A stretch of 64,000 nucleotides of DNA from Balanoglossus misakiensis (taxonomy: Eukaryota > Animalia > Hemichordata): the NCBI GenBank assembly GCA_040954595.2, contig CM082586.2, forward strand, positions 3,702,349 through 3,766,348, given 5' to 3'. Each line of letters begins with the position of its first letter. Position 1 is the first letter of the stretch. Positions 1-64,000 of this stretch are shown here, one piece after another. A program made the translations under genes and the position numbers. Under the pieces are notes generated by a model. That model was not told the origin of the DNA, did not search any database, and saw only the letters and a list, made by a program, of their open reading frames with translations.

Positions 1-4
1 GAGA

Positions 5-3000
5 ATTTTGTTTCCTGTGATCGATGACTGACAATATACAAGCAAAATACGGCCATTAACTCATAAATGTTCACGTTTTGTTTGTTTTGTTAACATAATA
101 CTCCTGCTAATTATCTCCAATGCATCTACATTAGTACAAACATTGGATTCACGCCAGACACATAAACGCACATATTATGGGTCGCAGCAGGATAAAGAAG
201 AAGATTTTTCTAGTTTCATCCTCGACATCTCTTATCTAATATTACAATCTTATCATACCGGGAAAACGAAGGGGATATCTAAACGCAGAAGTACTAATAA
301 CATTCAAGATTTATGACTTTCCGGAGAGAAAATGGTCGCTCTTAATTGACAACTTCTTCCACGAACGGATCTCGTTCGGTTTCTTTTATTTTGTGAACGA
401 TTCTCACTTCAAAGGACGGTGCCATATGACTTGAATATATATGTGCTTCCCGATATAATTCTATAGGAATAAAATAGCATTCTGTGTACCATTACTGTAG
501 GCTTGTGGATAGAAACAAACGTATACACTTCAAAGCAGTTGAAGCGTGCATGGCCAGAACCTTTTTTCTTATCTCTACTTTGATGTCTAACCCAACGGAA
601 AGACCTCGTAAGAGAACAGCAAGTCTAGCGTGAAGTGCCTCCGCTTGAACATACACGCAACAGGGGAAGCTGTCTCCTGGACAGGATGTATTCCCCGGAG
701 TACCTTCTGCCTTCTGTACAACGCCTCTCACGTGGAACACGCAGAGGTTACGTTGTACTGAAGAAAGCATGCATGAACTGTCGTTGAAATGTTCAGCATT
801 GTCAAATATACCAGAGTTCGTCCAAGAAAGTTCCCGGAAACCTTTATATCAAAGTGCTGATGTTCCACCGACACGTTTTGGACCTGATCATAACATATTC
901 AGACGCTACAGTTCTGCCGTACAGTCCCTTACTTATTCAAGAGGCAATTTTGGATAATGATACTACTGTGATAATAACACGTCAGTAACATTTCTGCTGG
1001 GAAAAATGTGCGACGTGGTAATGGCTTAGTAGTCCCCAGTAAGCCACATCAAATGATAAAACAGGGAGGAATTATGCCCTTCATGTACCTCTGGGGATAT
1101 ACGAGATATACAATTTGCCACGTATAGTCAATGCCATAAGGCAGTGTGCGGTAACAACAGACAAGATGGCGGCGGCCATAGTCAGTGTCGGAGATCGGGA
1201 AAAGACAGCAAATTTGGTGAAAAGAAGGGACAAAACTAAAGTCTACTTATACAGTTCGCATGAAATAAGGAAGGAAGCGAAAGCAGTCCACTATTTGAGT
1301 GCGTTGAACGCAAAATGTGTAGAACATTTGGATTGGACACACGGAATCATGCACATGCGCATAAGACGATCGTCTGTCTTTAAAATATTTATTATTCACG
1401 CATGTCCCCCAAGGGATCGGAAAGGAGTCCTAATCCCGCTGATATCCTTCTCGATACTCAGGCTGTCGTTAAACGCGGGCGACAACAATCACCACACTGC
1501 GACGTCATGTGATACAGGCGGTAATCTCAGCTCAGATTTCGTAACTTTTGACTTTGTAGACGGATTTGATGAATCCCCTATGAATTGACTTCAATCGTTA
1601 CTGTGCCATCAAAGCTTCACTTGGAAGATTTATATTTACTCGGCATTTTCTACACAGGTACAAACTCTTGTCGACCAACCAATCCTTCCCGACAGACTCC
1701 CCTTGAAGGTTCAAAACTGTCATGGTATATACTCTTAGTGTAATTATGTTTTTATATTGCAAATCGTAAGTTTTCCCGTGCAAGGTATGACATACAGAAA
1801 TAAATCCTACTACTGCCTTAAATTTATGTTTCTCCTGTATCGGAGAGAACCGCGTAACAATGATTTAGAATTCGGTAAAGTTCGGTCATAAAAAGGCGAT
1901 AAGCTATGACTTTCTCTACGTTTCCTGAGATTAGCCTATTTGCGACCATAAATATACGGTTAGCTATTTGTCATTTTGCCATCCCCTTTTATCGTTACTG
2001 ATAACTTGGGTAAGATTTATCGAAAGAGTTCGCGATTCTTTACCAATGGTGAATCCTGAGTACTGAATCAATCAAGAACGAACACAAGCAAGCAATATCG
2101 TGGAGAATCACAGATGCAGGTAGTAACGATAGGCTGTAATTTTGGAACGATCAACTATACTAGGCATATACTGCCATCAGTGTTAGTTACTTCTACTCGT
2201 TTTGTTTATTACGACGTTGCAAAGCTACCACACAACAACGGTTACTACTACTCCATAAAACTCATCTAATGGGGGCGCACAATAAGATTGAACGCTTTGA
2301 TCATTTCTTAGAAAGTCCGCCGTGAATCTTACCTGTACACGTGACAGCGCCATCAAGAACCAGGACTGGTGTTGTATGCCTATCCGTTCGTTTTACCTCT
2401 CCAGATCGTTCATAGACTGAAAAAGACATTATTTACAATCAGCCCAAGATTAAGCCAGACAATATCGGTCGAGAAAAACATATTATGGTCGCCAGCTTTT
2501 ATTGTATTCTGTGTCCTTGCAATACTATAGTAACACTTGAAAAACCTAAATCAATAAAGTGCTTGTGTGAAAACCTGCTTTCCTGACTTATTAGGATGTA
2601 CCTGGGAAAAAACAACTTTATGATGACCATGACTTGCAAAGTACTACCCTTTGTCATTTATTGATGTTTTTTCCTGGCAGTTAAGTGGCACTTACAAGAT
2701 CAATATGCCCGCCGGTTATATTTAAGCAAGGTGTCACTCTCCATACATACAAGGAAATATCACATATTAACGTCTTTAGTAAAATATTGGTGGCAAACGA
2801 TTCTGCATTTTCTGTGCGTCATCGTTCCGGTCACGCTGCTTATTCGGTGAAAGGTTCACGCATCGCTTCTTGTTGAGCGCTTCCCGAGAATTAATCTGCC
2901 GTATAATCGCATTTCGTGATATCGGGGCTGGCTCTTATCAGATGGAACCCACTTTTCCACCCTCGGGCTTTTGCGAAGACGATTTTTGGAGGAAGTATCC

Positions 3001-3750
3001 AGATATATTTATGTCTCTCGCGGCTGTTCCTGAGTTCACGGAACCTTGCGCCGACTCCATTTAACCTTTGAAGCCGACCACTTCTCGGAATATGGAGATA
3101 ATGTGAATGGGCGTAATTCAAGTAGTTCCAAGAAAAATCAGATGTTTCAATTTCGATAAGTACATGTAATTTTTAAATTTGCCAAAGGTTTTCGAAAAAA
3201 AAGTTGACTGCCCACCTTTGCCAGAAAATGTGATACCAGTGGTCTTGATTTAGCTATCTGTTGAAATTGTCTCTATGTTGAGAAGTTCGTACCTCATTCA
3301 AGGGAGATCTGTACGAGTACTTGCGATATATACCATGCGATCATTTATTAAACACTGCTCGCTTTTAGAATTACTTTCAGCGACCATTAAGCACCTATGG
3401 GTAGTAACGGATGTGTTTTAGAGTCCCGTGTAGACTCTTATTTAAAAAAGTGGGTCATGCACATTTTCTATTTCTCGGGTTGCCCACACATTTACGTTCA
3501 TGGCCGATGTTTGGGCAAGCTAATGGAAACTCGACGTGCCATCTAATGTGTCACACAACAGACATAAGACCGGATGCGTGGACTGCTTTGAATTTACTGC
3601 ATATTTAAAACAGGTCGGATTTCGTCTAGGGGACACCTGTTAACGTCAAGCAAACGGAAGACGCCCTCAGGGAAATTTGCCAGCAAACAACACATTCATA
3701 CAAACGAACACCGGCGTGGGGGCTTACGTCATGACGTCACGTCATATTTT
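5..3750 (-). other. Possible unidentified spliced transcript (candidate exons 2333-2416, 1640-1716 and ~560-757) below a CRE-rich promoter at ~3650-3750
   Basis: 2333-2416 is bounded by tctttttcAG and ACAG|GTAAGA and is open in phase 1-1 (YERSGEVKRTDRHTTPVLVLDGAVTCT). 1640-1716 continues in phase (VLNLQGESVGKDWLVDKSLYLCRKCR). The phase to the ~757 acceptor does not join directly and I recognise no homology. Confidence 0.25.
3724..3744. promoter_or_regulatory. Overlapping CRE cluster (TTACGTCA-TGACGTCA-CGTCA) with nearby ETS (CGGAAG) and GC-box motifs
   Basis: Sequence ttacgtcatgacgtcacgtca read directly; function is inferred. Confidence 0.45.
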
Positions 3751-4738
3751 TGGACAAATCTGCAGGGACTCCCCGGATGTAACATAATACGAACAGAAGA
3801 GAGTGAGAACAATAAGAGGTCTATGGAGAGTAAATCAACTCTCGCTCGAGATTGGCGACGACAAGTTTCCCAGACTGGACAGGCGTCGTGGGCTAAACTA
3901 AGTAGGCAGATGATATATGTAACTGCAGGCAATTAAAACGTCGTCAAAATCACAGGATGGATATTAAGCAGCAAACTTCAAAGGACGGGGGAGGTTAAGG
4001 TAGAACTATACTCATGTAAGATATTTCCGTTTCTGCCAGCATGCCAGCTGGTTTGAGTTATATTACATCTCCGAATGTTGAAGAGAAATTTTGTTCCATG
4101 TCAACATAATCTGTCAATGAAACGCGTCTACAAATCCGATGTGATGGATTAGACATCAGGTGGAATCGCTGTAAAGCATGATTGTCCCTCTTTATTGCTG
4201 AAGTTGCACACATGAATCTTCCAATATTTGTACGGAAGCGGTCATGACCGCGTGCACAGATGTCTGTTCATGCATTTTATCTCTCTTTCTGTGCAGAGCT
4301 GTCCGTCCGACTATCTGACTGCCTGCTTACCTGCTTCTCTCCATATGTTCTGTGTGTGCACTGTCATGGTGGTCAGCTCAGGGAAACATTAAGAGGTCAC
4401 TGCGCAAATGTTAGGGGTCACCGCGCAACTCCCTTTAGCGTAGCGCAGCCAGCGGTGGGATTGGGGCAGGGAACCAGACTAGGATCAAAGGTCTTTGAGA
4501 GAACTCGCTATCGATCTCTGAGACTAGGTTTGCTTTTCTTGAAAACAAGACACTGGACATACGAGTCATGCAGAAAAATAGTTCCACAAACAATGACATG
4601 GCAAAGTTTTACAAAATTGAAAGGATTTTATTCTCCCTAAAATATGATTCTGGTGAGTGGTTCATATTCTTCCAACATCCAACATTAAGACTCTTCCACA
4701 AAATCGTTTCTCAAAACTGTACCATTTGTACATTTGCT

Positions 4739-5057
4739 TTTATTGTAACTGGACACGTTGCAATCTCGACACAGTCAAAAACTTTCCAAATCTGTCTTAT
4801 TGTTTTATCTTCCTCTGGAAGAATATATATCTGATTAATAAACAAATAAATGAATGAATGAATAAGTAAATAAATAAATAAATATCTCGCACACGAAAAA
4901 CATCGCCGTGTGTTGAAAGTAATATGTGTGGCCTATTTCTACGAGTTGTGGTGAACTAAAAAGTCTGCTTCTATCAGTATTTCAGCGCTATGTGCACCGG
5001 CCGATGTGTCTTGTAGCCGGTATGCACGGACACTGACTTGGATATTCATGACAGCAC
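4739..5057 (-). other. Putative terminal 3'UTR exon of the CRH-type precursor gene
   Basis: Strong acceptor ctctttttttcttcttctctttacAG at 5058-5059. The upstream donor GAAG|GTAAGA at 6171-6172 needs a partner. AATAAA at 4744-4739, alternative at 4196-4191. Confidence 0.55.
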
Positions 5058-6190
5058 CTGTAAAGAGAAGAAGAAAAAAAGAGATGTCAAGATATGATTC
5101 ATCGTAGGTTATCATGGCGTGCACACTGTATCACCTGCATTTTGTGTCTTTGACTTACGTCAAAAGATTGTGTGTGAAATACATTTACCTCACTTATAAG
5201 CAGTAACCCCTCCACGTGCGTATTCTGCCCCCCCCCCCCCGTGAAAGAACGTTGCGTTGTCATTAACTGTATAAAGCATATGATAATTAGCGAGCAAGTT
5301 ATTTTCGCTTATTAAAAACAACCACGCTGTATAACATTTCTCATGGGGTGCATTAATACTCTGTAGGAGAGGCAATCCCAATATTCTTTAGAATCCTTAC
5401 AAAGGCAAGTCACAGTGGGCCGGAGAGGGGGGGGGGGCTGACTAATACAGATAGCGTTCGGCCGGTATCTCTGTGCCTACATTTTGAAATGTATAAGCAC
5501 TTAGGGCTTTTATGTTACCACTGTGCGTTGTTTTCCGCTCCCGTGGTGTCTGAGATCTGGTATTCCTTTAATGAAACGTATCAGTATGATAGCTATCGGC
5601 CACGAGTTTTGAATTGGCTTTGGAACCTCACGACTCTTCATAGATCATGTATAGATTCTCATGTGTCAGATATGCGCCACATGCAGTTATCAAGATCAGA
5701 ATCATCGACTCTCATGACAGAAGCTGGGCGGTGTGGATGGATGGATAAGAAGTTAAAATACTGTGCCAAGATTCAAGTTTCCTGTCTGATATTACCGAGA
5801 CCAATCTAAAAGTTTTTAAATATATCACAATTCCTATCATCATCATCCTCGCTCTCCCCTTTTCCATAACGCTTTATTTTTTTTTTACCTTTAGTGTTGG
5901 ACTGTCAGGTTTATTAGTAGACCAGACACTTGTAACTGACTATGAAACGGTGACCGGAGAAGAAATGCACTATATATATATAAATGGGATATAATGTATA
6001 GGGCTGGCCAAATTCCTTCGTAGGGTAATAGTCAGAAGACAAAACCCTTAGTCTGAGATGCAATGTTGTTTCAAGTTTTCTGATTGCTTGCCTGCCCCCC
6101 CCCCCCCTTCTCTCTCTCTCTCTCTCGAACTCTCGAATTCCGTCGAATTAACTATCGATCAAAGAATCTTACCTTCAGACTAAACTAGTC

Positions 6191-6405
6191 CTACGAGTCA
6201 AGGCGTTCCGCGGCGACATCTCTTCGTTTCCGGCCGGCATCGCTCATGAGATCCTTGTTTTGCTTGTACATTTGAACTCTCAAGGCGTGAACACGCTGTC
6301 TTTCCGCTAAGGCTTCTCTGTAGAGTTTATTCAAGACAAGATGCGCTGGAACATCCAGTGACGACAGACCCATACCCGGTAACGGTAATGGATCACGTTT
6401 AAAAA
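6191..6405 (-). CDS. CRH: CRH/DH44-family neuropeptide precursor, coding exon 2 (mature peptide exon)
   Basis: Acceptor ccttctcttctAG at 6406-6407, phase 1, matches the upstream exon. Encodes VFKR-DPLPLPGMGLSSLDVPAHLVLNKLYREALAERQRVHALRVQMYKQNKDLMSDA-GRKRR-DVAAERLDS*. It has a dibasic site, an SLD-x-x-x-H-L motif, a helical body, an N-x-x-LM C-terminus and a G-RKRR amidation signal, as in CRH (ISLDLTFHLL...SNRKLMEII-amide). Confidence 0.88.
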
Positions 6406-7237
6406 CTAGAAGAGAAGGAGACGAAGAGTGTCCATCAGTGAGACGCACAGATAATTGTATTATTGGAAAGTCGGGTTGAGCAAAGATTCACACATCAGTG
6501 TATGCAAGCCAATCCGGATTGACCACAATTGGAAGAAATCGTCCAGATCGTGTGGAATCAAATTACTTTTTAAATGTATGTCTCTAACTGAACATGCATA
6601 TTTCTAATAAGAAATTGCATAGTGTGTCATGTTTTGGGCAATACGACCCGAGAAATTGTGTGCTACATTTTCTGCAGCGGCGTAATAACAAGCGGTATTG
6701 CGGCAAGTTTGAAACTCAAAAGAAAACACGAAAATGGTAAAAAAAAAAAAAGATGTTGGTACTAAATTTTAAGCTAAGGACAAAAATATAAAAAACGTTG
6801 ACTGTAATGCCCAGTTAAGTACTGTTCTTATCAATGTTGCGCAACTCAAATGGAAAACGTTGTACTTGTAAGAACAGTCGAGACGGGGGACTCTGTGTAC
6901 AGCGAGGAAGGAAGGGTGACGTTTTCTTCTTGTGAGCTACACGACTTACGTGAAGCGTGAATGGGCAGACAGACAGCTGTCTCAGAAATATAATATTCGG
7001 TTTAACGGCGGTATATCATTCCACCTTTAATAAGCGACTCGTGGCGAGGGAGACGTCCGTTAGCACATGGAACAGGCGACAGAATTTGATGCAAGACGAT
7101 ACTTCGTAAACGGTGCAGAATTCAAGAAAACGAAGCGGCACGAAACGTACTCTCACTAACAGAATGTTTGAGACAGACTGTTTCAGACCTTACCTAGAAG
7201 CTAGGTCCGGGCAGTCAGGAAAGGAAATGAAACTCAC

Positions 7238-7394
7238 CTTGACCTTCTGTGTTTCCTTGGTTGAGTTTGGCAGAGTTGTGTAAATAGTTTTGCCATTCTT
7301 CTTCAGAGGGCCGGTGTATGCTATACGAATCTGCAACGACTGTGACTGTAAGTAGCACCGTCACTGAGAGCAACGCTAAACTGCAGTAATGCAT
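7238..7394 (-). CDS. CRH: CRH-type precursor, coding exon 1 (signal peptide plus acidic pro-region)
   Basis: Acceptor with a long pyrimidine tract at 7408-7409, ATG at 7394 (gaaATG), MHYCSLALLSVTVLLTVTVVA-DSYSIHRPSEEEWQNYLHNSAKLNQGNTEGQ, donor CAAG|GTGAGT in phase 1. The spliced precursor is 123 aa. Confidence 0.88.
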
Positions 7395-7549
7395 TTCCCA
7401 CACAGGCCTGCACGAAAGAAAGAAGAAGAAAAAAGAAAGTGAGGAAAAGGCGAGAAAATAACGTTACAATGGAACCATCGAACGGCGTATTGGTCTTCAG
7501 AAACTGGACGAGCCTTGTCCCGCAAAAACATCATGAAGTAAAGTCTCAC

Positions 7550-7643
7550 CGCATTTTTCAGAAACTAAGATATAGACCAAACGAATTCAGCAACGGCAGC
7601 AAGCTCACGACTCGTCAACTTATGAGTATTAATGGTCTCCACT
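7550..7643 (-). other. Non-coding first exon of the CRH-type gene
   Basis: Starts at an Inr-like TCAGT (A at 7643) and ends at donor GCG|GTGAGA (7548-7549). Confidence 0.65.
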
Positions 7644-7760
7644 GAGAGCAAGGCGCTCGTATTTGTAGTTTATACGCAAGTCTCAACAAGGTGACATCAT
7701 GACCGACAGATATGACACACTCAAAATCATGCACAAATCGCTGGCATGAAACGTCACGTG
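7641..7760 (-). promoter_or_regulatory. CRH-type gene core promoter: TATA box, Inr, CRE-like and E-box sites
   Basis: TATAAA at 7674-7669, 31 nt upstream of the Inr A at 7643. TGACATCA at 7692-7699. ACGTCACGTG (CRE half-site plus E-box) at 7751-7760. Confidence 0.7.
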
Positions 7761-10700
7761 TACGAGTCAAGCGTCAATTGGTGGCGCTCTTTCCGGGAGC
7801 CGGGGGGGGGGGGGAGCTTGAAAATCTGTTTTAAATAGTGTGCATATTTAACAAGTCCGGTGACTTCACGTTGAACACTGATTTCCAATTGACAAACCGT
7901 ACTCGCCATGTTTGTATGGCGATATAGGCTGGAAAACCCCTTCGGCAGATCGGGCCATGTTTGTTTTCCTGATGACAATCTTAGAAGTTTCCAGAACCGG
8001 TGCTCTCTGGCACGTAGCGGCGCAGAACCCAGCTGGAAACTAGGACAGCGCGCAGTTGTAAAAGTAGAACGTTGGGTGCGGGGGAGAATCAGGCTGTCAG
8101 AGAAAAACAATATCCTCACATCATCTTGTATTACAATTACCCGAAAAGTACATTTTGTTTATCTCATTAGAAAAAGGGAAGTCACGCTTCCTCAAGTGTA
8201 CTCTCAATTCGAAATATCTCCAAAATTGAAGCAATTTCGGTCCCTTCGAGAACACCAAAATGACTCACTTCAATGCAAACCAATTATATGTCTCTCATTT
8301 CATACTTATAAATAATCGTGTGTAATCGACCTACAAATTTCATTGACAAAGGATGCTGTACACAATATCGCTTGTTTGACTTATACATCTTCGTATTACA
8401 CACCGACTTCAGCGATACTATTAACCAAAAAGATGGTTTGACGCATTTTCACATTTTGCCGTTTTTCCATTTCGATCTGCATATCCGGTTGTTTCATTGA
8501 ATCCATCAACAATGAGTTCGCATTCCGCAATGTATGGCGCGTGTTTTACAGGTTGTGTTCGCGAGTTCCATTAGTTCAACATGCACCATCTGTTGCTTCA
8601 AGCGGCCATTTTGTCCGAACAAAGAGGCGTTGAACGCTACATTCAGATTCTTCTGAGCTTGGTGCCGTACAATTACTTAATTGCCTGTTGTGGCATCTCC
8701 AATCTCGTTTCCATGGCTAAAACTCGCCTGAGCGCCTGTACAGACGCTACTTCACCTGAATGGTGTACACTGCGTCACACAATAATCGACCAAACAGCAA
8801 CGTCAGTAATGATGCGGACAACCAGTTCCTAAAACTTCCTCATCTTATAAAACTCTGAAACAAATCTTTAACGCCAGCGGAAAAAAGTGGTAAATATATA
8901 TTTTTCATGTAATAGCATCTTAATTTGACCGTGAAATTCGAATGTGGGCATGAAACTTGATGTATTCCCAATCGTGGGCATGGAATTTCAAGTTGGAAAA
9001 TCGTGACGCGGATTAACGAAGCAAAGCTGCTTGAAAAGGTGTTCTTGCGTCAGGTACCGATTTCTCTGGCTCTTAATGATGATAACAAGGTTAAAAATAA
9101 ACAAAGCATTTAAAGGCGTCACTTTTTCAACAACAGTTTGCATATCGCTCGTGGATTAGTATTCCAAAGGGAGGCAATTACCAATGTAACGGCACAGTTG
9201 TTTTGGCACCCCTGGTAAACGTGAATTACCAACCCATGTCCACGTCCGTGCGAAGAAGAGTGTTACACCAATTTGCAAGAAAGGTCGTGTGGTAGACCAC
9301 ACTGCGCCTTGTAGTTGACAACCAATGACCCAGACTGCTAGATTATTAAAACAAACATTGCCATATTTATTAAAGCGTCAGTAGCGACATCTTTTCAAAG
9401 TATTTTTCGTATAGCCTTTGTTTCTAACTCAGTTTGTGCCATTCTGTTTCTACTCTTCAAAGGTGCGTATCTGTGTGTGCAGAATTGTGTCAACATCTAC
9501 CATGTCTATTGCAGTCACAGTTTGATATTCGCAAGCAAAATTTACTCATTTTGCTGTATTCTTTTCCACGGGTGACACGCGTAATGACATCAACGCGCTG
9601 GCGAGCATCGTCTGTCACTTTGTACAAGTGCCTCACACGCCCGGATGAGCGGCATACCAAATAGGTTAATAGGATAGGACGCGCATCGGCAACGTAAAAT
9701 AGTCATGAGTCAAATTTTCTATCGAGATATCTGACACCCGTTATCAGAAAGCCACAGGGTAGCAACGTGCAAAAAAACGGCCAGTTAGGATTCACCGGCC
9801 CCTCAAACTGCACATTTCATAACTACCCCAGTTAACGCACAGCGTTGTCAATACCTCCCGCCGGCTTCTGTCCGCGTTTGTATGAAATTTGGCAATTTGG
9901 CCGCCGCTCTGTGTCTTTTCGACGGAAATTGGCTTTGTGCTGACGCTAAAGTGATGCTTCGTGATCAATAGGGTTTGTAATTTGACAAGCCATGTTTCTG
10001 TCATTTCCTGTCTTTTCCTGGAGCCATAAGTTGAAGGGAAAAAATGACCGCTCATCTATGGAAGCGGTCCGCGGATTTACAAAAAATTCATTGTCTTCTC
10101 CTATTAAAAGCAATCTTGTTCTGTCAAATATGCGCTTAAAAACCGCCATTTTGTTCCTGCAAACGCCATCAGCCATTAGTATGTTGATTATACATAGCCG
10201 GGTACACGGTACAGTGATTAAATAGTATTTCGAAGACTGACAAGTGTTTACATCATCGATATCCTGTGGTCGGAAACTAATAACGACAACTTTGTGTGCA
10301 TCGCTAGACATCCTGGTGAAACGTGAAAAAGACAAAGAAACAAAAAAGTACAATATGACACAGACACAAACATGTATACACGTTCAATCTGTGATCCCCA
10401 TGTGCCAAATCTTGTAATACCGATTTAATGGTGGTTTGTGGATGCAACGAGATCTCTACACAAATGCATGTACTAGGGCATGGACACGTTGAGTCACCCT
10501 TGGTACTTTTAAATCTCAGTTGGTAAAACTAAGTCGATATCGGCTAAACCTGGTGAAGCTTATTGCTTGTGGAAGTGGGTATATAAGAACATCGCTTACT
10601 GCGTAGAAACCTGGCTTTTGGCCTTTACATATTTGCCTAACACTTACTCACGGTCCCTGTAGAGGGGCCGTGATTTACTACAGAGATAAGTAACTATAAA

Positions 10701-12049
10701 GGCATATCGACTCTGGTGCAGCACATATTGCCAGAAGGTTCGATTCGAAAGACTGCGTGAGTAATACCCATCAAACCTTTGGTGTAATTGAAACGAGATT
10801 TATTAAAATCGGGGGCACTGGATTTTTGTTATATTATGATTTAATTGGCGCGGGTTAATTTTGTGCAAATGGCCTATAAATTGCTTCATCATACGCCCTT
10901 TTCATAAAGAGTCGAAGCGATAAACATTCACCCATAGGTTATAGCTGAATGAAATACTCTAATTAAACGCAATAAAATATGAATAATGATCTCCGGTGAG
11001 TAACTGGCCATGTGATGCCATGGATGCTAATTTATGGCGCGATTACATTAAAGAAAACGTGTAAGTAATTTTGCGGCTGCTTTCTAGTCGCCATGACTTT
11101 CGAACGGATAATTCTATCAAAATGTACAGGATACAGCAACTCAACAAAAGTACAGTAAAACTTCATCCCTAATGAAGATTTCTGTCCCATAAACATTTCG
11201 TACTCTAGACAGTGCACAGACAGTCTTTGGGACACCGCAATTTTCCCAATTGACAAGGGCCTATCGTCGTCACATGCGAAGTTTCGTGACGTGAATGACA
11301 TTATACAAAGCTGCATCTCTCCAATTACAACGCCTATTTATATAAGTGTGTGTAATACGATGATACAATTGACATTTCGCCTGGTATTTGCAGGAACAGA
11401 GTAAAATGCCGTCTGAAGATAAAATTATATTTATACCTCATTGTTTGTCATGATGTACAGTGTCGTACAAAGTAACGATCGCATTGTTCAATTTTGCAAT
11501 GATGTACATTGTAGCAGTTACACTTTGCGCCTACTTTGGCGTGCTTGCGAATGCGTTGTATGGGACCCGAACACGCAGCCGCAGACTGGACGACACCTCC
11601 CTTTAAGAATCATAATTGTAATAACGTGTTGCTTGTCCACCTGTGGCAATTCCATGTACGAGAGTTAGACCAAACAGCAGACGCCGTATTGAAAACCAAC
11701 TGGGGAAGTATTGAGCTCAAAACATGAGGTGCCATCGCAAAGCGATGTCCTATAGGTAAAATGTAATGAGCCACAGGAAACCTGCGTTCAACAGATTCTC
11801 ATATCTGAGTAAACAGGAAATATTTACTTCAATGAGAACTCTTGGCCGCGCGATAATTGATCTCATCGGGGTAGGAAGGGCGCGCAGATGGCAACCTGCT
11901 GATTGTTATTGTTGTGAAATAAAAATGAAGGATTTTGTCACAAACTCACGAACTGTTGAAGATTGTGCAGAAAGTTAAATGAAATTTTCTGAGAGCATAT
12001 TCGTGCCGCGGACAACGAAAACTAAAGAGACTCGTGCTTCGGAGAAAAA

Positions 12050-12090
12050 ACAACCAATAGACGTTCCTGTGACGTCAATGAACACGTGAC
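12050..12090. promoter_or_regulatory. CCAAT + CRE + E-box cluster
   Basis: aaccaat (~12052), TGACGTCA at 12070-12077 and CACGTG (~12083) within 40 bp. Confidence 0.35.
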
Positions 12091-12961
12091 AAGTTTAACC
12101 CTATTTGCAGTTCCCCATTGTTTAATGTATGAGACACACGTTTCAATTTAACTGGCCAGCACTGCAGATAATAAATCACTATTTAAGGAAAAGATCAGAT
12201 AGGTTGAGTTACCTGTTCTCTGTATCATGGTGAAATTAATTGTAAATTACTCTGAATAATAACTTTGCAAAACAGATTGCAGTAAACTCAGGAAGCAGAT
12301 CAATGGTTGTTGATTGTTGGCCTTTAATATGAAGTTTGTAATCAGAGCAAATATTCACGATTCAAGCGTTCAAAACCTACATATGACACTGAGACATACA
12401 TTGTGATATGATAGGAATAATCATTTCTATATGGAAAATGGTAATTCGGGACTACTTTTCATTTGTTTCAAGTAGCTTGGACTTTTTATGATTGTCGCCA
12501 TTTCGTCTGGATCCACAGGTATCGCATAACGACAGCAGCAACGATATGGGATACGATCATTGATAGGATACTCGTGAAAGAAAGTACTACAGATTATACC
12601 CTTTCAACTTCCAATCCTGCATGCTGATTTGTGTCCTGATAAAAAACCAGATAGCTATCATCACCAATTCCTCTATTACTGCTATTGCCGTCCCATGGGT
12701 TCCGCAAAAACTGTTAACAGCGTTACGCTTCGGATGACACTGTTTTTTTCGAATTAATGCAAATCCTATGGGATGGTTGTATATTTAAATTGAAATGAGA
12801 AATGTACGAGGATGGACTTGACATATTCGGTTTCATATTTTAATAGCAAGTGCGGAAAGTTAAATGTTTACGTGTTTACTAAGAAGTGAAAAATCTCGGC
12901 GGTGGGCCTTTGTGTATTTTTAATAGTGGGATTCTCGAACGTCATTAACACCAGGTCGCTG

Positions 12962-12988
12962 TGACGTCATCTCGCATCTGTGACGTCA
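12962..12988. promoter_or_regulatory. Two perfect CRE sites in tandem
   Basis: TGACGTCA at 12962-12969 and 12981-12988, in CpG-rich sequence upstream of a + strand donor at 13261. Confidence 0.5.
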
Positions 12989-13249
12989 TGCTCGGCCACT
13001 GTTTTGCTGTATGTTTCGCCCAACCACGCTCTAGTAGCCTTAGGCAATGCTTGTCACTTAGTAACGCTCGACTTGAAGGAGGTCGCGCGTGCGACGAGCT
13101 TATCCGAAGAAGTGCGACGGTCATGGTCAGTTGAAAAGCTAGAATCAAACTCCTGCATACAAAGTTTTCGGGTTCATTCCGCATGGAAAGTGTCGCTGTG
13201 CGTTTTGGGCATGCGCAACGACTAACTCCTTTTGTCTCCTCGCTTCGCC

Positions 13250-14524
13250 ATGTTCGTGGAGTAAGGTTTGAATTGGTAACAAAGAATGTGTTCCCTGCAA
13301 TATTTAATTATCATCCCTTGCATGGTCGACAAAAATGACGCAAAATGAATTATCTAACGCTGCTCTTAAACCGTTCTGCACCATGATTGCCTTTCAGGGG
13401 TGTTTAACGAGTTTGGGTCGTCATCATTTCCCGCTACACTCAAGAGACACTTCTGGTAATAACTTTATTGAAGAGCTAGACAGGCTTGTACGTGAGTGCA
13501 GCTTTGGAACACTTCGTGATATGATACTGTAGCCGAGACCAGCTCCTGGCACGGGGCCAGCCAGACATTGGCCTACGCCAAAATGTAACTGATTGACTGG
13601 GGCAATTTTGACGGTGTGTGAACACGTCTTGATCATCCAGTTTTGAATATTCGATACAAGCATTAAAATACATGAGAAAATTTGAAATCTGAAATGTCTA
13701 ATATGATCAGCAACCCCTTGTTATTTTACATGATAGTCTATGCACGAACACCGCCCCCACATGCTGATTGTTGTGTTTATCTATCCCCAGTGGAATATCA
13801 AAAGTGGGTTTGGTTTGAAAAGTATACTGTAGCTCAAATAAGCTATTCTTGAACTTTCACATCTCGACGTTTAATCCAACACATACTTTACTTTCATTCA
13901 CTTATTTGTTCTTCATAATTTCCCCTCTCTTTTTCTTTGGGACAGCTAAAATCTCATTCATTCGTAGGCTTACTATAACAGCTGGCATTCACAATTGCTC
14001 CTAACTCTGTTTTAGCGCTTTTGAAGATATAATAGTCTTATAAATCAAGAAAGTGTTCACCCACGCGAACTATTAATTTGACTCAGAGCTGCTTTTGTAA
14101 GAGAATCGAATTTGTTGATAATCAGTAACTGGAGTATACTACTGCTCAAATTGGACCCGTTTTCTTGCAAATATCAAGGGTGACTCGTGCGAGCAAACTG
14201 CAATGTCTTTGCTACTAAAAACGTTTCGGACATTTCAGTGCATGGAAGACTTCTTTGGAAATGCTCGGTTCAAGTCAGTGGTACTCGTTTCAATGTTCCT
14301 TAATCAGAACTAAATGTGCCCGTGGGCGTGTGGGATCTTTAGAACATTAGAAGAATTTAGGCTTTGCGGATGGATTCGGATAGAAACATGATGACGGAGA
14401 GATACGCTTATTATTGGAGTTAAAAAGCGAAATGTTACAAATAGACACACGGATGTGGTTAATATAAGAGAGATGTCGGCCTCGTTGGACAAATACACGT
14501 TCATGGACACGTTTCAAGCAACAG
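13250..14524 (+). other. Candidate spliced transcript containing only short ORFs (exon ending at 13260; exon 14308-14524)
   Basis: gccATG at 13250, donor GGA|GTAAGG at 13261, acceptor ttccttaatcAG at 14306-14307, donor ACAG|GTAAGG at 14525. The spliced ORF is only MFVELNVPVGVWDL*. Confidence 0.3.
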
Positions 14525-17500
14525 GTAAGGTACAAGGAAAACTAACCTGAAATACATGTCAGTTCCAACGTGTGTGACCGGTCTGGCTACAGAGGTGAAC
14601 TGACCAATTTTATGCACAATGTCCTTTTATATCAGCAATTACATCATAGTGCCAGATTAGCTTGTGTTCATTGGTCAAATGAAACTTCCAGGTGGTTTGC
14701 ATATAATTACGATCAACCAATTGAAGGTAAGTACTATTACGTCACATGAATAATTGAATAACTAATTACTGCAGAATACAGGTATAACATACATACAGAT
14801 ATACATATAAATTCAATGGATCAACGAGGCCGTTACAAATATAAGCGGTGAAAATTGTCACAGATGCGAGAAATTGATGCTAAGCTAAATAGCCGATTTG
14901 ATGTAAACTGTACCTGCGAATGACGTAATAAATTTTCGAAACGTTTGTGCTTAATGTTACAATACTTAAGACGAGGTTTCCCTGGCCTACTTTTGGGTTT
15001 TGAAATACCGTTCCCTTCCCTCCTATCGTCCCAACCTCCTTACTTAAGCGTCAAGTAGTGCACGAAATGAAAGTTAAAGTGAAGAAAACATTCCCCCAAG
15101 GTCAAAAACGCAGAGTTGTGCAAGTGTCGTGTTCGTAACTGCATGACAGCACTTCACTCACAGTTGACGTCCGCGATCAAAGTGTAGTGTGCGCCTGGGG
15201 GGATGGGAAACTTTCGAGAAAGTCACCCATCTCATCCCATCCCATCTTCAAGTCGTTGGTGTTTTTTTCTAGCAGTGCAAGGGTCTTAATGAGTAAGTGT
15301 CGTCTACAGAGCCTTGGCTGTTGATTAAAAAGCGACAATTAAAATCAACATGATGATGCATGACACACCTGAACCCGGAGAAATTATAGGCTAGGTGTCT
15401 ATAGAGGATACGGTATTTTCCTATTAAGCTCTATAGAATGCCATTTCAGATTATACATCCAAGATAGAGATGCGTTCCCTTCTGAAACCCGCGTGTGCTT
15501 GGATAGATTATTTACATGCAAAGAAGATCACTATTTATTCTCATCAATTAGCCATCCTGCATTGACCTACAAAATCTGCGTGGGATACGATGAGGTAGAT
15601 AAGTGCTATATCTTTAAATGCTACATCCCGGAAATCTAAGGTTAGATAAATGTTAGTTGCGTGAACGGCGACGTTTGATCCATCTCCATAACTCATACGC
15701 CATTCCGTTCTACATATGACGCGTAACAAGCTTTGAGCTGTTGGGCAATATACCACAGACTCTCTTTGTTGGCAATGCTCACTAACATCGAGGTCGTCTT
15801 CAAGAGTAAACCGGGTCCGAAATCCAGAGACCGACTATTAGCAAGTCCGTACAGTCACTCTCTCTGTATCCCATCCAACCTCGGTGTGCCTACATTGGAT
15901 ACTTACAGGCATATGGGATTAAATATCAGTTGGCTACAAGTTCCCAAAAGACACTCAGTGTTTCTGAAGAGTGTGTTTCAATTAGTCGAAGAGCTATTAT
16001 CACCAACTAAATTGCCTAGGGAGATTAAGTTTTGAGTAGGATTCTTTAGAATGAATACTCTTGCCATTCGATGAAATTTTAATTAATTCTTTCCATTTTC
16101 CCCCGATGCATTTAGTAAAATGCATTGAATATAATGCATTTCAAAAACACTGAGTAATGCATTTCCGACAAGATGCAATCTAGTCTTCTGGTACCATTAC
16201 CTCTGCCATAAATTTCCATTATCTATAATCTTTGGCTATTTTTGTATTTTTTTGTTCCGTATATCAATAGAAGTTTTTTGTTTGACTGCTCAAAGAATAA
16301 CGAAATGCCCATTATTTAGCTAATTGATTTTGTTGTGTTGTGATGGGATTACTAGTATACGTTTTAAGCAAAATATCATTTTGGTGTAATTCAGTGGCAA
16401 GGAAATCAACAGCCCGCGTTTAAGGATACAGACTTCGCCATGACCTTCAAATGCCATTTATGATGACAAAGTCACACACGTCTTCAGGGAAGGATTACTG
16501 ATGTCTCATCGGGACAAGACCCGCGGATTCACGACTTTGATGAGAGACCGAGATACACAATACGACATTGTCATACGAGGGACGCGCTTTCAGGCACATA
16601 TTAAGGAAGTTTGGGCGCGATTATAATCGTGGCATTACGCATGAAAATCGGAGCTGTCAGACTATTCAGGCGAACTTTGGTAAAATATTACATGCAGCGT
16701 TGGAGGACGCCTTGTTATCCACTATCAGACTACAGAAATAATGGTCTCTGAAATAGATGTGACATTTTATGATGAATATTTAACGAACTCGAAAGAACGA
16801 TGAATTCAACCGGATGACGTACTTTAAGCAAAACAAGTTCTTTTGAAGTTACCGGCTGAGAGGCGTTATATACGAGCACTTGATAAGAAGAATCAACATT
16901 TATCTTTTGTGTGGATGTTTATTTTCCCTTCCAGAATGCAGGTTTTGGAGTTTTGGGGCGTCTGGTATTAAAAGACACGACAGAAAGATCTTCGTACCTG
17001 AAAATTTGTTCGATGTTGCTTGCCAGTTGACGAATGTCTAACCCAAGATATCCGCCCGTTTGGTTCAGAGATGACAAACTATACAGTGATGCGTAATCTC
17101 CGACCGGGGGCGTAATAAGAAGCAATTCAGTGCATGAAATGAAATAGGATTGTCGCAAATACGTCTACCGGAGCCATACGCGTCATATAGGCGGGGTAAA
17201 TACAATACCTTGGCGATGTGACTGTTATCAAGTTAATGTTGCATTTCCTGTCTTCATACACGCTCTGCACAAATTGGTGTTGGAATCGGAAGCTTGGCAA
17301 TTGACGTTTGCCCCCCCCCCCCCCAAACATAGTTATTTCGTTAACCAACTGGCATCACGTGACTCGAACGGGTCGCTGCCTAAGACGTTTACATTCAAAT
17401 TTGTCTGGGAGTTAAATTACTCTGTATCTGCCCTCGTACAATAAATTAGATAAAACTGCGTGACGTTCAATAAACAACTTTAACCATCACACCATGATTC

Positions 17501-18499
17501 TGTGTTTTCAGATTTTTTACTTACGGGTGGGTATAGGCCGGATATTTATTTTATTCTTATTTTTTTATTTCCTAATGCACGTCTTGATAGTATCCAAACA
17601 TGAATGATGCTGCGATCAGTTCTTTCGAAACATTCAATGAGACGATGACGTCATTATACCTGTCTGTCATATCAGTCTTTAGAACTCGGTTGATTTTGAA
17701 ATTTTTCAATAAACTTTGACATTTTTCGCTTCCACGGTCAGTATTTGGCTCTAAACGTTTGTGGTCGACAGCAGATAAAAAGCAGACTCCAATTTGAACA
17801 ACAAGACGAAATTTATGGGCTATAAACAGAATGATTACAATGAAAAGGTACTGGCTATTTTTACAGGAGTGTAATATGCAAAGGCAGCATAAAACTGCCG
17901 AAAACATGTGACGTTTACTTATTTATTAATTAGAGGCGTGTCCTCGAAAGCTCTTGCGAAATACCAGTCGAAGGGTCACGGATCCCTTCGAGAATATATG
18001 TTCATGAGACGAGATCAGAGGTTGCAGATGTTCTTCTCATTTGCATAAACCCCCTCCAAACAATGGTCACATTCTGGACGTTGGTGCATATTGGTTCAGG
18101 CTGTGCATTTTCGACGGCGCCCGTATAATCATATCACACAAACTCTCCATCGCGCTTATAAAACTACAGCCTTTACCCAGGCTGTGTTTGCTGAATTTCT
18201 TTAGTGATGATTTTATATCATCCCTGCGATGCCCCAATGTCTGAAGAGCTGTGACTCAAACAGCTTGACCTATAGTCACAAGCTGTTTATTGACGACATA
18301 CACGAGAATAGATTCTCGGATGTAACTGTCGATTTGTCGGTGGTCTCACGACGTAATCCCTCGGCAATCAAACTAAACTCTTCTGTGTAATGAATTCTGC
18401 TCGGGGATTCAAGAAGAACACCCCGAAAACCGATCACCCAGTGGAACAACTACAATAATTATCAGACCCGCCGATGACGCATCGGACATCCGGGCTTTC

Positions 18500-18587
18500 T
18501 GACATCATGGATCGCGGCTATAAGGGTCCACAGTCGTCTCCTCATCGCAAGAGCCGCGGTAACGATCAGAATTATTTCGCCTTCCGA
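18500..18587 (+). promoter_or_regulatory. CRE-like + TATA promoter with a short non-coding first exon (downstream gene not identified)
   Basis: TGACATCA at 18500-18507, TATAAG at 18519-18524, donor CGA|GTGAGT at 18588. Confidence 0.4.
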
Positions 18588-18828
18588 GTGAGTAAATACG
18601 ATAGCTGGCATCAAGATTGAAGTCTGACGTAGTTTGGGTTTATCTTTGACTGGGATTCTGGTCCACTAATCGGACGAATTATTCGCCACTTAAACCTAAT
18701 AGAAAATCATTCTTTTGACACTCAATAATTCAGCTTCATGTCAATCAAGGCGCCATAGTGATTTCATCCTTGAACCGGCGTTTAACTGTTAAGCAGCAAA
18801 GAGCGCCTTGGCATTGACAGTGATGTCG

Positions 18829-18950
18829 TTAAGGTAGCATTGCCTCGAAAATCAAAGTCTTCATTTTCTTGAATTTTGCTCAAAACAACTTAGGATTATT
18901 TTCTCTTCAAACTGAGATAAAAATTTTGGGTCACTGGGCATTCTTATCCT
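18829..18950 (+). mobile_element. End fragment of a TTAA-GGTAG-terminated non-autonomous DNA transposon
   Basis: ttaaggtagcattgcctcgaaaatcaaag closely matches ttaaggtagtacgcgcctcaaaaatcaaag at 26550. Confidence 0.5.
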
Positions 18951-21900
18951 AAGAATGACTGATAGGATTTTAATAAAATTTGTTTTGAATGCCAAGAAAT
19001 GTTTACTTCCTAATGCATGCATGTTGCTTAATTAATTAATTAATGTTAATTTGCATAATAACTAGTTTCAGCAAAGTAACATATCTGTTGATTGACTGAC
19101 TGAATTAACCTGGAATTAATAATCTAGTTCAACAGTATAACTTCTACAACCAAATTCTGTTTGGTTAGGCTAGCGTGACTCATAAATAATTATAGTTTGC
19201 ATACTTAGTTATTTGAGCAAAGTTACCTGTATCTCAGGAATGCGTCACAGTCATGCGATTTACCTAAAAACTGACACAACAAAGTACGGGCACCCGATAG
19301 GCTAATTAATTATTTTGCCAAAAAGACCATCTCAAACGTAATAAAGATACCGAATATATAAATATATAATAAGCGTTACTTTTGTGACAGATGTAATATA
19401 CATACGCTGATATATATTTCAAATACTATACAGGTACTCGATTTCAGACGGCGACAGTCGGATAAGTACATGAAAGGTTCACGTTATTGTTGAAACTTTC
19501 CTGCCTCATAAACTTTTTGAAGGTGACATACATACTCATCAAAAAGAAGAAAGTGGGTTGATACTTCACATCCCACCAGTCAAATACACAGTCACCTTCA
19601 AATAAAGCTGACAATAATTGATTTTTAATAGGCAGGAATACCATTTAGACAACATGTTATACGAAACCTACGCGACACAGGGCGTTGCTATGCACATTTC
19701 GAATAACATCATTAACTCCATGATATTGCTTTTTAAATTCAAGAATCGCCTGTCACCTGGAAATATTATCTGATGTATAGAAATCCCTTCCAAACAACCG
19801 CTTATTGCTGGGCTTGCCAGAATTGAGCGATGTGGGCTTTTGATCCAAGACTTGATAAAATAATTACAAAAAATTAAAATATAATGAACGGACACCCACG
19901 CACTGACGCAAAGATGATTTATAGATTTGGTTAAGTTGGCGATGTTTGCGCGCACGTTTTGTGGCATCATGCAGTGACGGTTATGATTCTAATACACATC
20001 TCGGAATGAATTGGCGGCCTGCCGACCATACCATTAACGGGGTGGGGGTCACTCGAACGATCATGCTCCTCCTTCACGGAAAACAATCGCACCGCTGAAA
20101 ATCACATGCACACAAATTTGCACAGAAAAGTACGTGGATGAAATCAATGGTGTTCTTCCCACCCAGGGCCTATGATTCGGGAGAAAACGTACGCAAGACA
20201 ACACAGAAAATCAACTTTTTCGATGAATATGAATCGAAGTGTCGAAGTGGTACTTATACATAGGAAGACATTAGTACATTGTAAACGCTGCATATTGTAT
20301 TGCAACCCGCCCATTGAACTTTTTGCCGAGTCATCCAAGGTACAAATGCGTTTGAGCTACAATAAACGAATGCAACACGCTGACACAACACGTAATTTGC
20401 TAAAGGATTTGTAAGCTCTACTTTTGAGAAATGTTAACAGTTTTTGAATGAGACAAACCCCAAATAAATGAGCGCATGTTTTACATACACAATTTTTCCA
20501 TGTGTTACGTGGTACACATCGAACATTTGGGATACTTTATCCTTCACCAAATCACATAGCACATTTTTCACTTCGACACGCAAACAGAAGTTTCAAAGTT
20601 GCTTCAATCTATTATACAGAGGTCGCGCTATCAAGTTTCAAAAGCAAATTTCTCTGATTAGAATACGCTTGGTGCATGCACGAAGCCCAATATCATTAGA
20701 CGGGATATGTGATCAGGGAAAAGAAGTTGACTGATATCAAATGTTTGTCCATACCTGATATAAGCGCACTATGTTATACTGGTCTTATTCGAGGCGGTCG
20801 ACACAACTTGAACGCACCAACTGTTCGAAGAATCACCTTGTGGCAATTCTGTACGGAAAAACGTCCCAAACAACTCTTCACTGACGCCACTCAGACAGAA
20901 GTCAAGACATTTATAGCCTGCGAGTGAGGGGGCGTTTTGCGGCCGGGGAAACGGCATAATTTATTCGACTTGAGACGGATTCATTAAGTGCATTCGTACT
21001 TGCTTCGTTCTTATGATTTCTCTTGATTGAAATATAATGTGATGTCATCATTGGGGGTAGCGAAAACCAACGCCTGCTCAAGATATGCTTGTATAATTTG
21101 CCAAGTGAAACAATGTAACCAATTTCCTGTTTTGCAAATTTCATCGTATGGATGAAATTTGTATTAACTTGAACATTGTGCATGTTCGTCGTGGTTATGT
21201 ATGTTATTATCGTTTGATCAATATGTTTTTGAGACGAAAAGATTTGTACCAATAAGATTGTCTATTCACTGCTTATACACATCCATATTAGGTGAAAGAA
21301 GCTGTCGGGAGAATTCGCTATCACTTCGGATGTTCGGTTCATCGTTGACATACTGACACACATTCTAGCTTGAGAGTGATAGGCGCTGTTCACTTAATGA
21401 CTGTAGCCAAGGATTGAGTCAACACAACGCAATTCAAAAATTCCCCTAGGCAAAATGACGGAGGGGTGACTTGTATATCCTAGCCATCACTTGATGTATA
21501 TGTTTCACTCACGCGTAACCATGGTAAAAGTGGTGTCTCATGTTTCCACCGAGGTTCGTTTTCTCATAACTATACTTGTCACCACAGTATGTTCGTCTTG
21601 CCTAAAGGCTTTCCGTATTACCAAAACGTGAAGCAACGCTTGTGCTATGATAGAGACTACCTTATACCCATCTTCATTTTGAATAATGGGAAGCGAGGGG
21701 ATCGTATAAACGACTGTAGAGGAAAATCGCCAGCAAACGTTTTGCCTTGTACAAAACGCCGTCGAACCATCCACTATCTCCGTCACCCATAAACACAAAG
21801 CGCGCAGTATAATTACTTTATTTCCCTAGTAAGCACTCTGTATTCCAATCGATAGATTCATGGGTTGACACACTCCCTCTCTTGCCGCCGCAAACTCTTC

Positions 21901-22770
21901 CTGCAATCAATATTCTACCGATAGTATTCGGATTCATCCTAACCATCGAAGTGTAACTTAGCCTGTCTGTATAACACTGCTCTAAGGTGGCAATGCGCAG
22001 AAACTTCCGGTGTAAACGGTAAAGCAATTACTCTCTGGATCTTTCGTATCTTTTAATTTGAAAGCCGGGCCATATCGACCGGAAAAGTAAGAACATCCTG
22101 TCCACCAACCGTGCTTTTCGCTCCCTCTTACCACATTTACCGTCTCCAAGGACGTTTGGCAGCAAATGAAGGTACAGTGCCTAAATGGCGACGCCGTAAG
22201 CTACTTCAATAACTTTGGAAGACAATGGTTTGGATTACATCCAAGAAACGGAGACGCAATCTTTGAAAACTTTGTTTGCTATTATACCGTAGGCATTTCC
22301 GTTCTTAATTTTCATGCCCTACTTAGTTGGATATCTGTATTTTTGAAAATCATCTAGTCATCTTTCTGTAGTCTTCAAAAACGACATCATTATATAAAGG
22401 AGAACAGTTATGTTCCCACTGTTCAGGGAGAACCTGCCAATCATTACATGTGTTATCAAAGTAAACTGGAAATGTGATAAAAAGTAACGACGAATTGTTT
22501 GCCATGAAATACCTGTATAGTTTAAAGTAACAGCCACGTTGTTTGCAATCAGTATACGTACATTGTAGCAGATACAGTTTGCGCCAACTGTGACTCGATA
22601 GCAATTGTGCGGGTATGGGGCCAATTTCCACAGCCGCACCCTTTGAGTTGCGATTTAAGCGCCATTTATCTGGGCATGATATCGTGCTGCAGTTTCCTCG
22701 TTATATTTTCAGTCAATTCTGTCTGCCTCTTGTTTCGCAGATTCGCACAGTATACCAACAAGGGTTTTTG

Positions 22771-22788
22771 GCGCCACCTAGGGGGCAG
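22771..22788. promoter_or_regulatory. CTCF-like motif
   Basis: gcgccacctagggggcag; the reverse complement CCCCTAGGTGGCGC fits the CTCF core consensus. Confidence 0.35.
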
Positions 22789-23924
22789 ACGAAAATGGTC
22801 GAAGTGTTACCACTGCAAAGTAGAAGCCAGCTGTGAAATATTATGTGTACACAACAACACAGTATGTTGCCGTCGATTACAATAGCTGGAAATTGTACCA
22901 AAGTCACACAAAATCACTCGGTATCCCAACGTCGAGCTGAGTTAATCACCAACCTATTTGTTTAAAAGGGTGTGATAGAGAGTAGCGGAAGCATTGGGAA
23001 TGATACAATGCTGAATTCTAACCCAAGGGCATTATTATCAACGGTATCGCTCCATCGGAAGTAATTTAACATTTCGACCCTGCGCGTTTTCGAATCAACG
23101 GAGCGTAAATCATAGAGAAGTCGAAAACCAACTGTAACAGCTAGGCTATACATTTTCTCACAAAAACAAGATGCTGGGCATCTTATAAAAAAACAGATAT
23201 AAGGTATATTTCACATTTGTACTGTCACAGTGAAAAGTTTTATCAGTTGGTGCAGAGACTATATAGTGTCTGCATGAACAACACATTGAATATGCAAATT
23301 AGATATTGTTGCATGAGTAGCCAGCCTGTGAGGAGCCAAGGGAATGCCGCCGTTTGAGGCATTCACAAAGGATGGTACTCTCTGACCGAATTATTGATAG
23401 TGGCCAAGCCCAGTGGACTTGCGTGAAAGTTTCAGGTTATCTCAGAATTAAGTAAACCTAGCGTGTATATGGCGGTCAGTGACACCAGTAAGCCACTAGC
23501 TTCGGGGCAAAATTAGAGAGCCGATGGAACAACATTTCCATCTTAACTCTGTCGACACCATTATTAACACCAGTAAGCGACACGCACGTCATTTCCGCTG
23601 GTACCGGATATGGTCATGGCCATACATTGACATTTACGGTTGGTATTGGCAGAGCTCTAACACATTACCTAGATTTGCAAACCCAGGGTATATAATAAGT
23701 CGTGTCAAGATTCATCAGTGAAAAATTATTATCCAAAAATAATACAATATAATCAATGTCTAGGTATATCGTGTTAAACGTCACAACATTTACTTTCAAC
23801 TCTGCCCCTATTCTAGTTACTTGACTTGTTTTACCTGACTATCAACCCATTGCTTCAGCAATTAACTAAGTCTTGCGAGATCTCGCAATGAGCAGAACAT
23901 GATACATTCCAACTGCATTCACAG

Positions 23925-24121
23925 ACGTGAAACAAGAAATGCACAATCTAGCTCACGATGTCCTTGTCTGAGACATCATGAAAAGTAGCCAAGACAGGAG
24001 ATGTGATAGATTAGTTTCTTGTCCGCCTTTTCTTAGCTCAACCAAGGCAGACATAGGCAAGAAAAGACAGAAGACTTGGCTAAAAGACACAGAGAGATCT
24101 GGAAGTGATCAAACTGTCTAA
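23925..24121 (+). pseudogene. Possible decayed neuropeptide-precursor exon (RR-C-x5-C...GKKR) with an in-frame TGA
   Basis: After acceptor cattcacAG: (D)VKQEMHNLAHDVLV*DIMKSSQDRR-CDRLVSCPPFLSSTKADI-GKKR-QKTWLKDTERSGSDQTV*. No signal-peptide exon found. Confidence 0.2.
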
Positions 24122-25974
24122 CGATAGCCAAGGGGCATTTTACTGCAGTGGGCTTTAACGACGTCACTGTTTCATCCCAGACGCGCGTTCTTCTAAGAGG
24201 CCTCTGCCGGAATTATTATGGAACTATTTAAATCCAATATCATTTAGATATATATAAATAATATAACAATACCCAATAAGTAATGAAAATTTACTCAACA
24301 TTTAATTCTGACCGATACAAGTAATAACGTGAATTATGTTCTTTTAAGACTTTCGCTGTCTGATACTAAATATTTGATGCCGTTGGATATAGGAGAAAAT
24401 TGTCGTGTAATAGGCTTACAACGTGAGTACGTCTTTCGACGTGCACTGCTGTTCGCTTTAAAAAATGAACTACAGTTCAAGAGGCTTAGCAGACTGCTTA
24501 CTGAAATATCCGTGTACTTTTGAGAGAAAGGTTACCTGACCAAGTTTTTTGAGAAATCTATACTTTTCGATCACTTTCTATGGTCATGTATTTTACAAGC
24601 TGTGAAATTTGCATATATCAATCAGCCCCATATCTATCGCCATGGATAGACTTTACATGTATATCAATCCTGTAAACCATTATATTCTAATGCAGAGTTC
24701 CTGAGCATTGAGATTAATAATATGATACGTTTCTCGCCAGATCTCGACAAGAAGATGTGAGAGGCGTGTTTCAGTATATCGCCATTGAAAAAAAGTCCCA
24801 TTTCCGGTATCCAAGTAACTTGAGAAATTTGAACGGAATTTTTCGGCAGACGGCTCAGGGAATATAACATTTTTTTGGTCACGACCAGTATGCAATACCC
24901 GATAATTGAAATGTCTGGTCTCGTCTTCTATCGTACGGTCTCGTGCACCATTCGCATTCTGGGGCCCGAGGATACAGTGATTCGTATCTCACCATCGACT
25001 CACTGTAGCTGGTTTCCATTATATGTGATTCTTCGCGAAAGAATCCCTTCGGTGAAAACGATTAATTTGCCAACAGATAAAATCAACATCTTCCACCGGT
25101 GTCTGCGTATACGCAAGACTTAACATGTATATAATAAGTTCTTCCATTACTTTTGTGACCAATCACCATACAATGATCACGAAGGAGTCTTCGTTGGGAA
25201 TGAATATTGTCAATAGTTTGTATAATTTAATCAGCTCATGTATGTATCCCTTCTCCTATCGATAAAGTCTAGGAAATTACATTTGCCATCTCTAAAAGTT
25301 GTGTAATTCATGACCCGTTTCAAATTCACCAAAATAGGCATCAATATATAGAAATAGCGTTACATGACACTTAGCTCCCATTTAGACATGGATAAGTGAC
25401 GTATATGTGACCCACATACTAACCTACTGCTTACATGAACCTATTCTTTTTTGTAGGCACAGAATATAACATTTAAATACTTCCATAAGATAACTTTTGT
25501 CAACACTGTAATTATGTTATGGAAGCATTCGTATGTCTTGTCAGTCCACTGTGTGTAGCTGTAACAATCAATGATTCACTTCAGTCACAAGGGAAAGGTA
25601 AGTAGCTTAGATTTATGAACCTTGCGCTGGAAATAATCCGCTTATCATACTGAGCTAACTCCCCAAGTGGAACGACAGTAGTGTCTTTCTACAGATAATC
25701 ATCAATATGTAACAGGCGTACTGTTCATTCATTCATTGATTCGCTGCAAAGTAATTGCAATGCCTTGACCGATTCACATAGGATTTCCACTAATTTCAAC
25801 AAACAAAGCCTGGTATTTTGTTTTGCGTCAAAGACGCCGTGTAAAGTGTTTACCGCTCCCTTAAGCGTGTACGCGTTGGCGTACGAAGTTGCAGACATTA
25901 TGAAAATATGGGTTTCCTATGACTTATCATTTGTGCGTTCCCGGAGAGCAAAATTGTCTAATGTCTATGTTATA

Positions 25975-26095
25975 TGTATGGAGAAAATTTAAAATCGTGA
26001 TTTTTATTAAAACAAGATGATAAACATCATGTTTCTTCTTTTAGTATAATACTTGAAAGGTTTGTATATGTCCCCCGAGGCGCGTTCTACCTTAA
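25975..26095 (+). mobile_element. Right-end fragment of the TTAA-GGTAG transposon family
   Basis: gaggcgcgttctaccttaa (26077-26095) is the near-perfect reverse complement of ttaaggtagtacgcgcctc (26550-26568). The left boundary is approximate. Confidence 0.5.
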
Positions 26096-26549
26096 CTGTG
26101 ACTCAGATGATAGCCTATGTACATTGTCTGACCTAACACTCCCCCAGCTGTTCAATCAATCTCCCTGATGTATTCTGTCCGACACAGTTTTGAATCACAT
26201 ATCTACGAATGAGACGTGCTTGTTTTGGCGTCAGATAAGGATTGCTTTGAGTCTTCCTTCGTAAGCATCTTTTTTCACTTCATTGTGATATACGGCGTTG
26301 TTTGCGAAATTTATGTCATTTCCTCGAATAGGGCAAGTAAAAAAACAAGTCGTGTGCTTCAGATAAAATATTTTCCCAAAATAGGTTAGGTGCGTAGGAA
26401 AAGTTATCTTGTATCTTTTCATTCGCGGAAGCACGTCTTGAAGGCATCCACAATATTGATTGCCTGTAACCAGATCTTTCCTGACACCTAATACAACATT
26501 GATCTTATAGGCTTAGGCCTACCCCTGAATAAAATGTCGCACTACACGC

Positions 26550-26590
26550 TTAAGGTAGTACGCGCCTCAAAAATCAAAGACCTAAATTCA
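26550..26590 (+). mobile_element. Left-end fragment of the TTAA-GGTAG transposon family
   Basis: Shares its terminus with 18829 and, inverted, with 26077-26095. Confidence 0.5.
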
Positions 26591-29500
26591 ACGTTAGGTG
26601 GCACGTCGCTTAAAATCGGAGTCTCTCGTCATAGTACACAATCACGAACTCTTGGCGATATCCTTGACTTTAGATTGCTATCTTTGTGCGAGAAACTTCA
26701 TTAATATCGATCACACTTTATGATTCCCATGGGACTCTCTAAAATTCATGACTACATATATTTTCTGATGAAAATATAGTCATTCATTTCGAATTAATTA
26801 GAATGAGTAATTGCCTGAGCAGTGTTCACTTGTTCTAGTAATTAAATTCAAAACTTAATGAATATCATATGAGATTTGTATATGTGAGTACTGGGTACTC
26901 TACACTGTTTTAATGGAATAATATCAGCAACCTGTGTTGTTGAACACTGTCGTGAAGCCACTTAGTCTAAATGTAAAAGAATGGTGTCAACAGTTCACTT
27001 TTTAAACCATGTAAACATGGCCTTACTATTACTGTGTAATGCAGCTTTTCAATGATCGCGTGCAATTGGCAATTATTAATGTATACACGTCACCAGAAAA
27101 AGTTATTAATGTATGTGTTACAAAGTCCAATGAAACGTTTTGATAAACCTATAAACATTAATGTTTTGTCACATTACCAATTTAAAAGTTCTAAAGTCAA
27201 CCTTCAAGTGTTGCTCGCTTAATATGGGACTCTTGACCCGTGCGATATTCTGTTACTTGTGACAACTGCGCGAAGACTTGACCCTTTTATGAATTCGGTC
27301 ACCTGAGTAGGGTCCTCTTTAATACAGAAAGATCACGTTATCAGAAGATCGACGTTGAGTGTTTGCCAGTAAATGGTTTGCAGTTACGACTTGACATGGC
27401 TTCGGCTTGAAGGTGAAGTACAAAGGATATGTGGGTGGAAAAGTTAACAAGCGCTTGATACCGATTTACGATAGGTGACATAGCAAAACAATCAAAATCG
27501 CATTTGTAACCTTTGTCGGTCTTTTCTATAAGAAAAAAACATGGCCCATGTGATATACGTATTCGTAAACTACCAGTTTTGTTTATAAGATCAAAGAATA
27601 ATGAACATCCGTAGGGTTCTATATAGAAAGACTTAAGACATGAATAAAGTTGCAAGGAGCACATCTAATGTAATGGGAGATCCATGTTCACAAGTCGAAT
27701 AGCCTATTTTAGATGCATCCGATCACTTCTAATTTACCATGATGGCCGTCTGATGGCACACATTTCGCACTTTATCCAAAATAAAAATCCTGTGATAGCT
27801 AGATCCAGCGATCCAAGGTATATATGGATCTATGGGTAATTAAATCCATCGATATGGTGGAAAGGGGAACTAAATGGCAAAACTAGTGTTTAACGATCTG
27901 GGGGGGGGGGGGGTCACTAAACATAATGAACTCAGTTGCATTTTTAACGTTACAGTATACATAATCGCACTCTTGCAGTAGGCTTATTCCTGTCAATACT
28001 TAATTATAATAAAGATCAGGGTCAGTGAACACCGAAAGGGTAATAACTTCATTGCGTAATTTTATGCAGTAGCCTACATTTACGTGATGTATTTTAATGG
28101 GATTTAACAAGTACCCAATTGCAGCGTAGTATATAGTGTTTTATATGCAAAAATGTTCCTTTGGGCAGTTTTTCATTGCTGTCGTATATAACGCCTTCCT
28201 GTTTCATTATCTGTCGTCCACTTGCACATCCTAAAGATTGATATGATATGTAGCGATTTTAATTTGCGGGTGATAATTTCAAAAACAAGTGATAAAATTT
28301 CTCTCGCTCGGTAACCTATTCATCACGGCATCTCCTCCCCCCCACCCCCGCCTTCATTGATCTATTCTGATGATAAACACTCCCTGAAGTTGTAATTACT
28401 GTGTGATGTAATTTATATCCGAATCGCATTTTTACGTTAACATGGCCCTCATCCTTTGCAGGATCGTCATTAAGTCTCGGTTTCTTTATTATTAAACAAC
28501 ACAGACTCATGAAATACGCGTGTCCATTTACAATTCATAAAATAATTCGCGCTGTACACGCGGAACATTAAAGACAAGGCGAAGCAGCCTCTAAGCTTAA
28601 ACATTGTGCGGACGAGCAGAGTTGTACACTCTTTGCATTTTTGACCTGCATGGCGTTAGCGAAGTGCATCTTTTAGTTTACGAATGTATGTTTGCTGCAC
28701 CCTATTACTTGTAAACGGTTGTTGTACACGTCGTTATTAAATTTGAGCCAAATGTTTTCGGTCCCAGTCCGCTGATCTAATTAGACCTTGGAAATATGGG
28801 GACTCAATACCTACGGATATATTGACGTTTTAAGGCTCATTTTGTTTAATTCGAAGGAATTGCCACTTTGCGTGACCAAGGTTGTCGGGATAATGTACCA
28901 ATCAATATAGAAGTAAAACACAATGCGACGTCGATTGACTGTAGTTTATATATACTCAGATTGTTTAATTATAATCAGTGTCGTGTCGACTTTTGCCAAA
29001 ATAACTCAGGGACAATAGTGTACTGGTAAGCAAAGATTGATGACCTACGCGCAAATAATAATAGAACAAATGTCATCATTTGCCGGGGGTCTATTACACA
29101 CATAAAACAAGTGCATTTGCTACAAGTGTGTGCATTATCAAAACAATCAAAATAAGAACAGTTGTATTATTCATACTTGACGTTGGCTTTTCGTGAGCAG
29201 ATTAGTTCACGATATTGTTAATTTTAATGGAACCTTCTCCGGATGGCAGAGTTCAAAAGGATCCCGTTTGGATTATATAAATGTGTAATTAAAATTTAAA
29301 GATCTAGTTTGGGGGTGTCATAATGAAGTTTTAAGTTAGATCTCCGTACTTGAAGATTAACATGATTAGCATTTACACAAGTGGGCCACCTACATCTTAC
29401 AGGTTAAGCGTAATTAACCGTGGGCGTTCATAGTTTATTCGATTTGTTATTTATCACGTCTCTTTGAAGTTAATGTTGAATAACCTTGTGATAATTGTGG

Positions 29501-30612
29501 TCCTGCATATTCGGAAAAGACATATCCGTCCTTTCCTAAATCACGAAGTGTTTTTGTTTCTGACAACGTATGCACAGGGTTCAGAATGACGCGTATTTTT
29601 GACAAAAGACAATTGCTTTGCTACTCTAATGGTCAGTGCGTTTAGAGCAGAAGATGACGTCTAAAATAATGTGAACAGAGTACATCGATCATCAACAAGA
29701 TCACTCTGTACTCCCAAGTTAGCTCGAGGTGTAGGGCTAATTAAACGATGCATAATGCAACACTGTGAACATCTGTCATGAATAATGACGACCCGTGTGT
29801 ACGCCAGGCAGCAAGAGGTTATACAGGCAAACAAGTAAAGCTCATGAAAATACATAATCACCTTAACATTACCAGAGAATAATGTCAAATAATCCCCAGT
29901 ATTACAAACATTCAGAATGGAACAAACTGTACAAAATGTGCCACTTGATTATTTTATATTTTATGACACGATGACAAGTATATCTGTAAATTACGGATTA
30001 TCTGCAACATTCGACTCTTGAGATAGATTTTACATACAGTATAAGCAAACTAATGCTCTTTCCCCATAAACTAATCACAAGCAATTATCATCAAACGAAG
30101 AAACCAGACAAACAACCTGAGCAGTGCCATTATCGAAAAAGAAGTGTTATACATCCACCCTTGAAATAAACAGCTAGGAGTTCCGATCAGAGGTCACGGT
30201 GTACATTAGTGGCAACCTCAATAGACTTCATCAGGAAGCAATAACCGGTCTCACTATAACGGCGTTAAGTAGACATAATGCCTAGTAAATTACTAAATTT
30301 TGCAGTTTTCGTGTCATTATACTTCATAATCTGTCAGTGTCTGTCTCTCTATTCTTTGCTGCAGTTGACGTACGATTATGAATCATATACCGTTAAGAAA
30401 TAACACCTGATAACAAGCGCGCCAGTAACGAAAAATCGTTGATTGATTACCACGGCATCCCAGCATATTATGAATAAATGTCAAGGCACTATTTTGAGAG
30501 GCGACAAAATGGCATGTATCACATTTTGGGAATAAACAAGATAAGTCCTAAAGTGACTCAGGGGAGAAAAGTGAAAGTGAAACAAACTTGCCAACTATAC
30601 CTATCAATCATT

Positions 30613-30648
30613 CAACCAACCAACCAACCAACCAACCAACCAACCAAC
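30613..30648. repeat. (AACC)n microsatellite
   Basis: Direct reading. Confidence 0.95.
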
Positions 30649-33600
30649 TAACCCACTTGAAAAATTACAATTGTATTATCGCCAATATCGGACTGTTAAA
30701 TCGGTTCATTGATTGGTTGGATATTTCTTCAGCCATCACGGATCAAAAGTTCTGTGTTTGTTTGTGGAGGCAGAATCGGAAAAGTATATGCAAAACTTTT
30801 GGTGTAGGTTATCTTTGAATATCAATAGGCTGCAACAACTGCATGCATTACGTCAGGAAATTTGGAATGCTGGCGAGGAAATAGTCAACGGGTAAATGTT
30901 GCCGCGAAGACGCACAACCCCGGCGGTTCCTGTGTGTTGTTATCGACAAATAACATTCTTGCAATGGCGAAAAAGCCGTACAAGTCAATGGAAAGATAGA
31001 TTAATGAGACGAAACAATGCGGATGAGTGAGTTTTCATGGATTCTTCAGGAATTCTCAAATAGTTTTCAACATGGGATGAGCTCGAGAATCCGTTGACCT
31101 AAGATTGTTGCTCACTAGGAAATATTCGCAGTTAAGGGCTACTCATTAATACCATGATAGGGGGTCGGGGGTTATCTGCTGCGTGAGAACAGTTCGACCT
31201 CTCAGCGTTGCATTTTTACGAGAAGGTGAAATTGTCATGAGATATGATCGCGTTTAGACACTCCCAAGAGGCTTCAATACAGTAATTAGTAATTGTAAAT
31301 TAGTGACACTTTCATGCAATAATCATGTGTAAAGGATGCATTAATATTAAAGCGGGTTGCTAAAATTACACCCACCATGACTGATTCGTGATTCATGATG
31401 TCAGGCTTGTTTGAGCAACAGTCGGAATGAAGTGAAAAAAACTAACCAAGGAATTTCACCACTTAAAGGCGAGCACCTCACAATTAAGCACATTCTATAT
31501 CGAAAGAACATGTACACTCTTCTCTACTGAAGAATGGAAGAAAGATCTGACATTCAGATTTATTAAGTGCTGCGGGTGGTCAAAGTGCATGTGAATACGA
31601 ATCTTATAATTGCCCTGGTGGATTTTCTCACCATTGCCAGTAATAAATGAGCCTATAAAGTTGTCGTTTTGACGGCATTGTGTTTGTGCCCATTCACTTC
31701 CCAACCATTTAAACATCAATATGACCATTTTATACATCAAGGCTAATGAATAATGCGACTTAAAAACAGCATAATCAGACACTGCCCTTGGTTTCCATGG
31801 TATCGGCTCTGCATCCATTGGCGATTTTAAGCATTTCTTCAGTCTATTTTGAAAATGGTCGTTTTTAACAGGAGTACAGAATGATCGTGTATTCATCCTT
31901 GATTTTCATTTTTATGCAAGTTCAAAACGATGTGACTGTAAAAAAGGTTCAGTGACTACATTCGCAAAGAAACATAGAAAAACGTGCAAAAACTGGATGT
32001 GTGGAATTTTGTAGGTTTGATTAGGTCTACGAATCGTGATTTATTCGGACGTGTCTGAACGAAATCGTCCAAGCGACATTTTTCGACATCTCGAAGAAGC
32101 CATATAACTATGAGACTTCAACATCATAGATTAGATACCTTACAGCCATATTCATACATGTATAGTGAATATCTCTTGATGGAACGGAAAAGGGTATTGC
32201 ATGCTACTGTGCGTTGCTCTTTTTAGACATTATCTCCCCCAGAAGGGATATCTCTGATTACACACGTCACTTCTGCACGGTGTCTGAGCCATGTGCCTTC
32301 ATTCTTGATCTAGGGACGCCGAGTCTATACCACCAAGAAGTCACTGACCAACAAAGCCACATCCAAGAGAGTTGATATTTAACTCTTCACCGTCGGTTAG
32401 ATCTTAAGAACTTAAGAGGATAATTTTTTTCTTTGAAAACCTTTGGATGTGCGTCTACATAAGACGACCGTTTGAGCATTATAAACGCAGGGGCAGTGGA
32501 TGGCTAGCAGTGTTATACACAGAAATTGTTATGACAATAAATATATATGAAAATTAATACCAAATTAGATAAGTTAGAGGACTGGTCGCGGAGTGATTTC
32601 CCTCTATGATTACAGTATACCCCGCTTTAATGCCGAGGTAGTAATAAGTCAACATGGCCGAGTTCTACTTTTCAAACACGTGGCAAGAACACTTGTAAAG
32701 TCGTGAACTGTAAACAGGGAAAACAAATTCACCAACTGTTTTACACTATAAGAACTTCTACTGTAACTTCACACAGCATGTACATGATAATAGTATTGAA
32801 ACTGTAATTTTATTAATTTTTTTTTACTTGTTCTGTCGCTTAGACCTACAGCTCTTGGGTCTGGTGTGTAGTGACGAAGGCGCTGTTTGATGGTAGATAT
32901 GTTTTGACTTTGCCTGATGCTTTCTACGTTGATAGATGATATGTCATCAGCGGCAGAGGTTAAACAGCCAAATAGGTGCAATTTAGATACAGCGTGAGAA
33001 AAAACTCAATCATAACGACTTGATGAGTGCATAAAGTGAGGCACTATACCGGGTCTTTGAATAATGCTAAGTGAAGCAAAGTAACTATTATAGGCTCTGT
33101 TTTGGCAGAAGTCGACAACCTGTCGGACAGCAACCCCCCGCATAAATGGACGTCGAATCGGATAGCTCCGGGGCCACCTGGCAAATTGCATTCAATCAAA
33201 GATGTCCATTTTGATAATGCATGGCCGGTGCACTTCCGATGCCTGAACGAACACGTTGTCGTGGTGTTTGATCTATACTCAATCATCAGTGGTATGAAGT
33301 TTCGTGCTGAGCATGCAAATAATTTTCACTGATTTCATTAAATCTTGCGTGATATGGCCCCTAGCAAATACAGCAAAGCGGACATCCTTCCTTAATATAG
33401 AGTCACGTCAAATGCATCATGTCAAGACCCTGGCTAAATCGATATAAACGCTAACTACCGTATACATTACATGCGCATGCAACACTGTGGGTGTTGTTTA
33501 TTTACGAAGGCGTCGCTATGTTCGGCTCTCTGCTTAAAAGATGGTGTAGAATTGGATTTGTCCACCCCCACCCATCCCAAAAAAGACAATTGTTCCTATA

Positions 33601-35156
33601 CACACGATTGATATGGAAACGGTTGGAACTACTTTGTCCTAATAAGATCTCTGGCTATCTTAGAATAAAAAGTAGTCCCAGCTGGGCTTGTTACACATGG
33701 CGGTGGCGTATTGATATGACAGTCGCGCTCCTCGTTCACATTTCGCTGACATTACATTGAGAACAAACACAGTAAAATGTGTATAAAAAAGAAAAGGGCG
33801 CACTTGTATCTCTCATGCCAAGAAATCTCAGCTCAGAGAAATCCTAACCGACAGGTTAGCTCGATTTTACGGTGGGATAACGATGTTTACCGGAAAGAAT
33901 TCCCTCTGGGTTTCGGAATGTGCCACAGTCTATGACGTACTTTGTAATCGGTTCACACCAACGCAAAGCTTATAGCCGTATACCTCGTGACTGATCACTT
34001 CGCTTGGGCTCCTTTGGAAATGGTTACCGCAAATGCTACACGTTTGTCACGACAGATCCGGTGTAACTTCAACACGGGAGTTACATTTCACAGTGGGACA
34101 TACTGATCGAGAGCGCCCAGGTTGATATTATTAGTAGGCCTATCCTCAAAACTGTCTGGCCAAAACAAGTGGTTGTCAATTGAAAAGCCTGCGCTGGATC
34201 AACAAATTTGTGGCACTGATCCAATCCTGATTAAAATTATGTTGACAGTTTGGATGAGATCTCAACACAGCGAATAAAATTCTTCCAAATACCCAAATGA
34301 TAGAAAAATGAAAGAATTCATTCGCTCACACAAACAAAACAGAATGCAACAAAATAAGTATGCCAGCCTATTTGACATTTGTAAATCTACACACTTTACC
34401 CTGACGGGGAGACATTTGAACAGTAACTGGCACAAATGGATTGGATTATTAATCTTCAATGTTGGGTCTGTCGCCATGCTATGCGCACATCTGGTCTGAT
34501 CTATGAATGTATATAGCCGGCTGTCCATTGGCAATATTTTATATTAGACAAAGATGTTCAATCTCAAAAGAAAATGGCACCTTTGTCTGTTTGATGCCGT
34601 TGGTGATTATTATCCAAATGATTATAATCTCTTTCATTCCACGCTGAAGGAAATGTGAGAAAAATCTAATACATCCTATCCTAAGGTATGATTTTGTAGC
34701 CAGATCTCTTGGGGTTAAAACTTAGAAAACACATCAAGCCTATTAAACATTTAGTGTACACGCATCTGTGGAAGGAACATGTTTCCAGCAAAAAGCCATT
34801 CCAGAATCCCACTTCATGTGTCCTACTTTCTGGAACAACAACATGCAGCCTGTGTTGCTTCCTCTAAATAAATCTAAAATACTCTGGTTAGGTTTGGCAT
34901 TCTTTAAAACACTGGTTTTTATTTAATAATAGTTTAGATACTACATGACTTTGACTTTCACTATTGCACAAGACAGAATCATGAGGCAGCGATATGAAGG
35001 AAAAAAACACAACAGCCTGTACATGTACTGTTTAAAGCTAAAACACGTCAGCTCAACCCAGCACTACAAAAAAACTTTTGTTTTTATGCCAATAGCTTTG
35101 TTCACTGACATGCCAATCACCTCATCTCAGTATGTCACAAGTGGGGCACATCTCCA

Positions 35157-35240
35157 TTAACCCTTTCACCCCCATTGCCCGGTATAGATGACCAATACTG
35201 CCACTAATTTGGGCCAAACCATGGCGACGAAAGGGTCCAA
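35157..35240. mobile_element. ~90-bp piggyBac-like MITE (TTAA-CCCTTTCACC...GAAAGGG)
   Basis: Inverted termini plus internal similarity to copies at 38355, 40293, 47026 and 57301. Confidence 0.6.
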
Positions 35241-36835
35241 CAGCCCAGATGCTACTCTAACAGCATTTCATTTTGTTTAAAAATTCATCGTCAGAATAGA
35301 TAATTTTTTAGCTCATTTCAGATATTGTGTCAGGAGGTGGCAGACTTAAGTACTGCATGCTTGCCCCTCTCCTTACCCTATAGCTAGTACCCAAGCCTTC
35401 TTGCAGTCACTGCAGAAGACATCGACTGAAGTGCAGCAAACTGCAACTTGCAGCAGCTCGTCCCGATTAAAAGATCCTCTCCACAATTACTCTTCAAAAT
35501 TCCCACTCCCGTTTTCAAGCCCCATTTTAAAAATTGCAATATCCTGTTACTTTAGGCAAGTTCTGTGAATTCCCTTCTGTAATTACATGTAGAGCCATGT
35601 CCCCCTTTAAATTATATGTTACAATGTGTTACACTGTACCTAACAGTTTCCTTCACATATCACTTCATATATTACACAGTGGCATTAGGGTTAGGACCTA
35701 CAGCAAGGGTCTCTCTCCCCCATAACCAGTATTCACCCTACACCTACAGTACATCATACCAACGGGATCTCCCCCCGTATTTCACACTATTATCAGAATA
35801 CTAAAGTGAGGTAAACATAATATTGAAACAACATACAACTGCATCTCACGAGCAAAAATTACACATTTGCCAAAATATATAACAATTACTACAATAAAAT
35901 ATTATACAATATCACAATTATTTCTTTGCAAAAAGTAAATGAAAAAAATAGTTATTTTAACTCTGTTTTGAGAACTGATTAAAGGCTTAAAAATTTCTAT
36001 AATAAACTTTATTTTTTGAGGATTTTTCTAAAACTAGTTTATTCCTGCAGTTTCGATGCTTGTTATTCAGTGTCAGACTATTGGATGACAAGTGTTGCCA
36101 TGGATACCACACTCTTAACATGTTTGTCAGTGTTTCTCTGGTGATGAACAATACACAAATTTGCAATGTTTAATTAACATGAATTTCCAGATCAACCTGG
36201 AACCTGAATCATTCAGACATCATTTTCATGGCAAACAGACCTGTATTCTAACAACCTGATTTTGTTTTGGGTATGTGTCCCGTTACGGATAGGGCACTTT
36301 AAGTGGCCACTCCTGACAGCGAACATTTCAAATTAATATTTCTGCTGACAGCACGACGGAAATGAGTGCTTGTCGCAAACATAGGCAAGTATACATCACA
36401 GAATTCTATTCTTCAAAGAACAGATATTCTATCTGGTGTACCAGGTTGTTATAGACATTGGCAATTTCCTGAACGGATTCGCGTTTCCATTTCAGCTTTC
36501 GGGGATTATCATTTGATGTGTGAGCAAGCGCTCACTGACGACAATGACACAAGATATGAAGAACGACTTGCTCAGATGTGTAATTTAGGAGAAAGACTAT
36601 CAATCCCGAGGAGTTCGCAGACGGAATGCCCTCGCATAAAAATGCGCGGGGAAAATCTTTGTACCATCTCTGTTTGCATACAGTTATTAAACTGTAATCG
36701 GTGAACCACAGTCACAGCAGGTCGTGCCATGAAGTCCTCATAAGCTGAGTAGTTTCCTATCAAACTGAGGACACACCTGTATTCTGGCCAATGTGCCGAA
36801 TATAAACCATTTTTATACACCTAACTGCCGTATAT

Positions 36836-36961
36836 TGTAGGGTTATTCACAAAACACAGCGATGTATGGACTCAAGCTCTACACACAAAGTATTGCACAA
36901 TCTATACACGCACACAGAACACTTGTCCATACATGGCCGTAGTTTTGTGAATAACCCTACA
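36836..36961. repeat. Long inverted repeat/hairpin
   Basis: tgtagggttattcacaaaac...atgtatggac (36836-36871) pairs with gtccatacat...gttttgtgaataaccctaca (36925-36961): perfect stems of 20 bp and 10 bp, 53-nt loop. Confidence 0.9.
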
Positions 36962-38354
36962 GTGCATGGTCATTAACAAAAAGAGCTGTCGCATGTGAAA
37001 ACATGTTACCCTATTGGATAAGCTACACTGGTACACCTGGGACCAAAACATCTTCCCATTTGTCTTGTATCTGGCCATACCTGAACTCCCCCTCATGTGT
37101 AATATAATGTCCTGGGTTTCCCCCAAATTGGGGCTAGATGGAACATTGCACATGGGAGGAGAGGTTTACTTGTCATCCACAAAGTCTTGACACTTTAAAC
37201 TCTAAATATATATTATGTATCAGTGTCCATAAGTGCTGTATAAATAAATGCTAAGGGAGCTTTTGTTTACAACGAGGGAGATGGGTTGGATGAATCGGGG
37301 GAGGGTCACATTTACAAACTTATCATAGGGACCAACCTCAATTTCCTCCAGCCCACCCCCTTCATAATAAATGGAAGCTCCCTAAAAAGTGTGATCACAC
37401 TTGCGGTATTTGTTTGTAAAACATTAAAAAAATCAGCTGCCATTTCAAAATCAAAAGATCAAAATTGCTAACAGTACCATAGTTTACAGTCCTCACACTC
37501 ATATATATATATTCCCTTTTCACCCTCATTGGAAATATCATGACTTGCAAGTGAATGTTTCATCCATCTTTGAATAATCTGGTTTGCCAAATTCAATCTT
37601 GTCAGTACACAGCGCATTTGACTTGATAACTTCAATGTATTTGGGTAAGTAGACCCAGTCACACCATTACAGTTCGGCAAGAGCCCATGTTCTTGGATCA
37701 AAATCTACCCATCAGTACATTGAAATCACAGCCTTCAATCTCTCTGTTTCGCATTTCCATCCTGTGCCTGTTTGGAGGTAGTGTTTCAGAGAGACAAGAA
37801 TAACCTATTTACTTCAGACACTGTGGCCAATCAGAGCAAAAGGATCTTGACCTCACAAGTGCCATGTGGTCTGTTTTGAGTAACAGACATAGAGTGAAGA
37901 TGAGTTACAACACACTTCTAGCCAATCAGAATCGCGTGTCTGCCTGTTAATTTTTGTTAACATATCTGAAAAGGAGACCACATTTCTCTTCTCCTGCAAG
38001 TTCATTCCACAGATTTCCGTTTGTCTTTCATTGACAAATAATTTAAAAAGTGTGTGCATGAGTGTGAGTGTGTGCATGTATGTCCAAAGTGACTATGTTC
38101 GTGCTGTACAAGACAATATTTTTAAAAAGCTACTATGTCCTCCATATATAGCTAGGTAAAAACAATCCATTTGAATTACATTTTCAGTAAAATGATGGCA
38201 ATATTAAAGATGCCATCTACCAACCGTTTCACAAATTCAGCGTCTTACTTCCTTTAAAAGGACTCTCATAAATATGCAAAAAGATCGCCGTTCTATTATA
38301 AGCGTTGTTTTCAAACCTGCACAAACATGGAATAAATTGAAGATTTTTTTTTAG

Positions 38355-38445
38355 TTAAAGCCTTGGACCCTTGCTTCCCAATGCACGGGTCCAATCTTAC
38401 CATTGGAAACAATGGGTTGAAACCACAGCATAGGGGTGGTAGGGT
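38355..38445. mobile_element. Degenerate copy of the piggyBac-like MITE
   Basis: Shares the ggtcca...taccat..gaaacaatgg core with the 57301 copy. Confidence 0.45.
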
Positions 38446-39208
38446 GACAAGAAAATGCTAGAAATAGATCCTTCTTTGATTTACACCGAGACAAACTTAA
38501 AACAGAATGAGTCTGTCAGAAAAAAAACAAGGCAAATCACTTCTTCTATTTCACATCTGAAGGGAACGATTTTTTTCTCTGTTTCAACATTTTCCCCCTC
38601 ACAGCAACTTTTACGATGTGGACACATGACGAGACGTAACTGACACACACACGAAAAATAGAAGGACAGAGAATGTGATAGCCACATCAAGTCTGAATAT
38701 TGGAGTCCATACAACACCAAGTCTTAAGTAGTATATTGACTAGGAAGATCAAAAACAGAATTTAAGCAACCCATGGATGTCGGGAACACATTGAATCTAC
38801 ACTAATAAAACTGGATAGAAAGTTTTGGTTTTGTGATCAGGGAAAAAAGAAAGAGAAGAGAAGAGAGGAGGCAAACAAACAAACCTCCATTGGCGAATGG
38901 GCTTGCAGTTTGTGTACCTTTCATAGAGGCTGTCGTTAAGGCCACTAATGCTTTGGTTATTTTCAGACTCTGGTTGAAAAGTTAAGTCTGAAAACTGTAT
39001 GGAATTCCTACAGCAATAATACTGATTGATTGATTGAATTGATTGATTGACTGTTGATTGATTGATAGACCGTTCTTGTTGCAGAACAGAATATGATTAT
39101 GAATTTGATTTCTTCTTGTTCCAGCTTCCTCTTTCCCGGTTTGTTTTCTTCTTCTGAAAAGAAAAATCCCTGTTACATGGCAACCAGATACGTTCCCCGT
39201 ATGACAGT

Positions 39209-40230
39209 TCAAAACCTTGCCTCTCTTACTTTAGCAGATATATTCTTAAGAACTTCCGATTTGGTGAAATCAATACTGGCGTAGTTACTGTCTGCCTTGT
39301 CATCACTTTCTGAAGTACGTCTGAGCGGTGAGCACGGCGACCGCGGAGATCGCGGCGAGCGGCTTTGCCCGTTTTCGTCCGGCTCCTCAGTGGGCCCAAG
39401 ATCTAAGGCAATATAGTTCAGTTTGGGCTCTGCTGCAGCGCCGAGTGATGCAGTCGCGGACTGCGGCGGTTCGGAACTCAGCGCTGCAGCCGCCCCGGCG
39501 CCGGGGAACTGCAAATTAAGATAGTCACTGCTACTTAAAGTCTGCTGCGAAGCACTGTCTGATTTCTCAGCTTTGGGGGGTTTGGGTAAAGGCAACGAAC
39601 TTGGACTCAGACTAGCTGCTTTGCTCTGGGGCACGCCCGAAACCTTTTGCTTCGGCGCGTCCTTGGTTCCCAGCTCCACGTTCATATATTCTTGGTACTG
39701 AGTAATTTTCTTGTTGGATTTTGGCATCCTCGGGGAGAGACTGGGAGAAATTTTTGGCGAAACTTTGGGTGATTTCTTCTGCTTGACATCGAGATTAACA
39801 TTGACGTACGACCTTTCGTCGGCCGGCAGAGGAAGTCTTTGCGGCCGTGGAGAGGCATTTTCACTCACTGCCAAACCTTGAACTCTGGACATATCCATCT
39901 GGGCATAATCGCCAGCGTTTTGTGATTTCTTTGAAAGGTTCACGTTCATATACTCGTGCTTATCACTCGTCGTTTGGCTGACCCCCAGTTTATTTTCAGG
40001 TTTCGGTGGCTCGGGGGCTTCGTAACTCATAGGCATGTACGTGTCTACAGTCTTAGCTGTCTTTTGGGATGTGCCCGTCGGGTACACAACTTTCGGTTTG
40101 ACCTCCGAACTGGCATGGCTGTGTGTTGTCTTCACTGCGGCTTGGTGTGGATCGCCACCTCCACTACCCGGCGCAAAACTCATATACGAGTCCAGTTCCA
40201 CTGAGTTCGGCTGGCCGGCAGCGCGCGTTT
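39209..40230 (-). CDS. IRS: IRS terminal coding exon (tyrosine-motif tail)
   Basis: Acceptor ttacgtttcAG, phase 1, 340 codons to TGA. Contains YMPM, YAQM, YMNV x2, YVNV, YLNL and the IRS C-terminal SHP2-type motifs LNYIALDL and NYASIDF. Confidence 0.95.
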
Positions 40231-40292
40231 CTGAAACGTAATCACAAAATGCAAGCAAGTCAGCAGGGTAGGCAGTAACACTATAATTGTAA

Positions 40293-40350
40293 TTAACCCT
40301 TTCACCCCCATTTCACTTTTATAGCGGTCCAACTCTACCATAGAAAAAAA
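40293..40350. mobile_element. Truncated piggyBac-like MITE copy
   Basis: ttaaccctttcacccccatt...ggtccaactctaccatagaaa. Confidence 0.55.
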
Positions 40351-42920
40351 TTAATTGTGCATGTACATTTAAATATGAACATGTTAAAAAATAAACAGGT
40401 GTCACACCCGTTTATTCAGTGTACAACCATCGAGGTATGCACACATGGGTATTAGAAGATCCACAAAATCAAAATTTTGTCACCTGTTGACTTAGGTAGG
40501 GGAGAAGATTGACATGTTTTTTATTAAAAATATTTAAAACGTGGCAGCTACTGGGGCTTTAAAGGAAATGCCCCAACTGAGAATGCAGGTAGTCGTGCAT
40601 TCATTCTCGTCCAGATAGCTATCTCGGCTATACTCATCTACCATGGCATCTACCATGCAACCCACCTACACGAAGATTACAGCTTAGACACACAAAACAT
40701 CACCGACTGCAAGATCTGCAGTATCTCACACAAAATCAACACAATGTGCATGGCTAGGTTTCAATTTGCTGCGTGCCTAACGGAAATGTCAAAACCATCA
40801 CAAATACTAATTCTGCTGGCATTAGATTTCTCCAAGTAATAAATTTGATATTTCCAGAAGGAAACCTTTCTCTTCCCAGAAGCAAATCTGTTTGGTAATT
40901 TCTGGAAAGAGGAAGTGTTGTCCTATTTGTCTGTTCAATTCACATAATATTCAAAACCGACAGATTAGCCTGCAGCATGGCACAGAAAATTGATTACAAC
41001 CAAATTATGTGTATTCTTATTCAGGAGACTTATTTAGGTTTTTTTTATTGACAGCCAGATTCCAGACATTTGAAACTCATGAAAAAATTGTGAATAACAG
41101 CAATACAGAAGATTTTGAAATTACTCGCATGATTATCCTAAGGTAGGTTGGGGTTCACTTTCTCTGATATTTAAAGAAAAAAACATCTTTATTTCATTTT
41201 CTCTGTCCTGATTTTAGTCTGTGTCTTTGAAGAAAACTCCAGACAGACTTTCCCTCCAGACATCTGAATGCTGTGAAAAACAAAAAAATCTTGCCACGAT
41301 TTTACAATTAAAGAGATGAAAATTCCATGATAATTTTCTGCCATGCTTTAAAATCCCTGTAGCTATATGTTCTAGCATTTTGTTCACTAAAAAGTATCCC
41401 ATTTTCAGAAATTTGTTTTGGATTCCCATCATTAAACCTTATCGCCTTTGAATATGCTATTATCTCAATCCTTGACAATGGATAAGGTTGATTTAAGTTA
41501 GATGCTTACGCATATATTTAAAAAGTACCACCATTTTGAAACAACAGTCACATGACAAATAATATTACTAGCGACATAAAATGTAAACCAAGTGTTTACT
41601 CATAGATTGTGTTCTAGCTCAAAGTTTCGTGACACTGATATACATTTGCTGTCAGTGTTTGAAATTTTCCATACGTTTGAAATTTTCCACACGTTTCTCG
41701 CTAGTCTGCTTCGGTGAGTATTTTGTAAAATGAGGCACGTGAATGTGGCATGTTTGGTCTTACATATTTTACTTTTTTTTCACGGCAAGGCTGACGATTA
41801 TGAGTCTACTATGATTGAGTTCCAAAATTCACTTCAGAAATTCAATATTTAATCCTTGGATGTGCGAACGCAGCTCAATAGCAGCGAGGTCTACCAAGAG
41901 TCACACCTTTCAAAATGCAGACGGTGTCAACTGATCGACTGTACAACAAGCAGATGCGCTTCTTGGCTAATTAATCACGTCAACAATAGCCGGCAATTTC
42001 CAAGGGCACATCTGCACCTTGTTTTCTTGCAAAATCTTCAGGCGATATCTAGGGAGGGCGTTTTCGAACAATGAAGGACTAATTTGACATGTGAACGAGA
42101 ATAATCTGACACTAATCTTCTGAAGAAGACTTGATGTAGAAAAATTCTCATAAATCATGGCTCTTTTCCTCTGAATGAAACCCTGTAACCCTGTAAACTT
42201 TTACATCTCCTCCAAGTGACGAAGTGTGTTAAGATAAAAAGTACCACTGAAACACGTCGTCTACTTGCCCCGTGGTTCAACCCAACACAAGCCACTCCCG
42301 GCTACTCATTATTAAAAGTGCATCCAATATTATTCCACGCGCCCATTTTTTCTAAAAATTTGACGCACACACACACTCCAGAAGGCAATTCTCTCATTGA
42401 AATAAAAGTGCATAGTGTCTTTTGTACTTCCAGGAAATGTTGAACATCAACAGGCAAGAAGTGATTGTCTGCATTACCTGGGGCAATGAACTTTGGTGGA
42501 GGTAAAAAAAAAGATAAACACATTGGCAAGACCTGCAGCGCTCCTTTCAATAAAATGAAACATGAGGGAGAAAATATGACTTCAAGGCCAAGTTGTTTAC
42601 TTCAAATCAGCAAAATTTCTACTGCTAAGGGACCTATGAATTCAACCGGTAGTAAACTGCTCAGAATGCCACAATATTTCTGTCCAATTTTAATTAAGGT
42701 AGAGTAGTTCAACTCCTGGGCAAAAGCATTTACAGGAGGAAAAGAAACACCTTCATGGTGATTATTTGTATCTAAGAGTAACAGTACCAAGAAAGTATAT
42801 TAAAAAAACTACAGCATCACTGGACAGATAGAACAACGTTTAAAAAGGGGTAAAAGGAACACTGGTGTGCCAAAACCACAAACATGAATACCGAGTCTTC
42901 GCATGGAAACACACTCGTAC

Positions 42921-43085
42921 CTGTTTTTGGAACAGCACTAGAAACAGGTGCCATGTCCATATAACCTTCATCACTCTTCACTTTTGTTTTGTTCACTTCT
43001 TTATTCACTGCTTCTTTCTGATTGACCGGTGAATCTCTGCTTTGGGAAGTGGTGGGGCTCATCGACATGTAGGACTCCAGTTCAC
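42921..43085 (-). CDS. IRS: IRS exon (165 nt, phase 1-1; YMSM, YMDM)
   Basis: catttcaccAG / ACAG|GTACGA; ELESYMSMSPTT...DEGYMDMAPVSSAVPKT. Confidence 0.9.
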
Positions 43086-43222
43086 CTGGTGAAATGATGA
43101 ACAAACAAACGTGATGTTCAGACATCCCATAGACGGTATCCAGGCAGATGGGAGGAGCCCTCACAGTTGAGAAAATCAGTTTCATTTGTCTACAGTAGCG
43201 GACCACGCAAACTGTTGCTTAC

Positions 43223-43342
43223 CCAACAAAGGTGTAGCATTGGCTGGCGACATATTAACGTAACTTTCTTGAGATTTGACTTTTGCTGCTCGGTCCATCT
43301 CCATGTAACCTTCGGTTGAAATGACCTTGGGTATGGCTTGGC
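43223..43342 (-). CDS. IRS: IRS exon (120 nt, phase 1-1; YMEM, YVNM)
   Basis: caattgcAG / TTGG|GTAAGC; QAIPKVISTEGYMEMDRAAKVKSQESYVNMSPANATPLL. Confidence 0.9.
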
Positions 43343-43729
43343 CTGCAATTGCAATATACGGAACAAAAAGAAAGACCATCCTCAATACAAATCTATCTCT
43401 TATGTGGCGGTAAATGTAATAAAGAAAAACATAGCAGTGCCAATATTTGTATTGTCAAATAATAACTTTTCAACCCCTGCACACAATCAAATATCAATCA
43501 CTCATTTCTCATTCAATCATTCCGTAACCAACCAACCAACCCACCCCACCCACCCTCACCACCAACGCTCCCATCCACCCACTGACTGACTCACTCACTC
43601 ACCCATTCATCCAATCAATCAATCCCTAGCATTCACCCCTTCACTCACTTGCTCGATCATACTGAGGTCACAAAAACCATCATTCAAATGAACTTCTACA
43701 TCATGCAAAATCCTTGATTTTTCTTTTAC

Positions 43730-43839
43730 CTTGTGAAACAGCTGATGGTGACATCGGCATGTAGTCATCTCCGGACTCCGTGCTTTCCTCTCGGATCGGC
43801 GTTCGACTTGGCGAGTCGGGAGTTGAAACTCTGCCGTAC
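43730..43839 (-). CDS. IRS: IRS exon (110 nt, phase 2-1; TPDS, YMPM)
   Basis: ttttgattcAG / CAAG|GTAAAA; YGRVSTPDSPSRTPIREESTESGDDYMPMSPSAVSQ. Absent from the ORF track. Confidence 0.9.
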
Positions 43840-44122
43840 CTGAATCAAAATATTTTACTACATCAGTACAGTGAAGTTGCTGATTTCACTTCCACAGTTT
43901 AAATCCTGACTCATCAGAATAAATTACCAGTAGTAGTTTGAATGGAACCAAAACAGATTCTTGTTGGCTGGAAGATTGAAGGAAAACCTGCAACTTCTGG
44001 TCATACAGCCAAAATTAAACACGTGCGCCCTCTTGTAACCTTAGAGTGAAAACTGAGGGCAGGGAGATCTCACTTGCATGGGGTTTTCCTCTGCGCAATT
44101 CATGTAACAAGTCAACCCTTAC

Positions 44123-44260
44123 CGATGGAAGTGTTGGTCTGCCGGACTGGATCCGTACTCTTCCGGAGTTCTATTCCCATCCACCGCCATCCCTTTGACA
44201 GTGCTAAGATGCCGGAAGAAATGCTCATCCGGGAAGCTAGAACTTTGCTGTGGACTTTCA
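44123..44260 (-). CDS. IRS: IRS exon (138 nt, phase 2-2; EEYGSSP)
   Basis: tttgtcttgcAG / ATCG|GTAAGG; EEYGSSPAD resembles IRS1 DEYGSSPCD. Confidence 0.9.
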
Positions 44261-46103
44261 CTGCAAGACAAACGGCATGCACAAAAGTCAAATGTGGAAC
44301 TATGTGATAATTTTATTTGATCCAAATCTTGATACTACTATCTCAATTAAAAATGGATTTGTAATATTCCTGCAGTTCAATGATCAAAAACAAATTATTT
44401 TTGGCACTTATTCTGGATGAACTTGCCGCTTAATTTTTAGGAATGGCAGTGTTGTTCACTGTCAATATTAGATTTTTTCCTCCAATATTTTTCTCAGAAA
44501 AATAGCACTGTTAGGCAAACTAACGATGATTGTATTGAAGCAAACTTCTTTGTATATAGAAAATATAGTTCGTCATGAAAGTGTCCAGATTTGAACATTG
44601 TGACTTTGTAAACAGCTGCTTTGTGCTTCAAGCTTTGGAGTAGTGATCAAACAAACAAACAAACAAAAGTGTTCTGTGAACGTATGAAAACATGCCATAG
44701 CAACAAGACACACAGCACTACAAAGCATGTCTCAGATTTTACAGCCTGCAACGATGGAATATTACACAGCAGTGAAGATTGTGTACATTAGGTGCCCACT
44801 CCATAATGGGAAAAATCAAAATCGTTACAAGTCTTGAAGTTTAAAGAAATTACACTTCTGAACGTTATTTCGCTCGATTCAGTCTCTGTGATTGTTTTAT
44901 ACAGAATAGAAACTACTCACACACAAGAAATATTAATTGAAATTTCGGAAGATTGTTTAGCTGCATTTCAATATGCACACACACTTGTTAATAATTGTCA
45001 ACGAAGAAGAAATATTTAATTATGGTTATGAGTAGGTCAGGTGAGCTTGTAGCCATTTTGAATTTTCAATCTGATATGACATCATGGTGTATTTTCAACC
45101 AAGGAAATTTAAAAGTTTCAAGATGAACAAAATTAAAGCCAAAGTTAAAGTGGAATTATACCGTTCCTGCTAGTGGCACTTTCAGGGAGAATGGCTACCC
45201 ATTGTTCATTTTGAGAAACGTGAGAAAAGTAGACCAAAAAATACCCTCTAATTTGTAAACTCCAGGAGAGAGGGAAGTACTATCACATATACAGCCTTTT
45301 CAGTGCTGAATAGAGCATCCAGATTATTTCACACTGAAACTTGAAAGACACTAATCTGCATTCTGATCTGGTATGTACTTTTTTTCTTGATTTCAGAGTA
45401 TTTACTCTTATCCTCTCATGGGTCAGATACATGCATGGAAAAAGGACCACTTATTTTCACGGATCATGGTGATCAAGAACAGTTTCTACTTTTCCGTTAT
45501 TTGGGGAACACAAATGGATATCCCTTTTCCCGGATAGTACCACCAGGAGGACACCGTTTCATAGTCCTCATAAAAAATTAAAATATTCCGATTCAATTTT
45601 TTTAATCTGTTCCTTTCTTTGAGACTTTAGGCAAAGATTTTTCATTTCGTCTACAGTGAACATTACAGCTTTACTCAAAATCAAGATGGCTTCTGTGGTG
45701 AACATGGTATTGCTAGTTTGAGAGCACACTGCATCTGAGGCAAATTAATGTGGAAAATATGGTGTCAAAGCTTTGAATCCCTAATCACAGATCTGAAATA
45801 AGAATGCCAGTGTATATGGTCAATTTCTATATCAATAAAATGTTGCTATATCTTCGCTTTCCTGCTGGAAAGCTAAACTATTTATATGACATCAAAATTG
45901 GAAAATAACATTTCCATAGACAAAACTTTGACACCATGGGTAGCAAAGCTAAAGCACAGAGATACTGGAAAGCGGTCTACCTCTATAGGTTAGTGAGTTA
46001 GAGGGTCACAACACTGCAACACTGCCACTCTCTTGCCATGATTGGTTCTTCAAGGAACCATGTGATGAGTGGTTCCTCTAGCTACCTAAAAATTACATCT
46101 CAC

Positions 46104-46247
46104 CTTAGAGGACTGTTTGAAACGGGTGGAGAGTGTGACATGGGCTGAGATACAGACCGTGATATGATGGTGTGCGGGCGCAGGCGGCCAATGTTGGGAC
46201 TGCTTCGTGGCTGACTCCCTATCGTCCTGGATCTCGACTTGCTGGGG
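46104..46247 (-). CDS. IRS: IRS exon (144 nt, phase 2-2; Ser/Arg/Pro-rich)
   Basis: tttctttcttgacAG / TAAG|GTGAGA; PSKSRSRTIGSQPRSSPNIGRLRPHTIISRSVSQPMSHSPPVSNSPL. Confidence 0.88.
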
Positions 46248-46440
46248 CTGTCAAGAAAGAAAAAAAGACGAGAAGACGCAGGAATAAGAACAAACATTGA
46301 GGGTTTTTTTGCCTTCGACTCTGACACTCAAACCACCGAAATGATACATGTCAAAAACAGCAATGCACATAGACATACAAGCCTGTCAAAAAAATTAAAG
46401 AGAGTGAAAAGAGGAGAGAAATTCTAAAAACGATAAATAT

Positions 46441-46631
46441 TTAAAGGTAAACGGTCACCCCTTGTTTACATATGCGTGTATATAGTCAAATGGACGTGAA
46501 TAAGTCTTCATATGACCTGTGGTGGCGCACTTCTTTTGCATCTGCCACCAACTGAAAATCTGTAATTCGCTATATTTTGATTTTCCATGGTAACCGTGGT
46601 TAAGTGTGCATAGGTGACCGTGTACCTATAA
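46441..46631. mobile_element. MITE with ~15-bp terminal inverted repeats and TTAA-like flanks
   Basis: ttaa-aggtaaacggtcacc (46441-46459) ... ggtgaccgtgtacct-ataa (46613-46631). Confidence 0.7.
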
Positions 46632-47025
46632 ACTGTCTAATACATGAAACTCAACAAAAAAATATACAATATAATTTCTCTGACGTCAATATTTGGCAGT
46701 AAAGTTTGGCTACACAGAATGACATAAAAGCAAGAATTCATCATTAATGCTGCGACAGCACAAGGAGGCGACATGGGTCAAACACCTTGACAGAATGTTA
46801 ATAGATTTTATTAAAATAAAAGAACAGAGAGGATATTTTAGAGCCAATATTAATGCTTCTACTGCAGGTTCACATTCAATACTTCAAAGCTAAAACATTG
46901 GGTGAGCAACAAAAGCTGAAGAAAGCAAAGCAACTGCCAACCCAGACCTTTGAAATCCCCAAACCCAACAAATTTTAATTTCTCCTCTAAATTTTCATAA
47001 CACAATGCGCAACAATGGGGTCACA

Positions 47026-47113
47026 CCCTTTCACCCCCATTTTCCGAAATATGGTTCCAGCCGCTACCATAGCAAACACTGGGGTTGAACCAACTGCTGC
47101 TGTGAAAGGTGTT
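47026..47113. mobile_element. piggyBac-like MITE copy
   Basis: ccctttcacccccatt...ctaccatagcaaacactggggttgaacca...gtgaaagg. Confidence 0.6.
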
Positions 47114-48058
47114 ATTAATATATATGTACTAGACAACAGTTGGAACACCTCCTGAAAGGCGTCAATTGATAAGTGGGAATTTTTATAAATACTGCAAGAG
47201 TTTATAATGGTAATGTATAAGTACTTACGACACAATGGTGTATATGAATGCATGCAATGAAAGTTGTATAAACATTTTAGAATATAAGTAGACGTAACTA
47301 TATTATACATTTATTTATCTACATGTAAGATTGTTATTTTCATCATGAATAAGAGATTCATGGACACATGTCAACACGAGCATTTGAACCAACTGGGATT
47401 CAGATCGGAGTCGTCCATGAATATCGTAGCAGCTCTCAATAATGACAAGAGTGATCCAGAACTGTTGCATGGTTATTACGGCCAGGTCAAGTTAACGGTC
47501 AAAGTGGACAGCGATCGTTAAGGTTATATAGTCATTCCCTTTCATTCTACTCATGCATCTCTCTTATTCTTGTCTTAACATTTTTGTCTACTTTTAAGTA
47601 CTAATGATGCGTTGAGATGGACAGTGAGATGGATGTAAGTGATAGTGTGAATGTGATGGTGGTACTGCAACACTAATGGTCTTTACAACATGCCTGTGTT
47701 TTTACAAAATTAGAAATGACTATGTTATGGATGGAATATGGTTGTAGGCATAGTTTAAGGCATGACAAAATTGCTTCACCACACAACTAACCTACGTCTA
47801 AACGAAAAGGCAAAACTGAACTGTTCCTTTGCAGACCGTGAAAAAAATATCTCCAAACCTACTGACACTAACTACCATGCCATCAAATATGCAGTGAAAA
47901 CAAAATTTACAAGAATTAAAAGTCTTCAGGGATTCATATACAGAAAAAAAAACTGAAAGAAAAGTAGATCTTAGTTATTTCCTAAAGATCTGCACACTGA
48001 GGTCAGGTGACTGCAAAATAGATCATGTGATTGTCATGTGGCTAAAAATGTAACAAAC

Positions 48059-48139
48059 CTGTCTGGATGACTGCCGCGGAAGTGTTTGTCACCTTCGCTG
48101 CTCGTCCGTGGTCGGAATCTACTTCCAAGTTTGAAAATA
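48059..48139 (-). CDS. IRS: IRS exon (81 nt, phase 2-2; FRPRTSSEGD)
   Basis: ccttccttttattcAG / ACAG|GTTTGT; IFKLGSRFRPRTSSEGDKHFRGSHPD resembles IRS1 FRVRASSDGE and IRS2 RVRTASEGD. Absent from the ORF track. Confidence 0.88.
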
Positions 48140-48727
48140 CTGAATAAAAGGAAGGACGGATATTAACAGCCAGTCAGTTAAGCATGCCGAGGCAGTATTA
48201 TGGGATGGCTTTTCGGTCGTCCTGACAACTGTTGGTCGCCGGGCAACTTACACAGTGAGGGGCGCCATCTCCCACTCATGCATCACAGTCAGGACTTGAC
48301 CTCATTTGCATAGGTCAGATCAGGTCATTACCACAGCAACAGCATGCAAAGCGTTTGGATAAGCAGTTCAGGAAAGACCGGAATGTGAAAGAAAAATGGA
48401 AAAAAAGGAAGTATGAAAGAATCAAGACAGAAGAATGGTATTTTCGTGTTAGTGGTTATTTATTTGTTACGTTTATCATTAAAGCTTGATGCAGGCCAGC
48501 CATGATTCATGGATGACGTGTGCACTTGGTGGTGTGAAGGAATAATAAAAAAAATTAAAAAGTGGGTTGCAAACTTTTCAAAGAGTTTGGAACCTCAGAT
48601 TTAGGGAAAAAAGTATGGGAAACTAGCATAAATTTGGAATAGGAAACAGACTCAGTAGAAATACATAGGTCTTTATGAAGGTAGAATTTTTTTGAAAAAA
48701 AAAAAAGAAACTCTACGACATAATCAC

Positions 48728-48826
48728 CTTGAGGCGGCCATCTTGGCTCGGATTTGACCTTCGCCCTCACTGCACGTCCGAGGCCTTAAGATGCCCAAGA
48801 ATAAATTCCGGGGAAGGCTGTTACTA
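48728..48826 (-). CDS. IRS: Candidate alternative/duplicated IRS exon (99 nt, phase 2-2; LRPRTCSEGE)
   Basis: First AG after a 482-nt AG-free zone, donor CAAG|GTGATT, open frame SNSLPRNLFLGILRPRTCSEGEGQIRAKMAAS, paralogous to the 48059-48139 exon. Confidence 0.7.
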
Positions 48827-49348
48827 CTAGGTTTTTTAATGGTGGAAAAATGACATGTGCAAAAGGCAACGGCAAGCAGATGATAAAAAATAATGCAACA
48901 ATGGGTGAAGTGTGATTTAATTGATGGAAGAAGACAAAAAGCAGTAGACAGGAGGTGAGATGTAGGGGATAGATTAGGTTGATTATATTAATTTTTTTGG
49001 TGTGAAGACAAGGAAACAGATCATGACCAGCCAAGACGGCCAATGTCAATCCCAATAGTGTCAATCAGTGTACATCAGTGTGTATCAAGGTGACAGTCCA
49101 TGTGGATCAATGTGAGTCAATGAGAAATTGATTTCAGATCAGAGTGAGCCAATGAAAGCAGTCATAGCAATATGGCAGATGTCATTCAATGAATTGATAT
49201 ATGCAAGTTGAAGCGAGAATTAGTAATTTTTGAAGAATGTAGACATGGAAAACGAAGAAAGAAATGGGAGAGAAAGAGTTAATGACGATAGCGGGAAGAA
49301 AATAAAGAGTCTTTCCAAAACTCTATGTCTATATGCGTTACAAAAATA

Positions 49349-49569
49349 ATTCTTGCTACCTTAAATAGGTGTTTGCTTTGTGTTATGGGGTCAAATCCCA
49401 TTATGATAATTGCATTATGGGTAAAAAGGTCAACAACAACTCAAGCGTTATATTCTGCTACAAAAATTCAGTATGACCGAACACTAATTTACCTTCTGAA
49501 CTTCTGTTGACCTCATGAGATTTTTATTACTCACCTAGGTAGCAAAAACCTATTTAAGGTAGTGAGAAT
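49349..49569. mobile_element. MITE-like element with ~29-bp inverted ends
   Basis: attcttgctaccttaaataggtgtttgct (49349-49377) versus the reverse complement of 49541-49569 (3 mismatches). A related single end lies at ~52571-52640. Confidence 0.65.
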
Positions 49570-51255
49570 CACCTGAGCAGCCCACTCACTCCAGCAATGA
49601 AACACCCAAGTCTGCATTTTCACTCGATGCTGTTGCAAATTTGCCAAACTTGACGACTTTGGAATTCGGCTAAATGGAATTCCCAGGTCATTGAATTTTT
49701 ATCACGTGAACATAACAGCCAATCAGAGTGGCAGATGCATTCAGCACATGAGTGACATGTTTTCAGACACAACACATACATAGACCACATGACAATCACA
49801 TTTCAAATTACTGGCAAACATTACTATGAGACTAAGGGGGGGAGGGTTAATATAATATCATAAGAAACACCATGGCAAACACAAAACATATTAACACATC
49901 AATCACATGACCAACATAGGAATCACATGGGGCTACATCATGTGCAACATGAAGAAAAGCACCTTAACCTACACCATCACTATGTAACACATGGAAGATT
50001 TCACAGAACTACATGTATGTTGTATGTGCATGACAACATTTTGTGATGCAAAGGTGAATCGCACAGGAAAAATTAAAGATTTATTTATTTAAACACAACT
50101 AGTACGTGCTACAATTATCACATGAAACTGAAGTACAGAAAGTGTGTCATGCAACATTAAGATGCCATGGAATGTTAAAAAGTTTGTTGCATGACATGGT
50201 AACAAGCAACATAACATAATGTGTGAAAGAGTCAAGTGGTGCAGTAGTGTGATATAGTTATTCAATCATTTGCATTCCACACATGATGTTAGCAGGACAT
50301 TGTACGATGGCACATTATCGCTGTATGACTAGAACACAACCAACCAATGCAACATGAATTGACACAAGGCACACCACAAACCACATTTCACTAGTTTAGC
50401 TCATTATGAACCAAAGCAACATCACTTCATGTCCTTTAAACTCGAAGACACACTGAGATGGACTTAGCCACTTCAACTAACATTCTTAGCGCTGATGGCA
50501 AACCCCTAAACATTTGCCAACCGGGTATTTCCCACCCAGCGGAGGGGACGAGGGGGGCAGGATAGGGAAGGGTACATCTGTACATGTCTGGTGGCTAAAC
50601 GTTACAGGGACAAACATTCTAGAACCAGTTATGTAGCCACACAACTAGATCTTGTTGACTTGGCGGCGCTGACACTACATACAGTGTATGTGAAACAAAT
50701 GTTGTTTAAGCTGACGCGATAATTATGGAGGTGGAAGAAGAGAAGCTATGCTTATGTCTTTATGATTCTATACATGACCGCATTTTGTATACAACTGAAT
50801 TTTTATTAACCTTCCATCATGCACTCGAACATATCGTTCGTTATGGGACTTGATCCGTGTATTGCAAAATTAGGAAAGTTATTTTACGAATGAACACCAT
50901 AGGTGTAAGCAGTAGGTGTATATATGGTGTCGGATACTGTGAAATACAGCGGCAGAGCAGATCACCCGATTCCTAGGACTGCAGAAGTGGTCGCGTGTGT
51001 ATAATCACTGTGGCAGCCATTTTGTTTGCGTGTTCACTGTGCAGAGCTGTACAAAGCCATGCTTTTTGGCATGTGCGCAATATGTACACCGCAGGCACAT
51101 CAAAACTGGTATAAAAAAACAAAAAAACAAGCCCACACTTCTATTGGGAGATCTATGTTATATTACACGTACAATAAAACTCATATTTCATGAGCACATG
51201 CACAGTATATCATGCAGTCAAAGACGGTGTACCAGAAAAAAATGCATGCACTCAC

Positions 51256-51489
51256 CTTCCCGGGCTACGGTCACCCCTGACCTCCTCTCCACGTCCCAAC
51301 ATCCGCGAATGCGCTGGCATGCTGTCACACCTTGTGCGACTCAACCTGTTGGCCATAGAGGGCACACTTCCGGGGGTTCCCGGTCGCCTGGGTACTGATA
51401 TTGGATTGGTCAGCTCTGGGTTGGTTGCACCAGTACTTCGACTGCGGGGGCGCATGTCGTCATCTATATGACTCATGTTCCTCATGGCA
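51256..51489 (-). CDS. IRS: IRS exon (234 nt, phase 2-2; end of PTB helix and RxRxxS motifs)
   Basis: gaaacttcAG / GAAG|GTGAGT; AMRNMSHIDDDMRPRSRST...TNPISVPRR...RTRCDSMP resembles IRS1 AMRAMSDEFRPRSKS...SNPISVP...RSRTES. Confidence 0.93.
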
Positions 51490-52309
51490 CTGAAGTTTCG
51501 ACAAGAAATCAGACATTTTTTTATTAAGAAGGATCAAAAGAAATATTATAAATATACTATGGGGGGGGGGGGTGATTGCAGAATACAAACTGATGCACGT
51601 TTTACTATGTAAAATATCAACGTGCTAGAAGGGAGAGTCTCTTATTTAGAAAAATTGCAATGTTTGAAGTTAAACTGCCATCCATCCACTGTTATACCCC
51701 AGAAATGTTGATAATTTCACCGACCAACTCAGAGCAGTCCAACCCCCCTGAGGCCACATATAAAATCGGATAATGGTTTTGACACCAAAGACCTTATCTG
51801 CTGAGTCTAAATTAATGCATTCTGGTCTCTTCAGCAAATGTCAGCGCAATTTTTGCAAATGTTTGCCGCTCGTTATCGTACTCAGATGTAGGCTGGGGGT
51901 ACAATTTGATCAATTACGGGCGGTGTTATTAAAAAAATTACAGTTGCGCTGAAATTGTTCAATCTTCCCGTTAAGTTCAAGAAGCCAAACATGTAGGAGT
52001 AAGGAAAGGCTGGGAAAATGTCAAGCACATGCATGAAAAGTAGGGAAAAACTGTTATGCAGATGTCTCTGCTAACATAACTAGCAAAATGCAGCCAGCGC
52101 AATAACCACCCACAAAGCAAATTCATCCGTAGAATGCCATGTTCTCTGGCCAATTTAGCGCAATTTTCACATTTTTCTCTCGTCTATTTTTGCCATCCAG
52201 TTTAGACAAAATGTAACATACTGGCATTTGCTAGACTAAAGTACAGGGTTAAGTCATTGTTTTTGGACAATATTACAGTATAAAAAGAAAAATGTCGTTT
52301 GATTCTTAC

Positions 52310-52452
52310 TTGAGGATTGACTCATGCATATTTTGGGCAATGATGGTGTCTTCAACAAGCATCCACAGTTCGCCGGCACCAGTAACTGCCGAACGGCCAA
52401 CTTCCATGAAAAAGTAACAGTCTGAATGTCCACACCGTCGTATACTACTCAA
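52310..52452 (-). CDS. IRS: IRS PTB domain exon 2 (143 nt, phase 0-2)
   Basis: tttcctgttgcAG / TCAA|GTAAGA; [47 protein letters not shown], close to the IRS1 PTB core [44 protein letters not shown]. Absent from the ORF track. Confidence 0.97.
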
Positions 52453-53103
52453 CTGCAACAGGAAAAAAATTGTGGGTCAATTTTATATCTGTTTTTGAAT
52501 AACAGAATGCAAATACAGCATAATCCTTTTTTGAGCAGTAAGACTATAAGTGTATACAGAGGCAAGAGGGATGCTGCTACCCTAAATAGGTTTCAGCTAA
52601 CTAGACCAGTAATAATAAAAATCCCACATGGTTGACAGACGATGACACATTTCTGCCATGGTAGTTCAAGCTTTAATAAAAAAATAACCAACTCCCTAGT
52701 TCGACTGCACTTGCTTCTCTTGACACATATTCTTTTTTGGCTTGCGCTTGGGGCTCTAAGCTAAACTTCATAGTTTTCATCAATTTGTGACATACTTTCG
52801 GAACTACGCCTTCAGCAACCATGTCGTGACATTTCTTGGCCCCTTGTTTTTAATAGGGTCGCTGGACTCGTTAACAAGGAAATGGGGTAAAAGGGGTTAC
52901 ATTCGTCATCCCACTGAGCTCTAAAAATGACATTCATTTTCTGATACCCGGAAATGGCACAGATCTAGTTCAAAGCTATCAGTGACCTGACTTCAAAGGT
53001 TGGAAGTCTTTCCTACATGAAGTTGCAGTTCAGTAGTCAATAAAAGAAAGATGGGGTTTATTTTTCAACGAACAAGGCATTTATGAAAATATTGAAATCT
53101 TAC

Positions 53104-53243
53104 TGGAAAAACCATGTCTTCATTTTCTACATTCATCTTGACGAGGTTGAGTGTTGTTGACGTCAGACACAATCTGTAGGACCCTGTTACATTCTTGCTG
53201 CTTCCCAGACCGCGAGCCTTCAGCGTTACTTGCCACACATGCT
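53104..53243 (-). CDS. IRS: IRS PTB domain exon 1 (140 nt, phase 1-0)
   Basis: ctttattttttAG / TCCA|GTAAGA; EHVWQVTLKARGLGSSKNVTGSYRLCLTSTTLNLVKMN resembles IRS1 EVWQVILKPKGLGQTKNLIGIYRLCLTSKTISFVKLN. Confidence 0.97.
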
Positions 53244-54771
53244 CTAAAAAATAAAGAATATTTTGAAGATTCAATACAGGTTTACATTGTCCTGTACTGA
53301 CCTTTACAAGATGGTCTTGTTATGAACAAGAGTATGCAATCATTTTACGAAAAAAGAGTTGTGAGAAAATCAACAGAAGTTGACAAGAATAGTATAAAAT
53401 GTCTCTTGTTATTTTTCCCAAGAGGACACACACGTGCAAAGTTGCTGCTCAGAACGTCACATGAAAGAAGTCAATTTCCACTGGATGGAAAAAACGCAAG
53501 TGTTCGAAGCACTATCATACATCATGACTCTTGGGACATTCTCTGACAAACGCTCCACTCCTGACAAATTGAGAACATTAAAATTCTGAAGTGAGATCGT
53601 ACATCTTAACACATACACACGTAGGCCAGCAGATCTACAATACATGCATCACAATTTTTCAACAACAAAACAGCAGCTATTTCATATGAAGTCCAATTTA
53701 GCATTCTGTTGTGGCACTGAGGTTTGACTGTGCAATGCCAGAATACCAGAAATTTGGGAAGATAACCATGCTTTGAAACTAAAATTTGGCACTGACAATT
53801 ATCTGCATGGTCATTTGGTCTTTTTACAAGGTTTATGTTTAGGTGGGAAATTGTAGCCAAGTCATAATTAAGTCCCTGTTCTGACAGACACAGTCCTGTT
53901 TATAATATTTTAATTTTCATGTGATCACTGAATGAGCTAAAAAAAGACCAATTCTGTTCTACAATACACTGTGCAGCACTTAGTAGTGTGTTGCCATGGT
54001 TTCTACCTATCTACACTCGGTCAAACAAGATTACATAATCGCCACCTAACCGCAATCTGATTGGACCAGCTGAATGACCCCATAGCATACAATGTGGGAA
54101 GACCTCCTGGTCGTGACTGTCTGAGAATTAGTCATTAGCCACAATCAAATTGTTGCAAATATAAATGCAGATTTGCAAATGATACAATCTCACTGTTTTT
54201 TGAAAATTTCTAAAAGAAAATTTAATGTACAAAATAACCTTCAATGTATGATATGCGTATTATAATTTTACTATTTTCAAAGAGGCACGGATCAAGTCAA
54301 TTACAATGTTAGGGGGAAAAATTTTTAGTTCGCTGTCTAATAGTTCAACCAATGGTTGGCAAGAGAAGCTCTAGCTGGACATTCTTTATTGTAAACAAAT
54401 TATCAGGGAGATATCTGCCATGTGACCTTTCACCCAGAGAGTGATCGGTGTGAAGAGTGATTTGAACTCTTCCAATTGCATTGTCGCTCCAAAAATGAAT
54501 TGCAGGGGGGGGAAATTCTCACATCAACTCTCATTGGGTAAATACAGACAACATTTTAACTCTGTCATTGGCACAGGTTCCAAATTTCTGCTTTCATTCA
54601 TTCATCAAGTTCCGGGCAACATGAAAATAGTGACTACATGTACATCCTTAGCCAACTGAGCTGATATTTGCCATATATTGCATAAGCATAACCTGTCATC
54701 CACGGCGGAAAACTTTTTTCTCAACTGCTTTGGGATGACAAGTTACAACCTAATCTGGGTGTGTTTATATA

Positions 54772-54819
54772 TGTGTGTGTGTGTGTGTATGTGTGTATGT
54801 GTGTGTGTGTGTGTGTGTG
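54772..54819. repeat. (GT)n / (CA)n microsatellite directly after the alternative-exon donor
   Basis: Direct reading. Confidence 0.95.
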
Positions 54820-54826
54820 CATGTAC

Positions 54827-55154
54827 CTCTGCTAGGAACTCGAACAGGTGGTTCCGTCAGATGTCCATGACTGTACGCCGGATTGATGTAGTCACCGTCC
54901 TCCGGGATGACCATGGAGATGTCACACGACCACACACTCAACGGCCGGGGCTTGGCGCTCATCTGTCGCGCCCCGTACAGCTGCGGGCAGCTGGCGCGCC
55001 GGTTCGCCAGGTACTTATACCTCTCCATCGCCGGCGCTGAGGTGGGCATTTCGGGAATCGTCTCTAGCCGCTCCTGTGTTGCTGCTGGTGGCGTGTTTGA
55101 CCTTGATTTCCGTCGCAGCGCGGACAACTTCTTCCACAGACTCTGCGTACACAT
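54827..55154 (-). CDS. IRS: Candidate alternative first coding exon of IRS (109 codons, PH-less isoform)
   Basis: ATG at 55154 with an in-frame upstream TGA and no acceptor tract. GC-rich open frame. Donor AGAG|GTACAT in phase 1, matching the PTB exon acceptor at 53243. Contains RRAS and DGDYINP motifs. Confidence 0.72.
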
Positions 55155-57300
55155 AATGTTGACTCAGACGCACACCTCACGTACTGCAACTCCGCATCTT
55201 GAAACAGCTCCTCCCCAGGCTGCAATTTTCCGACTTCCAACCAACAGCGATTCCTCACCTAGGTGGGGTTTCCTTACACTCCCACCGTGGACATACAAAA
55301 AGTCAGGTGCATACTTGTTTTGCTAGCTAAGTGTCAGAACTGATTAGCCAGTTAATGATACAGAGACCACAGTTTGCCAGATGGGCCCAGTGATAAGGTT
55401 GTTTGGCCCAAAACCTGCCTGTTACACAATAACCAACACTGAAGCCTGACGTACACTATACACTGTCAATACAATAACCACTGTTCTCCAGTTCCTTCTA
55501 ATCAACAACTGATCTGCAAATCATTCCTTTGATGTTTATCATGTGTGCATACAACACCATCAAGAGGAATTCTTTCACCAAATATAGAAGTCCACTGGGT
55601 TTCTCTCATTGGCCCCAGAAATCCTGAATGAGCAGTGACTTTTCATATTCCCCAAAAGAGGGGGCGTGTCTCACTGGTCAGTCTCCTGAAGTGTGAATTA
55701 ATGTTTGCATTGATTTCGAGACTATTTTAATGAAACACTGAACAATTTTTAACCTCCAGGTCTCATCCTGTGTCATGGTGGTCGTGAATAATATAGCCAT
55801 ACCTAGCCAATCCAGGGTTTCCGCTCAACCAAGTGAGGGCGCTTTAACTGTACGTAGCTTACTAAAATGGCGTGAACGTGAATATATGCCTTTTGGTCAC
55901 AATTACATATAAAGCAATTCATGCGACTGGCGGCACAGGTGGAAATTGTTTAAAGCAGTCGAGACAAAACCTAGAATCAGAATTCCTGATGACCCCTGTA
56001 TATACATGTATGACCAAATGTGTCATACATCACACATCAGTTCCTGGAAAACAACTGAAACAAACACTTCTAAGAATTTGATTCACATAACCGAAAGGCA
56101 TTCAATTATGTGGCTGTTCAAATATGTCACATGCTTTTCTGTAAGCAGTTTTTTTTTTGTTCCTCATACACCACAAATCATTATCTGCTGGACAGGAATT
56201 CAATAGAAATGTAAAAGGGGTTAAGATTGTCAGTGTTCACAATTTCTCTGTGTTCCTAATTATTTTGACAGCATGCATCCATATGGAAACTGAAAATGTC
56301 AGTGTCAAAGGGAAATGGAGTCCTAACACATTCAGTCAATTTTAGGAAAATTCTTCATTTTACAAATGTTTATGACAATGTATAATATTTTTGTTCAGTG
56401 ACCATATTTAAGAGACCCAAATATTTGCAATGGGTCAAATTTATCAAATCTTCAACATATGTGCAGTTAAAATTAAAGTGCCAGTCATAGAAGATATCCT
56501 ATATTTATGACACTATAAAAATATGATAGTGACAGTATCAAATTTGAGCGGAAATGAGTCACAGTTGGAACATAAATAGCATCAAGACAAAACACACAAT
56601 AAAACAACCCAAAATAATCACAAAGTGTGATGCAACCAGATGTATTTTTGGCAACTCGGAGAAACACGTGTACACCCCAACCCTGAGAAGACCACCACAC
56701 TGCACATATATGATTTATTACGAGTGATTCACGAAATGTGTTACAAAATCATATTTGTTGATGTAATCTCGCAACTCTTCAAGTGAACAACCTTGAAAAC
56801 AAAACAGTCAACAAGTTTTCCCGATGAGTCAAGTTTTCTGCAGTGTCACAGGCGAAGGTGGGCTGGTCCTGGGCAACTCCCATCCATCGCCTCTCGCTAA
56901 ATTTTGATTACTTTGACGGTGTATGTCTAGAAATCAGAGAAAGAGGGCATGCAACACTCGCTGTAGTTTGAAACAGCGCCACCTGCGAAAGTTATAGATG
57001 GAATCAAATGCCCTTTAAGTCAGCATGAGCACAGATATAACAGGCTACATGAAACACACAAAAAATAGTCCAACCAATATCAACAGATGGCATCTATTAC
57101 ATCCCAAGGATTTATCCCGAACAAGCCAATCACAAAAGGAAGCAGACACGGTGGCTCGGAGCATAGAACTCCATGTGAAATCTTCTCTATCAGTTCAACA
57201 TTGTGTCCGAGCTCTTACACAAAAAAAGAGGATTAAAAACATCCTGCTGGGTTCTTTTATTCAAGTAAGCGGCAAGGATTTTCAGTTGAGATCCCTTTAT

Positions 57301-57393
57301 TACCCCTTTCACCCCCCAGTTCTCTCTATAGAGGTCCAGGTTTACCGTAGAAAACAATGGATTTGGACTGAACCATGTTGGGGAAAGGGTTAA
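57301..57393. mobile_element. piggyBac-like MITE copy
   Basis: ccctttcaccccc...ggggaaagggttaa inverted termini ending in TTAA. Confidence 0.65.
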
Positions 57394-59252
57394 ATACAAC
57401 CAGGGCAGCTCAGTTTAATCATCCATTTTCAGGAGCTTATTCAAAGAAGAGAATCTTACACTGATCTACATGCACATGTGCGTCACTGCGTCTGTCAATG
57501 TGATCGGGCCTGCAGGCCGCAGCGTGTTATATGATGTGTACATACACAGGGGATCGCCGTCCCCATAATATCAAACTTTGCATCGATGATATCCATGCAA
57601 AGAGTTAATGGGATTGTCGACACTTTTACTTTTATTCTGAACAGCCTGATTCGTATGATTACACACAAAATGATGGTAACAGGTTGAAAATATACGTGTA
57701 CATGTACGTGTGGGTGTGTATGTATTTCATACCATGAAAATGGATTTAATCTTTCAGTCGCTCTTGTTCCATTTGTACACGGTTCAGCATATCAGAGTTT
57801 TGCATTCAGCCAGCTCTTTCTCAGGAGAAAGGACACGATTTAGAATGATGTCTGGAAAAGTAGTGCCTGTCTAAAACTTAATCTTAATAATGCATTAATC
57901 TGTGGTGGTACAAGGCAAAGTACTGCCTTCAAACTTTCCTATCAGACGAAAGCTTTCACTAGTACTAAAGGTGGAAAATAGCATTTCTCTTGTTATACAT
58001 TTAGGAGCTTGGGCAATTGTGTTATTTGTATCAGCTCTGTCAGCAAGAATCTTGTGCCTCGACATTCACACAAACATTAACTATCAAGTACGCTACATAT
58101 TCCACTATATTACAAAATTTATCATCATTGGTCAGGATGAAATGGTATTTTTGGAGTTGATAAGCAAATATTTCTCTCAAGCTGGCTGAAAATAAAGACT
58201 TATAAATGCCACGTATGACACATACAAGCTTTTGTCATCTGTTTCCAAGGTAACTGTATTGTAATCCAAAATGGCCGCTTTTGTCAGTGAAAAACATGGC
58301 CGACATCATCAAAACAACGTACATGTATCCCAGTAACCAGGAATTTGTATAATGCAACACGGAATTACTACATTTTTTTTGAAAACATGTTTTGGACTTA
58401 ATGGAGTAGACTGAAATCAAGTGTAGAAACCCTGAAAAAGTCATTAAATATTACAAAATGTATATATTGGAGAAGGGCTCTACCAGGAGTCTTCACAAAC
58501 TTCAATTACAGCAAGACAGAAGAAGCAACGTCAATTTATGGGGGAAAAATTCTAGAAAAAGAAGCAGCAGATGGATTCTTTGCATGTGCAAAAATTGATA
58601 TCTCAGTATACAAAAAGCGATAATGATTTCTCTTCACTGTTGTACGCAACCAAATAGGACTCTTGTCATTCTCGAGACCTAAGGGGAAAAAATCTGTTGT
58701 TCCTGAAGGATTATAGATTCCAAGCCTACAAGCAGCCAAACACGCTGCCGTCTATTGGCCACCATCCAACTAATATAGGCTCGATATTTCCAAACAATAA
58801 TATTCATTGTGGGAGTTTTAATACCCAGCTGAGAAAAAGACGAAAACAAGATTTCTACACTGCTTTGCAGAGTTACAATATAATTCTTGGCAACATGCCA
58901 ACCTGAGCTGGAAATTCAGGATGGCTTTTTGAGGCCCTGTAACCATCATGGTGTAATTACTTTCTGGCGGAGATGCCTGTGACTCAATGCTTTTCTTTTT
59001 ATCATACATGGTCACAGGCCACGCTGTTGTTTGCATTTCATTAATGCTTGTGGGTTTTTCCATCTCAAATGAAGTGCTAACAACAATAACACGAAAGTAG
59101 GTCGTGTGCATGCATGTCAATATTCCTGTCTATCTCTCCTGCCTTGACCCCTTTTTATCAATAACCTTGAAACTGACACAATTTTATTCTTTTTTTATTC
59201 CAAATCACCCTGGTTGTTCTAATTTTTAACACACGTTTGTGCGCACATGTGG

Positions 59253-59418
59253 TCTCTCTCTCACTCTCTCTCTCTCTCTCTCTGTCTCACTCTCTCTCTC
59301 GCTCTCTTTCTCTCTCTCTCTTCTTTCCCTCTCTCTCTCTCTCTCGCTTTCTCTCTCTCTCTCTTTCCCTCTCTCTCTCTCTCTCTCTCACTCACACACA
59401 CACTCACACACACACACA
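59253..59418. repeat. (CT)n + (CA)n compound microsatellite
   Basis: Direct reading. It accounts for the low-complexity ORFs at 59237-59741. Confidence 0.95.
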
Positions 59419-59482
59419 GTAATTTCCCCATTACCACCCCCACCCCCCAATCCAACCCAACTGCACCTACAGAAGCACCTAC

Positions 59483-59792
59483 CGAATGCTGGTTGGAGCG
59501 GCAACCCTTCCTTGGATCCAGACTGTTGCAACTTCAACATGGCCATCAACCAATCCTCTTGCTCCTCAGCTGTCTCCGCGGAAACGGAGAAGCACTCGTC
59601 TCGGGTGTACAGAGCCACTACATTTTTTTGTTTAGAGTCGGCCTTTTTGTTGATGTTGAAACAAGTACTGATAACAATGCACCTCTTGGGGGCACAATTA
59701 GTGCGAAATTTCTTCTCGTTGTCATAGTACTCCAATCTTGACGGGCCAGACTTGGTTTGGGACCGGAGAACGAAATATTTCTTTTTCATTGT
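59483..59792 (-). CDS. IRS: IRS PH domain exon (310 nt, phase 0-1); upstream first coding exon not found in the window
   Basis: ctctctttctgttgcAG / TTCG|GTAGGT; TMKKKYFVLRSQTKSGPSRLEYYDNEKKFR...CFNINKKADSKQKNVVALYTRDECFSVSAETAEEQEDW resembles the IRS1 PH domain (RLEYYENEKK...CFNINKRADSKNKHLVALYTRDE). The 11 exons sum to 2607 nt in one frame. Confidence 0.97.
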
Positions 59793-62700
59793 CTGCAACA
59801 GAAAGAGAGTTTTAACAGTCAGTGAAAAATCTGAGATTACAGACGGCTTAAGGGTAACATTGCAGTGGCCAAAAAATAAACATTTCTAGCAAAATTACCA
59901 AGTACTGTTCAATTGGAATCTTTGTGACCAAAATATGGGAGTCAACTTCCACAGTGCATTTTTTTCTATGACATGCTCCTCAATTCTTTTTCTTAACAAC
60001 CGATAATAAAAAAAATATCACATGTTACGTAAAGGAGTAATAAAACAACTGTTGGATCTTTTGATTTCCATGACAACAAAAGAAATCCTGCGTTTTATGC
60101 CAATGCCAGAAGCTATACTCTTTGTGTTAGCTTTAGCTTTGGGAACAAGACAAAAGATTCTTCCGAGCTCAGACTCTACAGCCAATTAAGCCAAATCATA
60201 GCGTACACAAAAAATTTCAAAACACATCCTGATCTTAAGTAACAAAGTGCCAAAAACCTTCGCTAGAGAGCTGCATTCATTTCCTGAACTTCGCCTTGCA
60301 TGTTTTCCAGGGGCGAAAAAAACACCAACGCACAATTTCAGAAGGGCTGTCTATTCACAGGTTTCATAAACTGTTAGGCGTAAAGTGCGACCCTTGACTT
60401 TTATGTCGTCGCTGCTTCATCACAAGTCATCAAAACAAAACAAACGCGACATCACCTCTCGTAGACAGTCCTCTCTACTTTCAAGGAAGCAATTTCCTCA
60501 ACATTGATATTGCACTAATGAACTTTATTATCACTACACGGGCAAAAACCCACACATCACCGATCTCTTCCCCCCCCCTGACCTGCTTTGAATTATTTTC
60601 TCTGAGATAAACTTTCAAAATAATCACAGAATTCGACAGTCCTCTACATCATTAAGGACAAAGAAGCAACTGATGGAAAACAAAAATAATACAATTTTCA
60701 AATTGTTCAAAAGAATTTCAGTAAACAGGAACTATCTTGGTTATTTGTAACAATATTCAAAAGAACAAACAACTACAGACAGGTCAAGTTACTTCATGGT
60801 GATTTCATTAATTTTTTGTTGAAAACTTTTTAGACTTATCTTTCCAGCCAAGTTCAACAATGATCATCAGGCAATAACTTTTCATGACTTCTCTCACTGG
60901 CAGAAACTGGTTACAATGCTGATTGGTTGGAAGTTTTCAGAAGTCATTTGCATAACAGTACACATCCCCGAAATGTTGCACATCATTTGCATAACGTAGA
61001 CGGTATATCTGTACACATGCATCATATTGGAAACCAGAGATGAAAGTTGAGGGGTTGGGGAAAAAAAAGAGAAAAAGAGCAGAAGAGAAATGTGGTGATA
61101 ACATTCCCATCTCAATAAAAATTCCAGGGTCTTTACATCATCTCTGGCAGGTTTATTGATACCTGCATGAAAACATACGACTGTCTCCTGTCCTCAAGGC
61201 CGAATAAGCGACCGTTCCCATGAATAACAATCAAGTGAACCTGTAAATGACTCAATCAACGCCTGCGTCTCCCCAATTACTCACAGAATTCAACATTACC
61301 CAGGAATATGAATCAACAACTCCCAGCAGCTGACAGGTCACAGCCAACATACTGACTGTTGCTTTATTTTTCTTAACCTTCCACATTACGAACGAGAAAA
61401 TCTTGCTGGAACTATACTTTGTAAATTCACATGAAACGAGACCTGCATGATCAAACCCTGTCAAAGATATTAGCGATCCTTGGAAACATCTTGGCACATC
61501 AATGCTTTCACCTACAGAAATCTATCTTTCTCATCTTTTGCAGGGGAGAGGATGATTTATTCAGAATTTCCGCATTCGTTGATCAAATCATCAATTTTTC
61601 AAAAAAAGAACCTGCAACTCTTTTTACGACACAGCGGTCTGCACCCAATGAGTAACATGATAAGTATAAGTCATTAATATTCCAATATCTGCGGGTGTAA
61701 AATTGATCAATACGACACATGCAGAAAATTTCCTTGAGTGAGACCTCTGGTGCGTTTGTTATCTGAGCTGACTGCAGTCTTTTGAAGATTTCTTCAGGAA
61801 GGACATTTACAGCAACTTAGACGTTGCATTTTAACATAATATTAGATAATGATCAATTATGCTAAATTATGGACCATTACCTCCTACAGACTGAGAAAAA
61901 CAAGTTCCCTTAGTTGAGTAATACTTATCTGTCACCCTAGCTTTATCATGTTTATCAGCAATGTAATGTAGATAGAGCAAGAAGCCACACAAAACCCTGC
62001 CGATCTTACTTCGACATTTCATAGTCTTACGAAAATCGGTCGCGCGTCATTTTCTTCCACAGTTTGCAGGCTTCCAGGTACCCCAAAAAGCCAGCTCCAT
62101 TACTGCATAGAGTAGTTTATGTTCCCTTTTCAGGTCGATTAATTAATTCCACTGAGAAATGCAACGAAGTTGCTGCCGATTTTGTCGCCGCAGTCCAACA
62201 TCAAACAGGGTTTCTCATCATCTGACATTTTGAAAGTTGTCTGCAAAATTCACGAACCGAGATTTCAAGTTTGCAGCATTGGATCATTACAAACTTCAAA
62301 AGTCAATAAACCGGACAAGAAACCCTGTGCGACAAAAAATGTTTCATCAGCAACCAAATGAAAAACGTTTCTGCGAGGAAAACAATTTCTCTCTTATAGG
62401 TGCAAGCACATGGTGTTACAATCAATGTCTTTGGATGGACACTCAAAATAAACATCTTCAAAATCAATAACTGTTCCTCTATCAATATTTTCAAGTATTC
62501 CGCCTGTGTACACTTTCTCGGCCATCACCTGGCAACGAGAACACTTCTGCCATATTGAAGTTACCCCGTTATTGAAACTAATCATTAAAATGTGTGGTTG
62601 ATTTTTTTTCTAGCAAGTATAGATTGTTGAGGCCCAATCCATCTCATTTGTGAATTTTCTTTTGTTTACTGTCTGTGATTTTTCTGTGTCTTTTGTCTTG

Positions 62701-64000
62701 TCTTGTACCGTTAGACCTTCACAAACATAAATTACAGGACTTAGTACCTAATACCAGTAGTTTTTATAACACAAACAGATTTTTGTATCCTCTGGTTTTA
62801 ATCGCCAAAATGTTCTAGACAGTGTCCATGCTTTTATTCAGTGCACGTTTCATCTTCTCCCAGTCTCCGTTATTCTCATTTGTAACTATTGGTTTACTGC
62901 TCAGTGAAGGACAAATCAGTAAAAAAAACCATTGTCACTCCTGATGACCTTGAGACGTGACCATGGCAGGAGTTAATTAAAGGGGGGTACCCTCCGACAG
63001 GCGTATAAGCTGTATAGACCTTTTAATCAGTCCAGTGAGAACCCATTCAGAAAATCCCTCGGCATCTGTTGGGACATGTCTGTTCGTGTCATCCACTACT
63101 CAAGGTTCCAAAATCGTGCCGATTTTATCCTCCCGTGAGCCCCCTCAAGGCCGCTCCTTCCCAGAATGCAACAGTTGCAGGGGGGCATCTGATGGGAAAG
63201 CTGCACTCGGCACAAGCAGAAAATTGTGCAACATGATTAACCTTCCAAGCTGCATCGTTTGATCAGTAACTTCACCTTTTTTAATCCACTCAGATAATTC
63301 TTGTTTGTACTACTAAGTAAAACAAAGTATATGATAAAACAATTTCGGGGTTTCAAGAATAATGACCGGTCAACACCATGGACTAGATCTATAAATGCAG
63401 AAGTAGGGACAAAGCAGACATCTAAAATGATTTGTTATGTCTGTGAACATCTACTTCCACAATTCTGTTTTTAGGTTTTGATCGGAATTTCCAACACACA
63501 AACTCAATCAAGCAATGAATGAGACGCAGTCATCGCGACCAACAGGAAGTCACGTTGACTGATGCCAAACATGCCCATTTACAAACATGGAATAGTAAAA
63601 ACGCTCTTGTAAAAAGCATTAGTTTTTTTTTTTAGTAATGGACTGTAGAATGAAGGGTCCATTTGTACGTCTGTGTACATGCAGTGACAGGAATGCTCAA
63701 TGTACTATCACACTGTTATTAGCAATATCAGATTGTCGCTTAATTTGTATGTAAGCAACACCTCAAAATACAGCTATTGGATGACAATTTTTAATCAAGT
63801 TATTTTATTCAAAAATATTTTCCAAGTGCTTTTCAAAATTCACTACTTCTCTTTTGCTTTGGTTCCACAACACGATTGTCTCATGCAATATTCGGCAAAA
63901 ACAAACTACTTATTCTAGGTGTAGTGTCCACCTGGGGATCAGACCAGAGACGGAAGTGACTGAATAGCCTCGTCTTTGTTAAGTAGTTTCTCGCGTGCTT

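Follow-up and report, generated by a model that had tools for sequence, protein, structure and literature searches.

Two optional exons bearing an Akt/S6K-type phosphosite motif in the IRS gene of an acorn worm are probably independent cassettes

Two short neighbouring exons of an acorn worm IRS gene carry almost the same serine motif, RPRTCSEG in exon A and RPRTSSEG in exon B. Does the IRS mRNA take one or the other of them, as a preliminary description of this DNA proposed, or can it take both, and what would the number of copies mean for the protein? We addressed this in a 64-kb window, the whole stretch of DNA analysed (64,000 nucleotides), and in the IRS records of related animals.

The minus strand of the window contains an IRS gene whose coding exons span 59792 to 39209 (Table 1). 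Both domain matches were above cut-off; PF02174 matched PTB exon 52310-52452 at E 2e-10, with exon 53104-53243 alone giving no match. The two PTB exons were identical to those of Ptychodera flava at 44/46 and 47/47 positions. The last exon showed 68% identity to P. flava IRS (237/339) and 47% to Saccoglossus kowalevskii IRS, which places the acorn worm closer to P. flava; its six matches were all named IRS, from these two species only. The translated tail contains the YxxM motifs YMPM, YMEM, YVNM, YMSM and YMDM. Thus all the family features of IRS were found: PH domain, IRS-type PTB domain, YxxM tail and best matches to IRS. The frame from 59792 to 39209 has no stop with A, with B, with both or with neither.

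Other variation was seen in the same gene. An alternative first coding exon (MCTQSLWKK...) lies at 54827-55154 (minus strand) in the intron 3' of the PH exon, and its use as a start would yield a PH-less IRS. Its N-terminus is matched in P. flava X10, X13, X15, X17, X18 and X19 (60/109 identical); it has an RRAS motif and a YINP motif and no Pfam match. P. flava isoforms have an alternative acceptor for E7 6 nt downstream (PDSPSK versus PDSK), which an AG at 46243-46242 of the window fits, and an 18-residue segment of the P. flava E7 region, RSVSQPMSHSPPVSNSPL, is optional among isoforms.

Table 1. Features of the IRS locus in the 64-kb window
Feature	Position	Strand	Remark
PH-domain exon	59483..59792	-	PF00169, E 4e-9
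Two IRS-type PTB exons	53104-53243 and 52310-52452 (span 52310..53243)	-	PF02174
Exon E5, upstream of A	51256..51489	-	end of PTB region; RPRSRS and RTRCDS sites
5' arm of perfect 17-bp inverted repeat, E5-A intron	49785..49801	-	
Possible 5' extension of A	48785..48826	-	candidate; in-frame acceptors 48817, 48823, 48826
Cassette exon A, short form, 57 nt, phase 2-2	48728..48784	-	(R)PRTCSEGEGQIRAKMAAS; acceptor serine codon 48771-48769
Two TGCATG hexamers, A-B intron	48277..48348	-	
Branch-point-like sequences, -42 and -38 from B acceptor	48172..48181	-	pattern match only
Cassette exon B, 81 nt, phase 2-2	48059..48139	-	IFKLGSRFRPRTSSEGDKHFRGSHPD; acceptor serine codon 48099-48097
3' arm of the same 17-bp repeat	48025..48041	-	17 nt past B donor
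Exon E7, downstream of B	46104..46247	-	
Last coding exon of IRS gene	39209..40230	-	similarity search

Exons A and B are 588 nt apart and both have GT-AG sites; the coordinates, phase and spacing first given for them stand. Their cores are identical at 18/24 nt; four differences are synonymous and the others are C/S and E/D, again as described before. The C/S difference falls at position -1 and therefore leaves the acceptor serine intact in both exons. When the B core was slid over both strands of the window, A was the sole 18/24 match and the next best were five places at 15/24. RxRxxS[ED]G occurred twice in the six frames of the window, once per exon. The match widens to 25/39 nt (RPRTCSEGEGQIR versus RPRTSSEGDKHFR), a shared stretch of 13 codons only, and similarity 5' of the motif is nil (A-B -2.7). 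B has a second RxRxxT motif overlapping the first (RFRPRT), which is seen in hemichordates.

The acceptor of A has four in-frame AGs (48826, 48823, 48817 and 48784). The preliminary description placed it at 48826, which is indeed an in-frame AG but just one of the four, and the records of relatives match 48784: this is the start in P. flava X3, X6, X8 and X13 and in S. kowalevskii XP_077870342. With acceptor 48784 the Arg at -5 of the motif is built across the junction, from the AG of the upstream exon and one G. The longer A acceptor of P. flava lies 15 nt 5' of 48826, at a place without an AG in the window. All lengths of A (57, 90, 96 and 99 nt) and of B (81 nt) are multiples of 3. Compared with P. 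flava, 18/18 residues of short A, 24/26 of B and 30/32 of long A (in the long-A isoforms) are identical, and the first two figures bear out the earlier claim of selection at the protein level. B is identical to S. kowalevskii at 21/26 residues. The exons flanking A and B match P. flava at 72/77 and 44/47 residues, and the last exon is lower.

Conservation of both exons in relatives had been left as a check, and the pair is present across hemichordates and echinoderms: in two hemichordates, sea urchins, sea cucumbers, sea stars and a crinoid. Over 20 copies of A and B, drawn from 10 species, 6/8 core positions are invariant, and all 20 fit the R-x-R-x-x-S/T consensus. Judged by this conservation, the A/B feature is real, old and functional.

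Outside these two phyla the motif was found as a single copy in 36/36 outgroup invertebrate records (amphioxus, brachiopod, molluscs, crab, chelicerates) and in 81/83 vertebrate-type matches, of which one other had none and one had an unrelated distant second match. Of 150 family representatives 137 were anchored; 80 had one copy, one (a sea urchin) had two, and 56 had none, these being fragments, skipped forms or divergent members. Each representative is one isoform, so there is room for optional copies elsewhere. A motif scan of 52 metagenome loci gave no exon pair; L003, L044 and L047 had a single motif each, in L044 and L047 in frame with a preceding RxRxxS site. Record P0033 (KAI8483713.1), an IRS protein of Branchiostoma belcheri, carries the name 'Isoleucine--tRNA ligase', apparently a mislabel.

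A third, degenerate copy is located upstream of both cassettes in echinoids, holothuroids and two sea stars. The upstream copies have lost Thr at -2 (0/6, versus 19/20 outgroup sites). Pro at -4, kept in 19/20 A and B copies, is found in 5/20 outgroup sites and 0/6 upstream copies. No intact upstream copy was found in hemichordates and crinoids, and hemichordate E5 lacks an intact RxRxxSE, so the hemichordate isoform skipping both cassettes is without any copy of the site. We infer that constraint shifted from the constitutive copy to the optional ones. The hemichordate sequence HSRMLGRG may be a dead relic of the ancestral site, or the site may have been deleted; HSRMLGRG fits the chelicerate spacing, and it aligns with the echinoderm linker too.

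At positions +3 to +7 the mean BLOSUM score is 2.6 for A against B, versus -3.0 and -3.1 for A or B against 20 outgroup sites; over the core it is 35.6, versus 27.7 and 29.5. A and B are thus closer to each other than to the outgroup sites, which favours duplication, although the sequences are related and the comparison is no formal test. The homology of A and B is beyond chance, with the short sequence leaving room for convergence. The second motif might instead have arisen convergently, or have been copied separately from E5. The core is a short linear motif that most animal IRS proteins have once (80/137 scored representatives), echinoids, holothuroids and two sea stars have the degenerate upstream copy, and the 3' end of E5 in the window can be aligned in register with B (24/56 nt). 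Such origins would not lead one to expect the Pro at -4, the +3 to +7 residues, the phase and the adjacency that A and B share, and we consider them very unlikely. A tandem duplication in the last shared ancestor of the two phyla is the likely origin of the pair.

How the two exons are combined was read from annotated isoforms of relatives. These are automated gene models, non-quantitative, which may chain junctions; the sample was 57 records from 13 named hemichordate and echinoderm species plus six further assembled sequences. A+B was annotated in 24 records, B only in 21, neither in 10 and A only in 2 (Anneissia X3 and Asterias X2). A+B was the commonest state and occurred in 12 of the 13 named species. 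All 19 RefSeq isoforms of P. flava comprised nine A+B (five long A, four short A), six B, four with neither and no A-only; the Saccoglossus records were one B and one A+B. Among echinoderms both cassettes were present in Strongylocentrotus, Lytechinus, two Diadema, Holothuria, Apostichopus, Anneissia, Acanthaster, Patiria and Asterias. Sea-star counts are from partial sets (three Acanthaster, one Patiria and two Asterias records of more existing), and the 'neither' record Acanthaster X6 skips downstream exons too. Fragments short of the region were excluded (P0136, P0137, P0143, P0145-P0148, P0150, P0151, P0154-P0156, P0160, P0170, P0171). The sea urchin records P0138, P0139, P0152 and P0023 have an extra optional 18-residue segment upstream of A, aromatic-rich and with one Cys, of which the E5-A intron gave no homologue (its highest score was 14, against 25 at the best-scoring place in the rest of the window).

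The six further assembled sequences covering the region were all B-only, which suggests that B-only is the usual form, with A as an add-on. Together with the absence of A from two Antedon records, this might make A a rarely used relic without function. A relic would hardly keep a near-invariant core in 10 species of two phyla, nor a short form identical to that of P. flava at 18/18 residues when the last exon has 237/339, and we give this reading almost no credence.

The same counts bear on mutual exclusivity. Adjacent exons of the same phase and similar sequence are the typical anatomy of mutually exclusive pairs, as set out in the sections of PMC6071210 drawn on here; A and B have this anatomy, and the two A-only records would suit a pair of this kind. 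However, inclusion of one and only one exon was not the rule in the 57 records of relatives: A+B accounted for 24, with A+B models in 12 species, which, though automated, is unexpected for a mutually exclusive pair, another 10 had neither, and P. flava had A-only in 0/19. The mechanisms that could enforce a choice were likewise not found at this locus. Co-inclusion and double skipping would cause no frameshift or NMD, all A and B lengths being multiples of 3. A steric block is not evident in an A-B intron of 588 nt whose nearest branch-point-like match is about 170 nt from the A donor, with candidates close to B at -42 and -38. The donors gtgatt and gtttgt both belong to ordinary GT-AG introns, with no U2/U12 mismatch. 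Docker-selector pairing of the internal intron with the flanking introns was within the null (16/100 and 8/100 nulls as strong). The A+B models largely refute the mutually exclusive reading already, and we regard it as highly improbable.

The introns contain one element that joins the two sides of the pair. The arms of the 17-bp repeat (Table 1) bracket A and B, and their predicted pairing would loop out both exons together. A perfect 17-mer repeat appeared in 2/1600 Markov simulations of the region, and in the 11 other 5-kb tiles the longest inverted repeats measured 11-15 bp, with a single exception, a short hairpin of 20 bp. The helix has a predicted energy of -28.9 kcal/mol, with 0/60 null pairs as strong, and it is part of the MFE fold of the 1971-nt region with a pair probability of 0.43. 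Two-strand prediction stretches the helix across the B donor, and the whole-region fold drops this stretch. Since the helix would loop out A and B, its geometry fits the 'neither' state and not a docker-selector choice. It may be a control element promoting the skipping of both exons, a possible role that we put forward tentatively for a helix known from one species. Another helix between the left and right introns (13 bp, -23.3 kcal/mol) was within the null range.

TGCATG, which we take to be an Rbfox-type element, is found twice in the A-B intron versus 0.24 expected (1/300 shuffles), a weak signal as this is one of 12 introns tested; counts of YCAY and TGCATG over the 12 introns gave weak, uncorrected signals only. 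Three further TGCATG are located at 51197-51250 (minus strand), within 60 nt of the E5 donor. The E5-A intron also has a 29-nt inverted repeat (90%) at 49349-49377 and 49541-49569, 163 nt apart and unique in the window, and a similar 20-nt inverted pair lies at 46440-46459 and 46613-46632. These repeats (49349-49569 and 46440-46632) are possibly small transposon relics or local hairpins.

The motif of A and B is of the Akt/S6K type and lies just after the IRS PTB domain, in a region outside the PH and PTB domains that is likely disordered. The preliminary description had recognised the motif type and the position after the PTB domain, and the match to human IRS2 S365 and IRS1 S330 agrees with it. 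In the sections of Kearney et al. 2021 (PMC8277355) used here, these human sites have the same R-x-R-T/A-x-S-E/D-G motif (IRS2 S365, RVRTA[S]EGD; IRS1 S330, RVRAS[S]DGE; both read by translating the supplementary mutagenesis primers). They occupy the corresponding place, following the PTB domain and an RxRxDS site, and belong to a cooperative set of Akt-motif sites. R-x-R-x-x-S/T is the consensus used there for Akt/S6K sites, and phosphorylation of this site by Akt/S6K is demonstrated in those sections for human/mouse IRS2 S365 only. Mutation of all Akt-motif sites blocked the release of IRS from the membrane, the effects of single-site mutants were subtle, and the cooperation involves two sites or more; the key IRS2 feedback sites are S306 and S577, not S365. 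Such cooperation fits a model in which the dose of sites matters, yet the site is not dominant alone.

The isoform that skips both exons retains the three other RxRxxS/T motifs of the region, so that the change in dose would be partial. Ser325 of IRS-1 is presumably equivalent to human S330. It is listed among serines raising IRS-1 signalling in the portion of PMC3275635 consulted, so that the site might act on signalling in either direction.

The site had also been labelled as being of the 14-3-3 type. The 14-3-3 mode I consensus has Pro at +2. All 20 A and B copies have Gly there, which argues against a canonical 14-3-3 site. Of the earlier interpretation, coding potential, selection, the post-PTB position and the Akt/S6K-type motif are supported, and mutual exclusivity and the 14-3-3 label are not.

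The explanation that we consider probable is that A and B are two independent cassettes, of which a transcript may take both, one or neither; splicing would thereby set 0, 1 or 2 Akt/S6K-type feedback sites through four frame-keeping combinations in the IRS mRNA. The serines of both exons would be phosphorylated, feedback would release IRS from the membrane more strongly when more copies are present, and the 17-bp long-range RNA helix would promote skipping of both exons. The consistent differences between A and B at -1 and in their flanks would suit a difference in kind no less than one in dose. A could then still be an independent cassette but a different module, with its own kinase or partner preference or with a reactive Cys beside the serine. 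Position -1 is C, Q or R in A (6/3/1 of 10) versus S or A in B (6/4 of 10), and the Cys is kept in hemichordates, echinoids and holothuroids; B has conserved flanks of its own (mean BLOSUM at +3 to +7, B-B 14.8 versus A-A 3.6) and, in hemichordates, the overlapping RxRxxT. However, the Cys is not universal (sea stars have Q and the crinoid R), and the flanks of A drift freely so that the shared core alone is fixed. We think a qualitatively different A unlikely.

The independent cassettes can also be set in a wider picture, which taken as a whole is speculative and somewhat doubtful. Ambulacrarians may have moved a family-wide IRS feedback site from the constitutive protein onto two optional exons, as a dial of Akt/S6K feedback strength (0, 1 or 2 copies; up to 3 in those echinoderms that retain the upstream copy), kept since the phyla split and switched off by the long-range helix.

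Like the mutually exclusive tandem exons of Dscam, 14-3-3zeta and srp, as far as the sections of PMC6071210 drawn on describe them, and like those of ATE1, A and B are adjacent, similar, of the same phase and accompanied by long-range intronic complementarity. Unlike the Dscam-type pairs of those sections, both or neither are possible in the records of relatives, and the A/B helix joins the left and right introns, bracketing both exons, in contrast to a docker with internal selectors. Like the Fgfr alternative exon in the text seen of Burguera et al. 2017 (PMC5703972), A and B belong to a gene of a receptor-tyrosine-kinase pathway and are conserved in both echinoderms and hemichordates; the Fgfr exon is extracellular and dissimilar to its neighbours, whereas A and B duplicate an intracellular phosphomotif. 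A term search of PMC5703972, in the text available, and its six supplement files did not find IRS by name (genes given by id only would be missed), and 'intron' and 'exon' were absent on a term search of the available text of PMC5482937. Both exons are already in the RefSeq IRS sets of P. flava, S. purpuratus, L. variegatus, A. japonicus, Anneissia and Acanthaster as automated predictions, and the record names seen for these sets are silent on duplication, conservation and the phosphosite. We found no description of these exons in the open literature, subscription papers and splicing databases being outside the scope. Vertebrate-type IRS has one copy of the site (81/83); the acorn worm has two, on optional exons, their phosphorylation predicted from the motif.

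Serine feedback on IRS lies at the heart of insulin resistance. What sites such as IRS2 S365 contribute is not settled, and here natural isoforms would differ solely in the copies of that site. That the arrangement has been kept in two phyla speaks for the importance of the site and for regulation of its copy number. The pair would be a clear case of a tandem exon duplication resolved into additive cassettes rather than a mutually exclusive pair, and in sea urchins and sea stars the proposed dial could be tested with existing RNA-seq and splice-blocking tools.

What the first reader, a model, noticed from the sequence alone, without database searches (positions are those of the whole stretch)
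54827..55154. Internal alternative first exon predicting a PH-less IRS with a Cys/basic amphipathic N-terminus
Seen: a 109-codon ATG-initiated GC-rich frame inside the PH-PTB intron whose donor phase matches the PTB exon, giving an 874-aa protein. It starts MCTQSLWKKLSALRRKSR and adds RRAS (PKA-type site) and DGDYINP (YxN, Grb2-type site). Known: canonical IRS proteins use PH+PTB, whereas FRS2 uses a lipid anchor plus an IRS-type PTB. Inference: one locus makes both a PH-targeted adaptor and a possibly palmitoylated/polybasic membrane-anchored, FRS2-like adaptor. I know of no description of this arrangement.
Basis: partly seen in the sequence, partly recalled or inferred. Interest (0 to 1): 0.85.

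Follow-up and report, generated by a model that had tools for sequence, protein, structure and literature searches.

The report
PH-less insulin receptor substrate, new tip
An acorn-worm insulin-signalling adaptor gene (IRS) carries a conserved extra coding exon that likely acts as a second start, swapping the usual lipid-sensing PH domain for a short basic helix predicted to hold the protein on membranes; a brachiopod's gene models show the same swap.

Summary
The exon is real. An ATG at 55154 opens 109 codons to a phase-1 GT donor at 54827. Joined to the PTB exon, this gives exactly 874 aa. The peptide is 56% identical to the N-terminus of 6 of 19 RefSeq isoforms of the orthologous Ptychodera flava IRS gene. 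All six lack PH, and none of the 19 holds both. The first 18 residues (16 identical, Cys2 kept), RRASxP and SVWSCDISxVIPED are conserved; the proposed Grb2 YxN site is not. Lingula anatina has 3 of 5 IRS models that replace PH at the same junction, one with an amphipathic basic start, without detectable sequence homology. Best reading: a second promoter makes an IRS held at membranes by a basic amphipathic helix, perhaps S-acylated, independent of phosphoinositide sensing. That anchor is untested (0.55). The closest precedent is mouse Gab1-beta (internal first exon, PH lost, palmitoylated), not FRS2, whose Gly2 is absent here. No RNA reads were available for this genome. My literature searches found no such IRS isoform described. 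New variant of a known kind.

The parts
54827..55154 (-). Alternative coding exon, likely a first exon: 109 codons from ATG to a phase-1 GT donor
   Evidence: 56% identity to the N-terminus of P. flava PH-less isoforms
55101..55154 (-). Residues 1-18: Cys2 plus a predicted amphipathic basic helix; candidate membrane anchor
   Evidence: 16 of 18 identical in P. flava; residues 6-16 hydrophobic moment 0.57, net charge +5
54984..55001 (-). Residues 52-57 RRASCP: basophilic-kinase site that also fits the RxxSxP 14-3-3 pattern (motif meanings recalled)
   Evidence: RRASYP in P. flava
54894..54935 (-). Residues 74-87 SVWSCDISMVIPED: best conserved internal block, second conserved Cys (77), role open
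   Evidence: 13 of 14 identical in P. flava; no Pfam match for the exon
54870..54890 (-). Residues 89-95 YINPAYS: two conserved tyrosines; YxN not conserved; NPxY here, NxxY (NAAY) in P. flava
59483..59792 (-). PH-domain exon of the canonical isoform, phase-1 donor; its upstream first exon was not found in the window
   Evidence: 88% identity to P. flava
53104..53243 (-). First PTB exon, shared acceptor for both forms
52310..52452 (-). Second PTB exon
   Evidence: 47 of 47 identical to P. flava
39209..51489 (-). Eight downstream exons of the shared tail, with 7 YxxM and 5 YxN motifs, ending at the stop

Best explanation
A conserved 109-codon exon inside the PH-PTB intron likely starts a second transcript of this acorn-worm IRS gene, giving a PH-less adaptor whose basic amphipathic N-terminal helix is predicted to hold it on membranes. 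Shown: the exon is coding and splice-compatible, and orthologous gene models use it in place of the PH exons. Inferred steps: (1) an internal promoter fires upstream of 55154; (2) Met1 is removed and Cys2 is N-acetylated rather than oxidised, since Thr follows it, and may be S-acylated; (3) the Leu/Trp face and Lys/Arg residues bind acidic membrane without a PH domain; (4) the unchanged PTB and YxxM/YxN tail then couple the insulin-like receptor to PI3K and Grb2 from a pre-positioned pool; (5) phosphorylation of RRAS, with 14-3-3 binding, would replace PH-lipid sensing as the control on this form.
For: 6 of 19 P. flava RefSeq isoforms start with this peptide and lack PH; 13 have PH; none has both. 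Identity is concentrated in the first 18 residues and two motif blocks, across frame-keeping indels. In the P. flava isoform none of 821 18-residue windows beyond residue 25 reaches the N-terminal hydrophobic moment. No YAG from 55500 to 54830 has a pyrimidine fraction above 0.60, against 0.65 or more for 10 of 11 used acceptors. Lingula isoform X3 replaces PH with an amphipathic basic start (moment 0.87), and X5 with a basic stretch plus RSFSYP. Precedent: Gab1-beta loses PH through an internal first exon and is held on membranes by a palmitoylated amphipathic N-terminus (PMC6176924). Thr after N-terminal Cys is depleted among ATE1 substrates and favoured by NatA in human systems (PMC12377780, PMC11199558).
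Against: No transcript, start site or localisation was observed for this genome. RefSeq X-isoforms are automated models and I did not see their read support. The helix is weakly hydrophobic (mean 0.24 here, 0.13 in P. flava). The combined charge-and-moment score is not specific: the start of an ordinary PH domain scores as high, 2.51. There is one N-terminal Cys and no Gly2, whereas FRS2-alpha palmitoylation depends on myristoylation and full binding needs both cysteines (PMC13143043). The exon is the least conserved of the 11 (55% against 70-100%). Its sequence was found in one other species only, and 0 of 2 Saccoglossus and 0 of 43 echinoderm records show such a form. CpG content does not separate it from internal exons.
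Confidence: 0.55

Rival explanations
1. The isoform is real but is a soluble attenuator. Without PH it couples poorly to the receptor and competes for PTB, PI3K or 14-3-3 partners. The conserved exon serves mainly as a phospho-regulated interaction segment (RRASxP, the SVWSCD block, the N(P/A)AY tyrosine).
For: Three conserved blocks lie outside the helix. PH is the stated membrane-binding element of IRS, and 14-3-3 binding suppresses IRS-1 phosphorylation (PMC4443775 passages). Gab1 lacking the whole PH domain is cytoplasmic (PMC6176924). Lingula X5 carries RSFSYP with only a modest helix.
Against: It does not explain why residues 1-18, with Cys2, are the most constrained stretch, or why Lingula X3 begins with a strong amphipathic helix.
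Confidence: 0.2
2. The basic N-terminus is an organelle-targeting signal (nuclear import, or a mitochondrial presequence-like helix) rather than a plasma-membrane anchor.
For: No acidic residue before position 28 (31 in P. flava) and net charge +6 to +7 over residues 2-19. Nuclear pools of IRS-1 and IRS-3 are described.
Against: A conserved Cys2 and Trp7 are not needed for nuclear import (general knowledge). The tail is a tyrosine-motif scaffold that works at receptors. No targeting predictor was available.
Confidence: 0.12
3. Cys2 is an oxygen-sensitive N-degron (ADO/ATE1 route), so this IRS form accumulates in low oxygen.
For: Met-Cys start conserved in both species. One TACGTG element at 55178, 1 of 17 in the window (its reading as a hypoxia element is recalled).
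Against: Thr after Cys is depleted among ATE1 substrates, and polar residues favour protective NatA acetylation (human data). A single hexamer is weak.
Confidence: 0.05
4. It is not a first exon: either a cassette spliced between PH and PTB through a weak internal acceptor, or a chance frame in GC-rich intron DNA.
For: A phase-compatible CAG at 55036 with pyrimidine fraction 0.60. 7 of 500 simulated introns give a frame this long.
Against: The best conserved residues lie upstream of that acceptor, behind an in-frame stop. 0 of 19 P. flava models join PH and this exon. Coding bias is frame-specific.
Confidence: 0.05

Closest known systems
P. flava RefSeq IRS isoforms X10, X13, X15, X17-X19 (XP_070534216, 219, 221, 223-225)
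   Same: Orthologous exon, same start, same junction to the PTB, no PH; 78% identity over the whole isoform to the best match.
   Different: Automated database models, with no description found in the papers searched. YxN and the Pro of NPxY are not shared.
Mouse Gab1-beta and hamster Gab1 delta1-103 (PMC6176924; abstract, introduction, start of results, passages and discussion read)
   Same: One docking-protein locus, an internal first exon, loss of PH, and an N-terminal amphipathic Cys-bearing segment; there membrane anchoring by palmitoylation is shown.
   Different: Gab has no PTB. Its new exon is non-coding and the anchor is the leftover last helix of PH. Here a separate 109-codon exon supplies the helix and extra motifs.
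FRS2-alpha/beta (PMC13143043; passages read)
   Same: N-terminal anchor, IRS-type PTB, tyrosine-motif tail, no PH.
   Different: A separate gene. It needs Gly2 myristoylation with Cys4/5 palmitoylation, and its tail binds Grb2 and Shp2. Here there is Cys2, no Gly2, an IRS-1-like PTB and 7 YxxM motifs.
Canonical IRS1/IRS2/Chico/IST-1 (PMC4443775; passages read)
   Same: Same gene family, PTB and tail; the PH form is encoded at this locus.
   Different: The review gives PH plus PTB as the common IRS architecture and says IRSs lack a membrane-targeting modification; this isoform lacks PH.
Lingula anatina RefSeq IRS isoforms X3, X4, X5
   Same: PH replaced by unrelated N-termini at the same EHVWQ junction; X3 amphipathic and basic, X5 with RxxSxP.
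   Different: Three different N-termini, none with significant similarity to this exon (84-722 of 1000 shuffles score as high); X3 starts Met-Gly.

Membership tests
IRS (gene) | IRS-type PTB domain | tested here: met
   PF02174 above its cut-off in the orthologue; solved matches are IRS-1 only, 3 of 3; window PTB exons 96-100% identical to the orthologue
IRS (gene) | N-terminal PH domain encoded by the locus | tested here: met
   PH exon 59792-59483, 88% to P. flava X1, which scores PF00169
IRS (canonical protein architecture) | PH domain in this isoform | tested here: not met
   No Pfam match for the exon; orthologous isoform has PTB only
IRS (gene) | Tail with several YxxM motifs | tested here: met
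   7 YxxM motifs after the PTB
IRS (gene) | Phosphorylated by an insulin-like receptor | not testable with these tools
   Needs cell assay
FRS2 | Gly2 myristoylation site | tested here: not met
   Residue 2 is Cys in both hemichordates
FRS2 | Palmitoylated N-terminal cysteines | not testable with these tools
   Cys2 present and conserved; acylation needs experiment
FRS2 | PTB closest to FRS2 | tested here: not met
   Every gene-named record among the best 120 of 1223 hits is called IRS, none FRS2; no FRS2 chain among solved matches at E 0.001; no tree built
Gab1-beta-type PH-less isoform | Internal promoter and first exon | tested here: inconclusive
   Fits sequence and RefSeq models; no start-site data
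Gab1-beta-type PH-less isoform | Anchor formed by the leftover PH helix after a non-coding exon | tested here: not met
   Here a separate coding exon replaces all of PH
Gab1-beta-type PH-less isoform | Constitutive, palmitoylation-dependent membrane binding | not testable with these tools
   Helix properties only
Cys/Arg N-degron substrate | Met-Cys followed by a basic or hydrophobic residue | tested here: not met
   Met-Cys-Thr; Thr depleted among ATE1 substrates

The most novel reading that the evidence does not exclude
The phase-1 intron between PH and PTB is an old exchange point in bilaterian IRS genes. Invertebrates plug alternative first exons into it to swap the lipid-sensing PH domain for a lipid-anchored, kinase- and 14-3-3-switched helix. 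One IRS gene would thus give both a signal-recruited and a permanently membrane-bound insulin adaptor, a mode missed because the studied IRS proteins all carry PH.
Probability: 0.3. Interest if true: 0.72.

Novelty: new variant of a known kind. Interest (0 to 1): 0.5.

Why it matters
IRS proteins are defined by PH plus PTB. A conserved natural isoform that drops PH and gains its own targeting segment would show that animals with one IRS gene diversify insulin signalling by promoter choice, as mammals do for Gab1. It gives a ready natural pair (same PTB and tail, different head) for testing what PH contributes to receptor coupling and to PI3K feedback. Seeing the swap in a deuterostome and a protostome at the same junction suggests the arrangement is wider than two species. 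The value is limited by the Gab1-beta precedent, by the isoform's presence in RefSeq and by the untested anchor.

Tried and rejected
No whole genome is held. No RNA holder was listed for 52300-60000, so no reads were laid; this is no evidence on expression. The two-sequence exon alignment found nothing at E 1 among 68 candidates of 58-191 aa, and nothing among 25 pattern matches in metagenome contigs; no DNA of a relative was obtained, so no dN/dS. The search of 50% representatives gave 4 weak hits (E 6e-6 to 6e-4), all repetitive unnamed proteins, set aside as probable chance. The ESM Atlas gave nothing useful: 0.76 for the exon; 0.84-0.88 to PTB-only vertebrate clusters for exon plus PTB. 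Single-sequence AlphaFold of exon plus PTB had mean pLDDT 37 and was not used. The complex job for PTB with exon residues 62-103 returned no answer, score 0.01, which is no evidence either way. CpG observed/expected (1.03 against 0.26-1.19 in other exons) did not mark a first exon. The sigma-70 scan does not apply to an animal and was ignored. Lingula N-termini found no match in the window (best E 0.18). The PH frame check had an offset error and was redone. Five look-ups of earlier findings were empty. Paper searches for a PH-less IRS isoform: searches gave 0 papers; others (3; 7; 6) listed none on such an isoform by title and abstract start; one search listed 15 of 229 hemichordate papers, none with the term insulin receptor substrate. 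The library lacks most subscription papers, and no supplements were read.

Full report
Observation. On the minus strand an ATG at 55154, with A at -3 and an in-frame stop just upstream, opens 109 codons to G|GTACAT at 54827. The PH exon (59792-59483) and this exon both end in phase 1 and both join the PTB exon at 53243 to read EHVWQ. Length alone is weak: 7 of 500 simulated introns matched it. Codon bias is frame-specific: 0.39 per codon, at most 0.17 in the other five frames, and at most -0.04 in 5584 intron windows.

What it is. The peptide hit three Ptychodera flava RefSeq proteins among 53 candidates (E about 2e-20, 56% over 95% of its length). Listing that gene's isoforms gave 19: six begin with the orthologous peptide and lack PH, thirteen have PH, none has both (Pfam check on one of each). 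The window is therefore most likely an acorn worm nearer Ptychodera than Saccoglossus (PH exon 88% against 77%, last exon 67% against 47%). RefSeq X-isoforms are automated and usually rest on RNA alignments (my recall); I did not see their support. No RNA run was listed for this genome, so transcription here is inferred.

First exon or cassette. The best conserved residues sit at the very start, behind an in-frame stop. No YAG between 55500 and 54830 has a pyrimidine fraction above 0.60, while 10 of 11 used acceptors have 0.65 or more. One weak phase-compatible acceptor at 55036 remains possible. Seven short upstream ATG frames lie within 450 nt, so the start site is probably close or these are upstream ORFs. 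CpG content gave no verdict.

Anatomy. The exon is the least conserved of eleven (55% against 70-100%), but identity is clustered. Residues 1-18 are 16 of 18 identical. RRASCP/RRASYP is kept; it fits both a basophilic kinase site and the RxxSxP 14-3-3 pattern (motif meanings recalled). SVWSCDISxVIPED is kept, with a second Cys. Two tyrosines follow. The second tyrosine lies in NPAY here and NAAY there, a possible PTB-ligand motif whose role is open. Residues 6-16 have hydrophobic moment 0.57 and charge +5 (0.69 and +6 in P. flava), the highest moment in the P. flava protein (0 of 821 later windows reach it). Mean hydrophobicity is low, and the combined score is matched by the start of an ordinary PH domain. 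Thr after Cys2 argues against an oxygen-sensitive degron and for NatA acetylation, on human data (PMC11199558 and PMC12377780, passages).

How wide. The PTB search found 1223 proteins; only the best 120 were listed, mostly fish. With cluster members I tallied 89 named invertebrate records in 17 groups, leaving out short fragments, tail-only models and unnamed records. PH-replacing N-termini occur in 2 of 17 groups: Ptychodera (6 of 19) and the brachiopod Lingula anatina (3 of 5; PTB only by Pfam). None was seen in 2 Saccoglossus, 43 echinoderm or 12 arthropod records, apart from one N-truncated scorpion model. One of 8 amphioxus models starts inside the PTB. Insects, molluscs and annelids were not examined. 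The three Lingula N-termini join at the same EHVWQ. X3 starts Met-Gly with an amphipathic basic helix (moment 0.87) and X5 carries RSFSYP. None is significantly similar to the hemichordate exon, so this is a shared arrangement, not shown homology.

Mechanism. I read the exon as a replacement head. An internal promoter yields an IRS whose acetylated, possibly S-acylated, basic helix keeps it at membranes without PH, whose PTB and 7 YxxM motifs signal as usual, and whose RRAS site offers kinase and 14-3-3 control. The isoform is about 0.9 likely; the anchor brings the whole to 0.55. Rivals are a soluble attenuator (0.2), organelle targeting (0.12), an oxygen degron (0.05) and a cassette or chance frame (0.05).

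Comparison with what is known. The gene is an IRS: the only solved matches are IRS-1. It is not FRS2: no Gly2, and FRS2-alpha palmitoylation depends on myristoylation (PMC13143043, passages). The real precedent is Gab1-beta, where an internal non-coding first exon removes PH and a palmitoylated amphipathic remnant anchors the protein; that paper also cites PH-less Gab2 forms and suggests a general mechanism (PMC6176924). An IRS review lists PH plus PTB as the common architecture and says IRSs lack a membrane-targeting modification (PMC4443775, passages). A Gab review (PMC2747914, passages) added only that myristoylation redirects Gab2. Searches showed no paper on a natural PH-less IRS isoform; most subscription papers are outside the library.

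Verdict. Real, conserved, already present as database models, and analogous to a published Gab1 mechanism, but apparently undescribed for IRS and seen in two phyla. New variant of a known kind; interest 0.5.

Noticed in passing
window 48728-48836 (-): Optional exon that P. flava models use in a long and a short form or skip. Here the protein match runs to about 48834 (94%), but there is no AG at the long form's start; in-frame AGs lie at 48826, 48823 and 48817.
   Followed up: partly
window 54772-54819 and 59253-59415: Microsatellites begin just after both competing donors: (CA)24 on the sense strand 7 nt after the alternative exon, and a long GA/GT tract about 70 nt after the PH exon. Any effect on splicing is untested.
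   Followed up: no
window 55178, 55447, 55608, 55807, 55908: Upstream of the exon: one TACGTG, one TACGTCA, two CCAAT and one TATAA match. Counts across the window are 17, 12, 134 and 202, so none is notable alone.
   Followed up: partly
P0159 (Branchiostoma hybrid RefSeq isoform X3): An 826-aa model that starts inside the PTB domain and so lacks PH and a third of PTB; may reflect another internal start.
   Followed up: no
P0179 (Lingula isoform X4), residues 1-60: Third alternative N-terminus, with SPLAV twice and three cysteines in the first 19 residues.
   Followed up: no
P0123-P0125: Unnamed repetitive proteins with a repeat resembling exon residues 40-105 (E 6e-5 to 6e-4); probably chance.
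   Followed up: no
window above 59792: The first coding exon of the PH form (about 48 residues in P. flava) has no match in the window (best E 3.1), so it likely lies beyond base 64000.
   Followed up: partly
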